Virus record (IMG/VR): IMGVR_UViG_3300024259_000033
Coordinates: 1-60,032 of that record
Length of the DNA: 60,032 bases
DNA from: a virus
Lineage: Duplodnaviria > Caudoviricetes
Reading direction: 5' to 3' (one strand)
Shown: positions 1 to 60,032 of the stretch, piece by piece
Layout: every line of letters starts with the position of its first letter
Numbering within the stretch: the first letter of the stretch is position 1
The notes under the pieces: generated by a model
What the model saw: only the letters and a program-made list of their open reading frames with translations
Databases searched by the model: none
Told to the model about the DNA's origin: nothing
Program-made: the position numbers and the translations under genes

Positions 1-1167
1 TAATATTTCAGTTATAACTGGCAAAGTATTTTTTTGAACTTCATCAGTTAATGTTTCTGAATTTCCCCAATCATCTGTTGCATATATATCATATATTAAA
101 CTATCTCCTTCTACAAAACTAGAAGAATCAAAATCATATGTATTTGTTGTTAATACTTCATCTATTACTAAACTATCTCTAGCATTTTTATATCCTTTCA
201 ATATATATGAAACTTCAGACGTACCAGTTGGAAAACTACCATCGTGAGTAGCTACAGGCCAATCTATAGTAATTTCATCTGCTGTACTTACAACTATACC
301 AGTTGGTGTTACAGTCCCTTGTAAAACAGGAACTTCATTAATAGTATGTGCTACAGAATATATATCTATATTAGAATCTCCACCTATTGCAGAATTAGCT
401 CTTACTTTATATTGTACTACATCCCCTTCAGAATAAGTGTTAGGTATAACTGCTGCATTTGTCTCGACAGTATCACGCAATGTATAAATACCATCATTTA
501 TTTTTTCATATATATAATATTCATCTACTGTATTAAGTTCTATAAAAGGTTCTGGGAATGATAAATTTATATCTTCAACACTATCATTAATAATTAAACC
601 ATTTTTATCTATTTCATTATCTACATCAACTGTTACAACGTCTGTTTCTTCAAATGTTGGTATTGTTATAGCATCTCTATAATATATATATAAAATTGGT
701 TCTTGACTAGGATTATTTGTGCCTTCTAATCGTGTATAATTAACATAGGCATAGCTAGATGTATATATAGCAAACCCTGTTAAATTACTATTATTTAAAA
801 TATCCGTTAATATGCCATTAGTTAAAGCATTATGTTGTCTATTACCACTATATGGTAAAGAAAAAGTACCATACAAATTTCCTAATGAAGGAGTAACACC
901 AGGAGCTGTTAATAAACCATATACATATAAATTCGTATTAGAACCTTGACCTGCGGCAGTTCTTGCACAAGCAAGACTTACACCAGTGATAATTTTATCA
1001 CTTAAACTAGAGCGAATATCTGCTAAATCAAACCACATACAACCAGTTTGTAATGAATCTACACCATCATAACTACCTTGTATTGGTTCTTCATTAAAAC
1101 CACTTCTCCAACTACTATTTCTATATACTCCTATACCAGTAGCATATTTATATGTCCATCCTGTCAT
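1..1167 (-). CDS. Tail-associated/receptor-binding structural protein with Ig/Fn3-like beta-rich segments (3' end runs off the window)
   Basis: Not in the ORF track because it is truncated. ATG at 1167 has a GGAGG RBS, and the frame stays open to position 1 (MTGWTYKYATGIGVYRNSSW...QYKVRANSAIGG...IYATDDWGNS). It directly follows the 1953-aa baseplate gene. Confidence 0.7.
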   Translation of the reverse strand, partial: MTGWTYKYATGIGVYRNSSWRSGFNEEPIQGSYDGVDSLQTGCMWFDLADIRSSLSDKIITGVSLACARTAAGQGSNTNLYVYGLLTAPGVTPSLGNLYGTFSLPYSGNRQHNALTNGILTDILNNSNLTGFAIYTSSYAYVNYTRLEGTNNPSQEPILYIYYRDAITIPTFEETDVVTVDVDNEIDKNGLIINDSVEDINLSFPEPFIELNTVDEYYIYEKINDGIYTLRDTVETNAAVIPNTYSEGDVVQYKVRANSAIGGDSNIDIYSVAHTINEVPVLQGTVTPTGIVVSTADEITIDWPVATHDGSFPTGTSEVSYILKGYKNARDSLVIDEVLTTNTYDFDSSSFVEGDSLIYDIYATDDWGNSETLTDEVQKNTLPVITEIL

Positions 1168-1175
1168 TATTCCTC

Positions 1176-4100
1176 CTATATTACGATATCAATTCCGTAA
1201 TCGTCCGCTCCTTTCGTTCCTACTTCAATAACCTTTACATCTCCAAGTATCAATCCTACTTGTAACGAAGATCCTTCTTTTTTATTTATTGTTATACTAC
1301 CGCCAACTTCAAGTGCACTAGTAGGTTCTTCTATATTTATTCCAACTTTAACACTATGAGTATCTTCGCTGTCTTCAAATACAATAACATTATTGCCACT
1401 ATTACTAATATGTATTCTTAAATAATCATATACACCATTATTAGCAATATTTATTCCACTTAATACATCTTGTGTATAAGCTGAAGATTCAAATAATAGA
1501 TAATCTTCTGAAGCACTTTTAATTGTTGGTTTTGTAAAACTTATTGATTCACCAGTAATTATCATCCCTTGAGAAAGCGTATCACCATATAACATTATAT
1601 GAAGATTATCAACAGTCATTCTTTTTCCAGAATTAACAGTTGATAAATATGGAAAACTATCTCTTGTATAGACAGTATCTGGTCCAACTATTTCAGAAGT
1701 AGCATTTGGAAATACTCTCAATCCACCATGGAATAAACTAAATCCATCTTCATCTGAAACACTAATTAAATCACTTAATTTTACACTTAAACCTTCTACT
1801 TCAGGATTATTACTATCAGCAGCTTCACCATCAGATTGAAAAGCACTATAAAATTTTTGTGGTATATTATCATCTATTCCAGTACCACTATCATCATCTC
1901 TATCAATAATCAACCCAGCTATTGCTAAAGTACCAGAAAAGGTACTATCTTCTGTAGCATGTATACTACCAGAGAAAGTTCCACTAGAAGCATATAAATC
2001 TCCACCTTGTGTTATTCTAAATGGAGCATTTTCTTTATTATCAGGATTTGTTCCTGCCCAAATACGGATATCGCTATCTGTATCTCCATCATCAGTCATT
2101 CCCGCATTTGGTAAATATAATTTACCTTTTAAATATACACTATCACTATATAATCCATATCCACTTAAAGTACCAAATCCATTAATACTATCTACAATAC
2201 CAGATAGGTTTCCTAAACGTGTTATTGAATTAGTATCTTGTGTTTCGAAGATATCAATAAATGGCCCATTAGCATCTTCTGCAGAAAGTCTGATTCCACA
2301 ACTACCTGTTTGACCAGCATTAACGACCATTGAATTTTGTAATAGATAATAACTATCATAATCTTCAGTCGTACTTAATGAAATAGTAATAGTTCCTTCT
2401 GTATCATTTTTATTTATAATAATACCATCTAAAATTTCTTCAGTTATTACTGATAAAGTATCTTGTAATATTGCTTGTATTTTAACTTGTGCATCAGTAG
2501 TCCATAAAGAATTATTTGTATTAGCTAATTCTATAATTAATTCATTGTTTATAATTAATACATTATTTTGAACTATAAAAGCTGGTGATACATATAATTC
2601 ACCACCAATCGAATTTATTTTTTCATATTCAAATACTGCAGCTTTTAGTTCACCACGTATTGTTGCATTACTAAATTCAGTACTACCATCAGCACTTATA
2701 CGCCATCCAGACACATTTGAAATATAATTAGTAGAACCAATATATCCTAAAGTATCTCCTCCAGCATTAGCAATAGTAATATCACCCACCGATAATGAAC
2801 CTGTTAATGCAGCACTATCAGCTTCTAATGCTCCTGTTAAAACTAAACTATTAGTATATAACATTCCATCATCATATAATCTAAAATCTGCTGTATTATA
2901 ATTACTATCTGAAGCACCAGACCATAATCTTAAATTTGCACCCGTTATAGGATCTAAGAAAATACTATCTTGCCCAATTAGACCTGTGTTATAATAGCTA
3001 CCAGAAATTTGTTCTCCAAGATACATATTACCATATATCCAAGCATTTTCATCTAATTCTATAGAACTACTAAAGATCTTTCCTTGTTTATTAATATAAA
3101 ATTTACTTGTTGTAGGATCGAATAAAGCAGGTGCTACTGGCTCAATACCATTAATCCAAAATACTATTGTATTTTCATCATTATAAACTAATCCAGCTTG
3201 ATATTCTTCACCAATAAATAATTCTGTTAATGTACCACTTATAACATTAATATTACCTGTAATATCAACATTATTTGCAGTTAATAATCCGCCACCTGTA
3301 ATTTGTAAAGCAGCAGAAGTTTTATCATATACATCATTTTCATTTGGAGCACCAGCCCATATTACAACTTCTTCTTCCAAATCAGTTTCAATTGTACCAC
3401 CATAAAAGCCAATATATCCATTAACTCCTATAGTTAAAATTTCTTCTATAGAACCACTATTTGCATGTATAATACCATTAAAAGTACCATCAGTTGCAGT
3501 GATACTACCAGTAATAATAGCATTACTAGCTATTAAACTACCATCTTGTTTAACAATAAATGGAGAATCTGTATAATCATATTCTTCTCCTACATAACTG
3601 GCACCAACCCATAATCGTATAGATTCATCTTCTGCACCCGCCCCTGTTAAACCAGCATTATTATCATCAGTTCCTACTTGTATTGTTTGAGAAAGTAATA
3701 AATTACCATCACTAGTAGATCTTAAGGTAATATCCCCATTCTCATCTAAAAGTTGCATACCATAATAAGTAACAGCATCAACATCAAATTGTCCAATTTG
3801 TAATCTTAATTCATCATCTTTATATATCATAAGTCCATCTGTCGAACTTAATTGTACTACATCTCCTTGAAAGCCTAATGTTAATCCATCCCAATCTAAT
3901 TTTAAATCATAAACTGGATCTCCACCAACATCTACACTTCTTGAGAAACCTAACCCTTCTTCATTAAACTTAATCCATTTAGTAAAATCAGTATCTCCAC
4001 CCGCAGTCTGAGCGAAAGCAAATAATCCTTCATCATTCCAAGTAAATCTTACTTGATTCCCAGAATAAATATTTACTTTACTAACATCTAGTTGTCCTAA

Positions 4101-7037
4101 TGTCATAAGAGAAGCATTAATACCTTTAGGAGTAACGCCTGTATGCCATATACGATTACCTGTTTCGACATCTATACTATCTGATAAAAAGATACCTCCA
4201 CCAATAATCGAAACCATACCTGTGACACCATTCGCATAAGGATAAGTATTCTCAATTTGAAGACCATCATTATCCATTGACATATTAGAAGCAATACCTG
4301 TTCTAAAAGCTATATCATTTTCATCTAAACTAGCTTGTAAAATAGAAGTATCAATTTGATGCAATGGTGTAATGGCAGTAGCCGCTCTCTCATAAGATGA
4401 CCCTCTAGTTTTAATTGTCTCACCAGCGGCAACCATACGTTTAAATAAATCTTCAAACTTTGTTTTATAATTTTGTATCGTTATTTTTGTATCTTTAGGT
4501 GAATCTAAATTGCTTTGTATTGATGAAATTAAACCTTTAACTCCATTAAAATGCAATTCATTATCGTTTATTCTAACTATCTGCCCAACTGAAGGAGTGT
4601 AATGTTCTTTGTCTGTAAAGCTAGAAATATCATGCACATCTACTTTATAACTTACATTAGGTACTGAAGAATTTAACATTACATCTACAGCATCTAAGTA
4701 AAATTGTGTAACAGCACGATTAGTTTTATAAGTTACATCATATGTATTATCTACATAAGTAACATTATTATTAATTTTTAATGTGACATAAAAGCCACCA
4801 TCCACACGACTAATATTATAATCATTAAATTCACTAACTGTATCAGTATTCAAAACATCATTATGCTCTACAGTAATTGAGGAAGAAATGATATTGGTAT
4901 CACTAATTAAAATACGTTTTGTATTTAATGTATAAGCTGTAGTTGGAGCAATTGTTACCGCAGAATTAACATTTGTATCACCAATTTTAAATACATGGTC
5001 TGTTAATGTTAAATTCTTATCTAATAATACTACAATAGGGTAAGATTGTACTGCATGATATTTAATGCAAACTTTATAATGAGCATCAAATAAAAATGTT
5101 TTTACATGCTCTACCCCATCAATATCTGTCCAAGTATCAGTGATTATTAAATCTTCAGGATCGAATATATCATCTACAAACATACCATCGAGAGAGATAT
5201 AAGGATAATATACTTGTGTTAATTCAACACCACTATAGTAAAATGGTTCAAACTCTCCAAGCAAAACATTAGTATCTTCTAATGCGGCAATAGTGTCACT
5301 ATTATTTACTGGGCTCACACTATAATCACTACTCTGCCATGAACCTTCCTTTAGATAATAACCCATGTCATTATCAAAAGCAGTAATAAGTGTTTCTTTC
5401 TCTGAAATTAGAGTGTCGTACTCAGCATCATAATATTTGATTTTAGCATAGACTTCACCATCAACTGCGGCAGAATCTGTTGTATCGCCTAATATGATAT
5501 TAACTGTTTCTATTTGAGTTATTAAAGATTCTAATAAGTCAGTATAAGTTGTTAATTGATTATTATAATAAGAAAATAAGTCATATGTGTAAGTTAAATG
5601 TACATAATCATCTTCTGATACTCCAGCAACACCTATTTTTAATATATAACCATATTCATCTAATATTTTAAAACCAGTATTAATTGTGCCTTCTTCTATT
5701 GTAACAGTATCATTTATAGCGCCTTGTTTTATAGGTTCTACATATAAAGTACCATCTTCTGATTTAACCTGAACTAACTCTTTTGTTTGTGTTAAAATAT
5801 GAGTATCTAAAGATGCATCTATTGTTGCTACTTTATCATTTGAATCATTTATAACATCTTGTGCGGCAACCCTTCTATCTTGCAAACTAGCTAATTCAGT
5901 TTCTTTTTTTATTCTAGTATTATCTACGTCATAATAATTATTTAAGTTCGTAGCAATAGCTAAATTCTTAGTACGTAAAGCAGTCTCAAAAACAATTACA
6001 TTACTATATTTTTCATAAGATAACAATCCTGTTTCATATAAATAATCAAAATTCAAAATGAAGTTATCAGCATTTAAGTTTGCATCTGCATTTGCTATAG
6101 CAATATATCCATCATCTGCATATTGACTCTCTATAGGTTCAACATACATTTTTGTAATTAAGTTTTTTGATTCAATTGTTTTAGATAGACTTTTCAAATT
6201 AGAACGATAATTAATTTCTAATTCACTATCTGTTAAATTATCTATTTTATAAATAACCTCTCTTCCTGTTATAAAGAAAGGTTTATTCGTATTTTCATAT
6301 TTATAAATATATTGAGGAAATACTTGAAAAGCCTCAGCAATATCTTGTGTAATATTATATTTATTACTATTCGATATTTGTAAGAATCTTTCTTTCTGAA
6401 TTAGAGAAGACTGTCCTCCTGAAATATACTCATCGCCATCTAGAACCCAGCTGGTGTTATAGGTCTTCTCATAAATAACGTCGTCATCTCCATTGAGATT
6501 ACTTATATCGACACTATAAGACCATTTGTCACCAGTGGGAAATACACGGTCTAACCAAAAATTAATATTTGGAGTAATTGTAGATTCAGTTTCTTCTTCT
6601 TCTAATAATAATATATCTTCATTTAAAGTTAATTGTTTGCCAATTTTACTTAGTTCGTAAACAGCTAGACTTTCACACTCTACCTTCATAATTAATTGTA
6701 AATTCTTACGCTCTTCTGAAATTTTAGAAACGACGAATTCAAAGATTTCCTGTGTAGAGGTTGACTTGTCATAAATAACTTTAATTTTTTGTTCATTAAG
6801 TAGCTGACGTAATTCATCAGTTTTACTATACCATAGTGGGTTTTCAATAAAATCTTGTGTTGTATTATCATAATATTTTAATGGTATACTAAAAGCAAAT
6901 TTAATTTGACCATTTATATTATTTGTTAAAATTGGATTTGTAATTTGTCCTTTGAACTCTATTTCAGAATTTCCTAAAACATGAAGTAATATATCTTCAT
7001 GAGTCCAAAGTGATATTTCATATCTACGTTTCTCCAT
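1176..7037 (-). CDS. Baseplate hub/Tal-like protein fused to a central tail fibre/spike (1953 aa)
   Basis: Follows TMP and Dit. N-terminal hub-like region, a coiled coil, then Gly-rich beta repeats. About five copies of a '(I/L)RLWxG...apFxvxxdGxlxas' motif. Confidence 0.75.
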   Translation of the reverse strand: MEKRRYEISLWTHEDILLHVLGNSEIEFKGQITNPILTNNINGQIKFAFSIPLKYYDNTTQDFIENPLWYSKTDELRQLLNEQKIKVIYDKSTSTQEIFEFVVSKISEERKNLQLIMKVECESLAVYELSKIGKQLTLNEDILLLEEEETESTITPNINFWLDRVFPTGDKWSYSVDISNLNGDDDVIYEKTYNTSWVLDGDEYISGGQSSLIQKERFLQISNSNKYNITQDIAEAFQVFPQYIYKYENTNKPFFITGREVIYKIDNLTDSELEINYRSNLKSLSKTIESKNLITKMYVEPIESQYADDGYIAIANADANLNADNFILNFDYLYETGLLSYEKYSNVIVFETALRTKNLAIATNLNNYYDVDNTRIKKETELASLQDRRVAAQDVINDSNDKVATIDASLDTHILTQTKELVQVKSEDGTLYVEPIKQGAINDTVTIEEGTINTGFKILDEYGYILKIGVAGVSEDDYVHLTYTYDLFSYYNNQLTTYTDLLESLITQIETVNIILGDTTDSAAVDGEVYAKIKYYDAEYDTLISEKETLITAFDNDMGYYLKEGSWQSSDYSVSPVNNSDTIAALEDTNVLLGEFEPFYYSGVELTQVYYPYISLDGMFVDDIFDPEDLIITDTWTDIDGVEHVKTFLFDAHYKVCIKYHAVQSYPIVVLLDKNLTLTDHVFKIGDTNVNSAVTIAPTTAYTLNTKRILISDTNIISSSITVEHNDVLNTDTVSEFNDYNISRVDGGFYVTLKINNNVTYVDNTYDVTYKTNRAVTQFYLDAVDVMLNSSVPNVSYKVDVHDISSFTDKEHYTPSVGQIVRINDNELHFNGVKGLISSIQSNLDSPKDTKITIQNYKTKFEDLFKRMVAAGETIKTRGSSYERAATAITPLHQIDTSILQASLDENDIAFRTGIASNMSMDNDGLQIENTYPYANGVTGMVSIIGGGIFLSDSIDVETGNRIWHTGVTPKGINASLMTLGQLDVSKVNIYSGNQVRFTWNDEGLFAFAQTAGGDTDFTKWIKFNEEGLGFSRSVDVGGDPVYDLKLDWDGLTLGFQGDVVQLSSTDGLMIYKDDELRLQIGQFDVDAVTYYGMQLLDENGDITLRSTSDGNLLLSQTIQVGTDDNNAGLTGAGAEDESIRLWVGASYVGEEYDYTDSPFIVKQDGSLIASNAIITGSITATDGTFNGIIHANSGSIEEILTIGVNGYIGFYGGTIETDLEEEVVIWAGAPNENDVYDKTSAALQITGGGLLTANNVDITGNINVISGTLTELFIGEEYQAGLVYNDENTIVFWINGIEPVAPALFDPTTSKFYINKQGKIFSSSIELDENAWIYGNMYLGEQISGSYYNTGLIGQDSIFLDPITGANLRLWSGASDSNYNTADFRLYDDGMLYTNSLVLTGALEADSAALTGSLSVGDITIANAGGDTLGYIGSTNYISNVSGWRISADGSTEFSNATIRGELKAAVFEYEKINSIGGELYVSPAFIVQNNVLIINNELIIELANTNNSLWTTDAQVKIQAILQDTLSVITEEILDGIIINKNDTEGTITISLSTTEDYDSYYLLQNSMVVNAGQTGSCGIRLSAEDANGPFIDIFETQDTNSITRLGNLSGIVDSINGFGTLSGYGLYSDSVYLKGKLYLPNAGMTDDGDTDSDIRIWAGTNPDNKENAPFRITQGGDLYASSGTFSGSIHATEDSTFSGTLAIAGLIIDRDDDSGTGIDDNIPQKFYSAFQSDGEAADSNNPEVEGLSVKLSDLISVSDEDGFSLFHGGLRVFPNATSEIVGPDTVYTRDSFPYLSTVNSGKRMTVDNLHIMLYGDTLSQGMIITGESISFTKPTIKSASEDYLLFESSAYTQDVLSGINIANNGVYDYLRIHISNSGNNVIVFEDSEDTHSVKVGINIEEPTSALEVGGSITINKKEGSSLQVGLILGDVKVIEVGTKGADDYGIDIVI

Positions 7038-7048
7038 GTTCCCTCCTT

Positions 7049-8299
7049 TTATATATAACTATATTGATATGTGATTTCTAAAGCATTAAGAGTACGATCA
7101 CATGTAAATTCTTGTGTATCTAATTCATAGCCGCTATTGTCATAATATCCCAATCCTGTATCAAGAAGTAGGAATTCACCATTATGTACATCACTAATCA
7201 AAGCAGATACCGCCGTTGCAGCAACTATTTCTGTATCTATATCATCTGCAATTCTAGGTGTTGTCCCTTCCATTGTACATTCTATGTTATTACTATCTAA
7301 TAATATAGTCCATGTTGTTGTTACTAAAGCTTCTATACTATCTAACTTATCATCATATGAAAAATCACCTGTGACAGTTGCATTAACTATTAATAATATT
7401 GATTCTTTTACTTCAGAGTCTAGGTTTTCTCTTAGATCGTCCATTACAGCATCTTTGTTTGCATCCCATGTCACATCAGTATAATTTCCTAATATATCTA
7501 GTGCATAGTCAGCATCCGTGAATATACGTGGCTGACTTAAAATAATTTCTTTACTATTTTTATCATTTGTAATTGTATAATCTGTCCATGTTAATACGTG
7601 GTCAGTAAAGCTAGGTGTTAAAGTGAATTGTAGATTTGCTTTTGCTATATTAGTACCCGCATTATACATAATAAAACTAGTAGTATTAACTGGGTCTAAA
7701 TTTTTAACCTGACTCACAAAATTCCCTTCGGGTATAAATACATTTGCTGGCAACCAAGTTAATAATGGTATGCGAGATTGTAAAAACCAACTTCTATCCG
7801 CTAATACATTATCATCTGCAAAGTAGCTATAATCAGTATAGGCTTTAGGATCATATGCAATAAAGTTTAATGTCATATCACCAGCGTATTTGACCTCATC
7901 AAATGTTCTAGCACCAATAGTAGTTTCCGTATCAAATGGCGTAAATGTACCTTGTATTTTATTAGCTAATACAACATAATAATATTTATAATCAGTTTCA
8001 TAAAAAGTTAATTTACCTACCTTACCAACACTAAAATGCTGTATAAAATCAGATAATTGTAATCCAGTCATGCCATCTGTTCCTATTTTGATTTGAAACG
8101 TTTGTTCCTTTATTGTACTACCCCAATATTCACTTTCATTTTTACCAGCAATTTGAGTTGCTATATTGGTAAATTGCGGTGTAATTATAAAAGGTAGGCG
8201 ACTACCATTTAAGATACCCGCCAAACCAAATTCAGTAATACTACGTTCATCAAAAGAGAAATCAATAAATTCTTGATTTTGAATTCCTGTTAAATCCAT
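7049..8299 (-). CDS. Distal tail protein (Dit)
   Basis: Immediately downstream of the tape measure gene. N-terminus DFSFDERSITEFGL...IAGKNESEYWGSTIKEQTF and LNFIAYDPKAY are typical of siphophage Dit. Confidence 0.75.
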   Translation of the reverse strand: MDLTGIQNQEFIDFSFDERSITEFGLAGILNGSRLPFIITPQFTNIATQIAGKNESEYWGSTIKEQTFQIKIGTDGMTGLQLSDFIQHFSVGKVGKLTFYETDYKYYYVVLANKIQGTFTPFDTETTIGARTFDEVKYAGDMTLNFIAYDPKAYTDYSYFADDNVLADRSWFLQSRIPLLTWLPANVFIPEGNFVSQVKNLDPVNTTSFIMYNAGTNIAKANLQFTLTPSFTDHVLTWTDYTITNDKNSKEIILSQPRIFTDADYALDILGNYTDVTWDANKDAVMDDLRENLDSEVKESILLIVNATVTGDFSYDDKLDSIEALVTTTWTILLDSNNIECTMEGTTPRIADDIDTEIVAATAVSALISDVHNGEFLLLDTGLGYYDNSGYELDTQEFTCDRTLNALEITYQYSYI

Positions 8300-8308
8300 T
8301 CTTCCCTC

Positions 8309-11300
8309 CTATAAGCTACGAGTAACTACTCGATTACCAGTGCTTTCAGCAACTTCTAATAAAGTTTCTTTTAGCTTGTCTGTTATATTTTCAACATCAT
8401 AATCATTTGCAATATTTGCATTTTCAAATATAATATCTATGTCTAATGTTGTTCCACCAATATTTTTCGCATTTGCTAAATATTTGGTAGCGTTTGCTAA
8501 TTGTTCAAATAATTGACCTTGTTTATCTAAAGCCTGACCATTTAAATAATCTATATTAGTAGAATCATATCCTATTGCATTTTGCGGTGATAAATCTGTT
8601 TTTATGTCCTCTATTCCTTTTGTGCCAAAACTACGTAACCATTCAACAAATTTCTGAAAAATACTTGTTTCTCGTGAATTAAGTACTGTCTCAGGTTTAT
8701 CTTTAGTTCCATGCAACATAGCAAATCCAGTTTTATCTACTAAACCACCTTCTTTATATCCATATATCTTAAATTTTTCTTTAGTGTTAGGACCAACTAT
8801 TCCATCTGCCGAAACATTATTGTCTCTTTGGAATCGTTTAACTGAACCTAATGTTTCACTACCAAAATCACCATCTGCACCATAACGAGGTAAGTCATAA
8901 CCTAGTGCTATTAATGCTTTTTGTAATGCTGTTACACTAGCACCTTTTTGACCTGACTTAATCAATCCACTCAATGATGATACTTGTCCTTCACCAGAGG
9001 GTCTTCCACCAGTAGCAGGTGGATCAACAATAATACTAGGATCATTAGATTCATCGCGAGGGTCGTTTTTATCTTTGGCATTTTTTTCTGCATCATCAAA
9101 TGCAGTGCCATCCATAAGTGCTTTAGCTGCTTCAATTGTCTTGCGTAGATTTTTTAAATACTCTTCTTGCTGTTTAGCACTTAACTCCAAGTATTCTTGA
9201 GAATTAGTTTTAATAAAGTCTAAAATCATTTCATCAGTTTGAGTCATTAAATTATAAACTTCATTCCAATATAATTCCATATTATCTTCTTTTAAACCAC
9301 GTAATTCTTCCAATTGGTCTATTTGATCTTGAATAGCATCCTGTTCCGCACTAGAAGCTTCACGAATACGATCTATTTCATCTTGTCTAGTTGTATCGCT
9401 AAGCTCTTCCTGCTTGTCCTTTAATTGTTGTTCTAAATCAGCAACCTCTTTTGCATATTTACCAGAGGTATCTCTTTTTAATAATGCTAGGCGTTTTTCT
9501 AAATCATTTTGCTCATCTTGAGAACGTTGTTTACTTCTCATATTTTGCTCTTTTTCTAAAGAGGATTCTAATGAACTTAGATATTTCTCATTTGATTCTT
9601 CGCGCATAGCTAATTCTTTTTCAAGAATTTTAATTTTTTCTTGCTCTGCATCTTTTAAAGCAGATAATACTTGTTGCTCTGCCTCAATTTGCATTTCAGT
9701 TAGCTCTTGCAAGTTAGCTGCTTGTTGATTAATTAAATCTTCTAATGCATCTGATAGTTCACTAACAGAATCAAATAATTCTACATACTCATCTATTGCT
9801 TTTTGTATACCATCACCAAGTTCTTGATTACCGCCAGTTGCTTCCATAATTGCATCATAATCTATTTGTAATGTATCACCTACAAAGTATAAGTATCTAC
9901 CATACTCTGCATTTAATTCACCTTTTAAATTTTTTAGATATTCTTGTTGTGCTTCAAGAAGTTCACGTTTTAGTTTTTCTTGTTCTTGAAGACGAATATT
10001 CTCTTCAAGTAAAGAAGCAGCATAAGCACGACCACCACTAATATTTTTACGTTTAGCCTGTAAATTACTAATCTCTTGTTCTAATGTGGCAATACGTTTT
10101 AAATAATTAAACCATTTATCTAATTCTAATAAATATTCTTTAGCAGCATCTGAGCCTCCACTACCAGAACCTTCCTTTGTTAAATCGCTAAGGTCTAGTT
10201 CTTTTAGTGCTTGTAAAGCAAGCATTTGACCATTGATACTACCTATTGCCTCACCTATTCCACCCAACTCTTTAATCGCTAGAGCAAAAAGTGAATCATC
10301 AATTGTTACAGATTCGCCAAATAATCCTTCAAGTGGTGTACCGACATATCCTCCAGAAGCAGACCAAGATTCATCTATAGCAGAGCCGTCAAACCTAGGT
10401 TGTGCAGGAAGTGAGATAACTGTACCATCTTGCATTGCAACAATTTGTCTTGCAGCTATATTAGCTGATCTTGCTATGCTATAATATCCAGCTACTACTT
10501 TCTTAGCATTTGCTAAAGCAGTTTTAGTTGCTAAAACATCAGCATCCAAACGGTTATTAGTAGAGATTTCTAAATTAGTATTTTCGTTATCTAATTTATC
10601 TAAATAAGCTTGTAAATACTCATCTTGATTCGCTATCCCCGCTTCATCTAATTCTTTTAATATAGCAGTTTTTGCATTAGCTACTGTAACTTCATGTTCG
10701 GCTAGCGCTGTAGCCATCTTTGCCTTTTCATTTCCAGTTAATCTACTATTTGTTAATTCTGCTTTTATTGCTTCATATTGACCAACTAATACAGCACGTC
10801 TAGCCTTTAATTCTATAATTGCACTTTCTATAGCCGCATCACTTTTTATTTCTTCACCATTCATGAAAGATTTAACAACTGCTTCATCTAATTTAATTTG
10901 TCCATCGGCAGTCTTTTTAGCATTTTTTAATATCCCAGGATATTCCTGTGCATATTCTAATGCTGCTTTTGCACCAAGAACATTTTTAGAATTTGATATT
11001 TCTTGTAATTTAGTAACTTTTTCTAGACTTTTAGAATAATCATCAATAGAGCTTTGAATAACTTTAAATGGATCAAAGATTTCAAAATTCATTGTATCAT
11101 TAAATACTTTTGCTTCTTCAACCATAAACCCTAATTCATTCTTTGCCTGTTCGAGTACTAATATTAAACTAGAACCTACATCACTTTTAGCAAATGTTTC
11201 ATGATCCTCTTCGGTTGCCCCATCAAGTATATCTATTTCTTTTTCTAAATTAGCTACAGTCTCTTCTTGTTCAGTTATCATATATTGTCTTTTCTGATTT

Positions 11301-14300
11301 TCAAGTTGACTATATTTAGCCATTAGCATATCAATTGATTGTCCAACTAATTCATATCCATTTATAGTCATTCTAAAATCTTCTTCTGTTACTAATCCAG
11401 TATCAGTTAATGTAGTTCTATCACCAATAGTTAAACTTCCTGTTGTATTACGTTCCTGAAGTTCTACACTAGTTTTTAATAGTTCTCTACTTTTTGTTAA
11501 CCCTTCTTCTAGAGTTTTAGTATCTCTTACTGCTAAATCTATTTTATCTAAATAATCATCAAATACTAAAGCTGTAAGATCTTCACCTAATAATTGAGTT
11601 AACTTAGATTGTGCTTCAGTTACAGCAAAAACATCTGTTGGATCTATATTCAAAAAGATATCATTTATAGCATCTTTATTTTTCTCACCTTCTGAACTTC
11701 TTATTAATGTTAGATATCCTTCTAAGTATGCTTTTGCTGCTTTAGCTCCAGCCTCCTGATTCTCTTCAGTAAACGCATCAAGAATATCACCTTGTTTTCC
11801 AACTAGGGTGCTTCTTTCATCTAACGTTAATTCCATAGGCAATTCTAAAATTTCATCAGAACCTAATAGATCACTAATTATTTTTTGCATAGCATCTTGT
11901 TCTTTAAATTTAGCTTCAACTTCTAAATTTAGTTGAATCAATGCAGCATTTAATAATTCATTATTTGTACTATCTATTTGTCCTAATAAACCATCAATAC
12001 TTTCTTTAGTAAGTTGATTATAATTTCCAGCAAGAACTTTATAAAGATCCTGTTCCTCACCTTTAGATATATTGCTTTGCTCTAATATTCCTGTTAAATC
12101 CCTACTTAAATCTACTATATTACCTTCTGCAGCCTTTTGGTTACGTTCAGTTATTCTTTTAGCTTTATTACCATTAATGCGTTTATCCCCAATTTCATCT
12201 TGTAAATTAGTAGATAAAATATTAGTGAATATATCTTCTAGTCCTTTTAAATCTGCAAATTCTTCAACATCTTTATTATTTGAAAAAGCTAGACTAACTG
12301 CGTCTCCCATACTAGTCATTAAAGCATTATCCATTTGTTGCTTTTCAATTCCTAGCTCTTTTTGACGATCACTATATAATTCACTAAGTTCTCTATAAGA
12401 CTTCAATCCTGCATCAGTTAAATTTGTAATTCTTATAATAGCGCCTTCTGAATTTTTTTGTATTAGTTGCTGCTTAGTGTCATCATATGGATTCTCTCTA
12501 ATGTCAGCTGTAGAACCAAGTACTTTTTGAATGTCCTCTGTTCTATTGTCACTTCGACCAGCCGCTTCTATCAATTCTAAGTTATCAACTATTTTTTGCT
12601 CATAATCACCAAAAGTACCAAACTTTATCTCAATTTTATTACTTCCTATATTGTAATCTTGTCTAGTGCTCTTAGCTTCTTTTCCTAAACTATCTATACG
12701 ATCAATATTTGTTACACTTGCTTGTTTTAAAGTTTCTTGTTCTTTTGCTTCATTTAACCTTTCCCATGCATCTGCAGCATGTCCAGCTAATCGTGCATCT
12801 TCATCTAAATATTGAATTAAAGTAGGATACTTAGTAGTTATTTCATCAATTAATGTAACTAGCTCTTCTTTTTTTTCATTACTTCCATCTTGTGCTTTAA
12901 TTAAATTATTATAAGCCATTTCAAGAGAATTAATTTCACCTAGTTCCTTTTTAGATATCTCAAGTTTAGCCTGTGATTCCTGTAATCTTTTTGCTGCTTT
13001 TTCTGCTCTATGCTCAGCTATTTTTATAACAAAAGAAATTGCACCAATTAATGCAGTTGCAACTCCAATCCATATAGAAGCTTTAGATAGCAAGCTAGTA
13101 AATTTTCCAATAAATTTACCAGCGGCATTACCTGCAGCACCAGATAAACCCTTAGCATTTTTTTTACTTTTTAATTGATTCTTTTCAAATTCTGTTTGTA
13201 TTTCAACAGGATTACGTTTAGCATATCTTTTAAACCATCCTATTAATCTTCTAAATTTACTTTTAGCTATAGCATCACTTTTATCTTGGGCTTTAGCTGC
13301 CACTGGTGCTATAGCAGACATTCCACTTTGTACACCTCGTATAATTCCTACAACAAAATTCTTAATCATTGACGAACCAAAGACTAATAATAATGCACTA
13401 ATAGGAAGTGGCATCTGATTCAAGAAACCTAAAATTGCACTTAAAGAATCAATTATAAACTTAAAAGTTTCGGCATTGGCAATCTTTAAATATAATTCTT
13501 GAAATGCGTTAGATAGTTGATTAATCTTACTTTCTAAACTATCTAGTGTTTTATGAAATTGTATTGCAGATGCTCCAGCACTATTTTCAGCTAAACCAAC
13601 TAGTTCCATAGTACGTTCATAATCATTCATTAACGCTAAGAAACGAGATTGCTGTCTAGTACCAGCCGCAGATGTCGCTATGTATCTTTGAGTAATATTA
13701 TCTAATGTACTCCATTTTTTTGATAGTTCTAAGAAAACATCATCTAAATCCTTAAATTGACCAGATGTATTTCTTAATGATACACCAACTGATTTCAATG
13801 CTTTATCAACGGAGTTGACATCTACCATTTCACCATCAACTGGCTCTAATTCGTCAGCACTCTTAGTTAATTGTTGGAAACGAGCTATAATAGTTTTCAT
13901 AGCAGTACCAATATTTTCTGGTGCTTCACGAGTTACCTCAATCATTCCAGCCAAGAACGCAGACGTTGTTGCTATCTCCATACCAGCTGATTTAGCGATT
14001 GAAGCAGTTTTAGTTAATGAATAAGATAATTCTTCTGTACTAACAGCAGCGTTCGCTGATAGATTAGAGAATATATCATTAACCATGTTAGCTTGTTCTA
14101 ATTCTAATTTAAAACCATTAAGAGCGGCTGTCATATAATTTGTTGAAGTAGCGTAATCTAATCCAGCAATTCTAGCCATTTTAATAGTTTCTGTTGTAAG
14201 TTGCATAACTTCATTTGTTTCTTTACCTTGTTGATAGTAAAGTTTTGAAGTAGCATAAGCTCCTTCAACTGTCGAACCTAAACGAGTAGCTAATTTATTA

Positions 14301-15511
14301 TAAGCCCCTATATTATCCCATAAGTCCGCTGCAGTCATATCAGTAACTATTGCTATTTGTGTTATACTTTTATCTAAATCTTTAATATTATTATAAGCTG
14401 TACGTATAGTACGAGAAAGTAATAAATATGCTTGTGAAAATCCAAAAATACGTTTAATTGTATTTGTGGCATTAGCAAACTTAGCTTGTTGTTCATTTAC
14501 TCGTTTAATTTCTTCAGAAGTTTCATTAGCTGCATGACCATACCCTTTTACTCCATTACTAAGTTTTTGTAAATCACCTGTAATTTCCTTAGTATTGTCC
14601 ATGCCTAAATCAACACTTTCTTGTTCTAGTTGTTGAATTCTATTTGTAACATCCATGATCTCTTTTTCAACTTCATTCATGGAATCAGCAGTGCTATCTT
14701 GTGCTAAATTAAAATCTTTTAGTGCTTTAGTAGCGACTGCATACCGTTGAGTTAATTTAGTATATTCTGCTCTATATTCAACGATATCTCTTTTACGATC
14801 ATCAATTTTAGTATCTACTTTCTCTGGATCTTTAAAACGCTTATCTACCTTTACTCCTTGTTTTTGTAAATCAGCAATATTCTTTTCCGTAATTTGTCCA
14901 GTTTCTTTAATTTCATTTTGTATATTTTTAATAGCTGCTTCAGTTTTTGTCATAGAAGCTAATGTAGCCTGGTCATAACCAGAAAGCTCTTGTTTAAATT
15001 GATTTATTTGTCCCTGTAAACCACCTACAATTGCTTTTGCATCTTTCCAAGCTTTTACAGTATTTGCATTTACCCCTATACCAGCAGTATCTCCAACACC
15101 TTTTCTTAACAACCCTTTTTTTTGTTGTTCAAAAATAGCTTTCTTTTTATCACCAAGTTTTGTTAAATCAGTATTTAATTTTTTAATAGTTTTAGCATTT
15201 GGACTATACTCAATAAAATCAGTTTTAGAAATTTTATTCATTTGTTTCTGTATTTTACCAATAGAATTTTCATATTTTTTAAATGCTTTTTCTGCTCTAC
15301 TTACGTCAGCTAAGCTAGACATACCTTGGCTTAGAATTGCACGTAATGCTTGTGCATCTTTCGTTGCATTTTGTAATTCAAGGCTTAATTTACCTTTTGC
15401 TTTATTACCAATCTTTAAATTTTGTAATTTCTTACCTAAGAGGTCAATCGTACTCAACATGCCTTTTGTATCAAAATTACCTTTAAAGTCAATTATATGT
15501 TTGTTTGCCAT
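8309..15511 (-). CDS. Tail tape measure protein (TP901-type core) with C-terminal peptidoglycan-binding domain
   Basis: 2400 aa, helical/coiled-coil. Core motifs DKSITQIAIVT...ENIGTAMKTIIARF...AGTRQQSRFLALM. PG_binding_1-like VTALQKALIALGY..ADGDFGSET..VKRFQ..ADGIVGPNT near the C-terminus. Confidence 0.93.
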   Translation of the reverse strand: MANKHIIDFKGNFDTKGMLSTIDLLGKKLQNLKIGNKAKGKLSLELQNATKDAQALRAILSQGMSSLADVSRAEKAFKKYENSIGKIQKQMNKISKTDFIEYSPNAKTIKKLNTDLTKLGDKKKAIFEQQKKGLLRKGVGDTAGIGVNANTVKAWKDAKAIVGGLQGQINQFKQELSGYDQATLASMTKTEAAIKNIQNEIKETGQITEKNIADLQKQGVKVDKRFKDPEKVDTKIDDRKRDIVEYRAEYTKLTQRYAVATKALKDFNLAQDSTADSMNEVEKEIMDVTNRIQQLEQESVDLGMDNTKEITGDLQKLSNGVKGYGHAANETSEEIKRVNEQQAKFANATNTIKRIFGFSQAYLLLSRTIRTAYNNIKDLDKSITQIAIVTDMTAADLWDNIGAYNKLATRLGSTVEGAYATSKLYYQQGKETNEVMQLTTETIKMARIAGLDYATSTNYMTAALNGFKLELEQANMVNDIFSNLSANAAVSTEELSYSLTKTASIAKSAGMEIATTSAFLAGMIEVTREAPENIGTAMKTIIARFQQLTKSADELEPVDGEMVDVNSVDKALKSVGVSLRNTSGQFKDLDDVFLELSKKWSTLDNITQRYIATSAAGTRQQSRFLALMNDYERTMELVGLAENSAGASAIQFHKTLDSLESKINQLSNAFQELYLKIANAETFKFIIDSLSAILGFLNQMPLPISALLLVFGSSMIKNFVVGIIRGVQSGMSAIAPVAAKAQDKSDAIAKSKFRRLIGWFKRYAKRNPVEIQTEFEKNQLKSKKNAKGLSGAAGNAAGKFIGKFTSLLSKASIWIGVATALIGAISFVIKIAEHRAEKAAKRLQESQAKLEISKKELGEINSLEMAYNNLIKAQDGSNEKKEELVTLIDEITTKYPTLIQYLDEDARLAGHAADAWERLNEAKEQETLKQASVTNIDRIDSLGKEAKSTRQDYNIGSNKIEIKFGTFGDYEQKIVDNLELIEAAGRSDNRTEDIQKVLGSTADIRENPYDDTKQQLIQKNSEGAIIRITNLTDAGLKSYRELSELYSDRQKELGIEKQQMDNALMTSMGDAVSLAFSNNKDVEEFADLKGLEDIFTNILSTNLQDEIGDKRINGNKAKRITERNQKAAEGNIVDLSRDLTGILEQSNISKGEEQDLYKVLAGNYNQLTKESIDGLLGQIDSTNNELLNAALIQLNLEVEAKFKEQDAMQKIISDLLGSDEILELPMELTLDERSTLVGKQGDILDAFTEENQEAGAKAAKAYLEGYLTLIRSSEGEKNKDAINDIFLNIDPTDVFAVTEAQSKLTQLLGEDLTALVFDDYLDKIDLAVRDTKTLEEGLTKSRELLKTSVELQERNTTGSLTIGDRTTLTDTGLVTEEDFRMTINGYELVGQSIDMLMAKYSQLENQKRQYMITEQEETVANLEKEIDILDGATEEDHETFAKSDVGSSLILVLEQAKNELGFMVEEAKVFNDTMNFEIFDPFKVIQSSIDDYSKSLEKVTKLQEISNSKNVLGAKAALEYAQEYPGILKNAKKTADGQIKLDEAVVKSFMNGEEIKSDAAIESAIIELKARRAVLVGQYEAIKAELTNSRLTGNEKAKMATALAEHEVTVANAKTAILKELDEAGIANQDEYLQAYLDKLDNENTNLEISTNNRLDADVLATKTALANAKKVVAGYYSIARSANIAARQIVAMQDGTVISLPAQPRFDGSAIDESWSASGGYVGTPLEGLFGESVTIDDSLFALAIKELGGIGEAIGSINGQMLALQALKELDLSDLTKEGSGSGGSDAAKEYLLELDKWFNYLKRIATLEQEISNLQAKRKNISGGRAYAASLLEENIRLQEQEKLKRELLEAQQEYLKNLKGELNAEYGRYLYFVGDTLQIDYDAIMEATGGNQELGDGIQKAIDEYVELFDSVSELSDALEDLINQQAANLQELTEMQIEAEQQVLSALKDAEQEKIKILEKELAMREESNEKYLSSLESSLEKEQNMRSKQRSQDEQNDLEKRLALLKRDTSGKYAKEVADLEQQLKDKQEELSDTTRQDEIDRIREASSAEQDAIQDQIDQLEELRGLKEDNMELYWNEVYNLMTQTDEMILDFIKTNSQEYLELSAKQQEEYLKNLRKTIEAAKALMDGTAFDDAEKNAKDKNDPRDESNDPSIIVDPPATGGRPSGEGQVSSLSGLIKSGQKGASVTALQKALIALGYDLPRYGADGDFGSETLGSVKRFQRDNNVSADGIVGPNTKEKFKIYGYKEGGLVDKTGFAMLHGTKDKPETVLNSRETSIFQKFVEWLRSFGTKGIEDIKTDLSPQNAIGYDSTNIDYLNGQALDKQGQLFEQLANATKYLANAKNIGGTTLDIDIIFENANIANDYDVENITDKLKETLLEVAESTGNRVVTRSL

Positions 15512-15520
15512 TTATTCCTC

Positions 15521-17032
15521 CTATGTTAGTAATTTACTAAATTCCGTAACATTCATTTTTAATCTCATTGATAAACTTATTTTTTGTTCATAAGCTTTAA
15601 AAGCTGATGCACCAAATTTATAAATATTATTGGAATATAAATCAGTTTGTCCACCAATTTTTTGTTGCTTCTGGGCTGGTGTTAAAGTTCTATCATATGC
15701 ACGCATTTTTAAAGTTGCAAGATTCGTAACTGGTCCAGCATCAGGGTCTTCACTCATGAACGCTTTCCCTAAAATATTTTGTGAATTATGAAAACTACCA
15801 CGAATACCACCAGTATTTGTAACACCCGTTTTAATTTGTTTATTAACTACTTTTTTTATATGTTCTAATATCCTATATATAGGTACAATTTCTTTGCCTA
15901 ATACAAAGAAATATCCTGCCATTGCTGTTTTACTTGACTTCTGACCAAGGAACTCAGATTTAATAAGTTGAAAACGATTACTCATTGGAATTGAACTATC
16001 AAAGATATTTGCAGTTCCTTGCATAATCCACAATCCCGCAGTATAGTTTAAAATTTTCATAATATCTTCATAAGTTTTAAATTTATCTCTTGTTAAGTTT
16101 GCTTTCTCAAAAACATTACTTTTAAAATCAAAAGAGCCAAATTGTTCGAAATGCAAAATATTATATAAATCAAATAATAATTTATTAATACTGTCATCTT
16201 CTACTATTCTACTATTAGTATCATCCATAATAGTAGATAAAAATTTTCTGATACTACCTTTGCCAGGACTATTAACACGTAAATTAATACCACTACTGTC
16301 GCCAGAAACATTTACGTTTTTAACACTTATTGTAATTGGTATTGTAATACTACCAAGAGCAACATCTGTTTTTACATGTTTAGAATAAACTACTTCTTTA
16401 CTCTTTTTATTTTTTCTTGTGATATCATATTTACCTATTACCTTATTTTTAATTAAACCTTTACCCATATTTATAAAATTACCGACCATAGCTGTTGTAA
16501 TTTCACCGATAATTCCTTGGTAATTTGCATAGGATGGAGTTTTATTATTTTTGCCAAATAACATATTGCCTAATAATTTTCCTTCCTTTCCATTTATATG
16601 CGCAAAACTTGTTTGTATAGCTTCTTGCAAAACTAATTGATCTCTATCTGATATTTTATTAACACCTGTATTTATTTTTTTTATTATTTCTTGTATATTT
16701 ACTTTAGCTTTGGTTTTTGTTTCACCACTAATCGCTGTAAAATTTTTACCTGAACCACTAGCACCATAAGCACTTAATAATTCTTTTTTAACATAACTAC
16801 CAATTATTTCTCCATAATCTCTATATTTATTATTAAATTCTTTGCAGAAAATTATTGGAGAACTATATCCTATTGCTTTTGCAGATTCAAAAGCTAGGTT
16901 TCTAGCACGAGCAATACTAGTATCTAACATAGTTATTAGTCCGCTATTTTTAATATCCGCTGATTTCATAGTGCTTTCTGAAGTTCTATAATTCTCTACA
17001 TTACTATGTAAATACATATTCGCTTTACTCAT
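15521..17032 (-). CDS. Basic 503-aa hypothetical protein, possible PD-(D/E)xK-like fold
   Basis: Intact ORF with RBS between the tail-tube-like gene and TMP. Motif GIIGEI...KTDV...ISVKN. Confidence 0.55.
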   Translation of the reverse strand: MSKANMYLHSNVENYRTSESTMKSADIKNSGLITMLDTSIARARNLAFESAKAIGYSSPIIFCKEFNNKYRDYGEIIGSYVKKELLSAYGASGSGKNFTAISGETKTKAKVNIQEIIKKINTGVNKISDRDQLVLQEAIQTSFAHINGKEGKLLGNMLFGKNNKTPSYANYQGIIGEITTAMVGNFINMGKGLIKNKVIGKYDITRKNKKSKEVVYSKHVKTDVALGSITIPITISVKNVNVSGDSSGINLRVNSPGKGSIRKFLSTIMDDTNSRIVEDDSINKLLFDLYNILHFEQFGSFDFKSNVFEKANLTRDKFKTYEDIMKILNYTAGLWIMQGTANIFDSSIPMSNRFQLIKSEFLGQKSSKTAMAGYFFVLGKEIVPIYRILEHIKKVVNKQIKTGVTNTGGIRGSFHNSQNILGKAFMSEDPDAGPVTNLATLKMRAYDRTLTPAQKQQKIGGQTDLYSNNIYKFGASAFKAYEQKISLSMRLKMNVTEFSKLLT

Positions 17033-17045
17033 CTTTTCCTCCTAT

Positions 17046-17080
17046 AAAAAAAAAGGTTGACTTATAACAAGTCAACCTTT
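17046..17080 (-). terminator. Intrinsic terminator
   Basis: AAAGGTTGACTT-loop-AAGTCAACCTTT stem followed by a T-run on the minus strand. Confidence 0.75.
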
Positions 17081-17083
17081 ATA

Positions 17084-17890
17084 TTAAGAATCGTTATCTA
17101 TATCTTCTGGCAATTGCATCATTTCCATGGTAGCAGAAGAACTATTTGGTGTACGCCCAGGCATAGCAATCACATTAAATACATGTATTATTGGTGTCGC
17201 TTTACTACCTAATTGTAAATTCAAATTACTTATAATTTTAACTTTTGGCATAACAATAATTCCCGTTTCATTTACTCCTCTATCAGGAGTAATATAATAT
17301 CTACCTTCAAATGACAAATATTCAGAGATTCTATTTTCATCTATAACAACTACATTAAGGTCTCCCTCGTATTCGTAGGTATAATGAACTAGTACTTCTT
17401 TATTTGCATTGGCGAGACCACAATCAATTTCAGTACTTGAGAAAGTACCTGTAATTTTAGATATCCCACTACTTATATCATATACAAAATGAGGCTCTGT
17501 TATAATACAAGTTTTGTCTAAAGTTCCTACTCCACTCGCATCTAAAATTATTTCCTCTCTTTTGCTTAAATAAGCACTTTCATTAGTTGGGCTTTCTAAT
17601 AATTTAGCATTTGTTAAAAATACTAATCCCATTTCACTAATTAAACCATTATTAAATTGCATTTGCATAGGATCATGTTCTTCCCACATTATACGTGCCT
17701 TATTACCTTTTCCACCGCTCGCAGTTGCAATTTTTGTTGGTTCACTAATATTACTTAATTGTATATCATCAAATGACAATATTGTTTCACCAGGCTCATA
17801 AACATATTCACCTACCCTCATACTTACTGTAGCTTTAAACACAGCACTGTATAACTCTTTCATCCCGAAAAAATCACTTGAAATTTCCAT
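17084..17890 (-). CDS. Tail-tube-like structural protein (paralogue of the adjacent major tail protein)
   Basis: Shares FGMKEL...ASGGKGNKARIMWE...IVMPKVKIISNLNL with YGIKEV...AKGGKGAPPLIIWD...VIPRAKISSESTL of 17960-18757. Confidence 0.7.
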   Translation of the reverse strand: MEISSDFFGMKELYSAVFKATVSMRVGEYVYEPGETILSFDDIQLSNISEPTKIATASGGKGNKARIMWEEHDPMQMQFNNGLISEMGLVFLTNAKLLESPTNESAYLSKREEIILDASGVGTLDKTCIITEPHFVYDISSGISKITGTFSSTEIDCGLANANKEVLVHYTYEYEGDLNVVVIDENRISEYLSFEGRYYITPDRGVNETGIIVMPKVKIISNLNLQLGSKATPIIHVFNVIAMPGRTPNSSSATMEMMQLPEDIDNDS

Positions 17891-17906
17891 TCCTTTTCCT
17901 CCAATT

Positions 17907-17936
17907 AAAAAAAGGGTTGCCCGAAAGCAACCCCTT
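17907..17936 (-). terminator. Intrinsic terminator after major tail protein
   Basis: Minus strand GGGTTGC-TTTCGG-GCAACCC-TTTTTTT. Confidence 0.85.
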
Positions 17937-17959
17937 ATTTATCATTCAATTCTTTTCAA

Positions 17960-18757
17960 TTAAACAACGTCATGTTTAATTAACATCATCATGTTATTAT
18001 TCGCATCACGTAATACACGTAAAGTCATATCAAATACAGATGCGTCACCTTCAGACTCCATTGTAAGAGTACTTTCAGAACTTATTTTTGCTCTTGGAAT
18101 AACAAGTTGGAATTTTTCATCCGTACCAAGAGTATTTCTTATCAATGTATCACCGATAACTTTGTAAGTTCCTGGGAAATGAGCTGCATCAATAGTAATA
18201 GTATATGAGTCAGTTCCTTCAGTACCTTCAGTAACAACATCCCAGAAGAATATCATTAGGTCATCTGGAGCACCATCTGTTCCCATAGTAAGAACTTGAG
18301 TAGACATAGCTGCCGTCATTGATCCACGAACACCAGTTGTTAAATTATGGAATTTAATTGTTGAGCCATCAAGTGGTGGATTTGTAGCTACGAAAGTACA
18401 TGTATCTCCTGCTGCCACAGTGATCTTTTCAACCATGCGAACTACACCGTCTGTATCACCAGCTTCTACTGCTGCTGCACCATATAGAACTCCTAATGAA
18501 GCAGGTGTCATTAAAGCATCTTGTAGAGTTAGAGTAATTTCTTTACCATAATCCCAAATGATTAGTGGTGGAGCGCCTTTTCCACCCTTGGCTTCTGTTT
18601 GCTCACTTGTAGTTTCAATTGTAGATACTTTCAAAGAATCTAAATATAATACTACATCGTTGATAGACACGCCAAGACGTGTGTCTGCTGCTAATGCAAT
18701 AAATTGTACATCAGCTACTTCTTTAATCCCATATTGTGTTAAAATATTTTGAGACAT
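17960..18757 (-). CDS. Major tail (tube) protein
   Basis: Position after the neck genes, 265 aa, strong RBS, followed by its own terminator (high expression). GGKG motif. Confidence 0.8.
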   Translation of the reverse strand: MSQNILTQYGIKEVADVQFIALAADTRLGVSINDVVLYLDSLKVSTIETTSEQTEAKGGKGAPPLIIWDYGKEITLTLQDALMTPASLGVLYGAAAVEAGDTDGVVRMVEKITVAAGDTCTFVATNPPLDGSTIKFHNLTTGVRGSMTAAMSTQVLTMGTDGAPDDLMIFFWDVVTEGTEGTDSYTITIDAAHFPGTYKVIGDTLIRNTLGTDEKFQLVIPRAKISSESTLTMESEGDASVFDMTLRVLRDANNNMMMLIKHDVV

Positions 18758-18777
18758 TAAACTTTTTCCTCCTATTT

Positions 18778-19524
18778 TTAATCTTTTATTGGGATATTAT
18801 TAACCCAATGTCTTATTTTATCTTCACTGATTTTTGCACCAGCCAAAATTGCTTGAATAGCAGATTGATAATTTTCTTTCATCTGCATACGTTGTAATTG
18901 GTCATAAAAAGCATAATAAGGGGTCTCCCAAATATTGTTAATATTCATACCAATTCCACCTACTGCAACACTACCAATTAAATCAGCAAAATCCATCGTA
19001 GTGTTGTTTTTCTTTTTTTTAAGTTTTTTTAAAATTCTCTCTCGTTCTTTAAACTTTTCTGCTAGGTCTCTAGCGCCTGCACTTCCAGGATTTAACTTAC
19101 GTACTTTATCATCTAAACAATTCTGTGTCGCAACAATAATTTGAAAATTATTAAAATTATCTTTTGTAATTACTCTCTTTTCAGAGGGTTTACCAATTAT
19201 TATACTTCCTAAATCAGTTACTATTCGAATTTTTTCATTAATTACTAAGTATAATGCTTTTGTAAATTCATTGAGGAAGACAATGTTATTTTTGCAATAG
19301 AACATAATATAGTCAAATATATGATCAAAGTGTTCTTCCTTATCTTCATTTAAATCCTCTATTGAAAGCAGTAATAAATGTATACTCTGAAAAACTGTTT
19401 GATATGATTTTATTGCTATATCATTTAAAGTCATTGGGTGAATAAGACAAATATCTTCAAATTCAATGGGTAACCCTCGTAATAACTTTAATCTACTTAT
19501 ATCAATTTTGCTCGATTGATCCAT
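18778..19524 (-). CDS. Conserved virion-morphogenesis protein (possible tail assembly chaperone)
   Basis: Synteny. The C-terminal MNINNIWETPYYAFYDQL motif resembles tail chaperone-like proteins. Confidence 0.45.
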   Translation of the reverse strand: MDQSSKIDISRLKLLRGLPIEFEDICLIHPMTLNDIAIKSYQTVFQSIHLLLLSIEDLNEDKEEHFDHIFDYIMFYCKNNIVFLNEFTKALYLVINEKIRIVTDLGSIIIGKPSEKRVITKDNFNNFQIIVATQNCLDDKVRKLNPGSAGARDLAEKFKERERILKKLKKKKNNTTMDFADLIGSVAVGGIGMNINNIWETPYYAFYDQLQRMQMKENYQSAIQAILAGAKISEDKIRHWVNNIPIKD

Positions 19525-19978
19525 ATACCATACTGAATCCAGCTAATTCATCATAAGGGACAACTAACTCTGCGCCTTGTGAAGTAACTGTTCCTATACC
19601 ATTTAGTTTGTACCCTTCAAACATTTGGTCTATTTCTTTCATAATAAGATAAGGTCTTTGTGCATTAGCGTCTATTCCCCAAGTTCCCTTAGGACAATAT
19701 ACATCAAATGCTATTAGATTTAAAAGATAATTTGTATTATCATCTAATCTATTAAACTGAGGGAGTCTAACAACTACCTTAGATTCTTGATCTTTACTAT
19801 CATCAACAAAAGGCTCTAATATAATATTAGTGCCTAATACTTGTTCTATTTTATATGTATTTCCATTTTGTAATACTTCTCTACTAGTATCTTTTAATAA
19901 TCTAATTAGAGTTTGATTTGTTAATAATCTATTGCTGATACGAACCATTGATATACCAGCAGCTTCATATTTATTCAT
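19502..19978 (-). CDS. Putative tail terminator/neck protein
   Basis: 158 aa, between the head-closure and tail-tube genes. Confidence 0.5.
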   Translation of the reverse strand: MNKYEAAGISMVRISNRLLTNQTLIRLLKDTSREVLQNGNTYKIEQVLGTNIILEPFVDDSKDQESKVVVRLPQFNRLDDNTNYLLNLIAFDVYCPKGTWGIDANAQRPYLIMKEIDQMFEGYKLNGIGTVTSQGAELVVPYDELAGFSMVYGSIEQN

Positions 19979-19986
19979 TCAACCAC

Positions 19987-21204
19987 CTACCATAATGATT
20001 CTATATTTATTACTTTTGTTGCAACTTCTTCTTCGTCAACTAAAGCACGCAAGGTCACTTCACCAGTGCCATATTCTTCAGCAGTTAAAGTGTAAGTGCT
20101 ACCAACTAACGTTAGTGCGACTAAAGCTGTTGTATCTAATGTTATAGAATAAGTAACGCTTTCAATTACGCCATTATTCTTTTTAACTAAAGTATATGTA
20201 TCTGATAAACTATTACGTAAATAAGCATCACCTACTATAGTATAAGTTAATCCGTCATCAATGACAACTTCTGCGGCAAAAGCTTCAATAGTAAATGTAG
20301 CAGTTACTAGATTATTATCATCTAATGTAACAGTACCTACTGTAGTTCCAACTGCATTTAAAGTTATAGTATCGTTAGATACACTGGCGATTGATACATC
20401 TGCTATACTTATAGTATAAGCACTATCTATTAATTTACCATTTCTGTAAATATTCACATTCACATCTACTGTATCTGATACATTACCTATAATAGCAGAA
20501 CCATTTTCTACTTCAATAGTAATAGTATTTAGTTTATGATTATCTGCAATATCTGTAGATGAGCTATCAATATTTGGATCTAACTCTGTTAACTCAGCAG
20601 TAACATATAACAAACCACTGGTAGTTATACGATCTACATGTTGTATTTCATAAACCTCATCTTCTATCATAAGTCGATTTTTATTCTTAATATTACATGA
20701 TGTCATTAAAAAGCGTACTAATGCTGTATTGTTGTCAAAATATGTGCCATTATTGGTTGCAGAATTGAGTCTTGTAGAACTATTACGTGCACCTAAGACA
20801 TACATATCAGTACTATTTAATACACCTTGATTATCAATGTATTGTACAGAATGATTTACTTTTAGAATTATAAATATTTGATAAGCATCCTTTGTTTGTG
20901 TTACTTTATCAAATACTATCCATTTATCATCTAACCATGTAATTATACTACCAACTGATAGTGTAATATTATTAGAAATCATTAATTTTTGTGTTACTTT
21001 ATTTTCATCTTCTTTATTCTTATGGATAACGCATGGATATCCTTTATTACTTAAATAAATAATCTCCTTATTAGGAGATTGACTTACAAATTTTTCAAAT
21101 TGATTAGCGACTTGAGTTTCAATTCGCTCTTGTGGATTTTTCCCATAGTGATTTACTTTTCTCTTATATTCTCCGAAAAAATAATTATCAGCCATCGAGA
21201 TCAC
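19987..21204 (-). CDS. Head-closure/neck protein with C-terminal Ig-like domains
   Basis: N-terminal LSVGSIITWLDDKWIV beta-barrel-type segment. C-terminal Big_2-like SIADVSIASVSNDTITLNAVGTTVGTVT. Confidence 0.6.
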   Translation of the reverse strand: MISMADNYFFGEYKRKVNHYGKNPQERIETQVANQFEKFVSQSPNKEIIYLSNKGYPCVIHKNKEDENKVTQKLMISNNITLSVGSIITWLDDKWIVFDKVTQTKDAYQIFIILKVNHSVQYIDNQGVLNSTDMYVLGARNSSTRLNSATNNGTYFDNNTALVRFLMTSCNIKNKNRLMIEDEVYEIQHVDRITTSGLLYVTAELTELDPNIDSSSTDIADNHKLNTITIEVENGSAIIGNVSDTVDVNVNIYRNGKLIDSAYTISIADVSIASVSNDTITLNAVGTTVGTVTLDDNNLVTATFTIEAFAAEVVIDDGLTYTIVGDAYLRNSLSDTYTLVKKNNGVIESVTYSITLDTTALVALTLVGSTYTLTAEEYGTGEVTLRALVDEEEVATKVINIESLW

Positions 21205-21454
21205 CTACCAAATTAAGACATTCGAAAATTACTTTTCTAAAATATGGGTAAGATAAGAATTTTAATGCACTTAGCTTTCCATATAAAGCCCAATACTTTT
21301 TCTCATCAAAATTACCTTCTAGAGCTAATAGTTCGATAGAAATTGTATCTAAAAATTTTTCCCACTGTCCTTTATTTTCATATTCACATAATAAACCATA
21401 AATTCGACCTTTTAATTTATCTTTATATATACTAACTCCAATTACTGGAATCAT
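21188..21454 (-). CDS. Hypothetical protein (head morphogenesis cluster)
   Basis: Overlapping start/stop coupling with its neighbours. Confidence 0.6.
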   Translation of the reverse strand: MIPVIGVSIYKDKLKGRIYGLLCEYENKGQWEKFLDTISIELLALEGNFDEKKYWALYGKLSALKFLSYPYFRKVIFECLNLVGDLDG

Positions 21455-21900
21455 TGGTCTTTACCAACTAGAGTACCAAAATCAAAAGCTTTTCTATGAT
21501 ATGTGTTTAGGTCTTTTTCAAATTTTGCATCTAAGTAATCTACGGTTGTTTTTAAAGCCTTTAAATAATTGGCTTTAGATGATTGGTTCCAATCTTGCTC
21601 ATTATAATCTAATCTTAAATTATCTATATCTGCAAGAAGTTGTGCAACCCAAGTACTTCGCATCCCTGATGCCAATACTTCTATTTCATTTTGAGTGATA
21701 TCTTCATCAAAATACCATTCTTCTTCTTCTTCGTTATAAGTCATTGTTAAGTCAATATCAGGTCGTATAAAATTAAAAATTGCTGTATTAAGCAATTTTA
21801 TCCAAGAAGACTTGGCAACTGAAATATCAGCTTCAGTCACCCAATCATATTCTTTTACTTGACTTAAGAATTTACTATAAACAGTTGTTGCTGCAATCAT
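21451..21900 (-). CDS. Putative head-tail adaptor
   Basis: 149-aa helical protein two genes after the capsid gene, GGAGG RBS. Confidence 0.55.
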   Translation of the reverse strand: MIAATTVYSKFLSQVKEYDWVTEADISVAKSSWIKLLNTAIFNFIRPDIDLTMTYNEEEEEWYFDEDITQNEIEVLASGMRSTWVAQLLADIDNLRLDYNEQDWNQSSKANYLKALKTTVDYLDAKFEKDLNTYHRKAFDFGTLVGKDQ

Positions 21901-21915
21901 AGTATATTCCTCCTT

Positions 21916-22404
21916 TTATTGTGCAGATAATGGATCTTCCATAGATTCCTCTAAGGCTACTGCTTTTAATATATCCACATCACAATATTTCTTTAGACTA
22001 TTTACAATATTTATACCAGTCATTTTTTGTTTTCTAGCAATATTTACTGTTTCATCCAGTGTGCTTTGTGAAGCATTTTCTAAGAATTTATCTAATTGTA
22101 ATTTAGAACCTTTAAGTTTTTTTTCAATATCCTGTAAATCAGCAACAATCCTATTAGATTTTGGATCATCTTCATCAATTATCATAAGCTGTTTTTCAAA
22201 TTCTACATCATTAAGAATTTTCAAAAACCCTTCTTTAAATAACTTCATAACTCCGCCTTCGTATATAGCTTCATCCATAATCTCTTTGGAAATCTGACGT
22301 ACCATGCCAGGCATGAATTTAAAACTTACATGCCTTGCAGGTACTCCAAACCATACTATTCCACTCGAAAAACTCTTTATTTTTACTTTTTCACTCATTT
22401 CCAT
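21916..22404 (-). CDS. Hypothetical protein
   Basis: ORF with RBS directly after the major capsid gene. Confidence 0.65.
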   Translation of the reverse strand: MEMSEKVKIKSFSSGIVWFGVPARHVSFKFMPGMVRQISKEIMDEAIYEGGVMKLFKEGFLKILNDVEFEKQLMIIDEDDPKSNRIVADLQDIEKKLKGSKLQLDKFLENASQSTLDETVNIARKQKMTGINIVNSLKKYCDVDILKAVALEESMEDPLSAQ

Positions 22405-22444
22405 TTTGGTACTCTCCTTTTACTCTAAACTTTAAAATTTAATC

Positions 22445-23485
22445 TTATGATAAAGAACTAAATCCAGTTCCAGTAAGATCACTGTTCTGGTATATTCCCC
22501 AACTATGAACTGCGCCTACAACAGCAACACTCATTTTTTTATAAGCTTGAATTTCAATACCTCTATCTCTATTCTTGAATTCATCAACAATTGTATTGCC
22601 TTCAAATCCAACATAAACTACTTTTTCTTTTCCAGCTGGCATTACATAAGCGATGCCTGGATCCATTACAAAAGCAGTATTTAATGCATCTGTAACCGAT
22701 TGTGGTAATACAACTACAGGATAGCTTTTGAATTTACCAATATATCCTTTTTCTCTAACATCAATCATATCTTGATTAGGAAGGAAAGCTGTAGTAGTAG
22801 AACCAAATGTCATAACGTTAGACATTGTTGCTGCAAATTGTGGTGCACAGTAAATTATAGGACTTCCGTATGCAGATATAACTTGACACATTGCCAACAT
22901 ATTTGCATCACTAAATCCAGCTGCAGTTAACTTATTAGCGGCTGGTCTAGCTGCTGCTGACCAAGATTCCCTTAATGCTAACTGTACTAATTCATACACT
23001 TTATCTGTAATTCCTTCAATAAGTATATCATAAACGTCACCAAGATCTTCTTTGCCACTTAGATAACGTTCAAAATCAACTTCAATACCTCCACCATAAG
23101 CGAATGGTGTAATATTAACTTCTGCACTATCTAAACGGAATGTTTCCGCTTGACCAGCAGGTGTAATACGTGTTACAAATTGCTTACCACGTAATTTACC
23201 AAGTTTTCTTTTAAAAGTAACTTTTTGTCCATGTCCTACTGTTTGAACATCAGCGAACGCAGAGAAAGCTGCTAATACTTTAGTTGGAACAATATCATCG
23301 ATTGCTTCTTGTAGCAATTCGAAAAATTCTAATTTATTTCTACGAAATAGATTATAGTTTCCAACTAGCTTGTTTAACTCATCACGTAATGCGCTTTCAG
23401 TATCTACTTTTTTATCAGCAAATTCTGTAGGCACTGTTCCGTGAGAAACATGTTTCAATAAATTTTTAATTAATTTTGTATCCAT
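22445..23485 (-). CDS. Major capsid protein (HK97 fold)
   Basis: 346 aa, order portal-protease-decoration-MCP, very strong RBS (GAGGAGG). YIGKFKSYPVVVLPQS motif. Confidence 0.85.
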   Translation of the reverse strand: MDTKLIKNLLKHVSHGTVPTEFADKKVDTESALRDELNKLVGNYNLFRRNKLEFFELLQEAIDDIVPTKVLAAFSAFADVQTVGHGQKVTFKRKLGKLRGKQFVTRITPAGQAETFRLDSAEVNITPFAYGGGIEVDFERYLSGKEDLGDVYDILIEGITDKVYELVQLALRESWSAAARPAANKLTAAGFSDANMLAMCQVISAYGSPIIYCAPQFAATMSNVMTFGSTTTAFLPNQDMIDVREKGYIGKFKSYPVVVLPQSVTDALNTAFVMDPGIAYVMPAGKEKVVYVGFEGNTIVDEFKNRDRGIEIQAYKKMSVAVVGAVHSWGIYQNSDLTGTGFSSLS

Positions 23486-23496
23486 TATTCCTCCTC

Positions 23497-24045
23497 TTAG
23501 CCTACTGCTAATATTTGTATTTTTATTCCCTCTGTTCCATCAGGCATTGTGTAATATTTTACAACTTTACCATAAGTAACTGACGAACCAACAGCATCGG
23601 CCAATGTAGGTACTCCTGAAATACCAGGTACTACATAAACTTCAGTGTCTAATGCTCCTAAAGCTGCTACTACAGCTGCTTCATCTGCATAAGAAGCCGT
23701 ATCAAACGAGAAGCAATTTGTTGTATATCTATCATTTACACCCAATGGGTATAAACGTGGATACTGCCCTCCGATTTGATAAAAATTCTCTAATCCTTGC
23801 TCAAATTGATTGTATAAAGCTTCGCTTGTTGCAACTAAGCTTAATCCTTTTGAAGTAACTGCTGGTAAAAAAACTGCTTCGTTAGCCATGTCATATTGTA
23901 ACCACATCCCATTTTCGCATTTTACAGTCAAAAATTCTGTAGCATCTAAAGGTAATTGTGATAAAATAAGTCCATTCTTTGCAGAATTGACAGCATTTTT
24001 TTCAACCATTCCATAGCCTGCTATTCCATAACGTGTTATAGCCAT
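23497..24045 (-). CDS. Capsid decoration/structural protein
   Basis: 182 aa between the protease/scaffold and MCP genes. ENGM and MPDG motifs. Confidence 0.6.
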   Translation of the reverse strand: MAITRYGIAGYGMVEKNAVNSAKNGLILSQLPLDATEFLTVKCENGMWLQYDMANEAVFLPAVTSKGLSLVATSEALYNQFEQGLENFYQIGGQYPRLYPLGVNDRYTTNCFSFDTASYADEAAVVAALGALDTEVYVVPGISGVPTLADAVGSSVTYGKVVKYYTMPDGTEGIKIQILAVG

Positions 24046-24085
24046 TAATTATATCCTCCTATAATTATTTTATTTATTTGTTTTA

Positions 24086-25510
24086 TTAATCCTCAACCAC
24101 ATATTTATTTAAATATGATACGATTGTTTTTGGTGTTTCATCTCCGTCATTTTTCTTAAATGTACTAGCTGGTGTTTTTTCATCATCAAAATCTACCAAT
24201 CCATTTTTTTCAACGAATAAGCTTGCTAATTCTTTTTTAACTTCTGCTTTTGTAAAATCAGCAATATTGTCTTGTATTGATTTCATTTCTTCTTCAGATA
24301 AGACACCGCTATAATTTTTAATTATTTCTTGTTTTTCAGCAAGTTCTCTTGTTTTAACTTCTGTTTCTAAAACATCAATATGAGCTTTCATCTTACTAAA
24401 AATTTCTAAGAAGTTATCTGGTAATGCACCAGCTTCTTCTAATTGAGATGTAAAATCTACAATCTGTTTTTCTTTTTCAGAAATTGTTATTACATTAGCC
24501 GCCAATGTTTCTGCATCACCTGCTAATCTTTCATTAACTTCTGTATAACTATCTAATTTAAAAGTTTCAGTGATTTCTGCTTTAGCAGCAATCTCCTCTA
24601 CACTCAAACTATATAATTCAACTTCAACCTTACCTATGATTTTAATTTTACCTTCTTCTTCTGTAAAACTAACTTGATAGAATTTGTCTTCATCATATTT
24701 ATAAGCTATACATATGTTATCTTTTATACCATTAATGGCAAAAGATACAAATCCTTCAGACTCATACTTCTCATTTAATGCGTTAAATAATGCAGAATAT
24801 ACTTCGCTGTCTTTTAGATTAAATTTAATTGCTTTTGGCATTTCTTCTCCTCCTATTTTTTCTTTTTCATTCGTTAACAATATATCTTTTTTATATTGTT
24901 CTTTAAGTTGGAATAATTTGCTAATTACTTCAGTATCATTCTCAGCTGTCTTTTTACTATAAAAAGCAGAGCCAATAAACGCTGGGTCAACTTCATCCCC
25001 TAATACACATAATCCTGTAAACATAGCGTAACTATAAATATAAAACAACTCTCCATCCACCATACTCCATTTACCTTCGATAGTATATGGTTCTAATTCC
25101 ATAGATTGCTGTTTACCTACGATTAACTTTGCTTCTTCATATCTGCCAGTCCATAAATGAACATCAAAACATGCATAAATCCTTTCAACTCCATCTTTGT
25201 CTAAATGTGTTTCCCATTCAAAGTTGTAGTTTTCAGGTACATACCCATATCCTTGAGTGCCCTCAGTAGGATGACCATAGTGATCTGTGTAATCAAATTT
25301 CTCATGATCGAAGAAGCCTACTATAGGAGTGCCTACTATCTGATCAATTAGCATTGTAGCTACTTCATCAGTAATATAACTTCTATTAGGATTCGCTCCT
25401 CGATAAAAAGCTCTTAGTCTAGCTTTTGAAATTAAAGGATTATCAGTTGATGATAAATCCGTAATAGTTGTGGTAAATATAGTTGGTACTCTTGCTAAAT
25501 TATTTCCCAT
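24086..25510 (-). CDS. Prohead protease/scaffold protein
   Basis: N-terminal protease-like domain (GANPNRSYI, PIVG, DH, QSMEL, GLCVLG..V.PAF) and an acidic coiled-coil scaffold C-terminus. Confidence 0.8.
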   Translation of the reverse strand: MGNNLARVPTIFTTTITDLSSTDNPLISKARLRAFYRGANPNRSYITDEVATMLIDQIVGTPIVGFFDHEKFDYTDHYGHPTEGTQGYGYVPENYNFEWETHLDKDGVERIYACFDVHLWTGRYEEAKLIVGKQQSMELEPYTIEGKWSMVDGELFYIYSYAMFTGLCVLGDEVDPAFIGSAFYSKKTAENDTEVISKLFQLKEQYKKDILLTNEKEKIGGEEMPKAIKFNLKDSEVYSALFNALNEKYESEGFVSFAINGIKDNICIAYKYDEDKFYQVSFTEEEGKIKIIGKVEVELYSLSVEEIAAKAEITETFKLDSYTEVNERLAGDAETLAANVITISEKEKQIVDFTSQLEEAGALPDNFLEIFSKMKAHIDVLETEVKTRELAEKQEIIKNYSGVLSEEEMKSIQDNIADFTKAEVKKELASLFVEKNGLVDFDDEKTPASTFKKNDGDETPKTIVSYLNKYVVED

Positions 25511-25520
25511 CTTTACCCTC

Positions 25521-27077
25521 CTATTCTTTATTGTTCTCTAGTGTGCGCTGGTCTTTCTCATTATCTTCTAAAGTTTTCCTTCCGCCACTATTATTTTTGT
25601 TGCCGTTTTCACCATTTTGTTCACCTTTTTCATCTACTTTTTTAGAAGAATCTCCATCTTGTGTATGAGAAGATTGAAGTGGTAACAATGTGCTAGGTAA
25701 ATCTAAAATAACGTTTTCTAGATATTGTAATCCAACCATTCTACTCTGTGGTGTACCTTTAGCAACAGATACAATTAGCTTATCAAAACCAAATTGAGCA
25801 GTCTTTAAGTATGTATCAATCATCTCTTTTTGATTCTGTAATGTAACAGGTAAGATCTCAACATCAAAATCAAATTTATTTGTGCCAAAGCGTTGATTAA
25901 TTTGATATCCAAGCCAATCACTAATTTGTTTAACCATATGCCACATAATAGATGTATCTTTATTAACTGAATATTTTAAGGCATTACTTCCTGTTGCATT
26001 AAATATATTTGAACTAATGCCTGTTTTATCATAAATAGCTCTTTTATACTTTTCAGTATTATCCTGTGAAGCCTGTGTTGAACTATCAAAAGTTTCTAAT
26101 TTAATCTGTCCTGGTGTCATAGCTACATCTACATCAGGATTTTCAGAAAATGCTGCACCTAGGGCCGCATGTAACTCAGCCATTTCTGGCAAAGTGTAAA
26201 CCGATTTTCCTGATTTAGTATCAAATGGCATTTCTTGAATAAGTAAATTCTTTAAATTCTTTTCATCTCTATTTGTTTCTCTCTCTTCAGAAAAATCATA
26301 TTGTAATGTACTTGGTATAGAACCAATAAAGAAAGGTACTTTATCTTCAAAATAAAATGCCATTCCCATTTTAGATGATACTAAATACCATTTATTCTCT
26401 TCTGTTTTAGTATTACTATATTTATTATAAGCTTTTTGTATATCTTTCGGATAGCTATTTAAAGATTCTTTACGTTTAGTATTGTCCCTAATTGTATCAA
26501 AATAAGCCATATTTAATTCAACTAAATTAATATTATTATCATTTTTATAATATGTTCTACAATAACCATAAGGTAAATCTTGTATCGCATATCCATCAGT
26601 GAATTCCCTAAATAAACCAAAATAAATCCCATTTTTTAATATTGTAGCTACTATATGTTGACATTCACTATTTAAAAATGTCCTGTCCATAAAGTAACAC
26701 GCCGCATTATAGGCCTTTGTAAATTTTACATCATTTACTTTATCTATATCTAACATAAATGGAGTTAAATGCATATAATATAATAACAATGAACTATAAT
26801 AATTAATGCTTGATTTATATATACCACTAGTACGATAATAATGTTGTGATAATAAAACTAAATCAGCAGGATTACCACTTTGGATACTCTGATATATTTC
26901 TTCTAATGTATATGATTCACGTACAATATTATTTAATGAAGAAGTAGTATCTGTACTCTTAGTACTAGTAGCAACTAAAGCTTCTTTATATTTAGCGAAA
27001 TCTTCTTTTGTATTAATTTTATCTGGCTCAACTCTCCTTCTATTAAAACCAAATAATCTATTTCGTTTTTCTTCCAT
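25521..27077 (-). CDS. Portal protein
   Basis: 518 aa immediately after the terminase large subunit, with a charged C-terminal tail. Confidence 0.85.
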   Translation of the reverse strand: MEEKRNRLFGFNRRRVEPDKINTKEDFAKYKEALVATSTKSTDTTSSLNNIVRESYTLEEIYQSIQSGNPADLVLLSQHYYRTSGIYKSSINYYSSLLLYYMHLTPFMLDIDKVNDVKFTKAYNAACYFMDRTFLNSECQHIVATILKNGIYFGLFREFTDGYAIQDLPYGYCRTYYKNDNNINLVELNMAYFDTIRDNTKRKESLNSYPKDIQKAYNKYSNTKTEENKWYLVSSKMGMAFYFEDKVPFFIGSIPSTLQYDFSEERETNRDEKNLKNLLIQEMPFDTKSGKSVYTLPEMAELHAALGAAFSENPDVDVAMTPGQIKLETFDSSTQASQDNTEKYKRAIYDKTGISSNIFNATGSNALKYSVNKDTSIMWHMVKQISDWLGYQINQRFGTNKFDFDVEILPVTLQNQKEMIDTYLKTAQFGFDKLIVSVAKGTPQSRMVGLQYLENVILDLPSTLLPLQSSHTQDGDSSKKVDEKGEQNGENGNKNNSGGRKTLEDNEKDQRTLENNKE

Positions 27078-28906
27078 TAATTCCTCCTATTTGTAGTTTG
27101 TCTATGTCGTGAATCGTTACGTATTCTATCAGCTTTACCTGTACTAAACATAACATATTCGCCCATTTGCTGTTGTTCTCTACGTTTCCTTTTATAATAT
27201 TCCTCTTCATAATGCTTTATTCTATATAATCCCATTTCAAATGCAGAAAATTTATCCTTTCCTAAACGACTAGAAATTTTCTCTACACTAATATTTGAAA
27301 TTTCAGGTTTTACTTTTAAATTCAACAACTCATCAACAAAACGAGATGTCATTTCATAAGGCATTAAAAATCGATTTCTTTCTATATAAGACATTTTTTG
27401 TCCTTTTTTAGTACCAAGTAATTTTGCCCTAGCCACACGATCGGAAATTAATAATCCAACATGACCACTATTAATTTGTGTATAACAATTACCATGCATT
27501 TGACTATTTATATCAGCTGTAGCCTTTAAAATATATAATATCTTTGGTGCTGAATCTGGTATTAATCCTCTATATTTATCATCATCATCATTTATAATTC
27601 CCATCGGTCCTAATAACTGACCAGTAACATCACATATAGTTGGAATAATTAAAAAGTCAACTAATCCCGCACCAACTCCATTACCATCTAAAGTAACTTC
27701 TCTTACTTCAAATTCTTTAGCTATGCGTTTAATTTGTGCAGATTGTATTAGAAAATGTGAATCTGTTGTAACAATAATATTTACTATCTTTTTATAAAAG
27801 CTATCGCCTTGTGGATAATTTTTAAACACGAAAATAGCAGTTTGATTATCAAATCTACCTACATCTACACTAATAGTGTAAAAGACATCTGGGTTTGATA
27901 TAACTTTTTGAGCCTTGAATTCAGCTCGTACAACACGTCTATGTCGCGATACTTTATCTTCTTTAAACCATGAATCATCACTTGCGCCAGTCCATCTACT
28001 TAAATATTCTCTAGCAAAAGAATCTTCTTTATAAGTACTAGACATACGTATTTCATTAACATACTTTTTACTTAATAATCCATGTCTAACAGGAATTCTA
28101 TAATCTCCTCCCCATATAAAAGCAGATGATGGATTTACTATCGAAGTAATTAATAAATCAATTAGCCGTTCATATGCATATGTAGATTTTGACCCAGCCG
28201 TAGTTACATAAATCTGTTGTTGATGAGGCTCATTATCGTTCACTAACCCAAGAATATTATGTCTATTAATATTCATTAAAGGTAAAACTACTTCATTAAC
28301 CTTATCTCCATCCATTTTAACTATTTCTTCAAGTATCCCGCCATGACGCCTTCCACCACGCGCACTATCCGCTACGCCAACAACATCAAATAAACTACCA
28401 TTTTTACCTGTCAACTTAACATAATCATTACTCATATTCAATATAAATTCATTCGCTATTATAGGAAATAAATCTATAATTTCAGTTACCTTCTCTTTCG
28501 CTATCTGTACAGCCTGCTTCTTAACTGGTGCACAAATAAATCGTTTACTTCTTGGTAAAAAGATACATGATAACATAGTCGCCAATATAGATAAAAATGA
28601 TTTAGAAAATGCACGTGTAAAAACTGCATAATGATAACGGAATCGCATACATGCTCTAAGAAAGATTCTCTGATAGAAATATAGCGAAAAATGTGAATTT
28701 ACAGGCGTAACCAAATCGATAAATATATCTGGGTAAGCCATAAAGTGATCGAAGTAATTTTCGATAATTTCGCTATTCTCGCGAATAAATGCTTCGGTCA
28801 AAATAGCCCCTTTTTCTAAATCAATACCTTCACGCTGCGGGCGCGCATATGTCTTATTTGTATCAAACATATCAGTATTAGCAGAGTGCATATTTAAACT
28901 ATTCAT
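27077..28906 (-). CDS. terL: Terminase large subunit
   Basis: Walker A-like FTRAFSKSF, ARGGRR and Walker B GGILEE, motif YVTTAG, RNase H-like nuclease ISVDVGR / LDGNGVG / KDKFSA. Confidence 0.93.
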   Translation of the reverse strand: MNSLNMHSANTDMFDTNKTYARPQREGIDLEKGAILTEAFIRENSEIIENYFDHFMAYPDIFIDLVTPVNSHFSLYFYQRIFLRACMRFRYHYAVFTRAFSKSFLSILATMLSCIFLPRSKRFICAPVKKQAVQIAKEKVTEIIDLFPIIANEFILNMSNDYVKLTGKNGSLFDVVGVADSARGGRRHGGILEEIVKMDGDKVNEVVLPLMNINRHNILGLVNDNEPHQQQIYVTTAGSKSTYAYERLIDLLITSIVNPSSAFIWGGDYRIPVRHGLLSKKYVNEIRMSSTYKEDSFAREYLSRWTGASDDSWFKEDKVSRHRRVVRAEFKAQKVISNPDVFYTISVDVGRFDNQTAIFVFKNYPQGDSFYKKIVNIIVTTDSHFLIQSAQIKRIAKEFEVREVTLDGNGVGAGLVDFLIIPTICDVTGQLLGPMGIINDDDDKYRGLIPDSAPKILYILKATADINSQMHGNCYTQINSGHVGLLISDRVARAKLLGTKKGQKMSYIERNRFLMPYEMTSRFVDELLNLKVKPEISNISVEKISSRLGKDKFSAFEMGLYRIKHYEEEYYKRKRREQQQMGEYVMFSTGKADRIRNDSRHRQTTNRRN

Positions 28907-29828
28907 CTAAAATACCATCATCATCAAATTCTATATCCTCAGTAGAGTTAACTCCCGCATCGTACTTCTCCACTTCTTGATTACTAAGTTCAACATCTAA
29001 CCTCTCTATCTTATTCTTTAAATCTATTCTCTCTTTTACTTGCTCTTTAATCCCAGGTTCATTATCTATCAATGAACGTATATACCCCTGTATATTAACT
29101 ATAGTCTCATCTACCACATCCTGTGATTCTCCATTATAAAACTTAGGGTTCCATCCCTTCTTAACTAAAAACATAACTAACTCACCGATAGATTCAAAAT
29201 CACCACTACTAGTTGCATTTTTAGTACTAAATCCCGCACTCTTAATAAGAGCATTATAAGAACTAATTGTATCTTTAAATCCTGTCCCTTCCTTAATCTG
29301 TCTATCAGCAACCAATGCCAATCTACATACTTTTTTAGCTATATCTTTAGTTGTTCCTAAACTAAGGTCTTGTGTATAAATCATATCTTCAAGCAAACGT
29401 TGCATATACTCCATTTCCTCAATAGAATACCCACTACCCCATGTTTTAGTCAACTTCTTAATCTTACCCTTACTCAATGAAGCCAATTTCTCGACTTCCC
29501 TCTCTTCTTCCAAAATCGCATGCCATTGCTTATTCACATCAGTCCAATCTATCTCATGATAAACATCCTTCATCATAAGTTGACCATAAACCATAAGTGC
29601 ATCCATACCGTTAGTTTGATAAAGCGTCATCCATTCATCAGGTGCAAATGGGTAATCTAGCCATTGGCATAGTTTGTCCAGTGAGTGTAAATCATCTCCT
29701 TTTAATTGTACAACCAAACATTTAATGCATATAGTGCTATGCCCACTCGGGAAGAATGGGCTGTGTGTTGGCAAGTATTGTGTTTCAGGTAATAAATTAT
29801 TACATTTATCACATTTATAATTGGTCAT
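28899..29828 (-). CDS. Zn-finger protein, candidate terminase small subunit
   Basis: CxxC...CxxC N-terminus, overlaps the terL start. Confidence 0.5.
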   Translation of the reverse strand: MTNYKCDKCNNLLPETQYLPTHSPFFPSGHSTICIKCLVVQLKGDDLHSLDKLCQWLDYPFAPDEWMTLYQTNGMDALMVYGQLMMKDVYHEIDWTDVNKQWHAILEEEREVEKLASLSKGKIKKLTKTWGSGYSIEEMEYMQRLLEDMIYTQDLSLGTTKDIAKKVCRLALVADRQIKEGTGFKDTISSYNALIKSAGFSTKNATSSGDFESIGELVMFLVKKGWNPKFYNGESQDVVDETIVNIQGYIRSLIDNEPGIKEQVKERIDLKNKIERLDVELSNQEVEKYDAGVNSTEDIEFDDDGILDE

Positions 29829-29854
29829 TTTCCCCTCCTATAGACAAGTAAGTC

Positions 29855-30229
29855 TTATCTACTTATATAATGTGTATTGTACACACTAATACAATTTTGT
29901 GATTCGTCATTTATAATAATGCTCATTTTACCTAGCATTTTAAGTTTAATTTTATTTTCAATTTTAAAAAAATCCCTAGATATCTTTTCGCTATAAAAAC
30001 TATTAATACTATTATATACATCTTCGTCTAATTTTATCCTATCAGGCGCTATTTTCTTATCATTATAATAATTCATATATAGATCTTCTATTACACCAAG
30101 TGTAAGAACAGGTGATAAATTTAAATAATTTATAAATCTATTATTATCACATACTCTTCTCATTTCCTCAATTCTTTCTCTTTCTTCTATTCTCTCATTT
30201 GCTGTTAATAAGTTAATCATCATATTCAC
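29855..30229 (-). CDS. Hypothetical protein
   Basis: ORF coupled to the upstream gene. Shares one repeat unit with 30226-30975. Confidence 0.55.
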   Translation of the reverse strand: MNMMINLLTANERIEERERIEEMRRVCDNNRFINYLNLSPVLTLGVIEDLYMNYYNDKKIAPDRIKLDEDVYNSINSFYSEKISRDFFKIENKIKLKMLGKMSIIINDESQNCISVYNTHYISR

Positions 30230-30975
30230 ACCTTAATGCCCTTACTCTCATATCTTATATCAATCTCAATATTACTACTATTATCCACAACAATATCCAA
30301 ATTAGCAAAACTAACAACATTACAAAGCACATCCATAGACGCTAACTCACGATTATAATACCAATTCAATGCTTCATGCGCTACACTATTTAAATGTACC
30401 ACATTAGGTTCACACTTAAATTTTCTTATAAATCCTTTTTTTGCTCTAATTATTCTCTCTCCAATAGGCTCTTCTCTCTTTTTGAAAATCTTAATAAACT
30501 CTTCCTTATACTCCCCTATAGCAACAATTTCCATATCATAAATAGAGTTTAATTTTTTAGAACATTGGAGACTAAATGCATTTAGACTTTCCTCTTTTAA
30601 ACTCTGTAAATAGGCTAGTATAAGTGGGGTAACCTGAATAGTATCTGCTACTTTACCATAAGTTTTAAAATAGTGAAGTTTCACATCTTTAATGAGGGAG
30701 AGTGATATGTTGTGTATACCCATTCTAGTATTGAAGATTAGTAGTTCTGATTGGTTGTTTGTAGAAGGCGGGCAGACCTTCTTACTCTTCATTTTTTTTC
30801 TCTTCTCTGTCTCATTCGACTCTTTCTTAAAAATTTCTAGTAGTTCAGATAGTGAAGTATCAGCATCTAAACTTTCTGTATCGTTTTCAATACAAAAGAT
30901 ATCTATTGTTTCAGTTGTGGTCTTCTCTTCTATTTCATACCATTTTTTTTCTTTTGTTATTTTTTTCTTTTCCAT
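30226..30975 (-). CDS. Hypothetical protein with two internal repeats
   Basis: AAGGAG RBS. Units IKDVKLHYFKTYGKVADTIQV and IIRAKKGFIRKFKCEPNVVHL. Confidence 0.6.
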   Translation of the reverse strand: MEKKKITKEKKWYEIEEKTTTETIDIFCIENDTESLDADTSLSELLEIFKKESNETEKRKKMKSKKVCPPSTNNQSELLIFNTRMGIHNISLSLIKDVKLHYFKTYGKVADTIQVTPLILAYLQSLKEESLNAFSLQCSKKLNSIYDMEIVAIGEYKEEFIKIFKKREEPIGERIIRAKKGFIRKFKCEPNVVHLNSVAHEALNWYYNRELASMDVLCNVVSFANLDIVVDNSSNIEIDIRYESKGIKV

Positions 30976-30997
30976 TTTGTCTCCTTATATTTATGTA

Positions 30998-32206
30998 TCA
31001 TTTCTTCTTCTCTTCTCTATGTTTTTTATCACAAACTTTACACTGATTGCTCAATCCATCATGATTAGTAGTCTTCTTAACAAAATTCCTCGTATCTTTC
31101 AATTTTTTCTTCCCACAGCTAGAGCAATTCTTCCACTTATTATTGCTTTGTCTAAATAACCATTCATCATAAATCAAATCTGCGGTAACTGCTATCTTCA
31201 TACAAATCTCTTGTTTCCATATCGTACTTATATAATTCACCGAATACGCAAGACCAAACATCATTCGTAATTCATGCTGTATACGCTCATTCGTCCACTT
31301 ATCAATCTTCCTTATAAGTATCTGCATACGTGGAGGAGCAAGTGGCGCTCTCTTAATAGTTTCATCCAATGACCACATAATGTATTTCATTTGACCGTTA
31401 AGATTAGCTTCTGACGATTGACGAAGGAGAGAATAGTTCTCTAATAAGTGATAGACATGGTCAGGGTTATTTAGTTGTAAGCGAGGTGCTGGCTTACCAT
31501 ATTTATCCACGAATGAATCAGATTCCCAGTCGATTGCGGCGGGAGCATTAAAGGTTGTACCCATCGTAAAGCAAGGCGGATGCGCTGAGTCTTTAAGATA
31601 GTATTGATGGCGACGTATATCAATAAGGGTATGTTTCCATTTGTACTTTGTTATATTATCTAAAACAGGTACTGCGGGCCTACCTTCCTCCTCTTCTATT
31701 TTTCCATTATTAACATCTAATATGTATTGCATGCGGTCAATTGTAATCCAAACTTCTTTCATTCCTGGTATATCACCATGATGAGTTTTTGCATTGGTAC
31801 ATATTCCTTCTTTATTTGTATATGGGCGAATTATAGTTTGTTTTGGTTTGGTATATGTATTTCTCTTAATTGGTTTAATTTCTTTTTGGTCGAACATAGG
31901 ATTTTGTAGCAAAGCGTCTAGTGATTCTGGTTGTTTCTTTTTATAGGAATTATGTTTTCCTTCTATTTGAACATTTTTCTTTTGTACCTCATTCTTCTCT
32001 GTTTTCGGGTCTTTACCATATAATATATAGTTAGCTGCCCCTTCTAGTTGTTTAGTGACACTAGTTGATACTCCTAATCCTTTATTAGAGTAATATTCTT
32101 CTAGTGTAGTTATCACATTATCATCTACAATTTTATTGACAAGTGCGGCACGGTCTACATTACTGTATACTCCATAATCTAGTTGTTTCAATATTTGTAA
32201 ATCCAT
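30998..32206 (-). CDS. Conserved phage protein with HTH-like segment and C-terminal Zn finger (possible transcription factor)
   Basis: First gene of the structural operon. QILIRKIDKWTNERIQHEL...YSVNYISTIW and CSSC...CKVC. Confidence 0.55.
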   Translation of the reverse strand: MDLQILKQLDYGVYSNVDRAALVNKIVDDNVITTLEEYYSNKGLGVSTSVTKQLEGAANYILYGKDPKTEKNEVQKKNVQIEGKHNSYKKKQPESLDALLQNPMFDQKEIKPIKRNTYTKPKQTIIRPYTNKEGICTNAKTHHGDIPGMKEVWITIDRMQYILDVNNGKIEEEEGRPAVPVLDNITKYKWKHTLIDIRRHQYYLKDSAHPPCFTMGTTFNAPAAIDWESDSFVDKYGKPAPRLQLNNPDHVYHLLENYSLLRQSSEANLNGQMKYIMWSLDETIKRAPLAPPRMQILIRKIDKWTNERIQHELRMMFGLAYSVNYISTIWKQEICMKIAVTADLIYDEWLFRQSNNKWKNCSSCGKKKLKDTRNFVKKTTNHDGLSNQCKVCDKKHREEKKK

Positions 32207-32274
32207 TTAAAATCTCCTGTGTCATTACACGATGTATTTGTAAACTTTATTATAATAAAGATTACCTTAATTTA

Positions 32275-32303
32275 AGTATAGCATAAAAAGAGTGAAAAGT
32301 CAA
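32275..32303 (-). promoter_or_regulatory. Sigma-A-type promoter for the morphogenesis operon
   Basis: TTGACT-N17-TATACT with extended TG on the minus strand. Confidence 0.75.
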
Positions 32304-32656
32304 GTTTTGAGGTATAAGAGTTGAAAAATTAATTACGTAAATGGTTGGGTAGCCATATGTCATTTTATGGTAAAAACGACAAATAATCACAAAACTACCC
32401 CCCACCCAGAATTTGACAAACGAGGTATCCCTTACCAATAATATAAATTGGTAAGTAATGTCAAATCAGATATATCCTGTTAAATGGCGGGAATATGCGG
32501 GAATAACCGATATACTGTTTAATGGTAAATAGTGTAAAATTCTCTTAAAACTGGAATATATCACTTTTTCTCAAAAACTTCATATCCGATGGTAAATTTT
32601 GTATTAAATTACATTAGTTTGTGTAATAAAAAACATATGTTTTTAACGTTTTTCTA

Positions 32657-32685
32657 TTGACTTTTAGACGTCTATAATATATACT
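32657..32685 (+). promoter_or_regulatory. Sigma-A-type promoter containing palindrome TAGACGTCTA in its spacer
   Basis: TTGACT-N17-TATACT, palindrome at 32665-32674. Confidence 0.75.
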
Positions 32686-32723
32686 TATAGAGTAATACTA
32701 TATTTAAAGTGAGGTATTAGAAA

Positions 32724-33341
32724 ATGTCAAAAAATTACAAACGTACAGACAGGCAAAGAGCGAATTTCCAGAAATTGTTAAAAACGCTAAATGTGGCAGA
32801 TGATGGCAAAACTGGAAAAACATTGGAAATGGTTGTTAGACGTGAATTAAATAATCGTTATAAGTTTGACAGCCTAAAAAGCGTAGCACCTGCGAATATG
32901 GAAGATGTTTCCAGAGCAGGTAAAAATTATGAGGTTAAAAGTGGTGGCGGTGAATTATTGACAGCAAGATTAGAGGATTTACAGAATTTGACAATCGAGC
33001 AAGCGGTTGACAAAATAATGGAAAATTATTCCACTACTGATTTCTTTATAATAAACGTTGCACCACTATTTTATAGCGAAACCCAAAATTTGCTATATGA
33101 TAACACTTGGGTACTAAATCGACTAGGATTTGCCAGTTGGTTATTAGGACAAGTGAAAATGTTAAAAACTGGTAAAGAAGGAAAATTGATTACACCGATT
33201 AGAATGTCACCGAAGGCAAAATCTGGTAATCGAGGGTATTGCTTATCTTTACAAACTCCGAGTTATTTTACAGAAACGACATTAATTGACAATTCGATTT
33301 GTAGCTTTAGTGATTACTTAAAGAAATTGAGAAGTGCATAA
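32724..33341 (+). CDS. Hypothetical protein with PD-(D/E)xK nuclease-like motif
   Basis: GKTLEMVVR...EDVSRAGKNYEVKSGG gives E...D...ExK spacing. Confidence 0.55.
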   Translation: MSKNYKRTDRQRANFQKLLKTLNVADDGKTGKTLEMVVRRELNNRYKFDSLKSVAPANMEDVSRAGKNYEVKSGGGELLTARLEDLQNLTIEQAVDKIMENYSTTDFFIINVAPLFYSETQNLLYDNTWVLNRLGFASWLLGQVKMLKTGKEGKLITPIRMSPKAKSGNRGYCLSLQTPSYFTETTLIDNSICSFSDYLKKLRSA

Positions 33342-33431
33342 TTTAAGGGCTTGTGAGACTAATAGTCTCACAAGCCATAATTTACCATTCCGTAGGGTTG
33401 ATACCGTACGGGATACGGGAGATGGAAAGAA

Positions 33432-33734
33432 ATGACAAAACAGTTTAGAATTGATAATTTAAAAAGAAAAAAAGAAGTTAATGAAAATAAAATTAAATTG
33501 ACAGAATTTGCCATATCAAAACTAGATAGCGTACCAATTAACCAGAAAATATTCATTAAGGTATATTATGGCAATCGTTTTAACTTTGCTAAAACTAGAT
33601 TGTATAACTGTACTATGACAGAATTTACCAGTAATATTAAGAAGTTTAATCGTACTATTACAAAAATTGCCAAACAAGGTGGAGGCTTCCAGATGTTTGA
33701 TGATAGTAACGGGTGTGATATGGTAGTGGTATAA
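33432..33734 (+). CDS. Hypothetical protein
   Basis: 100-aa basic ORF followed by the terminator AAGGGAACGGCTGTTCCCTTTTT. Confidence 0.6.
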   Translation: MTKQFRIDNLKRKKEVNENKIKLTEFAISKLDSVPINQKIFIKVYYGNRFNFAKTRLYNCTMTEFTSNIKKFNRTITKIAKQGGGFQMFDDSNGCDMVVV

Positions 33735-33898
33735 TATGGTAGTAGTAGTATTATATGGTATCGTTTAATAGTAATAAGGGAACGGCTGTTCCCTTTTTCT
33801 TTATATGTTTTTTAGACGTACAACGTCTAAGAAAAGGGGTTGTATATAGGGTTATTATATGGTAGTATTAAGTATATCTTGAATGGAGAATTACCAGT

Positions 33899-33967
33899 AT
33901 GTATAACTATGAAACAGACCAGTTTGAGCCTGATGACGGGGTTACCTTAGAACCAGAAGAGTATTAA
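33899..33967 (+). CDS. 22-aa acidic peptide MYNYETDQFEPDDGVTLEPEEY
   Basis: Only ORF in the first cassette. Promoter TTGTAT-N17-TAGTAT, GGAG RBS, terminator downstream. Confidence 0.5.
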   Translation: MYNYETDQFEPDDGVTLEPEEY

Positions 33968-34113
33968 GCTGAGCAATAGTTTTGTCTGAGCAAGCACTCA
34001 ATATTGAGTGTTTGTTTTTAGTGTATTTTTTAGACGTACAACGTCTAAGAAAACATTTGACATAGTGGGTTTACTATGCTATAATTAGGTATAGTTAATA
34101 GAGGAGGAAAATA

Positions 34114-34578
34114 ATGGTAAGAGTTATATTTGATATGGACGGTACGATTGCGGATTTATATGCTGTCAATAATTGGCTTGAGGGATTAAGAGCAGAAAAA
34201 GCGGGATTATACATAAATTGTCAGCCAATGGTGGATATGGTAAGATTGACTAATATATGTAAAAGATTACAAAGCAAGGGAATTAAGATAGATATTATCA
34301 GTTGGGCATCTCTCGGTTGTTCAGAGGAATATTTTGACATAATCAAGCAAGAAAAAAAGGCATGGTTAAAGAAATATTTTCCAGTTGAGTTTGATAGTAT
34401 TAGCATTACGCCTTATGGTTTCCCAAAAGAAAAAGTTGCACTTAGAGGACAAACAAAAATTTTAATTGATGATAATATTGATGTTTTAAATTCATGGCAA
34501 ACACCGATACAACGTAAAGCGATTAATGCGAATAGTGATTTTATAGAAGTTTTAGAAATTATGGATAACATTCTCTAA
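34114..34578 (+). CDS. HAD-superfamily phosphatase, 5'(3')-deoxyribonucleotidase-like
   Basis: IFDMDGTIADL motif I and LIDDN motif IV. Confidence 0.85.
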   Translation: MVRVIFDMDGTIADLYAVNNWLEGLRAEKAGLYINCQPMVDMVRLTNICKRLQSKGIKIDIISWASLGCSEEYFDIIKQEKKAWLKKYFPVEFDSISITPYGFPKEKVALRGQTKILIDDNIDVLNSWQTPIQRKAINANSDFIEVLEIMDNIL

Positions 34579-34714
34579 CCTCCTAATATAGTACAGAGAA
34601 GGAAAATTTTTCCTTCTTATAGTTTTTTAGACGTACAACGTCTAAGAAATACTATTGACAAATTTTATTTCTCGTGTTATAATTACTTATAAAATAAAAG
34701 GAGGAAGTCAAATT

Positions 34715-35023
34715 ATGGCTGACAAAAAATTTAAAGTTTCAGAGGTAAACGGTGAAATTCGTGAACAGGTTTTTTCTATTCTTGAAAGTTCTCTTAAGGA
34801 AAGCGGAGCTGAACAGTATAACACGGGCACTTATGGCATTTCCGTTAAAGACTTAACGGGAGCAGAACGAATTGTCGAGGTGAAAATCACAGCTAAGAAG
34901 GCAGATTTTGACATTGGTGAAGCATTGGAAGATTACCAAAACAAGCTCACAGCGAAAGAAGAACGTGAGATAAAGGCGAAAGCTAAAGCGGTTAAAGTTA
35001 CAAAAATTGCCAAAAAGGATTGA
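34715..35023 (+). CDS. Small early protein, paralogue family member 1
   Basis: True start is ATG 34715 after AAGGAGG. VEVKITAKKADFDIGEALEDY core plus Lys/Ala tail. Confidence 0.8.
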   Translation: MADKKFKVSEVNGEIREQVFSILESSLKESGAEQYNTGTYGISVKDLTGAERIVEVKITAKKADFDIGEALEDYQNKLTAKEEREIKAKAKAVKVTKIAKKD

Positions 35024-35154
35024 TTGATTGGGGAACATTAGTTCCCCTTTTCATTTGTAGTTTTTAGACGTACAACGTCTAAATAAAGGTATTGACATTA
35101 TTATTCTTTTGTTATATAATAGGTATATATTAAATAATAGAAAGAGGTAAAAAA

Positions 35155-35919
35155 ATGTATAATATTTGTATTTTTGACACAGAAACAACTGGTTTAGTTA
35201 AGCCGTTTTGTTACAATATTGGATATATTATCCATGACCTAGAAACTGGCAAAGATTTACTAAAGCGGGAATTTGTGGTTGAGCAGATTTGGCATAATAT
35301 ACCATTATTTTCTACGGCTTATTATGCTGATAAAAGACCAATCTATATTAAACGCATGAGAGCAAGAAAAATTCTTTTGGAAAAATTTGGATATATCACT
35401 CAAATTATGAAACGTGATTTTAAAAAACTAAATGTTAAAAACGCTTATGCATATAATTCAACTTTTGACAAAAATGTTTTTGAATTTAATTGTGATTTTT
35501 TCAAAGTATTAAACCCATTTGATAATGTGGAAATATTTGATATTTGGACTTATGCACAGAATAAAATTGCTTTTACTGATGATTACAAAGCTTTTTGTGA
35601 AAAAAATGAACTATTTACAGAAACTGGTAATTTCTCCACTAATGCGGAAAATATATATAAATTTATTACTAATGACAATGAATTTATCGAAGAACACACA
35701 GCATTAAATGATAGTAAAATAGAATTGGCAATTTTGCTAGAATGTGTCAAACGTGGTGCGCAATTACAAACTCACTATAAAAAGTATAGTTGTGTTCCTA
35801 GACATAATAACAAACCATGCAAGATAAAAGTGGATAATAATGTAATTTTTGAAGGTACTTTCCAGAAGAAGTATGCAACTAAAGATTTGAAAGTTATTAA
35901 CTTAACTACTAAAGTTTGA
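35155..35919 (+). CDS. DEDDh 3'-5' exonuclease (DnaQ-like)
   Basis: IFDTETTG (ExoI), AYNSTFD (ExoII), HTALNDS (ExoIII). Confidence 0.9.
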   Translation: MYNICIFDTETTGLVKPFCYNIGYIIHDLETGKDLLKREFVVEQIWHNIPLFSTAYYADKRPIYIKRMRARKILLEKFGYITQIMKRDFKKLNVKNAYAYNSTFDKNVFEFNCDFFKVLNPFDNVEIFDIWTYAQNKIAFTDDYKAFCEKNELFTETGNFSTNAENIYKFITNDNEFIEEHTALNDSKIELAILLECVKRGAQLQTHYKKYSCVPRHNNKPCKIKVDNNVIFEGTFQKKYATKDLKVINLTTKV

Positions 35920-36060
35920 CATTAGAGGGAAATTTTCCCTCTTATAGTTTTTAGACGTACAACGTCTAAGAAATACTATTGACAAATAGAATGAAATATT
36001 ATATAATGTATTTAGAGTTAAGAAATAAAAAATTCCAAATACGAAAGGTGGATAAAAAAA

Positions 36061-36393
36061 ATGGGCGAAGTTAAAATTACAAAAATGGCAAATGACAAAA
36101 GTGTACGTGACCAAATGGTCAATGTATTAGGCGAGGTTGTCGAAAATAGCGAGGGACAAATTGGAACTTCAGAATGGCTTTTTGGTTTTGAAGATTTAAA
36201 AGGTCAAATGCGTGGCGTAACTATTAAAGTTACTGTTAAAAAAGATGATTTCAACATCGGTGACTCAGTAGACGAGTACGAGGAACTTGTACTTGAAAAG
36301 GCGGCTATCGCAGAAGAAAAAGCGATTGCTAAAGCAAAAAAAATTGCGGCTGATGAAAAAAAACGTGCGGCTAAAAAAGCGAAAGCTGAATAG
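36061..36393 (+). CDS. Small early protein, paralogue family member 2
   Basis: VTIKVTVKKDDFNIGDSVDEY core plus KAKK tail. Confidence 0.8.
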   Translation: MGEVKITKMANDKSVRDQMVNVLGEVVENSEGQIGTSEWLFGFEDLKGQMRGVTIKVTVKKDDFNIGDSVDEYEELVLEKAAIAEEKAIAKAKKIAADEKKRAAKKAKAE

Positions 36394-36759
36394 TTAAAGG
36401 GGGATTTATCCCCTTTATTTTTTTTAGACGTTCTACGTCTAAATTTCACTTTTGTCAATACTTTACCACCATAAATTTTACCTTTTCTAGACGTCTCCAA
36501 AATTTTCCATATAAGGCAATGCGAGCAAGGATTTTCCAGTATTTGCCAGTGCGAGCAGCTGGAAAATTTTACCAATTCACCTACGAGCAGGAAGCGCTTC
36601 CATTTTTTACCATTGTGAGCAGGATCTTACTCAATTACCAATCTTTCCCATAAGAAACTTTTATAAAAGTGTTGACTTTTTTCCGCTTTCGTGGTATAAT
36701 AGTATTATAAGAGTTAGAAAAATAATAAAATGGGTAATAAACCCAGAAGGAGTGTCAAA

Positions 36760-37101
36760 ATGGGAAAAATTACTAAAATGGTAAATGATGCGAGTGTAAG
36801 GAATTATGTGGCAATCGAGCTAGAAGATGTATTGACAAAATTAGGTGCAGAAAAAGTTGGAAATGCATTATGGGCAATTCCAGTTGTTGACTTAAGAGGT
36901 GAAGATAGGTCAGCTACCATCGGAATTACAGTTAAGAAAGAAGATTACAATCGAGGCGATGCAGCGGATGAATATACAGACCTTGTAGAAGAAAGGAAAG
37001 TTAAGGCAGAAGAGAAAGCAGTTGCCAAAGCTAAGAAAATTAAGGTAGATGCAAAAAGACGTGCGGTTATGGCAGAAAAAGCCAATGCGGAAAAAGAATA
37101 G
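36760..37101 (+). CDS. Small early protein, paralogue family member 3
   Basis: ATG 36760 after AAGGAG. ATIGITVKKEDYNRGDAADEY core. Own promoter TTGACT-N17-TATAAT at ~36672. Confidence 0.8.
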   Translation: MGKITKMVNDASVRNYVAIELEDVLTKLGAEKVGNALWAIPVVDLRGEDRSATIGITVKKEDYNRGDAADEYTDLVEERKVKAEEKAVAKAKKIKVDAKRRAVMAEKANAEKE

Positions 37102-37452
37102 ATAATGGAAAAAGAGGATTTTATATCCTCTTTTTTTTATACTTTTTTCTGTATGATTTTTGGAAAATTTTGACAAATAAGCTATAAAATCCTTCTCTTA
37201 CCAAGTTTTTCCAACTTATCGCTAATTTTTCCAACTTATTAAGTATTTTATAGCAGAGTGGGTTACTCGGCGCGCATCCTACTCTACTTTACTCTTTTTA
37301 ACCACTTGCGAGCAGGAAAACTCTACAAATATACCAATATAAGCAAGAAAATCTACTCTCACCTACTTTTTTGTATAAAATAAAAACGCATCTAGCACAT
37401 ACGACCGTATGTAACTAGACACGTTAAATCAAGGGGGATTTTAGTCTACTGA

Positions 37453-37776
37453 CTATTCTGCAGCTTCTGCTGCTTTAGCTGCCTTAGCAGCCGCCTTTTC
37501 AGCTTTTTCTTTAGCTTTTGCTTCAGCTAAAGCTTTTCTCTCAGCTTGCTTTTCTTGCTTTTCAGCATACTCAGCTCTGATTGCATCAAGATCAAACTTC
37601 TCAGGATTCTTATAAGTAACTTTCACTGTGACGAACTGTCCATCGCCAACATCAGCTAACATTCCTTCTGAAACTGGTTCTGTAACAAAACCTGCTCCTT
37701 GTAATGCTTCTCCTACTACTTCATAAAGACTTCCTCTTAATACCGTTTGGTCTGCTGCTGTTAATTTTTCTGACAT
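37453..37776 (-). CDS. Small early protein, paralogue family member 4
   Basis: ATG 37776 after GGAG. VTVKVTYKNPEKFDLDAIRAEY core plus Ala/Lys tail. Confidence 0.75.
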   Translation of the reverse strand: MSEKLTAADQTVLRGSLYEVVGEALQGAGFVTEPVSEGMLADVGDGQFVTVKVTYKNPEKFDLDAIRAEYAEKQEKQAERKALAEAKAKEKAEKAAAKAAKAAEAAE

Positions 37777-37986
37777 TGTTGTACTCCATTTCTGCACTTA
37801 TTGTGCACTCTCATTTATTATTTTTAAGGACTTACACCTTAAATAACTCTGTTTAGTGTACATAGGGTGATAAACACCCTACATACAATCAAATACTATA
37901 TACCTATAACAATCGAAGGCACATGTTATAGGTGTAAAGCGTTTGTGCTACGCTGAAAAGGCTTTCTCAACCTTTTCTATACTTAT

Positions 37987-38015
37987 AGTATATCATATTT
38001 TTCGCAAAAAGTCAA
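37987..38015 (-). promoter_or_regulatory. Sigma-A-type promoter driving a long structured 5' leader and paralogue 4
   Basis: TTGACT-N17-TATACT. Confidence 0.8.
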
Positions 38016-38273
38016 CCTTTCAACTTACTTGATACTTAATATAATATATTATAAGCAGTGACTAGCCTTTATAGTAAAAGTAGCCAAGCCACTTATAGCG
38101 TGTTTTAATACTACATACTACATACTATTGCAATATCAGCACCAACCATCAGTTATAACGCCCGACTATGCGACCTATTCGGAAGGCATCCGCCAACTAT
38201 TCTATAAGAAGTTAGCAACTTGTTAAGTATTGGTTTAGTAATGATCTAAACGATACCCCTCTAAGAATTCTAA

Positions 38274-38394
38274 GCCAAATTTAGGATTTGAACCTAAATC
38301 TCTAATCTAAAGAATTAGTAATTTGAATCTAAAGAATTAGTAATTTGAACCTAAATCTAAAGGATTAGTGTGTTTCCTATTACACCATTTTGAC
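38274..38394 (-). pseudogene. Degenerate tRNA with internal tandem duplications
   Basis: Minus strand GTCAAAA-TG-GTGTAATAGGAAACAC (D arm)...TTAGGTTCAAATCCTAA (T arm)-ATTTGGC. The anticodon arm is repeated through 22-bp duplications (38304-38347). Confidence 0.6.
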
Positions 38395-38399
38395 AAATA

Positions 38400-38745
38400 C
38401 TCCCTCGTACCAGTAATCACTAGCACAAGGAAGAGGTTTTCGAAGTAGCAAAGTACCATGCCCTACTTTTATAATATAACTTTGTTTCTGTGTCCAGTGT
38501 ATGGTTTCCGTTTCGATTGAATATTACATTTTTTGAAGGTCTTATTGCCTTAGCTACTAGCACTCTACAATGAATCGTATGTAGAGGTCCGCTTATTTTA
38601 CTTGTTCGGTACGAGCAAGACTTACAGGTTTCCCTCGGCATATTCCACCGTATAGTAAGTATAGGGGCTACTCTCAACCCGTAGCACGGTTCCCATTCTA
38701 AGTGCGGAATCACACTAAGTTAAAAGATTTCTCTCTCAACCTTAT
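38400..38745 (-). ncRNA. Candidate structured ncRNA (~340 nt), unassigned
   Basis: Follows the promoter at 38752-38780. GC-enriched, multiple hairpins, long-range CTCGTACC/GGTACGAG pairing. Confidence 0.5.
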
Positions 38746-38751
38746 ATATAT

Positions 38752-38780
38752 ATTATATCAAATTTTTCGCAAAAAGTCAA
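38752..38780 (-). promoter_or_regulatory. Sigma-A-type promoter
   Basis: TTGACT-N17-TATAAT. Shares TTGACTTTTTGCGAAAAAT with the 38015 promoter. Confidence 0.8.
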
Positions 38781-38811
38781 GATATATATACCAATTATTT
38801 TTACTCTATAA

Positions 38812-38907
38812 TCAATCTCCTAATGTTGCATTTATTACACACCATAGTGCCCATATTAATACTAAATACGTCATTGAGCTACTTAGTGAACCAAACAGTG
38901 GATGCAT
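38812..38907 (-). CDS. 31-aa hydrophobic peptide
   Basis: MHPLFGSLSSSMTYLVLIWALWCVINATLGD, GGAGG RBS. Confidence 0.5.
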   Translation of the reverse strand: MHPLFGSLSSSMTYLVLIWALWCVINATLGD

Positions 38908-38908
38908 A

Positions 38909-39010
38909 TTAATTTACCTCCATTAAAACTATTAACATCATAACACTACCATAAGCAAGCATTATCAATCCAATAACTCTACCTATATATAATAAAAACC
39001 AAGGTATCAT
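38909..39010 (-). CDS. 33-aa hydrophobic peptide
   Basis: MIPWFLLYIGRVIGLIMLAYGSVMMLIVLMEVN, ATGA overlap with the upstream ORF. Confidence 0.45.
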   Translation of the reverse strand: MIPWFLLYIGRVIGLIMLAYGSVMMLIVLMEVN

Positions 39011-39156
39011 GCGGCACCAACTAAACTAATCCCATATACAATTAATTTTGTGAATCCATATACTATACTTACACCTATACCTACAATAATCATAGCTAAT
39101 AATAAACCTAAAAAATTTATACCACCTATGTTCCCTATTCTCTTATCATCACCCAT
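39007..39156 (-). CDS. 49-aa membrane peptide
   Basis: MGDDKRIGNIGGINFLGLLLAMIIVGIGVSIVYGF...; ATG immediately after the upstream stop. Confidence 0.55.
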   Translation of the reverse strand: MGDDKRIGNIGGINFLGLLLAMIIVGIGVSIVYGFTKLIVYGISLVGAA

Positions 39157-39157
39157 A

Positions 39158-39280
39158 TTATTTCTTCTGTTTCTCCTTCTTAGCCACCCCAAGGATCTTA
39201 TCTAAAACTCCAATCCCACATATGAGACCAACTCCAAAGATACCAATTCCAGCAAGCACTGCTACAAAAATATTCACCAT
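39158..39280 (-). CDS. 40-aa membrane peptide
   Basis: MVNIFVAVLAGIGIFGVGLICGIGVLDKILGVAKKEKQKK. First ORF after promoter TTGACT-N17-TATAAT (39325-39353, minus). Confidence 0.55.
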   Translation of the reverse strand: MVNIFVAVLAGIGIFGVGLICGIGVLDKILGVAKKEKQKK

Positions 39281-39499
39281 TCTTTCTCTCTCTCCTATAA
39301 ATCTTCTTTAATTGTCTATAATTCATTATACCATTTTTTCCGCTAAAAGTCAAGGATAGGGGTGAGGGAGTACTACTATTTAAAAAAAGATTATAGTAAG
39401 TATTTATTTGTAGAAAGCGGCGAGATCATTGGTGAGCAGTATAAAAAAAAATTCGGGTTTTTGGTTTTAGAAGGACTTTTTACAGTAAAATTGTTGACA

Positions 39500-39950
39500 T
39501 AAGGTTAAATGTGTGCTAACACAAATTCACAACTAACTTAAAATCCCAACTTTACCTACTCCAAATTCATACTTTTATAGCGTAAATCCCTAAGTATACG
39601 CAAAAACCTACTATACTTATACAATTACATATACTCTCATGCAAACAAACCATTTATACAACTAAATTGTACAAGGGCCGGTCCCTCTGGCCACGCCCTG
39701 CGGGCTGTGTGCTTACGCGACCTACGAGATTCCAGTGCCTGCGGCACGGATCTCGATGGTTGTTTTAGTTTTTAAGAATGTATACGATTAGCGTATAAAT
39801 AATTATGTGTATATATAGTATATAATTTTTAACTTACAGTTATTCTGTGTTTGCTTTGTGTTTTTTGTATAAAATTTAGGAAGTTTTTTTTGGTTGTTGG
39901 TTGGGTGTTGTACGATGGGTGTATAGTTTTTTTGTACAATAGGGATTTTT
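39500..39950. other. Candidate replication origin (skew switch around GC-rich hairpins)
   Basis: A/C-rich left flank, G/T-rich right flank, GC-rich double hairpin at 39675-39759, lying between divergent promoters. Confidence 0.45.
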
Positions 39951-40053
39951 GTATATAAGAGAGTTGTGGATTAAGCTTGACTTTTTACGAAAAATATGGT
40001 ATACTAGTAGTATAAGAAGAATAGAAATAGATATGAAAGAGAGAGAGAAAAAG

Positions 40054-40554
40054 ATGTTTGAAAATTATTTTGTAACAAGCGATACACATTTTGACCATAA
40101 AAATATTATTAAATATGCAGATAGACCTTTTGATAGTGTAGAACATATGAATACAGTATTAGTTGATAATATTAATGAGATAGTAGGTAAGAATGATATA
40201 TTAATACATTTAGGTGACTTTTCTTTCAATTCTAATAAAGATATGATAAAGGAAGTTGTTAATGAGATTAATTGTAAAAATATTATGCTTTTACTTGGTA
40301 ATCATGACCGTAGTAAATCTATGAGTTTTTGGAATAGTTTAGGTTTGAAAGAAATACATAGATATCCTTTTATAATGAATGAGTTTTTTATATTTAGTCA
40401 CGAACCAATGTTTATGAATGATAGTATGCCTTATGTTAATTTTCATGGTCATATACATCAAAACTCAATAGCAAGTGACAAATTTATAAACTGTTGTGTA
40501 GAAGTTAATGAATATAAACCAATTCGTATATCGGATATTAAATATATTAAATAG
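40054..40554 (+). CDS. Calcineurin-like metallophosphoesterase
   Basis: SDTHFDH, HLGDF, GNHD, SHEP, HGHIH motifs (start 40033 or 40054). Confidence 0.9.
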   Translation: MFENYFVTSDTHFDHKNIIKYADRPFDSVEHMNTVLVDNINEIVGKNDILIHLGDFSFNSNKDMIKEVVNEINCKNIMLLLGNHDRSKSMSFWNSLGLKEIHRYPFIMNEFFIFSHEPMFMNDSMPYVNFHGHIHQNSIASDKFINCCVEVNEYKPIRISDIKYIK

Positions 40555-41372
40555 GAATATAAAATGACTAAGACAGGATTTTACGCTAAAGATAAAGATG
40601 AATTTGAAATTTATCGAGGTAATGATAATAAATTAATGATACATAAAACACAAGGTGAGAATAGATTTAATACTAGTTGTACTAGTAAGATATATAATAA
40701 GATGATTGATAAAGGATATTGTAAAGTTAGAGAAGGGAAATAATCAATGAAGAAAAGAATTATAGTTAGAAAAATTCCAGATATGGAATGAGTATTTGGA
40801 GTTTGTATAAAAATTAAGAATATTATAATAGATGATATAGACTTTAGTTTTAATTATGTTATTGATATAAATAGTGTAAAATATCTTGGGCATTTCACAG
40901 GAAAAACTATAGAAAAGTCTTATTTTACAAAAAATAAATTAGAAAATGGCTATGCTTATGAATTAGCTATGAAAGATATATTGAATATGTATGCTTTCTC
41001 AAATATGATATAAAGAAAAATAACTTATGTTTAATATACAACAAATTGCGATATTATTTATAAGATAATTATAAACTTTAATAGAGGTAGAAAATGAAAC
41101 TTTATGCAGTAGATGGTACAAGTATTGATACAAAAGATTTAACAAAAGATGAATATGCTGAAATATTAAAACTTGGTAAAAATGATGGTATAGGAATTAA
41201 ATTTGAAAGTTTTATTAAAATATGCGGCGAAGATAAAACTACTGATAAAACTAGGAATAATTATTAAGTAAGGTAATGAATAAAGTATTTATATCTAGAG
41301 CAAGGAAAGTTAAAAGATACTTTGTTAGAAGTAAGGATAAAATAAGCTATGATTATAAATAGGAAGGTGTAA

Positions 41373-41661
41373 ATGAAAACAACAGTTGTAAATATAAATG
41401 TAGATAAAGATTATGATGTGTATATTGGTCGTGGTTCTAAGTGGGGGCAATCCATTTAAAATGCTTAATCAATCAGATGAAGAAAGGGATAGAGTTTGCG
41501 ATAGATATGCAGAGCGTTTTTTTTATACAAGTTTAAGTTATTACTTACATGAATTAAAAGGTAAGAGATTGGGATGTTATTGTAAACCTAAGCGATGTCA
41601 TGGTGATTTTTTAGCTAATTTAGCAGATGATTTAGGAGTAGTTGAAAGTAAAGATAAATAG
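41373..41661 (+). pseudogene. DUF4326-like protein, frameshifted at a G5 run
   Basis: ATG 41373 gives MKTTVVNINVDKDYDVYIGRGSKWG. Removing one G at 41443-41447 gives the family motif WGNPF and joins ...LGCYCKPKRCHGDFL. Confidence 0.75.
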
Positions 41662-41669
41662 GAGGAGAA

Positions 41670-42035
41670 ATGAAACAAAAATATATAATAATTATTATGT
41701 TAGTTATGATATTTATTTTAGCAGGATGCGGCGGTACTATAGAAGATGAAAGTATGCCTATATTTATTGCAGGTGAAATTCAAGAAATAAGTGAATTTGG
41801 GAATTCCATACTTGTTTATTCTGAGGCTGAAACAGTTAAGGGATTGATATGGATTGGTATAGATGAGAATACAATTTTCCACCCAGATGTAAATCGTGAT
41901 TTTAATGTTGGTAATTTTATTGAAATTGGTGTAGTGGGTGGTATTGCAGAGTCATATCCAATGCAGGCTCATGCTGATTATATTTATGATAATGAAATGA
42001 TAATAGAACAAAAAGACCAATTAAATAATGTTTAA
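41670..42035 (+). CDS. Lipoprotein (YobA/DUF3221-like OB fold)
   Basis: Signal peptide with LAGC lipobox. GIAESYPMQA motif. Confidence 0.7.
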   Translation: MKQKYIIIIMLVMIFILAGCGGTIEDESMPIFIAGEIQEISEFGNSILVYSEAETVKGLIWIGIDENTIFHPDVNRDFNVGNFIEIGVVGGIAESYPMQAHADYIYDNEMIIEQKDQLNNV

Positions 42036-42109
42036 ATAATATAAATTAAAGGAGACAAAATGAAGTGTAATTGTGATAATAAAAGATGGTTTTTGAGGTA
42101 TAATGCTAT

Positions 42110-42415
42110 ATGGCTTTAATGAACGCAAAAGATGCTTATTTAAAAGCTATGAAGAGAAGAGTAATAGTTTTAGACGAAGTTTTTAATACAATAATAGATA
42201 AAATAGATGGACATGCGGAAGATAAAATAAACTCTGGTTATTTTGTATTAACTATGGATTTATCTAAATTTTGCTATATTGATTATGTTTTTACTAAAAT
42301 CATTAACCATTATGAAGAAAAAGGATTTTATGTAAGGACTAATTGTTATATAAGCCCAACTACAATTGTTCTTGATTGGTCAAAACAAAAGAAATGGTTT
42401 AAGACTAAGAATTAG
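42110..42415 (+). CDS. Hypothetical protein
   Basis: ORF with GAGG RBS. Confidence 0.55.
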   Translation: MALMNAKDAYLKAMKRRVIVLDEVFNTIIDKIDGHAEDKINSGYFVLTMDLSKFCYIDYVFTKIINHYEEKGFYVRTNCYISPTTIVLDWSKQKKWFKTKN

Positions 42416-42496
42416 TATATATAACCTTGACTTTTTGTATAATAAATGATATAATGAATTATAAAGAAAATAGAAATAGAAAGGGAGTATAGAATA

Positions 42497-42892
42497 ATGG
42501 CAATTAGAGATTATAGTAAAGAACTTCGTAAATTGAAAGAGGATTTACAAAAAGAAATTGAAAATGATACAATCACAGAATTAGAATGGGCTGATGCAGA
42601 TTATGATTTAAAACGTACTGTAAGTATTATTCAAAATAAAGATACTGCACTTTGGATTTATGAAGCAATACTTAGTTGGCTTGGTGAAGATTGTGGTTCT
42701 ATTGATTGGCATGATATTGGTACTGCTTTATATGAATATCATAATGATGAAGATTTTGAATTAAATAAAGTAGAAGCAGTTGTTAGTGAGATAAGAAGCA
42801 AGATGTTTAAGGGTAATATTGGATTTTGGTTATTTGAACTGGATAATTGGTGGGATTGGCAAGGTAAAGCATTAGATAGGGAGGAAGATTAA
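42497..42892 (+). CDS. Acidic hypothetical protein
   Basis: Own promoter (TTGACT-N17-TATAAT ~42427) and GGGAG RBS. Confidence 0.65.
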   Translation: MAIRDYSKELRKLKEDLQKEIENDTITELEWADADYDLKRTVSIIQNKDTALWIYEAILSWLGEDCGSIDWHDIGTALYEYHNDEDFELNKVEAVVSEIRSKMFKGNIGFWLFELDNWWDWQGKALDREED

Positions 42893-43112
42893 TGAGTAAT
42901 GTAGGAAAGATAGTTAAATTTGGAGTTCTATTCAAAAGTGTTGGAACGATTATTAAAAAACGTAATGATGGCTATGTTGTTGAAAATAGTCAACATGCTC
43001 GTTATCTAATATCTTTAGATGGAGAAGGGAAGAGCTGGATAGAGTTTAATGAACAGGAGAAAATAAAGTAACTAATAAGAAGTTGGAGAAATAAATTATA
43101 CCTAATAATATT

Positions 43113-43339
43113 ATGGAAGATATAATTGATAGTATATTAGGTAGTTGTAAATCTCTCGCTTCTTTTTGTGAGTTTTTGGCTTTGAACAAGAAGATATAAC
43201 TGATGAGCAATATGAGATGTTAAATGAACAAGGTTTTCTTTGTAATTGTTGTAATTGGTGGTGTTGGAGTGATGAAGAAGGTGGCGTTAATGAAATTGAA
43301 GAGCAAATTTGTAGTCAATGTGCTGAATATGGAGAATAA
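43113..43339 (+). pseudogene. Small acidic Cys-rich (Zn-binding) protein, frameshifted at a T5 run
   Basis: MEDIIDSILGSCKSLASFCEF joins FGFEQEDITDEQ...CNCCNWWC...CSQC if one T is added at 43173-43177. Confidence 0.5.
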
Positions 43340-43341
43340 AG

Positions 43342-43629
43342 ATGTTGGAAAAAATTTTTAATAAAGAAGAGTTTGATATAGATAGTTTAAAGAAGTATAC
43401 CAATGAGAATAAGATTAAACAAACAAAAAAGCTACATAAGAAAATTATGTATTTAATTAATAAAGAAGCTAAAGCTGGATCTTATAAGCTTATTATAAGT
43501 TTTAAACCTAGAGAAATGTGTCTTATAGATTTTCTTCGTAGTAGGTTAGAAGATGACTTCTTTAAAGTAACTGAAACGAAATTTGGTATTGAGATAGAAT
43601 GGGAGTTAGATAAAGAAAAATATCTATAA
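43342..43629 (+). CDS. Hypothetical protein
   Basis: ORF with GGAG RBS. Confidence 0.55.
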   Translation: MLEKIFNKEEFDIDSLKKYTNENKIKQTKKLHKKIMYLINKEAKAGSYKLIISFKPREMCLIDFLRSRLEDDFFKVTETKFGIEIEWELDKEKYL

Positions 43630-43638
43630 AGGAGAAAA

Positions 43639-44187
43639 ATGGGTAATATAAAAATAATTACGAAAGAATTATTTATTGGTGAATATATTAATCAGGAGTC
43701 AGTAGGTAAAACTATTGAAAAAATCACAGAAATTAATTTAGAAGATGATGAAATTAGGCGATTATATGGGGATAAATGTAAAATAAAACCAATCTCATTA
43801 TTTATAAATTCCTATGGTGGAAGTGTTTATGATGGGTTCGCCTTAATAAATGCTTTATTAAATAGCACTACTCCTGTTAATACTATTTGTATTGGTTCAG
43901 CTATGAGTATGGCTTTCATTATCTTTTTATGTGGAAAAGTTAAAATAATGGGGCAGTATAGTACTTTAATGTATCATGAATGTTCTCAGTTTGTTTGGGA
44001 TAAATTAGAAGGTGTAAAGTTAAAAATAGAAGAAGCAGGAAGATTACAAGCTATGATGGATCATATAGTTATATCTAATAGCAAAATTACACAAGATGAG
44101 TTAAATGATATAAAGAAACGAAAAGCTGAATGGTATATTGATATAATTGAAGCAAATAGGTTGGGATTAATGGATAGAGGTATATAG
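43639..44187 (+). CDS. ClpP-like (S14) protease subunit
   Basis: LFINSYGGSVYDG, AMSMA (catalytic Ser), LMYHE (catalytic His). Confidence 0.9.
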   Translation: MGNIKIITKELFIGEYINQESVGKTIEKITEINLEDDEIRRLYGDKCKIKPISLFINSYGGSVYDGFALINALLNSTTPVNTICIGSAMSMAFIIFLCGKVKIMGQYSTLMYHECSQFVWDKLEGVKLKIEEAGRLQAMMDHIVISNSKITQDELNDIKKRKAEWYIDIIEANRLGLMDRGI

Positions 44188-44301
44188 TAGATATTGGTGT
44201 ATTTAAATGACTGGATTAAACAATAAGTTTGCTTGACTTATTGTTTTTTTTATGGTATAATTATATTATAAAGGAAATAAAATTAATAAAAAAGGAATAA
44301 A

Positions 44302-44640
44302 ATGGAATATTATATAATAATAACAGAAGAAATTGGTAAACGTATTGCTATTACAAGAAAAAAATTATGTCTTTCTCGTAGTTTTATTGCACCTAGAATT
44401 GGAATTACACCTAAAGAATTATGTTCTATTGAAAATGGAAATGGTATTGTCACTCATAGAATGTTTGAAGCACTTAATTGGATTACGGGTATAAGCGAGG
44501 AAGAGTTTAGAAATGGATTTAATAATGAGTGGTATGATAGAGTAATTGAAAAACAACTATTTAATATGAAAGGTTATAATATTCATCAATTATATAGTTT
44601 AACAGCATTTAAAAATTTTATAAAAAATGGAACCGATTAA
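44302..44640 (+). CDS. XRE-family HTH DNA-binding protein
   Basis: IGKRIAITRKKLCLSRSFIAPRIGITPKELCSIENG. Own promoter at ~44234. Confidence 0.75.
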   Translation: MEYYIIITEEIGKRIAITRKKLCLSRSFIAPRIGITPKELCSIENGNGIVTHRMFEALNWITGISEEEFRNGFNNEWYDRVIEKQLFNMKGYNIHQLYSLTAFKNFIKNGTD

Positions 44641-45366
44641 AAAATGGTGATGGATATATAACAAGAAGAATATTACGTAAATTGAATAAGGTTTTTAAGT
44701 CAAATGATTTGTTTATATTAGAAGGATATATGAGTTCGGCTTTATTTCTTAGATTAAAAAGAATTTGGATTGCTCAGAAAAGATGGGAAAAACATTATGA
44801 AGATGATAAGTTATTTACATTTTTACTTATGAAAGATTGGAAAGTATAATGAGTGAATATCTTATAACAAAAGAGAGTAAAAAATATTTAAAAAAAGCAT
44901 ATAAGAAATTTAATTGGCGGGGGGGGAAAGACGATTAATTAAGAGATGTGCAAAAATATTAAAATCTTTAATAGAGGAGTAATAAAAGGAAAGAAAGGAG
45001 AAATTAATGAGTGATGATTTATGTACAAAATGTAAAAATAATAAGATTTGTAAATTTGAAGATGGAGTTAAGGATTATATTGAAAATATTGAAAATATTG
45101 ATAGTTTAACTCCTATTTGTCTTACTGTTCTTTTTGAATGTAGATATTATGAACCTAGTTCACATAATAATATTAGAGGTTATTAATTTTGGAGAATAAA
45201 ATTATAACACCACCCCAATTTAGAGATAATATTAATATTGTTGAACAAGATATGGCTTTACATCGTAATAGAATGGAAGTAGTCGGATATATTAATGGTA
45301 TTAATACTATAATGGGAATATTAAACAAAATAATATTTATGGATTGTACTGATAAGGAGAGAAATA

Positions 45367-45639
45367 ATGAATTATATTGGAGTAAAGTTTTTAAACAAAG
45401 ATGAAAATGGTAATTTAGTACCGAGAGGGATTGAATATACTTTTAAAATTGAATTAGATAAACGTATATCTTATATTATTGGGAATACAATAATAATGTC
45501 TAATCAATATCTTGGTAAGGGGCTTTTATTAACCTCTATTATGAATGAAGGACAAGCAGCAAGGAAATATCCTATTGATGGATTAGTAGAATTAAAAGTT
45601 GAAGAATATGACTCTTATGAGAGAATTAAAAATTTATAA
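45367..45639 (+). CDS. Hypothetical protein
   Basis: AAGGAG RBS. Confidence 0.55.
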   Translation: MNYIGVKFLNKDENGNLVPRGIEYTFKIELDKRISYIIGNTIIMSNQYLGKGLLLTSIMNEGQAARKYPIDGLVELKVEEYDSYERIKNL

Positions 45640-45650
45640 AAGAGGTATAA

Positions 45651-45878
45651 ATGAAAGATAAAACTTTAAAAAGTTTAGCTGGGGTAAGGATGCGTAATAG
45701 TGATGGAGTAATGAATCGTATTATTTGTGCACCATCATATAAAGGTGAACAATGGATTGCATTTACTAATGAGGATACTTTGGAAATTTTTTGTTGCCCA
45801 CTAATTGAGTATATTAGTTGCCTACCTCTTAAAAAACAACAAAAATTTAATAAGTTAATTGGGAAATTAACGTTTTAA
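45651..45878 (+). CDS. Hypothetical protein
   Basis: GAGGT RBS. Confidence 0.55.
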   Translation: MKDKTLKSLAGVRMRNSDGVMNRIICAPSYKGEQWIAFTNEDTLEIFCCPLIEYISCLPLKKQQKFNKLIGKLTF

Positions 45879-45892
45879 ACAAGGAGGAAGAA

Positions 45893-46168
45893 ATGATAGA
45901 ACCTAAAATAATTTTCACAGTTGAGGATTTTCTAAAAGGCGGCATTGCTATACATTGTCCTAGTCCTTTTCAATTTGATAAGTTGCTAGATTATATGTAT
46001 ATAAAAGATAATCGTACAGCTTTAAAAACTAAATTATGGTTTGCCCATTGGTTTAGTACTGCTATTGGGTTTAATGTAGAAGATTTAGAGTTTAAAGTAT
46101 TAAGGAAATCAATGTTTCCAGAGGATACTAGAATATTTAAGTTTAAAGAATTATTCTTAAATGATTGA
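45893..46168 (+). CDS. Hypothetical protein
   Basis: AGGAGG RBS, AIHC motif. Confidence 0.6.
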   Translation: MIEPKIIFTVEDFLKGGIAIHCPSPFQFDKLLDYMYIKDNRTALKTKLWFAHWFSTAIGFNVEDLEFKVLRKSMFPEDTRIFKFKELFLND

Positions 46169-46223
46169 CTTTTTCCTTATAAAATGGTATAATTAATTAT
46201 AACGTTGAAAGAAGGTATAAATT

Positions 46224-47033
46224 ATGTTTAATAATTTAAATAGTTTCCATAAAGAAAGCAAGGCGATTATCGGAGATATTTTTAATAAGTATCCATCTTT
46301 AATCACAGCAGTAAGAGCAGATAGTTGGGTAATGAGTGAGTCTGGCTTAAGAACTACTACCATAAATGATATAGAGTTTACTATGGGTGTTGATAGATTA
46401 GTTTTAATACCTAAACATCACAAATATGTTATAAAAATACCATTTAATATACAAGATTTTGATGCGTGTAAATTTGAAATAGAAGTTTATGAGCATGCTA
46501 AAGGTTTAAAAATAGACGGTTGTTTTGCTGAGATAGTACAGTCTGGTAAGTTTAATATAGACATTATTCCTGTTGATATTATCGACTATAGATTTTTAAA
46601 TAGTGTATTCTCGCATGATGGCGATGAATTTGTAGGTCGTTTAGATAATTTTAATGATTTATTTTTAAAACTAAAAGAACTTTATATAGATTGTGTTGTT
46701 AATATAGATTTACCTTATTATTTAGCAGAATATGCTGGAGAAGAAGTGCCAGATGATAATCTTTCTTGTGGTGATTGTGATGGTTGTAATAACGATGAAT
46801 TTGAAAGTTGTACAATAATGACAGCTAGATTAGATACAACTATAAATTATTCATATACAGGGTTACACGATTTAGACCCACACATATATAATATGTTTAT
46901 AGAACAATATGGAATGGATGATTTTCTTTTATTAAGAGAATTATTAAAAGAATATGACTTAACTGATTTTCATAATGGTAATGTAGGATGTTTAAAAAAT
47001 GGTAATATAGTTATTTTAGATTATGCAGCATAG
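46224..47033 (+). CDS. Protein-kinase-like fold protein
   Basis: GVDRLV, YVIKIP (Lys), E helix, DFHNGNVG catalytic loop, VILDYA. Own promoter at ~46165. Confidence 0.7.
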   Translation: MFNNLNSFHKESKAIIGDIFNKYPSLITAVRADSWVMSESGLRTTTINDIEFTMGVDRLVLIPKHHKYVIKIPFNIQDFDACKFEIEVYEHAKGLKIDGCFAEIVQSGKFNIDIIPVDIIDYRFLNSVFSHDGDEFVGRLDNFNDLFLKLKELYIDCVVNIDLPYYLAEYAGEEVPDDNLSCGDCDGCNNDEFESCTIMTARLDTTINYSYTGLHDLDPHIYNMFIEQYGMDDFLLLRELLKEYDLTDFHNGNVGCLKNGNIVILDYAA

Positions 47034-47041
47034 GAGGCGAA

Positions 47042-47236
47042 ATGAATTTAATAATAAGTTTAGTAATGGGCGGTCTAATTATTGTCTTTTTATATTTTAG
47101 TAGATTATTCTATCAATGCTTTAAAGCGATGGATAAATATTCGAATCATGTATGGGAAATAATTATAATAGTAGCAGTATATTTAATTATAATATTGTGC
47201 TTAGTATTTTTAATAATGGGATTGACATTAATGTAA
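47042..47236 (+). CDS. Small two-TM membrane protein
   Basis: Two hydrophobic stretches, AGGAGG RBS. Confidence 0.6.
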   Translation: MNLIISLVMGGLIIVFLYFSRLFYQCFKAMDKYSNHVWEIIIIVAVYLIIILCLVFLIMGLTLM

Positions 47237-47297
47237 TTCTTTATTATAAAGTTTAAAGAGTGCTTATTATTATAAGCACTCTTTTTAATTGGAAGAG

Positions 47298-47326
47298 TTG
47301 ACTTTTGACAGAAAATATGGTATAAT
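47298..47326 (+). promoter_or_regulatory. Promoter of tRNA array
   Basis: TTGACT-N17-TATAAT with extended TG. Confidence 0.8.
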
Positions 47327-47352
47327 TATATTATAAGATAGGATAGAAGTTT

Positions 47353-47427
47353 AGGCGAGTGGTGTAATCGGTAACACATGACACTTTGACTGTCACATAC
47401 ATAGTTCAAGTCTATGCTCGCCTACCA
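47353..47427 (+). tRNA. tRNA-Gln(TTG)
   Basis: AGGCGAG/CTCGCCT acceptor, TGACA-CTTTGAC-TGTCA anticodon arm, CCA. Confidence 0.9.
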
Positions 47428-47439
47428 AAAGAGGTTAAT

Positions 47440-47703
47440 ATGATTAAGAGAACAGCTAGGGAAACAATTGAGGTAATAGAAAATGGAGAGATAGTAAGTA
47501 AGACTACTAGGAATATAGAGGAAATTGATGATAGTGCATATCAATCGCTTTTCCCTTTTCATTATCGTGATGTATTAAATCCCTTTAAAGAGTTGGATTG
47601 GAATATACCTAAGCCAACTTGTAAGGAAGATGAAGTAGCTAAATATGGTAGTTCAACAGGTGATAAAGTACATATAAAGCCAGAGACTACGAGTAAATTG
47701 TAA
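47440..47703 (+). CDS. Hypothetical protein
   Basis: True start is ATG 47440 (GAGG RBS) after tRNA-Gln. Confidence 0.55.
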   Translation: MIKRTARETIEVIENGEIVSKTTRNIEEIDDSAYQSLFPFHYRDVLNPFKELDWNIPKPTCKEDEVAKYGSSTGDKVHIKPETTSKL

Positions 47704-47843
47704 AATATTTAGTAAAAAGGCGGTTTTAATTTGAGTATTAATATTATATAATTAATATATTATATAATCACTATTATTATGTACATATTTATCTACCATG
47801 TTGTAGAATAAGAATCCAAGGCTCGCAATGCGTTTCTCGGTTT

Positions 47844-47918
47844 GCCGAATTAGTTTAATAGGTAAAACAATAGTTTTGTACTCTATAAACGAGGGTTTGA
47901 ATCCTTCATTCGGCTCCA
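47844..47918 (+). tRNA. tRNA-Thr(TGT)
   Basis: GCCGAAT/ATTCGGC acceptor, TGT anticodon, TCCA end. Non-canonical T loop TTTGAAT. Confidence 0.8.
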
Positions 47919-47944
47919 ACTAAATTATAAAGAAAGGAAAAATA

Positions 47945-48337
47945 ATGAAAGAATATTTTGAAGGATATGTAAGTACAGAACCAGAGGATGTAAACGAACC
48001 AACTAATAAAGATATAAAAAGTAGTAGATTAAAGAATAGTTATACTTTAAGTGGTTCTTATAGTAATAATAGCAAGAGAAAAGACAATATAATTTTAACT
48101 ACAATAGCTATAGTTAGTATAATAATAGGATACCTATCATCTTATATTTTAACATGGGGAGTCTTAGTCGATTATTTTAATACTATTAATCCTATGTTTA
48201 ATATAGTTTTATTATTAATTTATATAGGTATGGGATTCATTATGTCATTAACCGCTTTAGTCATACTTGGTTATATTTGGGCATTTATTTGTTGGATAGG
48301 ACATATTATAAGGAAAAAGAAAAATATAGGAATGTAG
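47945..48337 (+). CDS. Membrane protein (two TM helices)
   Basis: Hydrophobic C-terminal half, AAGGA RBS. Confidence 0.65.
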   Translation: MKEYFEGYVSTEPEDVNEPTNKDIKSSRLKNSYTLSGSYSNNSKRKDNIILTTIAIVSIIIGYLSSYILTWGVLVDYFNTINPMFNIVLLLIYIGMGFIMSLTALVILGYIWAFICWIGHIIRKKKNIGM

Positions 48338-48657
48338 CTAAATGGTTAAGGCACTCTTCCACGAATATTCAAGCAGTAGTAGACAAACCTACCTGTATTA
48401 CATGTGGTGTTGAAATATCCTCACGTAACTTGAAGTACTGTATCAAATGTGCTGGTGCTATTAGAAGAAAAGCTGAAAGACCAAGCCCAATACAATTAAA
48501 AGAGTTGATTAGATTGCAACCGTTCACTACTATTGCGGCACAATTTGGTGTTAGTGATAATGCAATACGAAAATGGTGTAAACTATATAATTTACCATCA
48601 ACAAAAAGAGAAATAAATAGCTATTCAGATAATGAATGGAAAAATATAGGGACATAA
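48328..48657 (+). pseudogene. tRNA 5'-half remnant fused to a C-terminal Zn-finger/HTH fragment of a homing-endonuclease-like gene
   Basis: AGGAATGTAGCTAAATGGTTAAGGCA (acceptor plus D arm), then CITC..CIKC and FTTIAAQFGVSDNAIRKWC with no good start codon. Confidence 0.55.
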
Positions 48658-48721
48658 TGTAATGGGAACATGTCTCTCTGATAAGGAGGCTTTCCAAGTT
48701 CGAATCTTGGTATCCCTACCA
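48648..48721 (+). tRNA. tRNA-Ile(GAT)
   Basis: AGGGACA/TATCCCT acceptor, CTGATAA loop, GTTCGAATC, CCA. Confidence 0.8.
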
Positions 48722-48772
48722 AGTGATATGGTGTTAATAAAATGAAATAATTATAAATTATGGAGGTTTATT

Positions 48773-49111
48773 ATGGCTTATGAAAATGGCAAACAAGTAA
48801 ATAGATATGCTAACAAAATAGAACATAAACGCAGACAATGGGAGAAGTGCTTTAGCCCGCAATGTTCTTTCTTTCCAGTTAAATTTATGTCTTTGTTCCC
48901 AGAAGATTACTGGTTAGATGAAAATAAACAAGTAGAATATTGGAGAGCATATGATTATTCTACTAACAGAGTATTCGCAAAAAAGCAAACAAATAAAAGA
49001 TTGCGACAAGATAATAGGAAATTAAATGATACTCTTTATTATGAAAATTTCCCAAATTATCAACATGGACAATTTCATAAACAATTTGATTATTGGTGGG
49101 CTGTTTATTAA
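48773..49111 (+). CDS. Hypothetical protein
   Basis: GGAGG RBS, 112 aa. Confidence 0.65.
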   Translation: MAYENGKQVNRYANKIEHKRRQWEKCFSPQCSFFPVKFMSLFPEDYWLDENKQVEYWRAYDYSTNRVFAKKQTNKRLRQDNRKLNDTLYYENFPNYQHGQFHKQFDYWWAVY

Positions 49112-49124
49112 ACAGCCTATATAT

Positions 49125-49201
49125 GCATCATTGACTTAGTTGGTTAAAGCAAGACACTTTTAATGTCGAGATCCAAGGTTCGAATCCTTAATGATGCACC
49201 A
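49125..49201 (+). tRNA. tRNA-Lys(TTT)
   Basis: GCATCAT/ATGATGC acceptor, CTTTTAA loop, CCA. Confidence 0.85.
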
Positions 49202-49324
49202 GCACCAGACTGATCAACTGGCTCTAATATTATTCGGGATATTAGATGGGACAAAACGTACATATTCGTCGTTTCTCTAAGTTTTGGTATTTATACCGAC
49301 TTTATTTTTCAGAATATGTAATTT

Positions 49325-49400
49325 GGGAAGTTCGTATATTTGGTATGTACATTCGGTTGAAGCCCGAGCGGTTGAGGTTCGACTCCTTGACTTCCCACCA
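49325..49400 (+). tRNA. tRNA-Phe(GAA)
   Basis: GGGAAGT/ACTTCCC acceptor, TTGAAGC loop, CCA. Confidence 0.85.
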
Positions 49401-49405
49401 TTTAT

Positions 49406-49479
49406 GCTCTGTTAGTTCAAAGGTAGAACACTCGGCTTACATCCGAGAGATAATAGTTCGAATCTATTACGGAGTACCA
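49406..49479 (+). tRNA. tRNA-Val(TAC)
   Basis: GCTCTGT/ACGGAGT acceptor, CTCGG-CTTACAT-CCGAG, CCA. Confidence 0.9.
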
Positions 49480-49589
49480 GACGGTTTCACTTATCGTGAA
49501 CAAAGTGCGTGAAAGATAAATATAGTTGCAACTATATAGATCCAATGGGTGGTAGCAAGCAGTAACACGTAAAACAAACTATCACGCGT

Positions 49590-49665
49590 ACCAGTATAGT
49601 AGTAAATGGGAAAACGACGGTCTCCAAAACCGATATTCTAGGTTCGAGTCCTAGTACTGGTGCCA
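49590..49665 (+). tRNA. tRNA-Trp(CCA)
   Basis: ACCAGTA/TACTGGT acceptor, CTCCAAA loop, GCCA end. Confidence 0.85.
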
Positions 49666-49675
49666 AGTGTATTTA

Positions 49676-49704
49676 TTGACTTTTTCTTAAAAAAATGATA
49701 TAAT
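49676..49704 (+). promoter_or_regulatory. Sigma-A-type promoter
   Basis: TTGACT-N17-TATAAT. Confidence 0.75.
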
Positions 49705-49789
49705 TATATTATATAAGTGATAAAAATTATAAAAAGGAGTAACCAAGAAGGAAAAAAGATATTATAAAATATACAGAGAAAGAATATAT

Positions 49790-49865
49790 GCGTCTATAGC
49801 TCAGCGTATAGAGCACTTGACTACGAATCAAGAGGGCATAGGTTAGAATCCTATTAGACGCCCCA
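49790..49865 (+). tRNA. tRNA-Arg(ACG)
   Basis: GCGTCTA/TAGACGC acceptor, CTTGA-CTACGAA-TCAAG, CCA. Confidence 0.88.
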
Positions 49866-49887
49866 ATATTCCTCTTAGGACTACCAT

Positions 49888-49963
49888 AGATCTATAGCTT
49901 AACGGATAGAGCAACATTCTTCTAAAGTGTCAGATGAAGGTTCGAATCCTTCTAGGTCTACCA
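49888..49963 (+). tRNA. tRNA-Arg(TCT)
   Basis: AGATCTA/TAGGTCT acceptor, CTTCTAA loop, CCA. Confidence 0.88.
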
Positions 49964-50002
49964 AAATTATAATTATAAATTAATATAAGAGGAGGCATAA
50001 TC

Positions 50003-50146
50003 ATGGGAATAAAAATATTTTTAACATTACTAATATGTGTAATTAGTGCATTATTAGGAATAGATGTACATGTTAAAAATTACAAAGGGGTAGCTATTGA
50101 AGGAACTTTAGTATTTTTAATTTCAATAGCAATAGTATTATCATAA
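50003..50146 (+). CDS. 47-aa two-TM membrane peptide
   Basis: GAGGAGG RBS, hydrophobic. Confidence 0.55.
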   Translation: MGIKIFLTLLICVISALLGIDVHVKNYKGVAIEGTLVFLISIAIVLS

Positions 50147-50167
50147 ATAAATAAATCGATTTACATT

Positions 50168-50253
50168 GCGAGGGTGATGGAACTGGAGATACATGCAGCA
50201 CTTAAAATGCTGTGCTTAGATGATTGAGGGTTCGACTCCCTCCCTTCGCACCA
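50168..50253 (+). tRNA. tRNA-Leu(TAA)
   Basis: CAGCA-CTTAAAA-TGCTG arm, long variable region, CCA. Confidence 0.9.
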
Positions 50254-50274
50254 TTAAAATATAAGAGGTGAATT

Positions 50275-50520
50275 ATGAAAATTTTTAAACGTATTAGAAA
50301 TTCTTATCAAAAATATTGTTGTAGTTGTAATTATTTTGTTAAAACTTATAAATACAAAGAAGAAAAAGAATATAATATTCGTGGTAATATATATAAAGCA
50401 CCATATATTAAACGTATATGTAAAGATTGTATGAATGAAGTATCTTATGGTAGAGATAAAGATAAAAATATAAAAAGTTTAGAAAAAGCAATGAGATATG
50501 GTGCTGTAACTAAGCGGTAA
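50275..50520 (+). CDS. Small Cys-containing hypothetical protein
   Basis: GAGGTG RBS. The stop codon lies inside tRNA-Cys. Confidence 0.55.
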   Translation: MKIFKRIRNSYQKYCCSCNYFVKTYKYKEEKEYNIRGNIYKAPYIKRICKDCMNEVSYGRDKDKNIKSLEKAMRYGAVTKR

Positions 50521-50574
50521 GGTAATAGATTGCAAATCTATTTTTCCTCAGTTTAAATCTGAGCAGTACCTCCA
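50500..50574 (+). tRNA. tRNA-Cys(GCA)
   Basis: GGTGCTG/CAGTACC acceptor, ATAGA-TTGCAAA-TCTAT, U73-CCA. Confidence 0.85.
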
Positions 50575-50589
50575 AAGAAAGGTGAATAA

Positions 50590-50763
50590 ATGGAAATATA
50601 TATAAACAAAAAAATTAATCGTGTATATGTTCTTGTAGAAGAAATTAATATTATTGAAAGTAGATTTTTATGTATTAATGATGGTTATACATATACCATA
50701 CCTATCAATGAGTTAATGTTTGTAGTTAATGATAAACAAATAGGTTTTTATAAAAGAAGTTAA
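50590..50763 (+). CDS. Hypothetical protein (57 aa)
   Basis: AAGGTG RBS, open frame between tRNAs. Confidence 0.5.
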   Translation: MEIYINKKINRVYVLVEEINIIESRFLCINDGYTYTIPINELMFVVNDKQIGFYKRS

Positions 50764-50773
50764 TACACTATAA

Positions 50774-50859
50774 GCAAGAGTGACGGAACTGGAAATACAT
50801 GCTGGTCTTAGAAACCAGTGCTTAGATGATTGAGGGTTCGACTCCCTCCTCTTGTACCA
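50774..50859 (+). tRNA. tRNA-Leu(TAG)
   Basis: CTGGT-CTTAGAA-ACCAG arm. Variable and T-arm region identical to tRNA-Leu(TAA). CCA. Confidence 0.9.
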
Positions 50860-50868
50860 AGGAGAAGA

Positions 50869-51072
50869 ATGGAAAATAAAATTGATAATCTCGCAATGTT
50901 AGAGTTATTTCATAAGCGAGATAAAACAGAAATTAATATGTCTTTTGAAGCTTTTTGTAAAAAAAAGATAGACACAAAAGAATATTATCAAGAAGTAAAT
51001 ATAGCCAATTTAAAAAAATTAAATAAAGATATTACTACTGTAATAAATCATGCGATTTATAAATTATTATAA
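50869..51072 (+). CDS. Hypothetical protein
   Basis: ATG 50869 with AGGAG RBS. The track start lies inside the tRNA. Confidence 0.55.
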   Translation: MENKIDNLAMLELFHKRDKTEINMSFEAFCKKKIDTKEYYQEVNIANLKKLNKDITTVINHAIYKLL

Positions 51073-51116
51073 TTTATTAGTTGTATTTTTATATATAATA
51101 AAAAGGAAGGTGATAT

Positions 51117-52079
51117 ATGCGTTTTAACAAAGCTATTGCTATTACTATTATCATATCATTAGTATTAGTAGTAAGTGGTTTTTTATGGTTACCTACTATT
51201 GAAATAGAATCAATATTAAGTACAAAAGAAAATACACTACAAAGCAGCAATTCTTATATAATAGATGTTAATTATAGATCGAATAATATCTATAAAGAAC
51301 CTATAATTGAGAAAGTAGAAATAGAAGTAGAAATAGAAAGAACTATACAAGAAGAATTTGAATATTTAACTATTTCACAAAGCTTAACTAAGGAAGAACA
51401 AGTATTATTATTTATAGATTTAATCGCACCACAAATGAGTCAGGAACATATAGATTGGGGACTATGGGCTAGTCCTAGAATTGCACAGGCTATATTGGAA
51501 TCAAGCATTGGTAGTTCTGGAATAGCTCAAAATACAAATAATCTATTTGGAGTAAAAACAGACGACGATGATTCAGATTATGAAGTATATGTACAAGAAT
51601 TTATTAATGGACAATGGCAATCAGTAAAATCACAATTTAAAACATATGATGCATGGCATAGTAGCATAACTGATCAAGGCGAATTATTATGTGGTAGGCA
51701 ATATACTGGATTTAGAACAGCCCAAACTGTAAAACAAGCTTGTTTTAAATTACAAACTAGTGGATATGCTACAGATGAAAGATACTATTTAAAATTAATT
51801 AGTATTATTAATAGTTATGATTTGACACGTTTCGATAGAGAGGAACAAAATGATTATACATTTTTTGTATTAAAGGAAGGTGGTAGTTATAGACCGCCTG
51901 AAACACGTATACTACAAGATTTATTAATAAGTCATGGATATGATATTGTTTCCGATGGAGATTTTGGTCCATCAACTACAGAAGCAGTTAAAGACTTTCA
52001 ACTTAGGTGTGGTTTAGTTAGTGATGGTAAAGTAGGAATAAAGACTCATAAAAAACTAATAGGATATGAAGATTTTTAA
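51117..52079 (+). CDS. Cell-wall hydrolase: N-terminal TM/signal, glucosaminidase (GH73/FlgJ-like) and PG-binding domain
   Basis: IAQAILESS, NNLFGVK, GYATDERYY, then LQDLLISHGY..DGDFGPST..AVKDFQ..DGKVG. Confidence 0.9.
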   Translation: MRFNKAIAITIIISLVLVVSGFLWLPTIEIESILSTKENTLQSSNSYIIDVNYRSNNIYKEPIIEKVEIEVEIERTIQEEFEYLTISQSLTKEEQVLLFIDLIAPQMSQEHIDWGLWASPRIAQAILESSIGSSGIAQNTNNLFGVKTDDDDSDYEVYVQEFINGQWQSVKSQFKTYDAWHSSITDQGELLCGRQYTGFRTAQTVKQACFKLQTSGYATDERYYLKLISIINSYDLTRFDREEQNDYTFFVLKEGGSYRPPETRILQDLLISHGYDIVSDGDFGPSTTEAVKDFQLRCGLVSDGKVGIKTHKKLIGYEDF

Positions 52080-52090
52080 AAGGAGAAAAT

Positions 52091-52414
52091 ATGAGGACGT
52101 CTAAAATTAGAGGTCATAAAATATTTTACGATGGTACAGAATGGCGGTTTTGTGATACAAGAAAAGCTACATCACAAGCCGCCTTTTTGTCACGTCCATG
52201 CAATTATTGTAAAAAATATTCTACCAAAGAAGGGTATGATGGATGTTTAGGAACATTAATTGGTATAATGAATGTATGCTGTGGTCATAGAAGAAAAAAA
52301 GAAAGTTATGTTCAATTTTTAGATGGTCATTCAATACATGGTAAAGACGCATATAAAATTTTAAAAATACTTAAAAGAATAAATGGAGGACAAAATGAAA
52401 AAGAAAATACGTAA
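52091..52414 (+). CDS. Cys-rich hypothetical protein
   Basis: RPC..C...GYDGCLGTL..NVCCGH motif. Confidence 0.65.
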   Translation: MRTSKIRGHKIFYDGTEWRFCDTRKATSQAAFLSRPCNYCKKYSTKEGYDGCLGTLIGIMNVCCGHRRKKESYVQFLDGHSIHGKDAYKILKILKRINGGQNEKENT

Positions 52415-53519
52415 ATTGCTATTTGCTTTAATACTATTTTTATGTGTTAATGTATTTGTTGGAGCAGGCTTGCCTGCGACAGCAGAAAGGCAATTAGGAA
52501 ATGAAAAAGAATACATATTTTATGTAATTGGCGATGGGATGGGAGAGGCTCATCTACAATTAGGTAATATTTATAGCAAAGTTGCATATGGAAGTTCGGC
52601 AGTATGGGAATATCCTAGTTATCGTAGTATGTTAATAGGTGGTGCAGAAAGTTCACAGGGTGGTTCTATGTTAGCAACAGGCGAAAAAAATGGTGCAGGA
52701 TTAATTTCTGAACGCAAGGATGGAACAGAATTGATTACTATTTTAGATGTGGCAAAAGAAAATGGATATGCTACTGGTATTGTTACTAATGCAAGTTTAG
52801 CTGATGCTACCCCTGCTGCATTTTATGCACATGCAGACTATAGAAATAAAATGGATACTATATCGAAATGTATCCCTACATCAGAAGTTGACTACTTCAT
52901 TGGAGGTGGAAAGAATTTTCTAGATCGTAACAATATTGAGGGAGAAAACATAGTTAGTGTAATAGATTATGATTTACCTTTCCTTTATTTGAGACATCAT
53001 GAAAAATTTAAGCATTTATATGAGGATTTACCTTCTTTATTAAATATGACTTTAGATGCAATAGATTATTTAAATGATGATAATGATAAGATGTTTATAG
53101 TAATTGAGTCTTCTGCAATTGATGGTGCGGGACATCAGGAAAATGATGTGTATGCTGCGGCAGAAATGAATAGAATGAACTCACTAATTAGAATGTTATC
53201 TTCTTTTGATAATGCTAATATAATATTGACTGCTGATCATGAAACAGGTAATCATTCTATGTTAGATAAGCCTATTGCAATTAATCCTAAAAAAGAACCT
53301 ATCAATTTAATTTCAGCATCTAGAATGACTGCTAAGATTGCATATAATGCGGGATTAAGACCCCATTCTTCAAAACATTCGAGACAAAAAGTCCCATTAG
53401 TCTTATTCTTAGATGACGGCAAGGATGTACATCATTTTACCGATTGCAAATCTATTGTTGATATACCACATGCTATTTGTGATATGATGGGATGGGAAGA
53501 TACTCTAGATAATGATTAA
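52395..53519 (+). CDS. Secreted alkaline phosphatase family protein
   Basis: Signal peptide. VIGDGMG, DATPAAFYAH, IDGAGH, TADHETG metal-binding motifs. Confidence 0.9.
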   Translation: MKKKIRKLLFALILFLCVNVFVGAGLPATAERQLGNEKEYIFYVIGDGMGEAHLQLGNIYSKVAYGSSAVWEYPSYRSMLIGGAESSQGGSMLATGEKNGAGLISERKDGTELITILDVAKENGYATGIVTNASLADATPAAFYAHADYRNKMDTISKCIPTSEVDYFIGGGKNFLDRNNIEGENIVSVIDYDLPFLYLRHHEKFKHLYEDLPSLLNMTLDAIDYLNDDNDKMFIVIESSAIDGAGHQENDVYAAAEMNRMNSLIRMLSSFDNANIILTADHETGNHSMLDKPIAINPKKEPINLISASRMTAKIAYNAGLRPHSSKHSRQKVPLVLFLDDGKDVHHFTDCKSIVDIPHAICDMMGWEDTLDND

Positions 53520-53568
53520 TAAGGAACTTATAAAATACTAACTAATATAAAAGTCAAGCTATAAAAGC

Positions 53569-53597
53569 TTGACTTTTCCAGTTTTTTATGATATAAT
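53569..53597 (+). promoter_or_regulatory. Promoter whose -35 lies in an inverted repeat
   Basis: TTGACT-N17-TATAAT, within AAAAGTCAAGCT-ATAAA-AGCTTGACTTTT. Confidence 0.75.
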
Positions 53598-53626
53598 AGT
53601 ATTATAAGATAAAGGAAGGCAAAAAT

Positions 53627-54280
53627 ATGAAAAAAACATTATATCCAAAAACAGAAAGATACAATCCTAAAAAGCTAATACAGATTACTGAAAAAATTAA
53701 TGGTGAATGTATTGGTTTTGCTAAGGATTTAGATGGTAATTTTATGATTATACAAAGGAATAATTTTTTTACGTTATTTTGTAATGATCACAATGAAATA
53801 GATTTTTCTAATGAGTTAAGTGTTATTTCTATTTTATATAAACAACTTCATGACTGGTTATTAGAAAATGGAGAAATGTTATTTAATGAACTACATTCAG
53901 GTTCAGTAATTTTTGGAGAGTGGGTTCATTCAAATTCAGGTACCTATACTCAAGGTCATTATGGAGATAGTTTATTTAAAATGTTTGCTAAAGCAAATAT
54001 AGACGAATATTATATTATAGGTCGTTATAAATATGACCATGACTTATTTAAATATCCATTCATGAATGTAGAAATACCTTCTTATATTGATGTAGTTCCA
54101 TTTATTAATAAAATGCCTATGTGTGCTTTAAGTTTAGAATTTTTAAATCGTTTGTATGAGCGTTATACACGAACATATGGAATTCATGTAGAAGGATTCG
54201 TAATTGAGATTGATGGGATGATAAAAAAGTATGTTCGTAAAAAAGAAAATAAAACTATCGAACATTTTTGGAAAGATTAA
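53627..54280 (+). CDS. ATP-dependent RNA ligase (Rnl2-like nucleotidyltransferase)
   Basis: YPKT, motif I TEKINGE, IFGEW (III), FAKA (IIIa), EGFVI (IV), KKYVR (V). Confidence 0.85.
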   Translation: MKKTLYPKTERYNPKKLIQITEKINGECIGFAKDLDGNFMIIQRNNFFTLFCNDHNEIDFSNELSVISILYKQLHDWLLENGEMLFNELHSGSVIFGEWVHSNSGTYTQGHYGDSLFKMFAKANIDEYYIIGRYKYDHDLFKYPFMNVEIPSYIDVVPFINKMPMCALSLEFLNRLYERYTRTYGIHVEGFVIEIDGMIKKYVRKKENKTIEHFWKD

Positions 54281-54305
54281 ATTTGAAAATACTATAACAA
54301 AATTA

Positions 54306-54334
54306 TTGACTTTTTGTGAAAAAAATGATATAAT
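54306..54334 (+). promoter_or_regulatory. Promoter of the large ncRNA operon
   Basis: TTGACT-N17-TATAAT with extended TG, followed by ~1.4 kb without a credible ORF. Confidence 0.85.
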
Positions 54335-54358
54335 AAGTTATAAAGAGAATTAAAAAAT

Positions 54359-55246
54359 AAATAGATTTGGCAGTTTGGTGTCAACGAAGATAAATATGGT
54401 AACATATGAAAAGATAGTGTGATAAACTATCGCTATGAAAATAGTCTATCCAAACAATTGAGGACAGAGAGCTTCCCCTAATGGGTGCTTGTTTCATTAA
54501 GTGATTTGTGGAACTATAGCCTGTGAAGTTTTCCCAAAATGCGATGGTGTCTTATAATGTGCTAATTGTTATAAGATTATGCTACGTCAGAAACAACGGA
54601 CAGTCTGCGTTTCGTGCTATTATAACGATAGCTAGGGAATTGGTAAAACGAACAGTATCTAGAACTCAAAGACTATAAGTTTGAACTTAATCAGTAAAAG
54701 CGATAGTCAATATTACAAACGGTTTTTGGTTTAGCCTAGAATCTAGTAATATATCATGAGTAAACATGATTGTTGAAAATGTATAGCGGTGTGTTGCATT
54801 TATTATTCGCAAGATAATAAACAACTGTACTGGCACATCGTGTATCAGACCAGATTTGCGTAGGTTCGATCCCTACCTTCCCCACCATTTGGGGAAGTAG
54901 CTCAGTGGTAGAGCATTAGTATTAGAACTAAGTTAGAGAAAAGGTTATAAGCAAAAGACCAGTACATGGTTAGACGAAAGCAACTTAATGCCGTACTTAC
55001 AGAGGAATACGGCTCAATGGATACTGCAAGTTGAAATTGATTAATGGCATTTCTGCACGGTGGGTTCATTACCCTTTACATGCTGACGGTAGGAAATACA
55101 TTGAGTAGTTTAATTAATAAGAGGAGTGCCACTCTTTAAAAAAGGCAGTTGTAAGCAATACCGTTTTGGAACGGTGGATAAATAGAGAATAAATAATTCT
55201 ATAAAAGATGCTTAATGGTAGTTATAATCTCAGACTTTACCTATTT
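54359..55246 (+). ncRNA. Giant structured RNA, GOLLD-like (~890 nt), with embedded circularly permuted tRNA domain
   Basis: ORF-free. 5' AAATAG..AGTTTG pairs with 3' CAGACT..CTATTT. Many hairpins, and size and phage tRNA-array context match GOLLD. The family call is from recalled motif resemblance and is unverified. Confidence 0.6.
54860..54915 (+). ncRNA. Circularly permuted tRNA-like domain
   Basis: T arm GTAGG-TTCGATC-CCTAC, acceptor 3' strand CTTCCCC-A-CCA, TTT linker, acceptor 5' strand GGGGAAG, D arm GCTC-AGTGGTA-GAGC. Confidence 0.85.
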
Positions 55247-55251
55247 CTGTA

Positions 55252-55745
55252 AACAAGTAAATTGCGAAAGCATTTATGAGTTAAAGGAGTTTATGTAAGT
55301 AAACTCCATGATGTCGATGTAGTATGCCTCCACGTGGCGACATTGGGTAATTCTAAATACTATAGGTGAATTAATGACTGAATAATCCTTTTCACGGGAT
55401 AAGGTATGGTAAATATCGGGGTGAAGTTCCCTAATTTGAAATTCGATAGAAATATAAGATGTTAGCCAGTTTCAATATGATTGACCGTCATTAGATAGAC
55501 TAAACGATAGAGAAGCTATGCGGTGTTAAAACTGAATTTAGTTTCTTGCGGCTAGAGTATATCTCGAATGTGGTTTAGGTTGTAATATAATATGAAAGTC
55601 CGCTAATTTTGCAAGTAGTGAATGTATTACTTGGGTAAAACTGAATAACCCTGCTTCTAGTAAGTATCCTATTAATGAATGACGAGCCTATAAAGTTGAT
55701 TGAGAATGAAATTTACCAAATTAATATATACTATTGTATATATCA
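55252..55745 (+). ncRNA. Second large structured RNA (~500 nt), possibly ROOL-like
   Basis: ORF-free. Stems GGAGTTTA/TAAACTCC, ATGTCG/CGACAT, TAATGAC/GTCATTA, long-range TGGTAAAT/ATTTACCA. Ends at a terminator. Confidence 0.5.
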
Positions 55746-55778
55746 GAAATAGTGTATTTGCAAAAGTACACTATTTTT
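55746..55778 (+). terminator. Intrinsic terminator closing the ncRNA operon
   Basis: AAATAGTGTATTT-GCAA-AAGTACACTATTTTT. Confidence 0.8.
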
Positions 55779-55795
55779 ATTTTAAGGAGGAACTT

Positions 55796-56149
55796 ATGAA
55801 ACATATAGTACCATATGGAGTATCTGAATGGGACATTTTATTTGATAATGATATAAGTGTAGAATTAAAACATGTTAAATATGAAACTACAAGTATATTT
55901 GGTGGAGCAGATGGAGAAAGACGTATACAAGTTGATATTATCCATGCATCATTACCTGTTGATTTAATATTGACATTGTTAAATAATAAGGTAAAACAAA
56001 TTAGACAAAAGGTTGTCATACAATCTCTAGAGACAAGTGAGCAATCTACAATGGAAAATTTATTCGATGTTAATACATTTGAAATTGAAATAATTGCTGC
56101 AACACTTAGCCCAGCTGATATTCGTATAAATATTAATAAGATGATATAA
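55796..56149 (+). CDS. Hypothetical protein
   Basis: True start is ATG 55796 after AAGGAGG. Confidence 0.65.
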   Translation: MKHIVPYGVSEWDILFDNDISVELKHVKYETTSIFGGADGERRIQVDIIHASLPVDLILTLLNNKVKQIRQKVVIQSLETSEQSTMENLFDVNTFEIEIIAATLSPADIRININKMI

Positions 56150-56153
56150 AGAT

Positions 56154-56182
56154 TTGACTTTTTCAATAATTTATGATATAAT
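56154..56182 (+). promoter_or_regulatory. Promoter of second tRNA block
   Basis: TTGACT-N17-TATAAT. Confidence 0.75.
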
Positions 56183-56269
56183 TAATTATAAATTAAAATA
56201 TAAATATTTAATTTAAAAGTTATAGTAAATAATCTAGCTTTTTACAAAATAATAGAACATTTAAAACGA

Positions 56270-56341
56270 TGCGGGTTAGTGTAACGGCAGCATATAAGAC
56301 TCATTATCTTAAGGTGGGGTTCAACTCCTCGCCCGCACCCA
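56270..56341 (+). tRNA. tRNA-Met(CAT), slightly degenerate
   Basis: TGCGGGT/GCCCGCA acceptor, TAAGA-CTCATTA-TCTTA, short T stem. Confidence 0.7.
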
Positions 56342-56344
56342 TAT

Positions 56345-56420
56345 GACGCATTAGAACAATTGGTTAGTTCACCACCCTTTCAAGGTGACAACATGGGTTC
56401 GAACCCCGTATGCGTTACCA
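56345..56420 (+). tRNA. tRNA-Glu(TTC)
   Basis: GACGCAT/ATGCGTT acceptor, CTTTCAA loop, CCA. Confidence 0.88.
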
Positions 56421-56562
56421 AAAAACGGAAGTACTTGTCGAGGACTTCGGAGTGATAACTAGGACAAGGAAAGAGTGAAACATTGATAAGTTGTTTGATC
56501 AGTTATCTATACAACAGTGTAAGATGTGGACGTGGGAAGTTGGGTGTTGTCTTCCCTTTTAA

Positions 56563-56634
56563 GGTTCTATCGTATAGCGGTTAATACAACGGACTGTCGA
56601 TCCGTAAACGAGAGTTCAATTCTCTCTAGAATCG
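56563..56634 (+). tRNA. tRNA-Asp(GTC), no encoded CCA
   Basis: GGTTCTA/TAGAATC acceptor, ACGGA-CTGTCGA-TCCGT, G73. Confidence 0.88.
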
Positions 56635-56678
56635 GACTTATAATTATTTAAAGGTTTCATAAAAAGAGGCATTTAGCT

Positions 56679-57320
56679 ATGTCATACATTTATCAGATTA
56701 CCAATATAGTAAATGGCAAGCAATATATTGGTAAAACAGAAGGAACAATTGAAGAACGATGGAAACAACATTGCAAATCTTATAAACGGATAAATTGCGA
56801 AAAACGTCCATTATATTCAGCTATGAAAAAATATGGGTTAGATAGTTTTGTTATTATAAAACTAGAAGAATGTTTGCCACAAGATAGCAATGAAAAAGAA
56901 AAATATTGGATTGAAATATTAGGAACTTTTAAAAAAGGTTATAATGCAACTATTGGTGGAGATGGTGCTTTATTTATAGACTATGATTTAGTAGTAGAGA
57001 ACTATAAACATTTAAAAAATCAAACCAGTGTTGCAGAACTAATGAATATTACAACCGATAGCGTTAGAAAAATATTAAAAATTAAACATATATCTATATT
57101 AACAAGCAAAGAGGTTAATATTAATAGAGCAAATACGATTAATATGTTTGATAAAAACAATAAATTCATACGTAGTTTTGCTTCAGCAAAAGATGTAGGT
57201 AGATTTTTAATTATTAATAATAATTATACACAAGCAAATCTTACTTCAATATCTACAAATGTTGGTAGAGTTTGTAAGGGAAAAAGAAAAACCTGTATGG
57301 GTTTTATATGGGGAATATAG
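56679..57320 (+). mobile_element. Free-standing GIY-YIG homing endonuclease with NUMOD1-like C-terminal DNA-binding domain
   Basis: YIYQITNIVNGKQYIGKT..RWKQH, EKYWI, GYNATIGG, C-terminal FASAKDVGR..IS.NVGRVCKGKRKT.GFIW. Inserted between tRNA-Asp and tRNA-Met. Confidence 0.88.
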
Positions 57321-57394
57321 CAGTATGGTATAATTGGCTAACACATTCGGTTCATACCCGTAAGTTATAGGTTCAAACCCTTTTACTGCTACCA
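57319..57394 (+). tRNA. tRNA-Met/Ile2(CAT)
   Basis: AGCAGTA/TACTGCT acceptor, TTCATAC loop, CCA. Overlaps the endonuclease stop codon. Confidence 0.8.
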
Positions 57395-57396
57395 AA

Positions 57397-57825
57397 GCGT
57401 TATTTATAGTTTTCTCGCTTTAAAAGGCAAAGCTATCCCATGATAATTTGACGAAGAGTTTGGTAAAGAAATTATTATCGCAGAAGTATATTAGTGCGAT
57501 TCATAAGAATCTAATGCTTGCGTGAAGAACTATTGTCATTTTTAGTCACGTTGACACAAAATGAATGTGTGTATATACAGAGAAAATATACTTACCTTAT
57601 TGTTTATATCTAGTTGGCACAATAATGGTGTACCCCATATAATCCAACATTAAAATTTAACTTCTTTTATGGTGATAACCTAGTTGTGTAGTAGGGAGTT
57701 AGGTGTAGATATTAATTAATGCTACTTATAAAATATATCTTGATTGTAAGCCCATCAAGTATAAAGCGACAATGGCTAGGGATTTAGGAAGTCGCATACT
57801 AATGTATATCCAGAAACCTAATTTA
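57397..57825 (+). ncRNA. Candidate structured ncRNA (~430 nt), unassigned
   Basis: ORF-free spacer between two tRNAs with many stems and long-range pairs. Confidence 0.5.
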
Positions 57826-57828
57826 TAT

Positions 57829-57905
57829 GGGGTAGCATGATCCAAGGTTGGCGACAGTGCCTTGCAAGCACCGTGTGGCAGGTTCAATTCCTGTGTGCTC
57901 CACCA
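57829..57905 (+). tRNA. tRNA-Ala(TGC), atypical D arm
   Basis: GTGC-CTTGCAA-GCAC arm, GGTTCAATTCC, G3:U70-compatible acceptor, CCA. Confidence 0.75.
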
Positions 57906-58041
57906 ATATAGTAATAATAGTATAAAAAGTTAAAATAGATACCTATCTTTCTTACATAAAATATGAGAGTATAAGAATTTCATTTAAAATTCAAACTATT
58001 CTAATTTTTTTAAACATACGAGGAATCGTAGGGAGGGATAA

Positions 58042-59751
58042 ATGACTAAATTAAGTGAACTTAAAACATTTGTTCAAGGACAAAGAGTTAATAGTAATGT
58101 TTTTGATTCATTAATTGATGGAGTAAGAGAAGAAGCATTAGAATCTGGTGTAGCAATAGATCCGACTTTTACAGGCAATAGACCAAATACAGGTGTTGCA
58201 TTTGGTAGTTCAGCTAATACACAAGCAGGCGTAGCTCCTGTGTTACAAGCAGAAAGCACAACAATAGCGACACAAGCAACGGCTGGAGGAATTTTGGTTG
58301 TTCGTGTAACATCAGCTTTATTAAGTGGTGGACAAAAGGACATTCCAATTACAGTAACAACAGGTGCTATTGGTGCAGTAGGAGCGGAAGTTCGTGCGGC
58401 ATTAGCATTAGATAATGATATTGATACACACTTTGTAGTAAGTGGTGCAGATGAAAATATTATATTAACTGCTAAAGTAGATGCAGCAGATGATGCTACA
58501 TTGGCATTTTCATTAATTACAGATGGTGACACAGGCGTAACAGTTGGTGCATCAGGTGATACAGTTGCAGGTGTTGCAGCAGTATTACAAATTGAAACAG
58601 CTACGGTTGGTGTTGCAGCAGCAGCGCCAGGAACTTTACAAGTTAGAATAACATCAGCATTATTAGATGGTGGCTATAAAGACGTTCCTATAGCAGTAGC
58701 TACGTCAAATCAAAGTGCAGTAGCATTATATATTCGTGATGAATTAGCCGATGATGTTGATATCGATACACATTTCACAGTAAGTGGTAGTACAGCTAAT
58801 ATTATATTAACTGCTAAAGTAGCAGCAGCAGATGATGCTACACTTGCAATAGCTATTCAAGATGCAGACGGTACTAGTGTAGCATTAAGTGGTGCTTCTG
58901 CCAATACAGCAGCTGGTGTAGCTCCTGTATTACAAGTTGAAACTATTGAAGTTTTAACTGCTGATGGTTATGCTGGAACATTAGGAATGACAATAACATC
59001 TGCACTATTAGGTGGTGGTAATAATGCTATTACAGTTGACTTACTTACTACAGATAATACTGTCGATTTAGTTGCTACAAAAATTCGTGCTGCTTTAGCA
59101 GATGGCGAAATTGAGACTCATTATACTATTGGTGGTAGTGCAGCAGAAATTACATTAACAGCAATAGTTGCAGCAGCAAATGATGCAACATTAGACATAG
59201 CATTAGATACTGTTGGTGCTTCTGGTGTAACATTAGGTGCATCTGTAGATGCAGTTAGTAATGTAACAGGAGTTGTACAAATTGAAACTATTGAAGTAAC
59301 AACTGGAGCTAGTGTATCTGAAGAATTATCATTTAAAGTAACATCAGCTTTATTAACTGGTGGTTCACAACAAGTCGATTTAGAAGTATTAGAAGATGAT
59401 ACAGTTAGTCAAGTCGCAGCAAAGATTCGTGCAGCATTACCTTTAAATTCGGAAATTAATGCAGGATTTACTATTGGTGGAAGTGGAGCATTTGTTATAC
59501 TAACTGCAAAAGCATCTGCAGCAAATGATGCAACTTTAGCTATGGCTATTGTAACTGGTGAAACGGCAACTGATGCTTTAATATTATTTACAGATAGTGA
59601 TGGCAATATTACAAGCACTACTGTCAGCGTATTAAAAATTATTAGTTTAGAAATTGGAACATATGATATTACTACTGATCAAGCAACATTAACTCCAGAC
59701 ACATTAGAAGTAACAGGAAATGCAATTTTAGAATTAGGAATAGCATTTTAA
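58042..59751 (+). CDS. Ala/Thr/Val-rich repeat protein (four ~110-aa beta-rich repeats), likely virion or surface structural protein
   Basis: Repeats of VLQxET...VTSALLxGG...IRAAL...FTVxGSxAxIILTAKxAAAxDATLA. Confidence 0.65.
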   Translation: MTKLSELKTFVQGQRVNSNVFDSLIDGVREEALESGVAIDPTFTGNRPNTGVAFGSSANTQAGVAPVLQAESTTIATQATAGGILVVRVTSALLSGGQKDIPITVTTGAIGAVGAEVRAALALDNDIDTHFVVSGADENIILTAKVDAADDATLAFSLITDGDTGVTVGASGDTVAGVAAVLQIETATVGVAAAAPGTLQVRITSALLDGGYKDVPIAVATSNQSAVALYIRDELADDVDIDTHFTVSGSTANIILTAKVAAADDATLAIAIQDADGTSVALSGASANTAAGVAPVLQVETIEVLTADGYAGTLGMTITSALLGGGNNAITVDLLTTDNTVDLVATKIRAALADGEIETHYTIGGSAAEITLTAIVAAANDATLDIALDTVGASGVTLGASVDAVSNVTGVVQIETIEVTTGASVSEELSFKVTSALLTGGSQQVDLEVLEDDTVSQVAAKIRAALPLNSEINAGFTIGGSGAFVILTAKASAANDATLAMAIVTGETATDALILFTDSDGNITSTTVSVLKIISLEIGTYDITTDQATLTPDTLEVTGNAILELGIAF

Positions 59752-59782
59752 ATAAATTATAAAAAGGAAATAGGAGAAAATA

Positions 59783-60032
59783 ATGACATTAGTAAATACT
59801 GATTTTATTACAGGAAAGGAAATTGAAACATTAGGAATTGTAAAAGGTTCTATGATTCAATCAAAGCATTTAGGACGTGACATAATGAGTGCTTTTAAAA
59901 CAATTGTAGGAGGAGAACTTACTTCTTACTCAGAAATGTTAAATGAAGCAAGAGCGATTGCAACTAAACGTATGATTGAAGATGCTAAAGAACTTTATGC
60001 TGATGCTATCATTAACGTACGATATGCAACAA
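59783..60032 (+). CDS. YbjQ/UPF0145 family protein (partial)
   Basis: MTLVNTDFITGKEIETLGIVKG...GRDIMSAFKTIVGGELTSYSEMLNEAR..A..RM..A....ADAIINVRY. Confidence 0.9.
   Translation, partial: MTLVNTDFITGKEIETLGIVKGSMIQSKHLGRDIMSAFKTIVGGELTSYSEMLNEARAIATKRMIEDAKELYADAIINVRYAT

Follow-up and report, generated by a model that had tools for sequence, protein, structure and literature searches.

The GOLLD RNA encoded in this stretch of viral DNA carries, in the linker between its two domains, a full tRNA cloverleaf with its parts in rotated order. The element occupies positions 54860–54931 of the window (the whole stretch analyzed, 60,032 bases) and comprises, in succession, a T arm, a capped acceptor hairpin, a D arm and an anticodon-like hairpin. 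We identify it with high confidence as a circularly permuted tRNA body. The explanation we favor, with moderate confidence, is that it serves as a YrlA-type tRNA mimic, tethered within the GOLLD linker and acting without Ro60, and that it is nicked so as to turn GOLLD into a two-piece RNA.

The GOLLD chain enters the tRNA body through the sequence TTTGC (54855–54859; all parts of the RNA listed here, and its promoter, lie on the + strand), which stands in place of the tRNA variable loop and is shared with L120, a related viral GOLLD. The T arm (54860–54876) consists of a stem formed by GTAGG (54860–54864) and CCTAC (54872–54876) around the loop TTCGATC (54865–54871). It is followed by the acceptor 3′ strand, CTTCCCC (54877–54883; tRNA positions 66–72), an area in which RNA contigs end (see below). 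The loop that caps the acceptor stem, ACCATTT (54884–54890), comprises A73 (54884), CCA (54885–54887) and TTT (54888–54890) and is the proposed cleavage zone. The acceptor 5′ strand, GGGGAAG (54891–54897; positions 1–7), forms seven of seven Watson-Crick pairs with CTTCCCC, including G3-C70. The D arm (54900–54914), preceded by TA, pairs GCTC (54900–54903) with GAGC (54911–54914) around the loop AGTGGTA. After A26, the anticodon-like hairpin (54916–54931) pairs TTAGT (54916–54920) with ACTAA (54927–54931) around the six-nucleotide loop ATTAGA, and here the chain leaves the tRNA body. These assignments were read from the sequence and, for the arms, from a ViennaRNA fold. Because the anticodon-like hairpin lies directly 3′ of the D arm, the break in the tRNA circle falls at the variable loop.

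The original prediction had already located the T arm, both acceptor strands with their seven pairs, the ACCA, the TTT and the D arm at these places, and had described a circularly permuted tRNA-like domain of YrlA or two-piece-tmRNA topology within GOLLD, with a full D stem and G3-C70; all of this is borne out. It had also proposed that the rest of the giant RNA replaces the anticodon arm. That part is wrong, since an anticodon-like hairpin is present at 54916–54931 and covaries.

The minimum-energy fold of 54844–54948 (ViennaRNA) contains only these four hairpins and a four-pair closing helix, with a z score of −2.44. A strict scan for the permuted topology on both strands yields a single site in the window, and 200 dinucleotide shuffles of the 60 kb yield none. 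When the module is rotated back into standard order, ARAGORN calls it a tRNA at the default threshold, with a six-nucleotide anticodon loop. In native order, neither ARAGORN nor Rfam calls a tRNA at 54845–54935: the standard arm order of the tRNA family (RF00005) is absent, and so is its combination of a seven-nucleotide anticodon loop, U33 and a conserved anticodon.

The window, a viral record judged to be ∼40% complete, has terminase and portal genes; the nearest cultured relative of the terminase is that of Geobacillus virus E3 (47.5% identity). For GOLLD, one of the largest structured RNAs of bacteria, we know of no function established since its description in 2009. The Rfam covariance model for GOLLD (RF02032) matches 54786–55236 over its entire length (positions 1–416 of 416) with 167.9 bits, against a cut-off of 150. 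The setting is also that of a GOLLD, in a phage and near tRNA genes, 16 of which flank it on both sides, 14 of them encoding CCA. The RNA lies in 1.5 kb that hold no credible reading frame, between an RNA-ligase-family gene (53627–54280; PF09414, 34.7 bits) and the next gene, which begins with an ATG at 55796. A sequence search returned no PDB relative of the ligase-family gene, and RNA ligase and phosphatase neighbors are not a recurrent feature, with no tblastn match in ∼190 loci from the GOLLD search.

A putative promoter at 54306–54334 (TTGACT, 17 nucleotides, TG-n-TATAAT) has a near-consensus extended −10 element and, as a consensus match, agrees at 11 of 12 hexamer positions in addition to the TG extension. 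Transcription would start near 54341; the RNA contig that extends furthest upstream in run X3 begins downstream of the promoter, at 54373. The promoter and the Rfam match together suggest an RNA of about 895 nt, in good agreement with the ∼890 nt first proposed. Its variable 5′ domain would span 54341–54785, from the predicted start to the beginning of the Rfam match. In the Rfam alignment, a hairpin at 54786–54843 (model positions 1–61) directly precedes the linker, and the conserved 3′ domain, whose first letters are AAGCAAAAG, occupies 54949–55236 (model positions about 117–416). Relative to the model, the permuted element is inserted between positions of about 62 and 130, where the chain is unpaired and runs from the first hairpin to the conserved AAGCAAAAG. 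In published cryo-EM work, other GOLLD members form multimeric cages in which the linker is unresolved and points to the cage interior, and published descriptions mention tRNAs that are sometimes present in this linker.

The stretch was found in 20 marine or seawater runs belonging to 17 coded studies, and 13 of these runs are RNA libraries. A contig from an independent DNA sample (X2) spans 54830–55068 with no differences. Because this contig bridges the module, the arrangement is not a misassembly, and the artifact raised in the original prediction, two tRNA halves joined during assembly, is refuted for practical purposes; as 14 further distinct sequences show this arrangement, it has next to no probability.

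These sequences came from the survey of GOLLD homologs that the original prediction had called for, which recovered the permuted module in L120 and in Flavobacteriaceae, for a total, with the window, of 15 distinct module sequences. Relatives were searched with a three-part DNA pattern made up of the T loop, the start of the D arm and AAGCAAAAG. L120, a viral contig from a rumen-type phage, has the same permuted module in a GOLLD that scores 173 bits. In genome and metagenome contigs, the pattern search also located the module in GOLLDs of Winogradskyella, Psychroserpens and other Flavobacteriaceae. Two flavobacterial GOLLDs (L158 and L169), aligned over the full length of the model, score 130 bits (E 1e-34) and so fall short of the cut-off of 150. 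The flavobacterial GOLLDs are chromosomal and, in several genera, lie between a TPR gene and an SPFH gene. A GOLLD of this type is present in 12 of 81 genomes sampled from one flavobacterial genus; 11 of the 12 have the T-acceptor-D core, and eight of the 12 have the anticodon-like hairpin as well. The core has been lost in one species (L188). Given this loss and the three modules that have no anticodon-like hairpin, the module is dispensable in some lineages. The exact pattern occurs in two of 401 sampled Flavobacteriaceae genomes, a count in which the lack of a match does not show absence of the module.

Among typical GOLLD loci of viral contigs that have enough upstream sequence, a scripted check found the module in 0 of 109. 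An ordinary tRNA occupies the same linker in three of 117 pattern-found GOLLD loci (L005, L025 and L075; ARAGORN), and for L025 and L075 this is confirmed by Rfam tRNA matches nested in the GOLLD match. Positions 54300–55760 gave no blastn match in 50,697 phage records. A search for relatives through the neighboring ligase gene in viral contigs produced six pattern matches, none of them confirmed. Looser three-part patterns selected 25 stretches of viral contigs, two of which are real (L119 and L120) and 23 of which are chance matches in coding DNA. A further pattern selected 18 stretches and no new GOLLD module; one of them (L203) is YrlA-like at 40 bits, and two others (L206 and L208) have no GOLLD match. 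A model (R1) run over 120 sources returned mostly pairs of neighboring tRNA genes, the positions of the stronger matches relative to GOLLD being checked by eye. T-loop-like words in 16 further GOLLD loci belong to a conserved motif of the 5′ domain and are not T arms. A permuted tRNA in GOLLD is new within the literature searched, in which no earlier report was found; published GOLLD alignments may already show the module.

Covariation was assessed in the 12 modules that have all four helices, excluding the three of 15 that have no last hairpin. Standard pairs fill 97.0% of 230 cells, compared with 80.0% in shuffles and 35%–46% when the partners are slid. Double-sided changes occur in 12 of 20 pairs, and 500 shuffles fail to reach even one of the five measures, figures that overstate independence because the sequences are related, ten of them closely. 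In the T-arm helix, all cells are paired (100%) and two of five pairs have double-sided changes; in the acceptor helix, 93.7% are paired and all six counted pairs have such changes. The D stem is nearly invariant (95.8% paired), with a GTTC/GAAC variant in L189. The anticodon-like helix is 98.3% paired, with double-sided changes in four of five pairs, a count that is conservative for the window because the MAFFT alignment loses two true pairs there. Between the window, L120 and the flavobacterial group, most stem positions differ and pairing is still kept. The T loop, the D loop and their stems are nearly invariant across modules.

This pattern of change bears on whether the module is a functionless relic, produced when a linker tRNA was duplicated in tandem and deletions then left a 3′ half ahead of a 5′ half. 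Permuted tRNA genes are usually explained by tandem duplication, and this module may well have arisen in that way, ordinary tRNAs being known at the same linker. As an account of its present state, however, decay is very improbable: compensatory changes maintain all four helices in three distant lineages, the G+C content of the module is 45.8% compared with 30.9% for the window, and none of the phage's tRNA genes resembles the module. The closest of the 16, a Leu gene of a different length, is identical at 55 of 74 positions. Judged by these sequences, the module is not a recent copy of any tRNA gene in the phage.

All nine modules that were rotated back are called tRNAs by ARAGORN at default settings, with the anticodons GAT (Ile), TCA (“SeC”), TTG (Gln), TTT in three cases (Lys), TAA (Leu) and, in two cases, anticodons of two nucleotides. 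The sequence of the anticodon loop is not conserved, and some loops have no U33 or no purine at position 37. The comparison indicates that the tRNA body is kept while the anticodon is free to change, and that the module is non-decoding. The acceptor end is also variable. At least seven contiguous acceptor pairs are present in six of 15 modules, and three to five in the other nine. ACCA follows a seven-nucleotide strand in register in three of 15 (the window, L169 and L181); it occurs somewhere in the acceptor hairpin in seven, ACC in nine, and six have neither. By direct reading of the aligned rows, four of the short-stem modules keep ACCA in register with a six-nucleotide strand. The L120 module has no ACCA, although eight of the nine neighboring tRNA genes encode CCA. 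On the evidence of these alignments, the CCA is an ancestral trait, kept more than the remainder of the loop and not required.

Conservation of the CCA among homologs, which the original prediction had made a test of its proposal, is therefore only partial, and functions centered on the CCA are weakened. In those functions, a free CCA end would be aminoacylated, or sensed as uncharged, and the RNA would act as a mimic or decoy for EF-Tu, synthetases, T-boxes, RelA or tRNA-targeting toxins. The in-register ACCA of three modules and the retention of ACC in nine of 15, in a loop that otherwise varies freely, speak for such a role, as does the investment of the phage in tRNA supply and RNA repair (16 tRNA genes and the adjacent RNA-ligase-family gene). 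The YrlA of Mycobacterium smegmatis also gains CCA in vivo (PMC4201824). Nevertheless, we regard this role as quite unlikely. The CCA is absent from six of 15 modules, including that of L120 with its CCA-encoding neighbors. The anticodon loops vary, that of the window having six nucleotides, and because they differ among orthologs, the anticodon can provide no stable synthetase identity. G3-C70 excludes an alanine identity of the tmRNA type, the RNA end that is seen has no CCA, and the module would sit inside a cage.

The state of the acceptor loop in cells was approached through RNA and DNA runs (X2–X5), which are assembled contigs in which RNA ends do not appear with certainty and shared stops amount to a weak hint. 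Over the 5′ domain, the X3 RNA contig (study P3) runs from 54373 to 54884 and then continues into GATCGGAAGAGCGTCGTGTAGG, which we take to be Illumina adapter letters; because the contig runs into adapter, the X3 inserts ended at 54883 or 54884. The corresponding X5 contig (study P5) spans 54528–54883, and that of X4 spans 54574–54872. The next RNA contigs, over the 3′ domain, span 54882–55234 (X3), 54911–55221 (X5) and 54921–55228 (X4). In no RNA contig is the acceptor loop flanked by 31 letters on each side, and the DNA contig X2 passes through it. The same adapter sign is found at 55687, the point at which a second, neighboring RNA ends in all three RNA runs. The stops at the acceptor loop are a weak hint at its cleavage in vivo. 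The RNA end that is seen, at 54883/54884, is 3–4 nt short of the CCA, and the second X3 contig covers the acceptor loop joined to the 3′ part; either a fraction of the molecules stays uncut, or the break has a technical cause, a stable and perhaps modified fold being hard to copy.

RNA coverage is absent at 54873–54920 in X4 and at 54884–54910 in X5. Contig depths over the 5′ and 3′ halves are 14.6 and 12.2 in X3, 16.3 and 6.5 in X4, and 51.1 and 11.9 in X5. Both observations fit two molecules and, coming from contigs, do not constitute evidence for them.

The window module has, in its sequence, the determinants of an RNase P substrate: a T/D elbow, a 12-bp stack of acceptor and T stems, U−1, G+1 and RCCA. 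From A76 to G+1, it has 3 nt, compared with about 20 nt in two-piece tmRNA precursors (Rfam consensus), and so short a spacing may hinder RNase P. A strong precedent is the YrlA of M. smegmatis, the one YrlA with a closed acceptor stem of seven pairs; RNase P (M1 RNA) cuts it at the predicted site in vitro, and in cells it is present as two halves, both bound by Rsr, with the 5′ half completed by CCA (PMC4201824). For Salmonella YrlA and Deinococcus Yrn1, Chen et al. observed no cleavage (PMC4201824). Because only six of 15 modules have at least seven contiguous acceptor pairs, cleavage cannot be the shared function of the module.

The module may thus never be cut, and instead form a closed structural mimic of the tRNA elbow like the Salmonella RNA, with the contig breaks reflecting poor copying or assembly across a stable fold. 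The short acceptor stems (three to five contiguous pairs in nine of 15) and the loss of ACCA in six of 15 fit a capped hairpin, conservation is highest in the T and D arms, the X3 contig from 54882 covers the loop, and no cleavage was observed for two YrlA-type RNAs (PMC4201824). We consider this reading possible but doubtful. The window module combines every RNase P determinant (seven pairs, U−1, G+1 and ACCA); the stops of contigs from two studies lie no more than 1 nt apart, with one contig running into adapter, at a place where the DNA contig continues; and the adapter sign recurs at the end of the neighboring RNA at 55687. Considered together, these data make cleavage of the acceptor loop in vivo somewhat probable. 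The two-piece processing of the original prediction, an RNase P cut followed by 3′ trimming, is in this sense retained in part: the stops at 54884/54883 hint at it and YrlA offers a precedent, but the end lies 3–4 nt short of the CCA and one contig covers the loop.

We therefore return to a tethered, nicked tRNA mimic as the preferred reading. A complete permuted tRNA body occupies the linker between the two domains, a site taken by ordinary tRNAs in other GOLLDs. Since both connections to the giant RNA lie on the variable-loop side, tRNA processing could not release this body; an ordinary linker tRNA can be cut out and a permuted one cannot, and it is this difference that leads us to regard the module as a tethered mimic. 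The module would fold into an L shape that host tRNA enzymes recognize as a tRNA. In this phage, with its seven pairs, U−1, G+1 and ACCA, RNase P would cut between 54890 and 54891, and trimming of the 3′ tail would then yield a mature two-piece GOLLD, in which the acceptor helix and the elbow clasp the 5′ and 3′ domains together. The module would face the cage interior if this GOLLD assembles in the manner of the solved cage. It would most likely serve to dock or bait factors that bind tRNA, and not to decode.

An extension of this model, which we put forward as unlikely, is that the cage displays one RNase-P-opened tRNA body per protomer on its inward face, each with a free acceptor end and joined to both halves of its protomer, and so forms a multivalent trap for tRNA-directed enzymes, or a reaction chamber for them. 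Such a cage might soak up, for example, host anticodon nucleases or other tRNA-targeting defense factors, or it might hold CCA-adding, repair or modification enzymes during infection. The ordinary linker tRNAs of other GOLLDs would then be a releasable version of the same device, and GOLLD would gain its first mechanistic role, one tied to the conflict between phage and host over tRNA.

For one set of GOLLDs, the linker is hereby identified as a tRNA body wired against release. Because the body cannot be released, we argue that the linker contributes the tRNA shape itself, and not a supply of tRNA. GOLLD is also tied to the YrlA class of tRNA mimics, here without Ro60, and the data suggest that mature GOLLD can be a two-piece RNA. 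Since the module occurs in chromosomal GOLLDs of culturable marine Winogradskyella and Psychroserpens, the idea can be tested by ordinary genetics.

The closest comparison by position is with the ordinary tRNAs of other GOLLD linkers. These have the standard order, and processing could release them and sever GOLLD. In contrast, the permuted module is not releasable, remains attached to the two domains and lacks a stable anticodon. By gene order, it resembles circularly permuted tRNA genes, which occur in red and green algae and in an archaeon and likewise have the 3′ half before the 5′ half. Transcripts of permuted tRNA genes are circularized and cut again to give a normal tRNA (PMC10085705). 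The module differs in that its anticodon is not kept, and no circularization is expected because its ends continue into the two halves of a giant RNA.

Two-piece (permuted) tmRNA shares with the module a T arm, an acceptor 3′ strand with CCA, an intervening stretch and an acceptor 5′ strand, and its precursor is processed into two chains that the acceptor helix holds together (PMC10085705). In contrast to two-piece tmRNA, the module has a full D stem, an intervening stretch of only 3 nt, and G3-C70 where the tmRNA has the alanine identity pair G3:U70. The corresponding Rfam model (RF04321) scores 22.3 bits here, well under its cut-off of 47. No SmpB gene was found in the window, which is a partial phage record, SmpB being a host gene.

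Apart from GOLLD itself, the best Rfam match at the site is to YrlA (RF02553), at 28.1 bits (E 0.0016) and below the cut-off of 69; for scale, a true YrlA in L160 scores 76.8 bits. The module has the YrlA-type order of T arm, capped acceptor stem and D arm, with the conserved elbow residues, and YrlA, too, occurs in phages. The seven-pair YrlA of M. smegmatis is cut by RNase P, bears CCA and keeps its halves together (PMC4201824), a processing that the module may share. YrlA differs in having a Ro60-binding stem, which the module does not have, and its flanks pair in place of an anticodon stem, whereas the module has a local anticodon-like hairpin and flanks that are GOLLD domains. No Ro60 (TROVE) gene was found in the window, a record ∼40% complete, or in five module-bearing flavobacterial genomes. 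The module is part of a GOLLD and YrlA-like in its action, and is neither a decoding tRNA nor a tmRNA.

A gene encoding a 217-amino acid RNA-ligase-family protein (53627–54280, + strand; PF09414, phrog_20735) lies directly 5′ of the window's GOLLD RNA. It follows an alkaline-phosphatase-family gene in the immediately upstream region (52383–53519, + strand). RNase P products carry a 3′-OH and a 5′-phosphate, the ends joined by such RNA ligases, and the two genes could possibly form a heal-and-seal pair adjoining the tRNA-like RNA. This pairing is not repeated beside the other GOLLD loci compared. On the 3′ side of GOLLD, a GIY-YIG homing endonuclease gene (56679–57320, + strand) is embedded among tRNA genes.

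A second, distinct RNA lies directly 3′ of GOLLD at 55328–55687 (+ strand). It is covered by contigs from three metatranscriptome runs, spanning 55328–55688 (X3), 55365–55687 (X4), and 55328–55687 (X5), the last continuing into adapter letters. An Rfam search assigned this RNA to no family, with weak matches to HDV-like (19.9 bits, 55310–55377) and manA (14 bits) models, and blastn against the collected comparison loci returned no relative. Further 3′, near 55747–55785, a T run accompanies an AT-rich hairpin.

Contigs from the DNA run X2 connect the GOLLD promoter region (54303–54336) to different sequence, and one loose contig end resembles the 3′ end of the phage tRNA-Trp gene (49590–49665). 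These joins read like a variant genome in which ∼4.6 kb is missing or rearranged. Elsewhere in the window, Rfam reports a 122-nt tRNA match (38273–38394, − strand; 33.7 bits) where ARAGORN reports none; this may be a tRNA gene interrupted by an insertion or an intron.

Chromosomal GOLLDs of Flavobacteriaceae (L158, 708–1210; L169, 6298–6797; and relatives) score 130 bits and are overlooked by standard annotation because this falls below the Rfam cut-off of 150. Their position is constant across genera, with a TPR gene on one side and an SPFH/Band 7 gene on the other. In one Winogradskyella-group genome (L188, − strand; n = 1), an unrelated hairpin 5′ of the AAGCAAAAG motif substitutes for the T arm, acceptor, and D arm while the anticodon-like hairpin is retained; this is a natural loss of the module.

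On a single viral contig (L120, 972–2417, − strand), GOLLD (173 bits) is followed by a tRNA and then ROOL (327.7 bits), placing two cage-forming RNAs as neighbors within one tRNA island.

Permuted tRNA-like elements also occur apart from GOLLD. Three phage contigs carry a stand-alone permuted tRNA-like RNA of ∼75 nt, ∼1 kb 5′ of the GOLLD 3′ domain (L024, 5542–5591; L014, 2974–3027; L063, 2293–2346; all − strand). It is closed by an 8-pair outer stem with covariation (GTGGGTGT/ACACCCAC versus GTGGACGT/ACGTCCAC), and in L024 a T run comes after it. Two further elements lie outside GOLLD, one at a contig edge with a TTCG tetraloop cap (L119, 5256–5308, − strand) and one G+C-rich with a 15-nt loop (L148, 6508–6613, + strand). 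In Flavobacteriaceae, a second permuted element follows GOLLD by ∼150 nt (L158, 1356–1420, + strand; also L169, L183, L190, and L191), comprising a T arm, CTTCCCC, 21–24 nt, GGGGAAG, and a GTTC/GAAC D arm, with an acceptor stem identical, letter for letter, to that of the window's module. This second element scores 35.6 bits against YrlA and 27.4 bits against permuted tmRNA; two true YrlA RNAs outside GOLLD (L160, 889–1019, − strand) score 76.8 and 77.3 bits.

Follow-up and report, generated by a model that had tools for sequence, protein, structure and literature searches.

A GOLLD RNA of a marine tailed phage with a circularly permuted tRNA-like cloverleaf in its linker

The locus and its GOLLD RNA

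The stretch of DNA analysed here, hereafter the window, comprises 60,032 nt (positions 1 to 60,032 of virus record IMGVR_UViG_3300024259_000033) and derives from a marine tailed phage of large size and low GC content (31%), with a terminase that shares 47% identity with its counterpart in Geobacillus virus E3. Two tRNA arrays (47353-50859 and 56269-57394; 16 tRNA genes) flank a non-coding unit that begins at a sigma-70-type promoter and likely ends at an intrinsic terminator (Table 1), and genes for an RNA ligase and a phosphatase-like protein adjoin the locus. A preliminary description of this DNA had proposed a GOLLD-like RNA of ~890 nt at 54359-55246, with a strong dedicated promoter, no ORF of 60 aa or more, a helix joining its ends and four dense stems. 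The promoter is as strong as described, matching the consensus at 11 of 12 positions in addition to its TG extension, and from this consensus match we place a predicted, unmapped start at ~54341; further promoters of identical type lie at 53569 and 56154. Neither strand of 54281-55699 holds an ORF of 60 aa or more, in agreement with that description, the longest being 55 aa (-) and 51 aa (+). The likely terminator, a 15-pair hairpin found both in the minimum free energy (MFE) fold and in the sequence, directly precedes the RBS and ATG (55796) of the next gene, and was missed by a consensus scan because it contains fewer than three G-C pairs. The ORF-free promoter-to-terminator unit extends to ~55785 and includes a second RNA.

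Table 1. Features of the GOLLD locus, in window coordinates
Feature	Position	Strand	Basis or detail
Sigma-70-type promoter, TTGACT-17 nt-TG-extended TATAAT	54306-54334	+	11/12 consensus matches plus TG; predicted start ~54341
GOLLD variable 5' domain, ~445 nt	54341-54785	+	No ORF of at least 60 aa; fold z -2.23; nhmmer match to L016
GOLLD conserved 3' domain	54786-55236	+	RF02032 match, 167.9 bits, model 1-416
First hairpin of 3' domain, directly before linker	54786-54845	+	Model positions 1-62
GOLLD variable linker	54846-54947	+	Model positions 63 to ~120 plus insertion
Circularly permuted tRNA-like cloverleaf (module)	54859-54931	+	MFE hairpins; ARAGORN on rejoined halves
C48 of module	54859	+	
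T arm of module	54860-54876	+	
Acceptor 3' strand, CUUCCCC	54877-54883	+	
ACCA	54884-54887	+	
UUU spacer	54888-54890	+	
Acceptor 5' strand, GGGGAAG	54891-54897	+	
U8 A9 of module	54898-99	+	
D arm of module	54900-54914	+	
A26 of module	54915	+	
Anticodon-like arm	54916-54931	+	6-nt loop 54921-26
GOLLD pseudoknot 5' arm	54965-54974	+	Rfam alignment bracket columns; partner 55108-55117
GOLLD pseudoknot 3' arm	55108-55117	+	Rfam alignment
Last conserved hairpin, loop UAUAAUCUCAG	55221-55236	+	3' end of GOLLD model
Second RNA, ~360 nt, unclassified	55328-55687	+	RNA-library contigs; inside the GOLLD promoter-to-terminator unit
Likely intrinsic terminator, A/U-rich hairpin then UUAUUUU	55745-55785	+	15-pair hairpin in MFE and sequence

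The family call, tentative in the preliminary description, was to be checked with the Rfam GOLLD model, and we found that RF02032 matches the plus strand across all of its positions (1-416 of 416) with 167.9 bits, 6.6 of them a bias share (gathering score 150; E 2.2e-45 for the whole window). This model describes only the 3' half of the RNA and ends at 55236, so that, counted from the predicted start at ~54341, the RNA would span ~54341-55236, roughly 0.9 kb (~896 nt), placing the proposed ends within ~10-20 nt of ours on either side. The total includes a ~445-nt ORF-free 5' domain, large as in other GOLLD RNAs, and the locus shares with the family a phage-encoded, marine setting between tRNA arrays, near tRNA genes. 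The locus is a genuine GOLLD RNA, a member of a known giant family. GOLLD RNAs are among the largest non-coding RNAs of bacteria and phages.

The conserved helices of the 3' domain are present, with few non-canonical pairs flagged in the Rfam alignment and 9 of 10 positions of the pseudoknot pairing when read from the sequence. All four stems of the preliminary description were located: GATAGT (54413-18) with ACTATC (54426-31), TCTTATAAT (54550-58) with GTTATAAGA (54568-76), GCCGTA (54989-94) with TACGGC (55007-12), and ACCGTTT (55160-66) with GAACGGT (55169-75), the last two being helices of the Rfam model. The helix said to join 54359-54377 to 55231-55246 held up only in part: AAATAG (54359-64) and CTATTT (55241-46) form six A/U-rich pairs, five of which are retained in the full-length MFE fold, but the remaining parts of the two arms are not complementary, and 55221-55236 belongs to the hairpin, itself conserved, with which the GOLLD model closes. 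Nor is this end helix conserved in GOLLD locus L016, the sole relative with an alignable 5' domain. The folding energy of 54341-55250 lies below that of shuffled sequences (z -2.26, 0 of 20 shuffles as good), as does that of the 5' domain alone (z -2.23).

The preliminary description had held in reserve a new class of large RNA with a merely superficial likeness to GOLLD. Consistent with such a class, neither the 5' domain nor 55237-55790 has an Rfam family, and a blastn search of 50,697 phage records with 54280-55700 returned no match, nor did blastn find a close relative. Against it, RF02032 matches over its full length above the curated cut-off, and the 5' domain aligns in part with that of L016, at an equal offset from the 3' motif (nhmmer, E 0.0013), in an alignment where one GNRA-capped hairpin shows a compensatory change and a GAUAGU/CUAUC hairpin is conserved. 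The GOLLD 5' domain is moreover described as variable, and its size here (~445 nt) agrees with that in the solved GOLLD env-38, whose 5' region measures 420 nt (PMC12286853). A new non-GOLLD class is ruled out by the cmscan result, and we give it a negligible probability. Across the 119 other GOLLD loci, blastn and nhmmer recovered the conserved 3' motifs only, plus the weak L016 5'-domain match, the window sequence being too distant for blastn beyond those motifs. None of the three nearest phages by terminase (Geobacillus E3, Alicyclobacillus KKP_3916 and Enterococcus H1) yielded a GOLLD match, a result of little weight because control genomes gave no match either.

A permuted cloverleaf in the linker

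We found that the linker, whose end is marked by the conserved AAGCAAAAG (54948-54956), contains the parts of a tRNA in circularly permuted order: T arm, acceptor 3' strand, ACCA, UUU, acceptor 5' strand, D arm and anticodon-like arm (Table 1). The same four hairpins appear in the MFE fold of the linker alone (z -2.46) and in that of the full RNA. ARAGORN called a tRNA in 64 of 64 versions in which the halves were rejoined in silico, compared to none in the native order and none of 500 shuffles; in the native-order window, both tRNA finders missed the module. The acceptor strands form seven of seven Watson-Crick pairs, there are no mismatches across the 21 stem pairs, and the tRNA nucleotides U8, A14, G15, G18, G19, A21, C48, G53, U54, U55, C56, A58 and C61 are all present. 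The anticodon loop AUUAGA has six nucleotides instead of the seven of a tRNA, and ARAGORN, assigning it a 2-base anticodon, returns 'tRNA-???'. The permutation and this 6-nt loop together rule out release as an ordinary decoding tRNA. DNA contig X2 from a second sample (54830-55068) shows no differences, which argues against an assembly artefact; the permuted cloverleaf exists in the DNA of two samples. The preliminary description had overlooked the module, together with the restriction of the Rfam model to the 3' half and the reach of the unit to ~55785 with a second RNA.

tRNAs sometimes occur in the GOLLD linker, which lies inside the cage (PMC12286853; PMC12990946), and the Mycolicibacterium GOLLD holds a nested tRNA-Phe in J13/15 (cited in PMC12990946). 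Among the GOLLD loci compared, canonical nested tRNAs in L038 (Ile), L041 (Asn) and L076 share the insertion point with the window's module and resemble it in D arm and acceptor sequence, and their T arms lie as far from the 3' motif as its own (-313, -318 and -301 nt, respectively, versus -314 nt in the window). Whereas these three run in normal 5'-to-3' order and are found by ARAGORN and Rfam, the module places its 3' half before its 5' half and closes its acceptor end with ACCAUUU. One of the three, in L076, was called with a 4-base anticodon and thus an 8-nt loop, which we count as support for a non-decoding role.

The permuted arrangement is absent among the 119 other GOLLD loci, leaving the window as the single known instance. 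Viral contigs gave no match to the permuted junction pattern. A pattern combining the D arm with a GOLLD anchor had two matches in viral contigs, both unrelated tRNAs, and two in metagenome contigs, neither permuted: one a GC-rich GOLLD with a canonical nested tRNA-Gln, the other unrelated. None of 80 loci near RNA ligase homologues contained the GOLLD motif or a permuted relative, and locus searches that used either the RNA ligase or the phosphatase-like protein as single query returned no close relatives. Canonical tRNAs sharing the acceptor and D arm were called Leu, Val and Lys (three matches in genome contigs, none in viral contigs), and among the window's own tRNAs none is close to the module. 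A literature search of main article texts found no paper on a permuted tRNA in GOLLD; in the portions of GOLLD-relevant papers that it returned, the permuted items are group II introns. What is new here is a GOLLD linker with a circularly permuted tRNA cloverleaf, the GOLLD family itself being known.

Two known systems resemble the module in part. YrlA, a bacterial and phage Y RNA, is a tRNA mimic and not a decoding tRNA. In it, as in the module, a T arm, an acceptor-like hairpin and a D arm follow one another inside a longer non-coding RNA, and its Rfam model (RF02553, positions 30-81) matches these parts of the module with 28.1 bits (E 0.0016 in a 1.6-kb search), far below the gathering score of 69. 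In contrast to YrlA, however, the module lacks the Ro-binding stem, keeps an anticodon-like arm and ACCA, and leaves the tRNA fold through the variable loop instead of the anticodon stem. The permuted tRNA genes of Cyanidioschyzon merolae and permuted tmRNA genes likewise place a CCA-bearing 3' half first, followed by a short segment and the 5' half, with complementary acceptor strands as in the module, and the C. merolae tRNAs and the two-piece tmRNA mature to function through defined processing. Unlike these, the halves in the window are embedded in a 0.9-kb scaffold, with a 6-nt anticodon loop and no tag reading frame, and the tmRNA_permuted match reaches 22.3 bits against a cut-off of 47.

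The module could instead be a non-functional scar, left when, of two tandem copies of one nested tRNA, the first lost its 5' half and the second its 3' half through deletion, and still folding only because the event was recent. Canonical nested tRNAs do occupy the equivalent site in other GOLLDs, the 3-nt spacer after the encoded CCA resembles a tandem tRNA junction, the 6-nt anticodon loop may just as well reflect decay, a recent tandem duplication of a single nested tRNA would likewise produce perfectly complementary acceptor strands, and neither the 119 GOLLD loci nor the viral and metagenome pattern scans supplied a second example. However, both deletions would need endpoints exactly at the variable-loop position, none of the four arms, C48 or the tertiary nucleotides has been damaged, the 21 stem pairs contain no mismatch, and the sequence is unchanged in the second sample. 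We consider a scar possible, on the unlikely side. Should it be one, the locus would be one more GOLLD, yet one with RNA-library hints of marine expression and an unclassified companion RNA.

RNA-library contigs and the companion RNA

RNA libraries make up 13 of the 20 runs among those listed with this stretch. Contigs of three RNA runs from three studies cover 54373-55234, the leftmost starting at 54373, so that the GOLLD sequence is present in RNA libraries; being assembled contigs, they are weak on transcription, strand, true ends and levels, and we treat them as direct hints of expression in the sea. One of them (X3, 54373-54884) crosses the boundary between the 5' and 3' domains, and contig ends at 55234, 55228 and 55221 fall near the last hairpin. 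The three RNA pieces of X5 have contig depths of 51, 12 and 54, figures unsuited to ranking the parts. Contigs of the three RNA runs are missing from 53000-54322 and from most of 55940-57100 and are sparse on 55235-55327, while DNA run X2 covers parts of the flanks lacking RNA contigs. Although these gaps are compatible with the non-coding unit as the transcribed part, we do not count them as evidence.

Contigs from two studies (X5, and X3, which continues into adapter letters) stop at 54883/54884, where the DNA contig continues, which hints weakly at a discrete RNA end or at processing at the 3' strand of the tRNA-like acceptor. Such processing could turn the transcript into a mature two-piece GOLLD that is joined by its split tRNA-like domain and whose acceptor has a free 3' end, through an RNase P cut 5' of G54891 and/or, near A54884, trimming from the 3' side or cleavage of the RNase Z type. 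In line with this, none of the listed RNA contigs bridges 54884-54911 with 31 nt on both sides, as one DNA contig does, and the weak tmRNA_permuted match (22.3 bits) points to genes whose two-piece products mature by such acceptor-end cutting. Bacterial RNase P recognizes a full acceptor/T-arm minihelix with ACCA and U at -1, and we count the presence of these features in the module in favour of cleavage. On the other hand, the evidence consists of contigs, and X3 also has a contig (54882-55234) that contains ACCAUUUGGGG uncut, indicating that any cleavage is incomplete. On the right-hand side, contigs begin at 54882, 54911 and 54921 instead of 54891, the closed 7-nt loop may leave RNase P too little room, and tRNA-like structure or modification can itself break cDNA coverage. 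We therefore regard a two-piece mature GOLLD as a tentative proposal, doubtful on these contigs. A circular GOLLD was rejected, as no end-to-end joint was seen in any RNA run.

In contrast to GOLLD RNAs such as env-38, with a tRNA directly behind them, the GOLLD here is followed by an unclassified RNA of ~360 nt. It is represented by RNA-library contigs (X3, 55328-55688; X5, 55328-55687, then adapter letters; X4, 55365-55687). Rfam matches at E of at most 10 were noise only (manA, Plasmid_RNAIII and mir-728), no ORF of at least 30 aa lies within it, and its folding energy does not fall below that of shuffles (z +0.99). An HDV-like ribozyme (RF02682) at 55310-55377 was rejected: it scored 19.9 bits against a gathering score of 44, the column of the catalytic C (J4/2) holds U, no P2 partner was found by eye, and the RNA contigs start at 55328 instead of the predicted cleavage site at 55310.

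A putative tethered tRNA mimic

The GOLLD env-38 cryo-EM structure is a D7 14-mer nanocage in which 5' domains form the caps, 3' domains the rings, and the variable linker projects into the lumen (PMC12286853). The window shares with env-38 the 3' domain, a variable 5' domain of ~420-445 nt and a linker after the first 3'-domain hairpin; the env-38 linker (PMC12286853) is 42 nt long and disordered, compared to ~102 nt with a folded tRNA-like module here. By homology with env-38, the transcript, with its variable 5' and conserved 3' domains, would be expected to self-assemble as a closed homo-oligomeric cage. The cloverleaf is attached to the GOLLD body via the variable-loop position, with its acceptor closed by the 7-nt ACCAUUU loop, and by homology would face inwards. 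We consider a tethered tRNA mimic the most likely reading of the module, which would then offer an L-shaped handle to a tRNA-binding partner, once per subunit, in the cage interior; a cut by RNase P or 3' processing at the acceptor end may convert it to a nicked two-piece tRNA-like domain. For the combined reading, a marine-phage GOLLD with a permuted tRNA cloverleaf as linker that probably acts as a tethered tRNA mimic, we estimate a probability of roughly 0.8.

The GOLLD cage structures of 2025 reportedly prompted the suggestion that tRNAs nested in the linker serve as cargo or are kept for later release. The permuted member bears on this idea because it cannot be cut out as a single decoding tRNA. 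A functional module would matter through its tethered L-shape or its acceptor end, and not through tRNA supply.

A more elaborate and rather improbable version treats the RNA as a tRNA with a giant variable arm, in which the acceptor loop is cut, the halves are held together by the split tRNA-like domain and the cages serve as tRNA-bait scaffolds. Each cage would then expose 14 free CCA ends towards its lumen, open to the CCA-adding enzyme, aminoacyl-tRNA synthetases and tRNA-targeting host nucleases. Such cages would display or sequester decoys, for example for anticodon or acceptor nucleases, instead of holding releasable tRNA stores, and the neighbouring genes for the RNA ligase and the phosphatase-like protein would share with them a theme of RNA repair or counter-defence.

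GOLLD identity and extent

The window carries a member of the GOLLD family with its own promoter. A cmscan search against Rfam 15 gave a single GOLLD match (RF02032) in the window, at 54786-55236 (+), spanning model positions 1-416 of 416 with a score of 167.9 bits (gathering threshold 150 bits; E 2.2e-45 for the whole window), which bears out the family call of the preliminary description. The long-range GOLLD pseudoknot (54965-74 with 55108-17) is paired at 9 of 10 positions. The Rfam model is limited to the 3' half, the conserved part of GOLLD RNAs. In the solved GOLLD env-38, the 5' region measures 420 nt and the 3' region 413 nt, and the linker that follows the first hairpin of the 3' region is disordered (PMC12286853); here, window positions 54341-54785 (~445 nt) occupy the place of the 5' region. 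This 5' domain folds better than its shuffles (z -2.23) and has one nhmmer match, to another GOLLD-type locus (L016), at an equal offset from the conserved GOLLD 3' motif (E 0.0013). Pairwise alignment of the two 5' domains reveals a conserved GAUAGU/CUAUC hairpin and another hairpin, capped by a GNRA loop, in which a G-C pair is exchanged for C-G. The full-model match, together with the fold of the 5' domain, its homology to L016 and the conserved hairpins, therefore supports the GOLLD interpretation, and we place the RNA at about 54341-55236.

The strong dedicated promoter proposed earlier is present as a near-consensus match (see table), and, as the preliminary description also states, no ORF of at least 60 aa occurs on either strand within 54281-55699. 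An A/U-rich hairpin closes the unit just upstream of the RBS and ATG (55796) of the following gene. Two of the four stems previously listed are helices of the Rfam model. Of the "paired ends" (54359-54377 with 55231-55246), only AAATAG (54359-64) and CTATTT (55241-46) are complementary, with no other complementarity between the two segments, and the minimum free energy (MFE) fold of the whole RNA retains five of these pairs. L016 shows no complementarity at the matching positions, and 55221-55236 form the last conserved hairpin of the GOLLD model. In the section on the solved structure, the two regions of the RNA are treated as distinct domains and a terminal helix is not mentioned (PMC12286853). 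We regard this helix as unsupported.

Features of the window, RNA contigs and related loci
Feature	Position	Strand	Evidence
Alkaline-phosphatase-superfamily gene	52383-53519	+	PF00245, E 1.3e-24
RNA-ligase gene, 217 aa	53627-54280	+	PF09414, E 2.4e-8
Three like promoters (TTGACT, 17 nt, TG-extended TATAAT)	53569-53597; 54306-54334 (GOLLD unit); 56154-56182	+	consensus match, 11/12 each; GOLLD unit near-consensus
C48	54859	+	permuted tRNA module
T arm GUAGG-UUCGAUC-CCUAC	54860-76	+	permuted tRNA module
Acceptor 3' strand CUUCCCC	54877-83	+	permuted tRNA module
ACCA, then UUU	54884-87; 54888-90	+	permuted tRNA module
Acceptor 5' strand GGGGAAG	54891-97	+	permuted tRNA module
U8 A9, D arm GCUC-AGUGGUA-GAGC, A26	54900-14 (D arm)	+	permuted tRNA module
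5-pair stem, 6-nt loop AUUAGA	54916-31	+	permuted tRNA module
X3 RNA contigs, GOLLD region	54373-54884; 54882-55234		assembled contigs
X4 RNA contigs, GOLLD region	54574-54872; 54921-55228		assembled contigs
X5 RNA contigs, GOLLD region	54528-54883; 54911-55221		assembled contigs
Candidate second RNA, ~360 nt	55328-55687	+	RNA contigs X3 55328-55688, X5 55328-55687, X4 55365-55687
Closing hairpin, A/U-rich, 15 pairs, then UUAUUUU	~55745-55785	+	sequence and MFE
GIY-YIG endonuclease gene	56679-57320	+	PF01541, E 2e-11
Rfam tRNA match	38273-38394	-	33.7 bits; model positions 1-71 spread across 122 nt
L076 nested canonical tRNA	~4390-4463	-	ARAGORN, 4-base anticodon, 8-nt loop; Rfam tRNA 47.8 bits
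L206 GC-rich metagenomic GOLLD-like RNA	1250-1700	+	nested tRNA-Gln

A permuted tRNA cloverleaf in the GOLLD linker

The linker (54846-54947), running from the first 3'-domain hairpin to the conserved AAGCAAAAG, holds every element of a tRNA in swapped order, forming a permuted cloverleaf at the site where the family nests tRNAs. The permutation break falls in the variable loop, by which the whole L-shape would be suspended from the GOLLD body, with its acceptor end closed by a 7-nt loop, ACCAUUU. RNAfold predicted exactly the hairpins of the T arm, acceptor, D arm and 5-pair stem, both for the isolated linker (z -2.46; 2 of 200 shuffles equally good) and within a 910-nt fold. A contig from a second DNA run (X2, 54830-55068) is identical to the window, so faulty assembly of the record does not account for the permuted arrangement.

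Neither ARAGORN nor the Rfam tRNA model reports the module in its native order; its weak Rfam matches, to YrlA (28.1 bits) and tmRNA_permuted (22.3 bits), fall well under the cut-offs and belong to models that share the order T arm, acceptor, next element. With the halves rejoined in silico in tRNA order, all 64 junction variants were called as tRNAs by ARAGORN, each with an "anticodon" of 2 bases owing to the 6-nt loop, compared to no calls among 500 shuffles or among 12 real window tRNAs artificially permuted.

At least 119 other GOLLD-type loci were retrieved from viral contigs with the 3'-motif pattern. A T arm lies in the linker zone of 4 of the 111 listed loci with at least 500 nt upstream, window included. 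In the other three, ARAGORN and Rfam identify ordinary tRNAs: Ile in L038, Asn in L041 and, in L076, a tRNA called with a 4-base anticodon. These are inserted between model positions 62 and ~128, the same point that the permuted module occupies here, and their T arms are offset from the 3' motif by -313 nt (L038), -318 nt (L041) and -301 nt (L076), versus -314 in the window. Strict and relaxed searches of the 120 listed loci found a T arm followed by an acceptor hairpin and then a D arm in the window only; the other relaxed-search matches, judged by reading the output, were A/U-rich and lacked a D arm. Two papers already describe tRNAs nested in the GOLLD linker (PMC12286853; PMC12990946), one of them a Mycolicibacterium tRNA-Phe accompanied by an "inhibited storage" idea (PMC12990946), and a full-text literature search confined to main texts returned no permuted tRNA in a GOLLD. 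The family was correctly identified, and what sets this new member apart is a circularly permuted tRNA-like module at the place where ordinary tRNAs are found in relatives.

All 21 stem pairs are undamaged, the acceptor pairs are 7/7 Watson-Crick, and every canonical tRNA tertiary nucleotide is present. The module could be a mere scar of tandem duplication, which we consider rather unlikely; that account must explain this complete preservation of stems and tertiary nucleotides, the ending of both deletions in the variable loop, and an acceptor pairing expected only if both halves came from one tRNA. We favor, with a probability of roughly 0.8, the view that the GOLLD is genuine and that its tRNA-like insert is permuted and folded. 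Judging from its anatomy, the insert should not be releasable as a decoding tRNA because its halves are swapped and its loop has 6 nt. By homology, copies of the GOLLD RNA would build a closed, multimeric cage, and the linker with its module would face the lumen. If under selection, the module might act as a tRNA mimic tethered to the RNA or as a tRNA-like domain nicked into two pieces. With one known instance and RNA data at the level of contigs, this functional reading is a hypothesis that would be cheap to test.

The 4-base anticodon (8-nt loop) called for the tRNA in L076 raises the possibility that some tRNAs nested in GOLLDs do not decode. L007 (~848-919 and 1025-1058, +) has the 3' motif, no GOLLD match at the gathering score, and an ARAGORN tRNA-Met within the expected 3' domain (-176 to -105 relative to the motif); this locus is perhaps a GOLLD that has been disrupted, or a variant form. 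The tRNA-Gln nested in L206 directly adjoins the AAGCACAAG anchor and encodes no CCA of its own; tRNA-Pro and tRNA-Met flank the L206 RNA.

Possible transcripts in marine RNA libraries

The RNA sequence is present in RNA libraries, which give first hints that it is expressed and that it may be broken where the module's acceptor ends. Among the runs listed, 20 contain the stretch 54300-55800; they come from 17 studies, and all are from seawater or marine samples. RNA libraries make up 13 of them, eight of the 20 have at least half of the sampled words, and one DNA run may be the source sample of the record. Assembled contigs of X2 and of three RNA runs from three studies (X3, X4 and X5) were compared with 53000-57400. 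In two studies, contigs end at 54883/54884, where the acceptor 3' strand finishes, and the X3 contig ending at 54884 continues into non-window letters that we take to be Illumina adapter, indicating inserts that end at that point. No RNA contig among those listed bridges 54884-54911 with 31 nt on each side. This weakly hints at a discrete RNA end at the module's acceptor end, where processing is possible but rather unlikely; uncut molecules exist, since X3 contig 54882-55234 still includes ACCAUUUGGGG. The 3' contig ends (55221-55234) agree with the model end at 55236.

The contigs also point to a separate ~360-nt species downstream of the GOLLD RNA in the same promoter-to-terminator unit. Its end (55687/55688) is common to RNA contigs of three studies and its start (55328) to two, and the X5 contig runs on into adapter letters. 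Within 55328-55687 there is no ORF of at least 30 aa and no Rfam family, the folding energy is unremarkable (z +0.99), and no similar sequence lies downstream of the 119 other GOLLDs listed.

Phage record and surroundings of the RNA

This 60-kb virus record has an estimated completeness of ~40% and a GC content of 30.9%. Its large terminase is 47% identical to the Geobacillus virus E3 protein, and other Bacillota phages of ~120-160 kb come next. ARAGORN finds 16 tRNA genes in two arrays (47353-50859 and 56269-57394). Directly upstream of the GOLLD RNA are the phosphatase-superfamily gene and the small RNA-ligase gene; the ORF-free stretch follows the ligase gene and lies between the tRNA arrays. 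These neighbors resemble phage RNA-repair pairs, a possible pairing noted as context and not relied on; the GOLLD motif was found near none of 80 viral loci encoding homologues (~40% identity) of the ligase. Like promoters precede the ligase gene, the GOLLD RNA and the second tRNA array, and their sequences suggest one temporal class transcribed via the host primary sigma factor. The GIY-YIG gene, inside the second array between tRNA-Asp and tRNA-Met, likely encodes a homing endonuclease. Distant from both arrays, the minus-strand Rfam tRNA match may be a tRNA gene with a ~50-nt insertion or intron.
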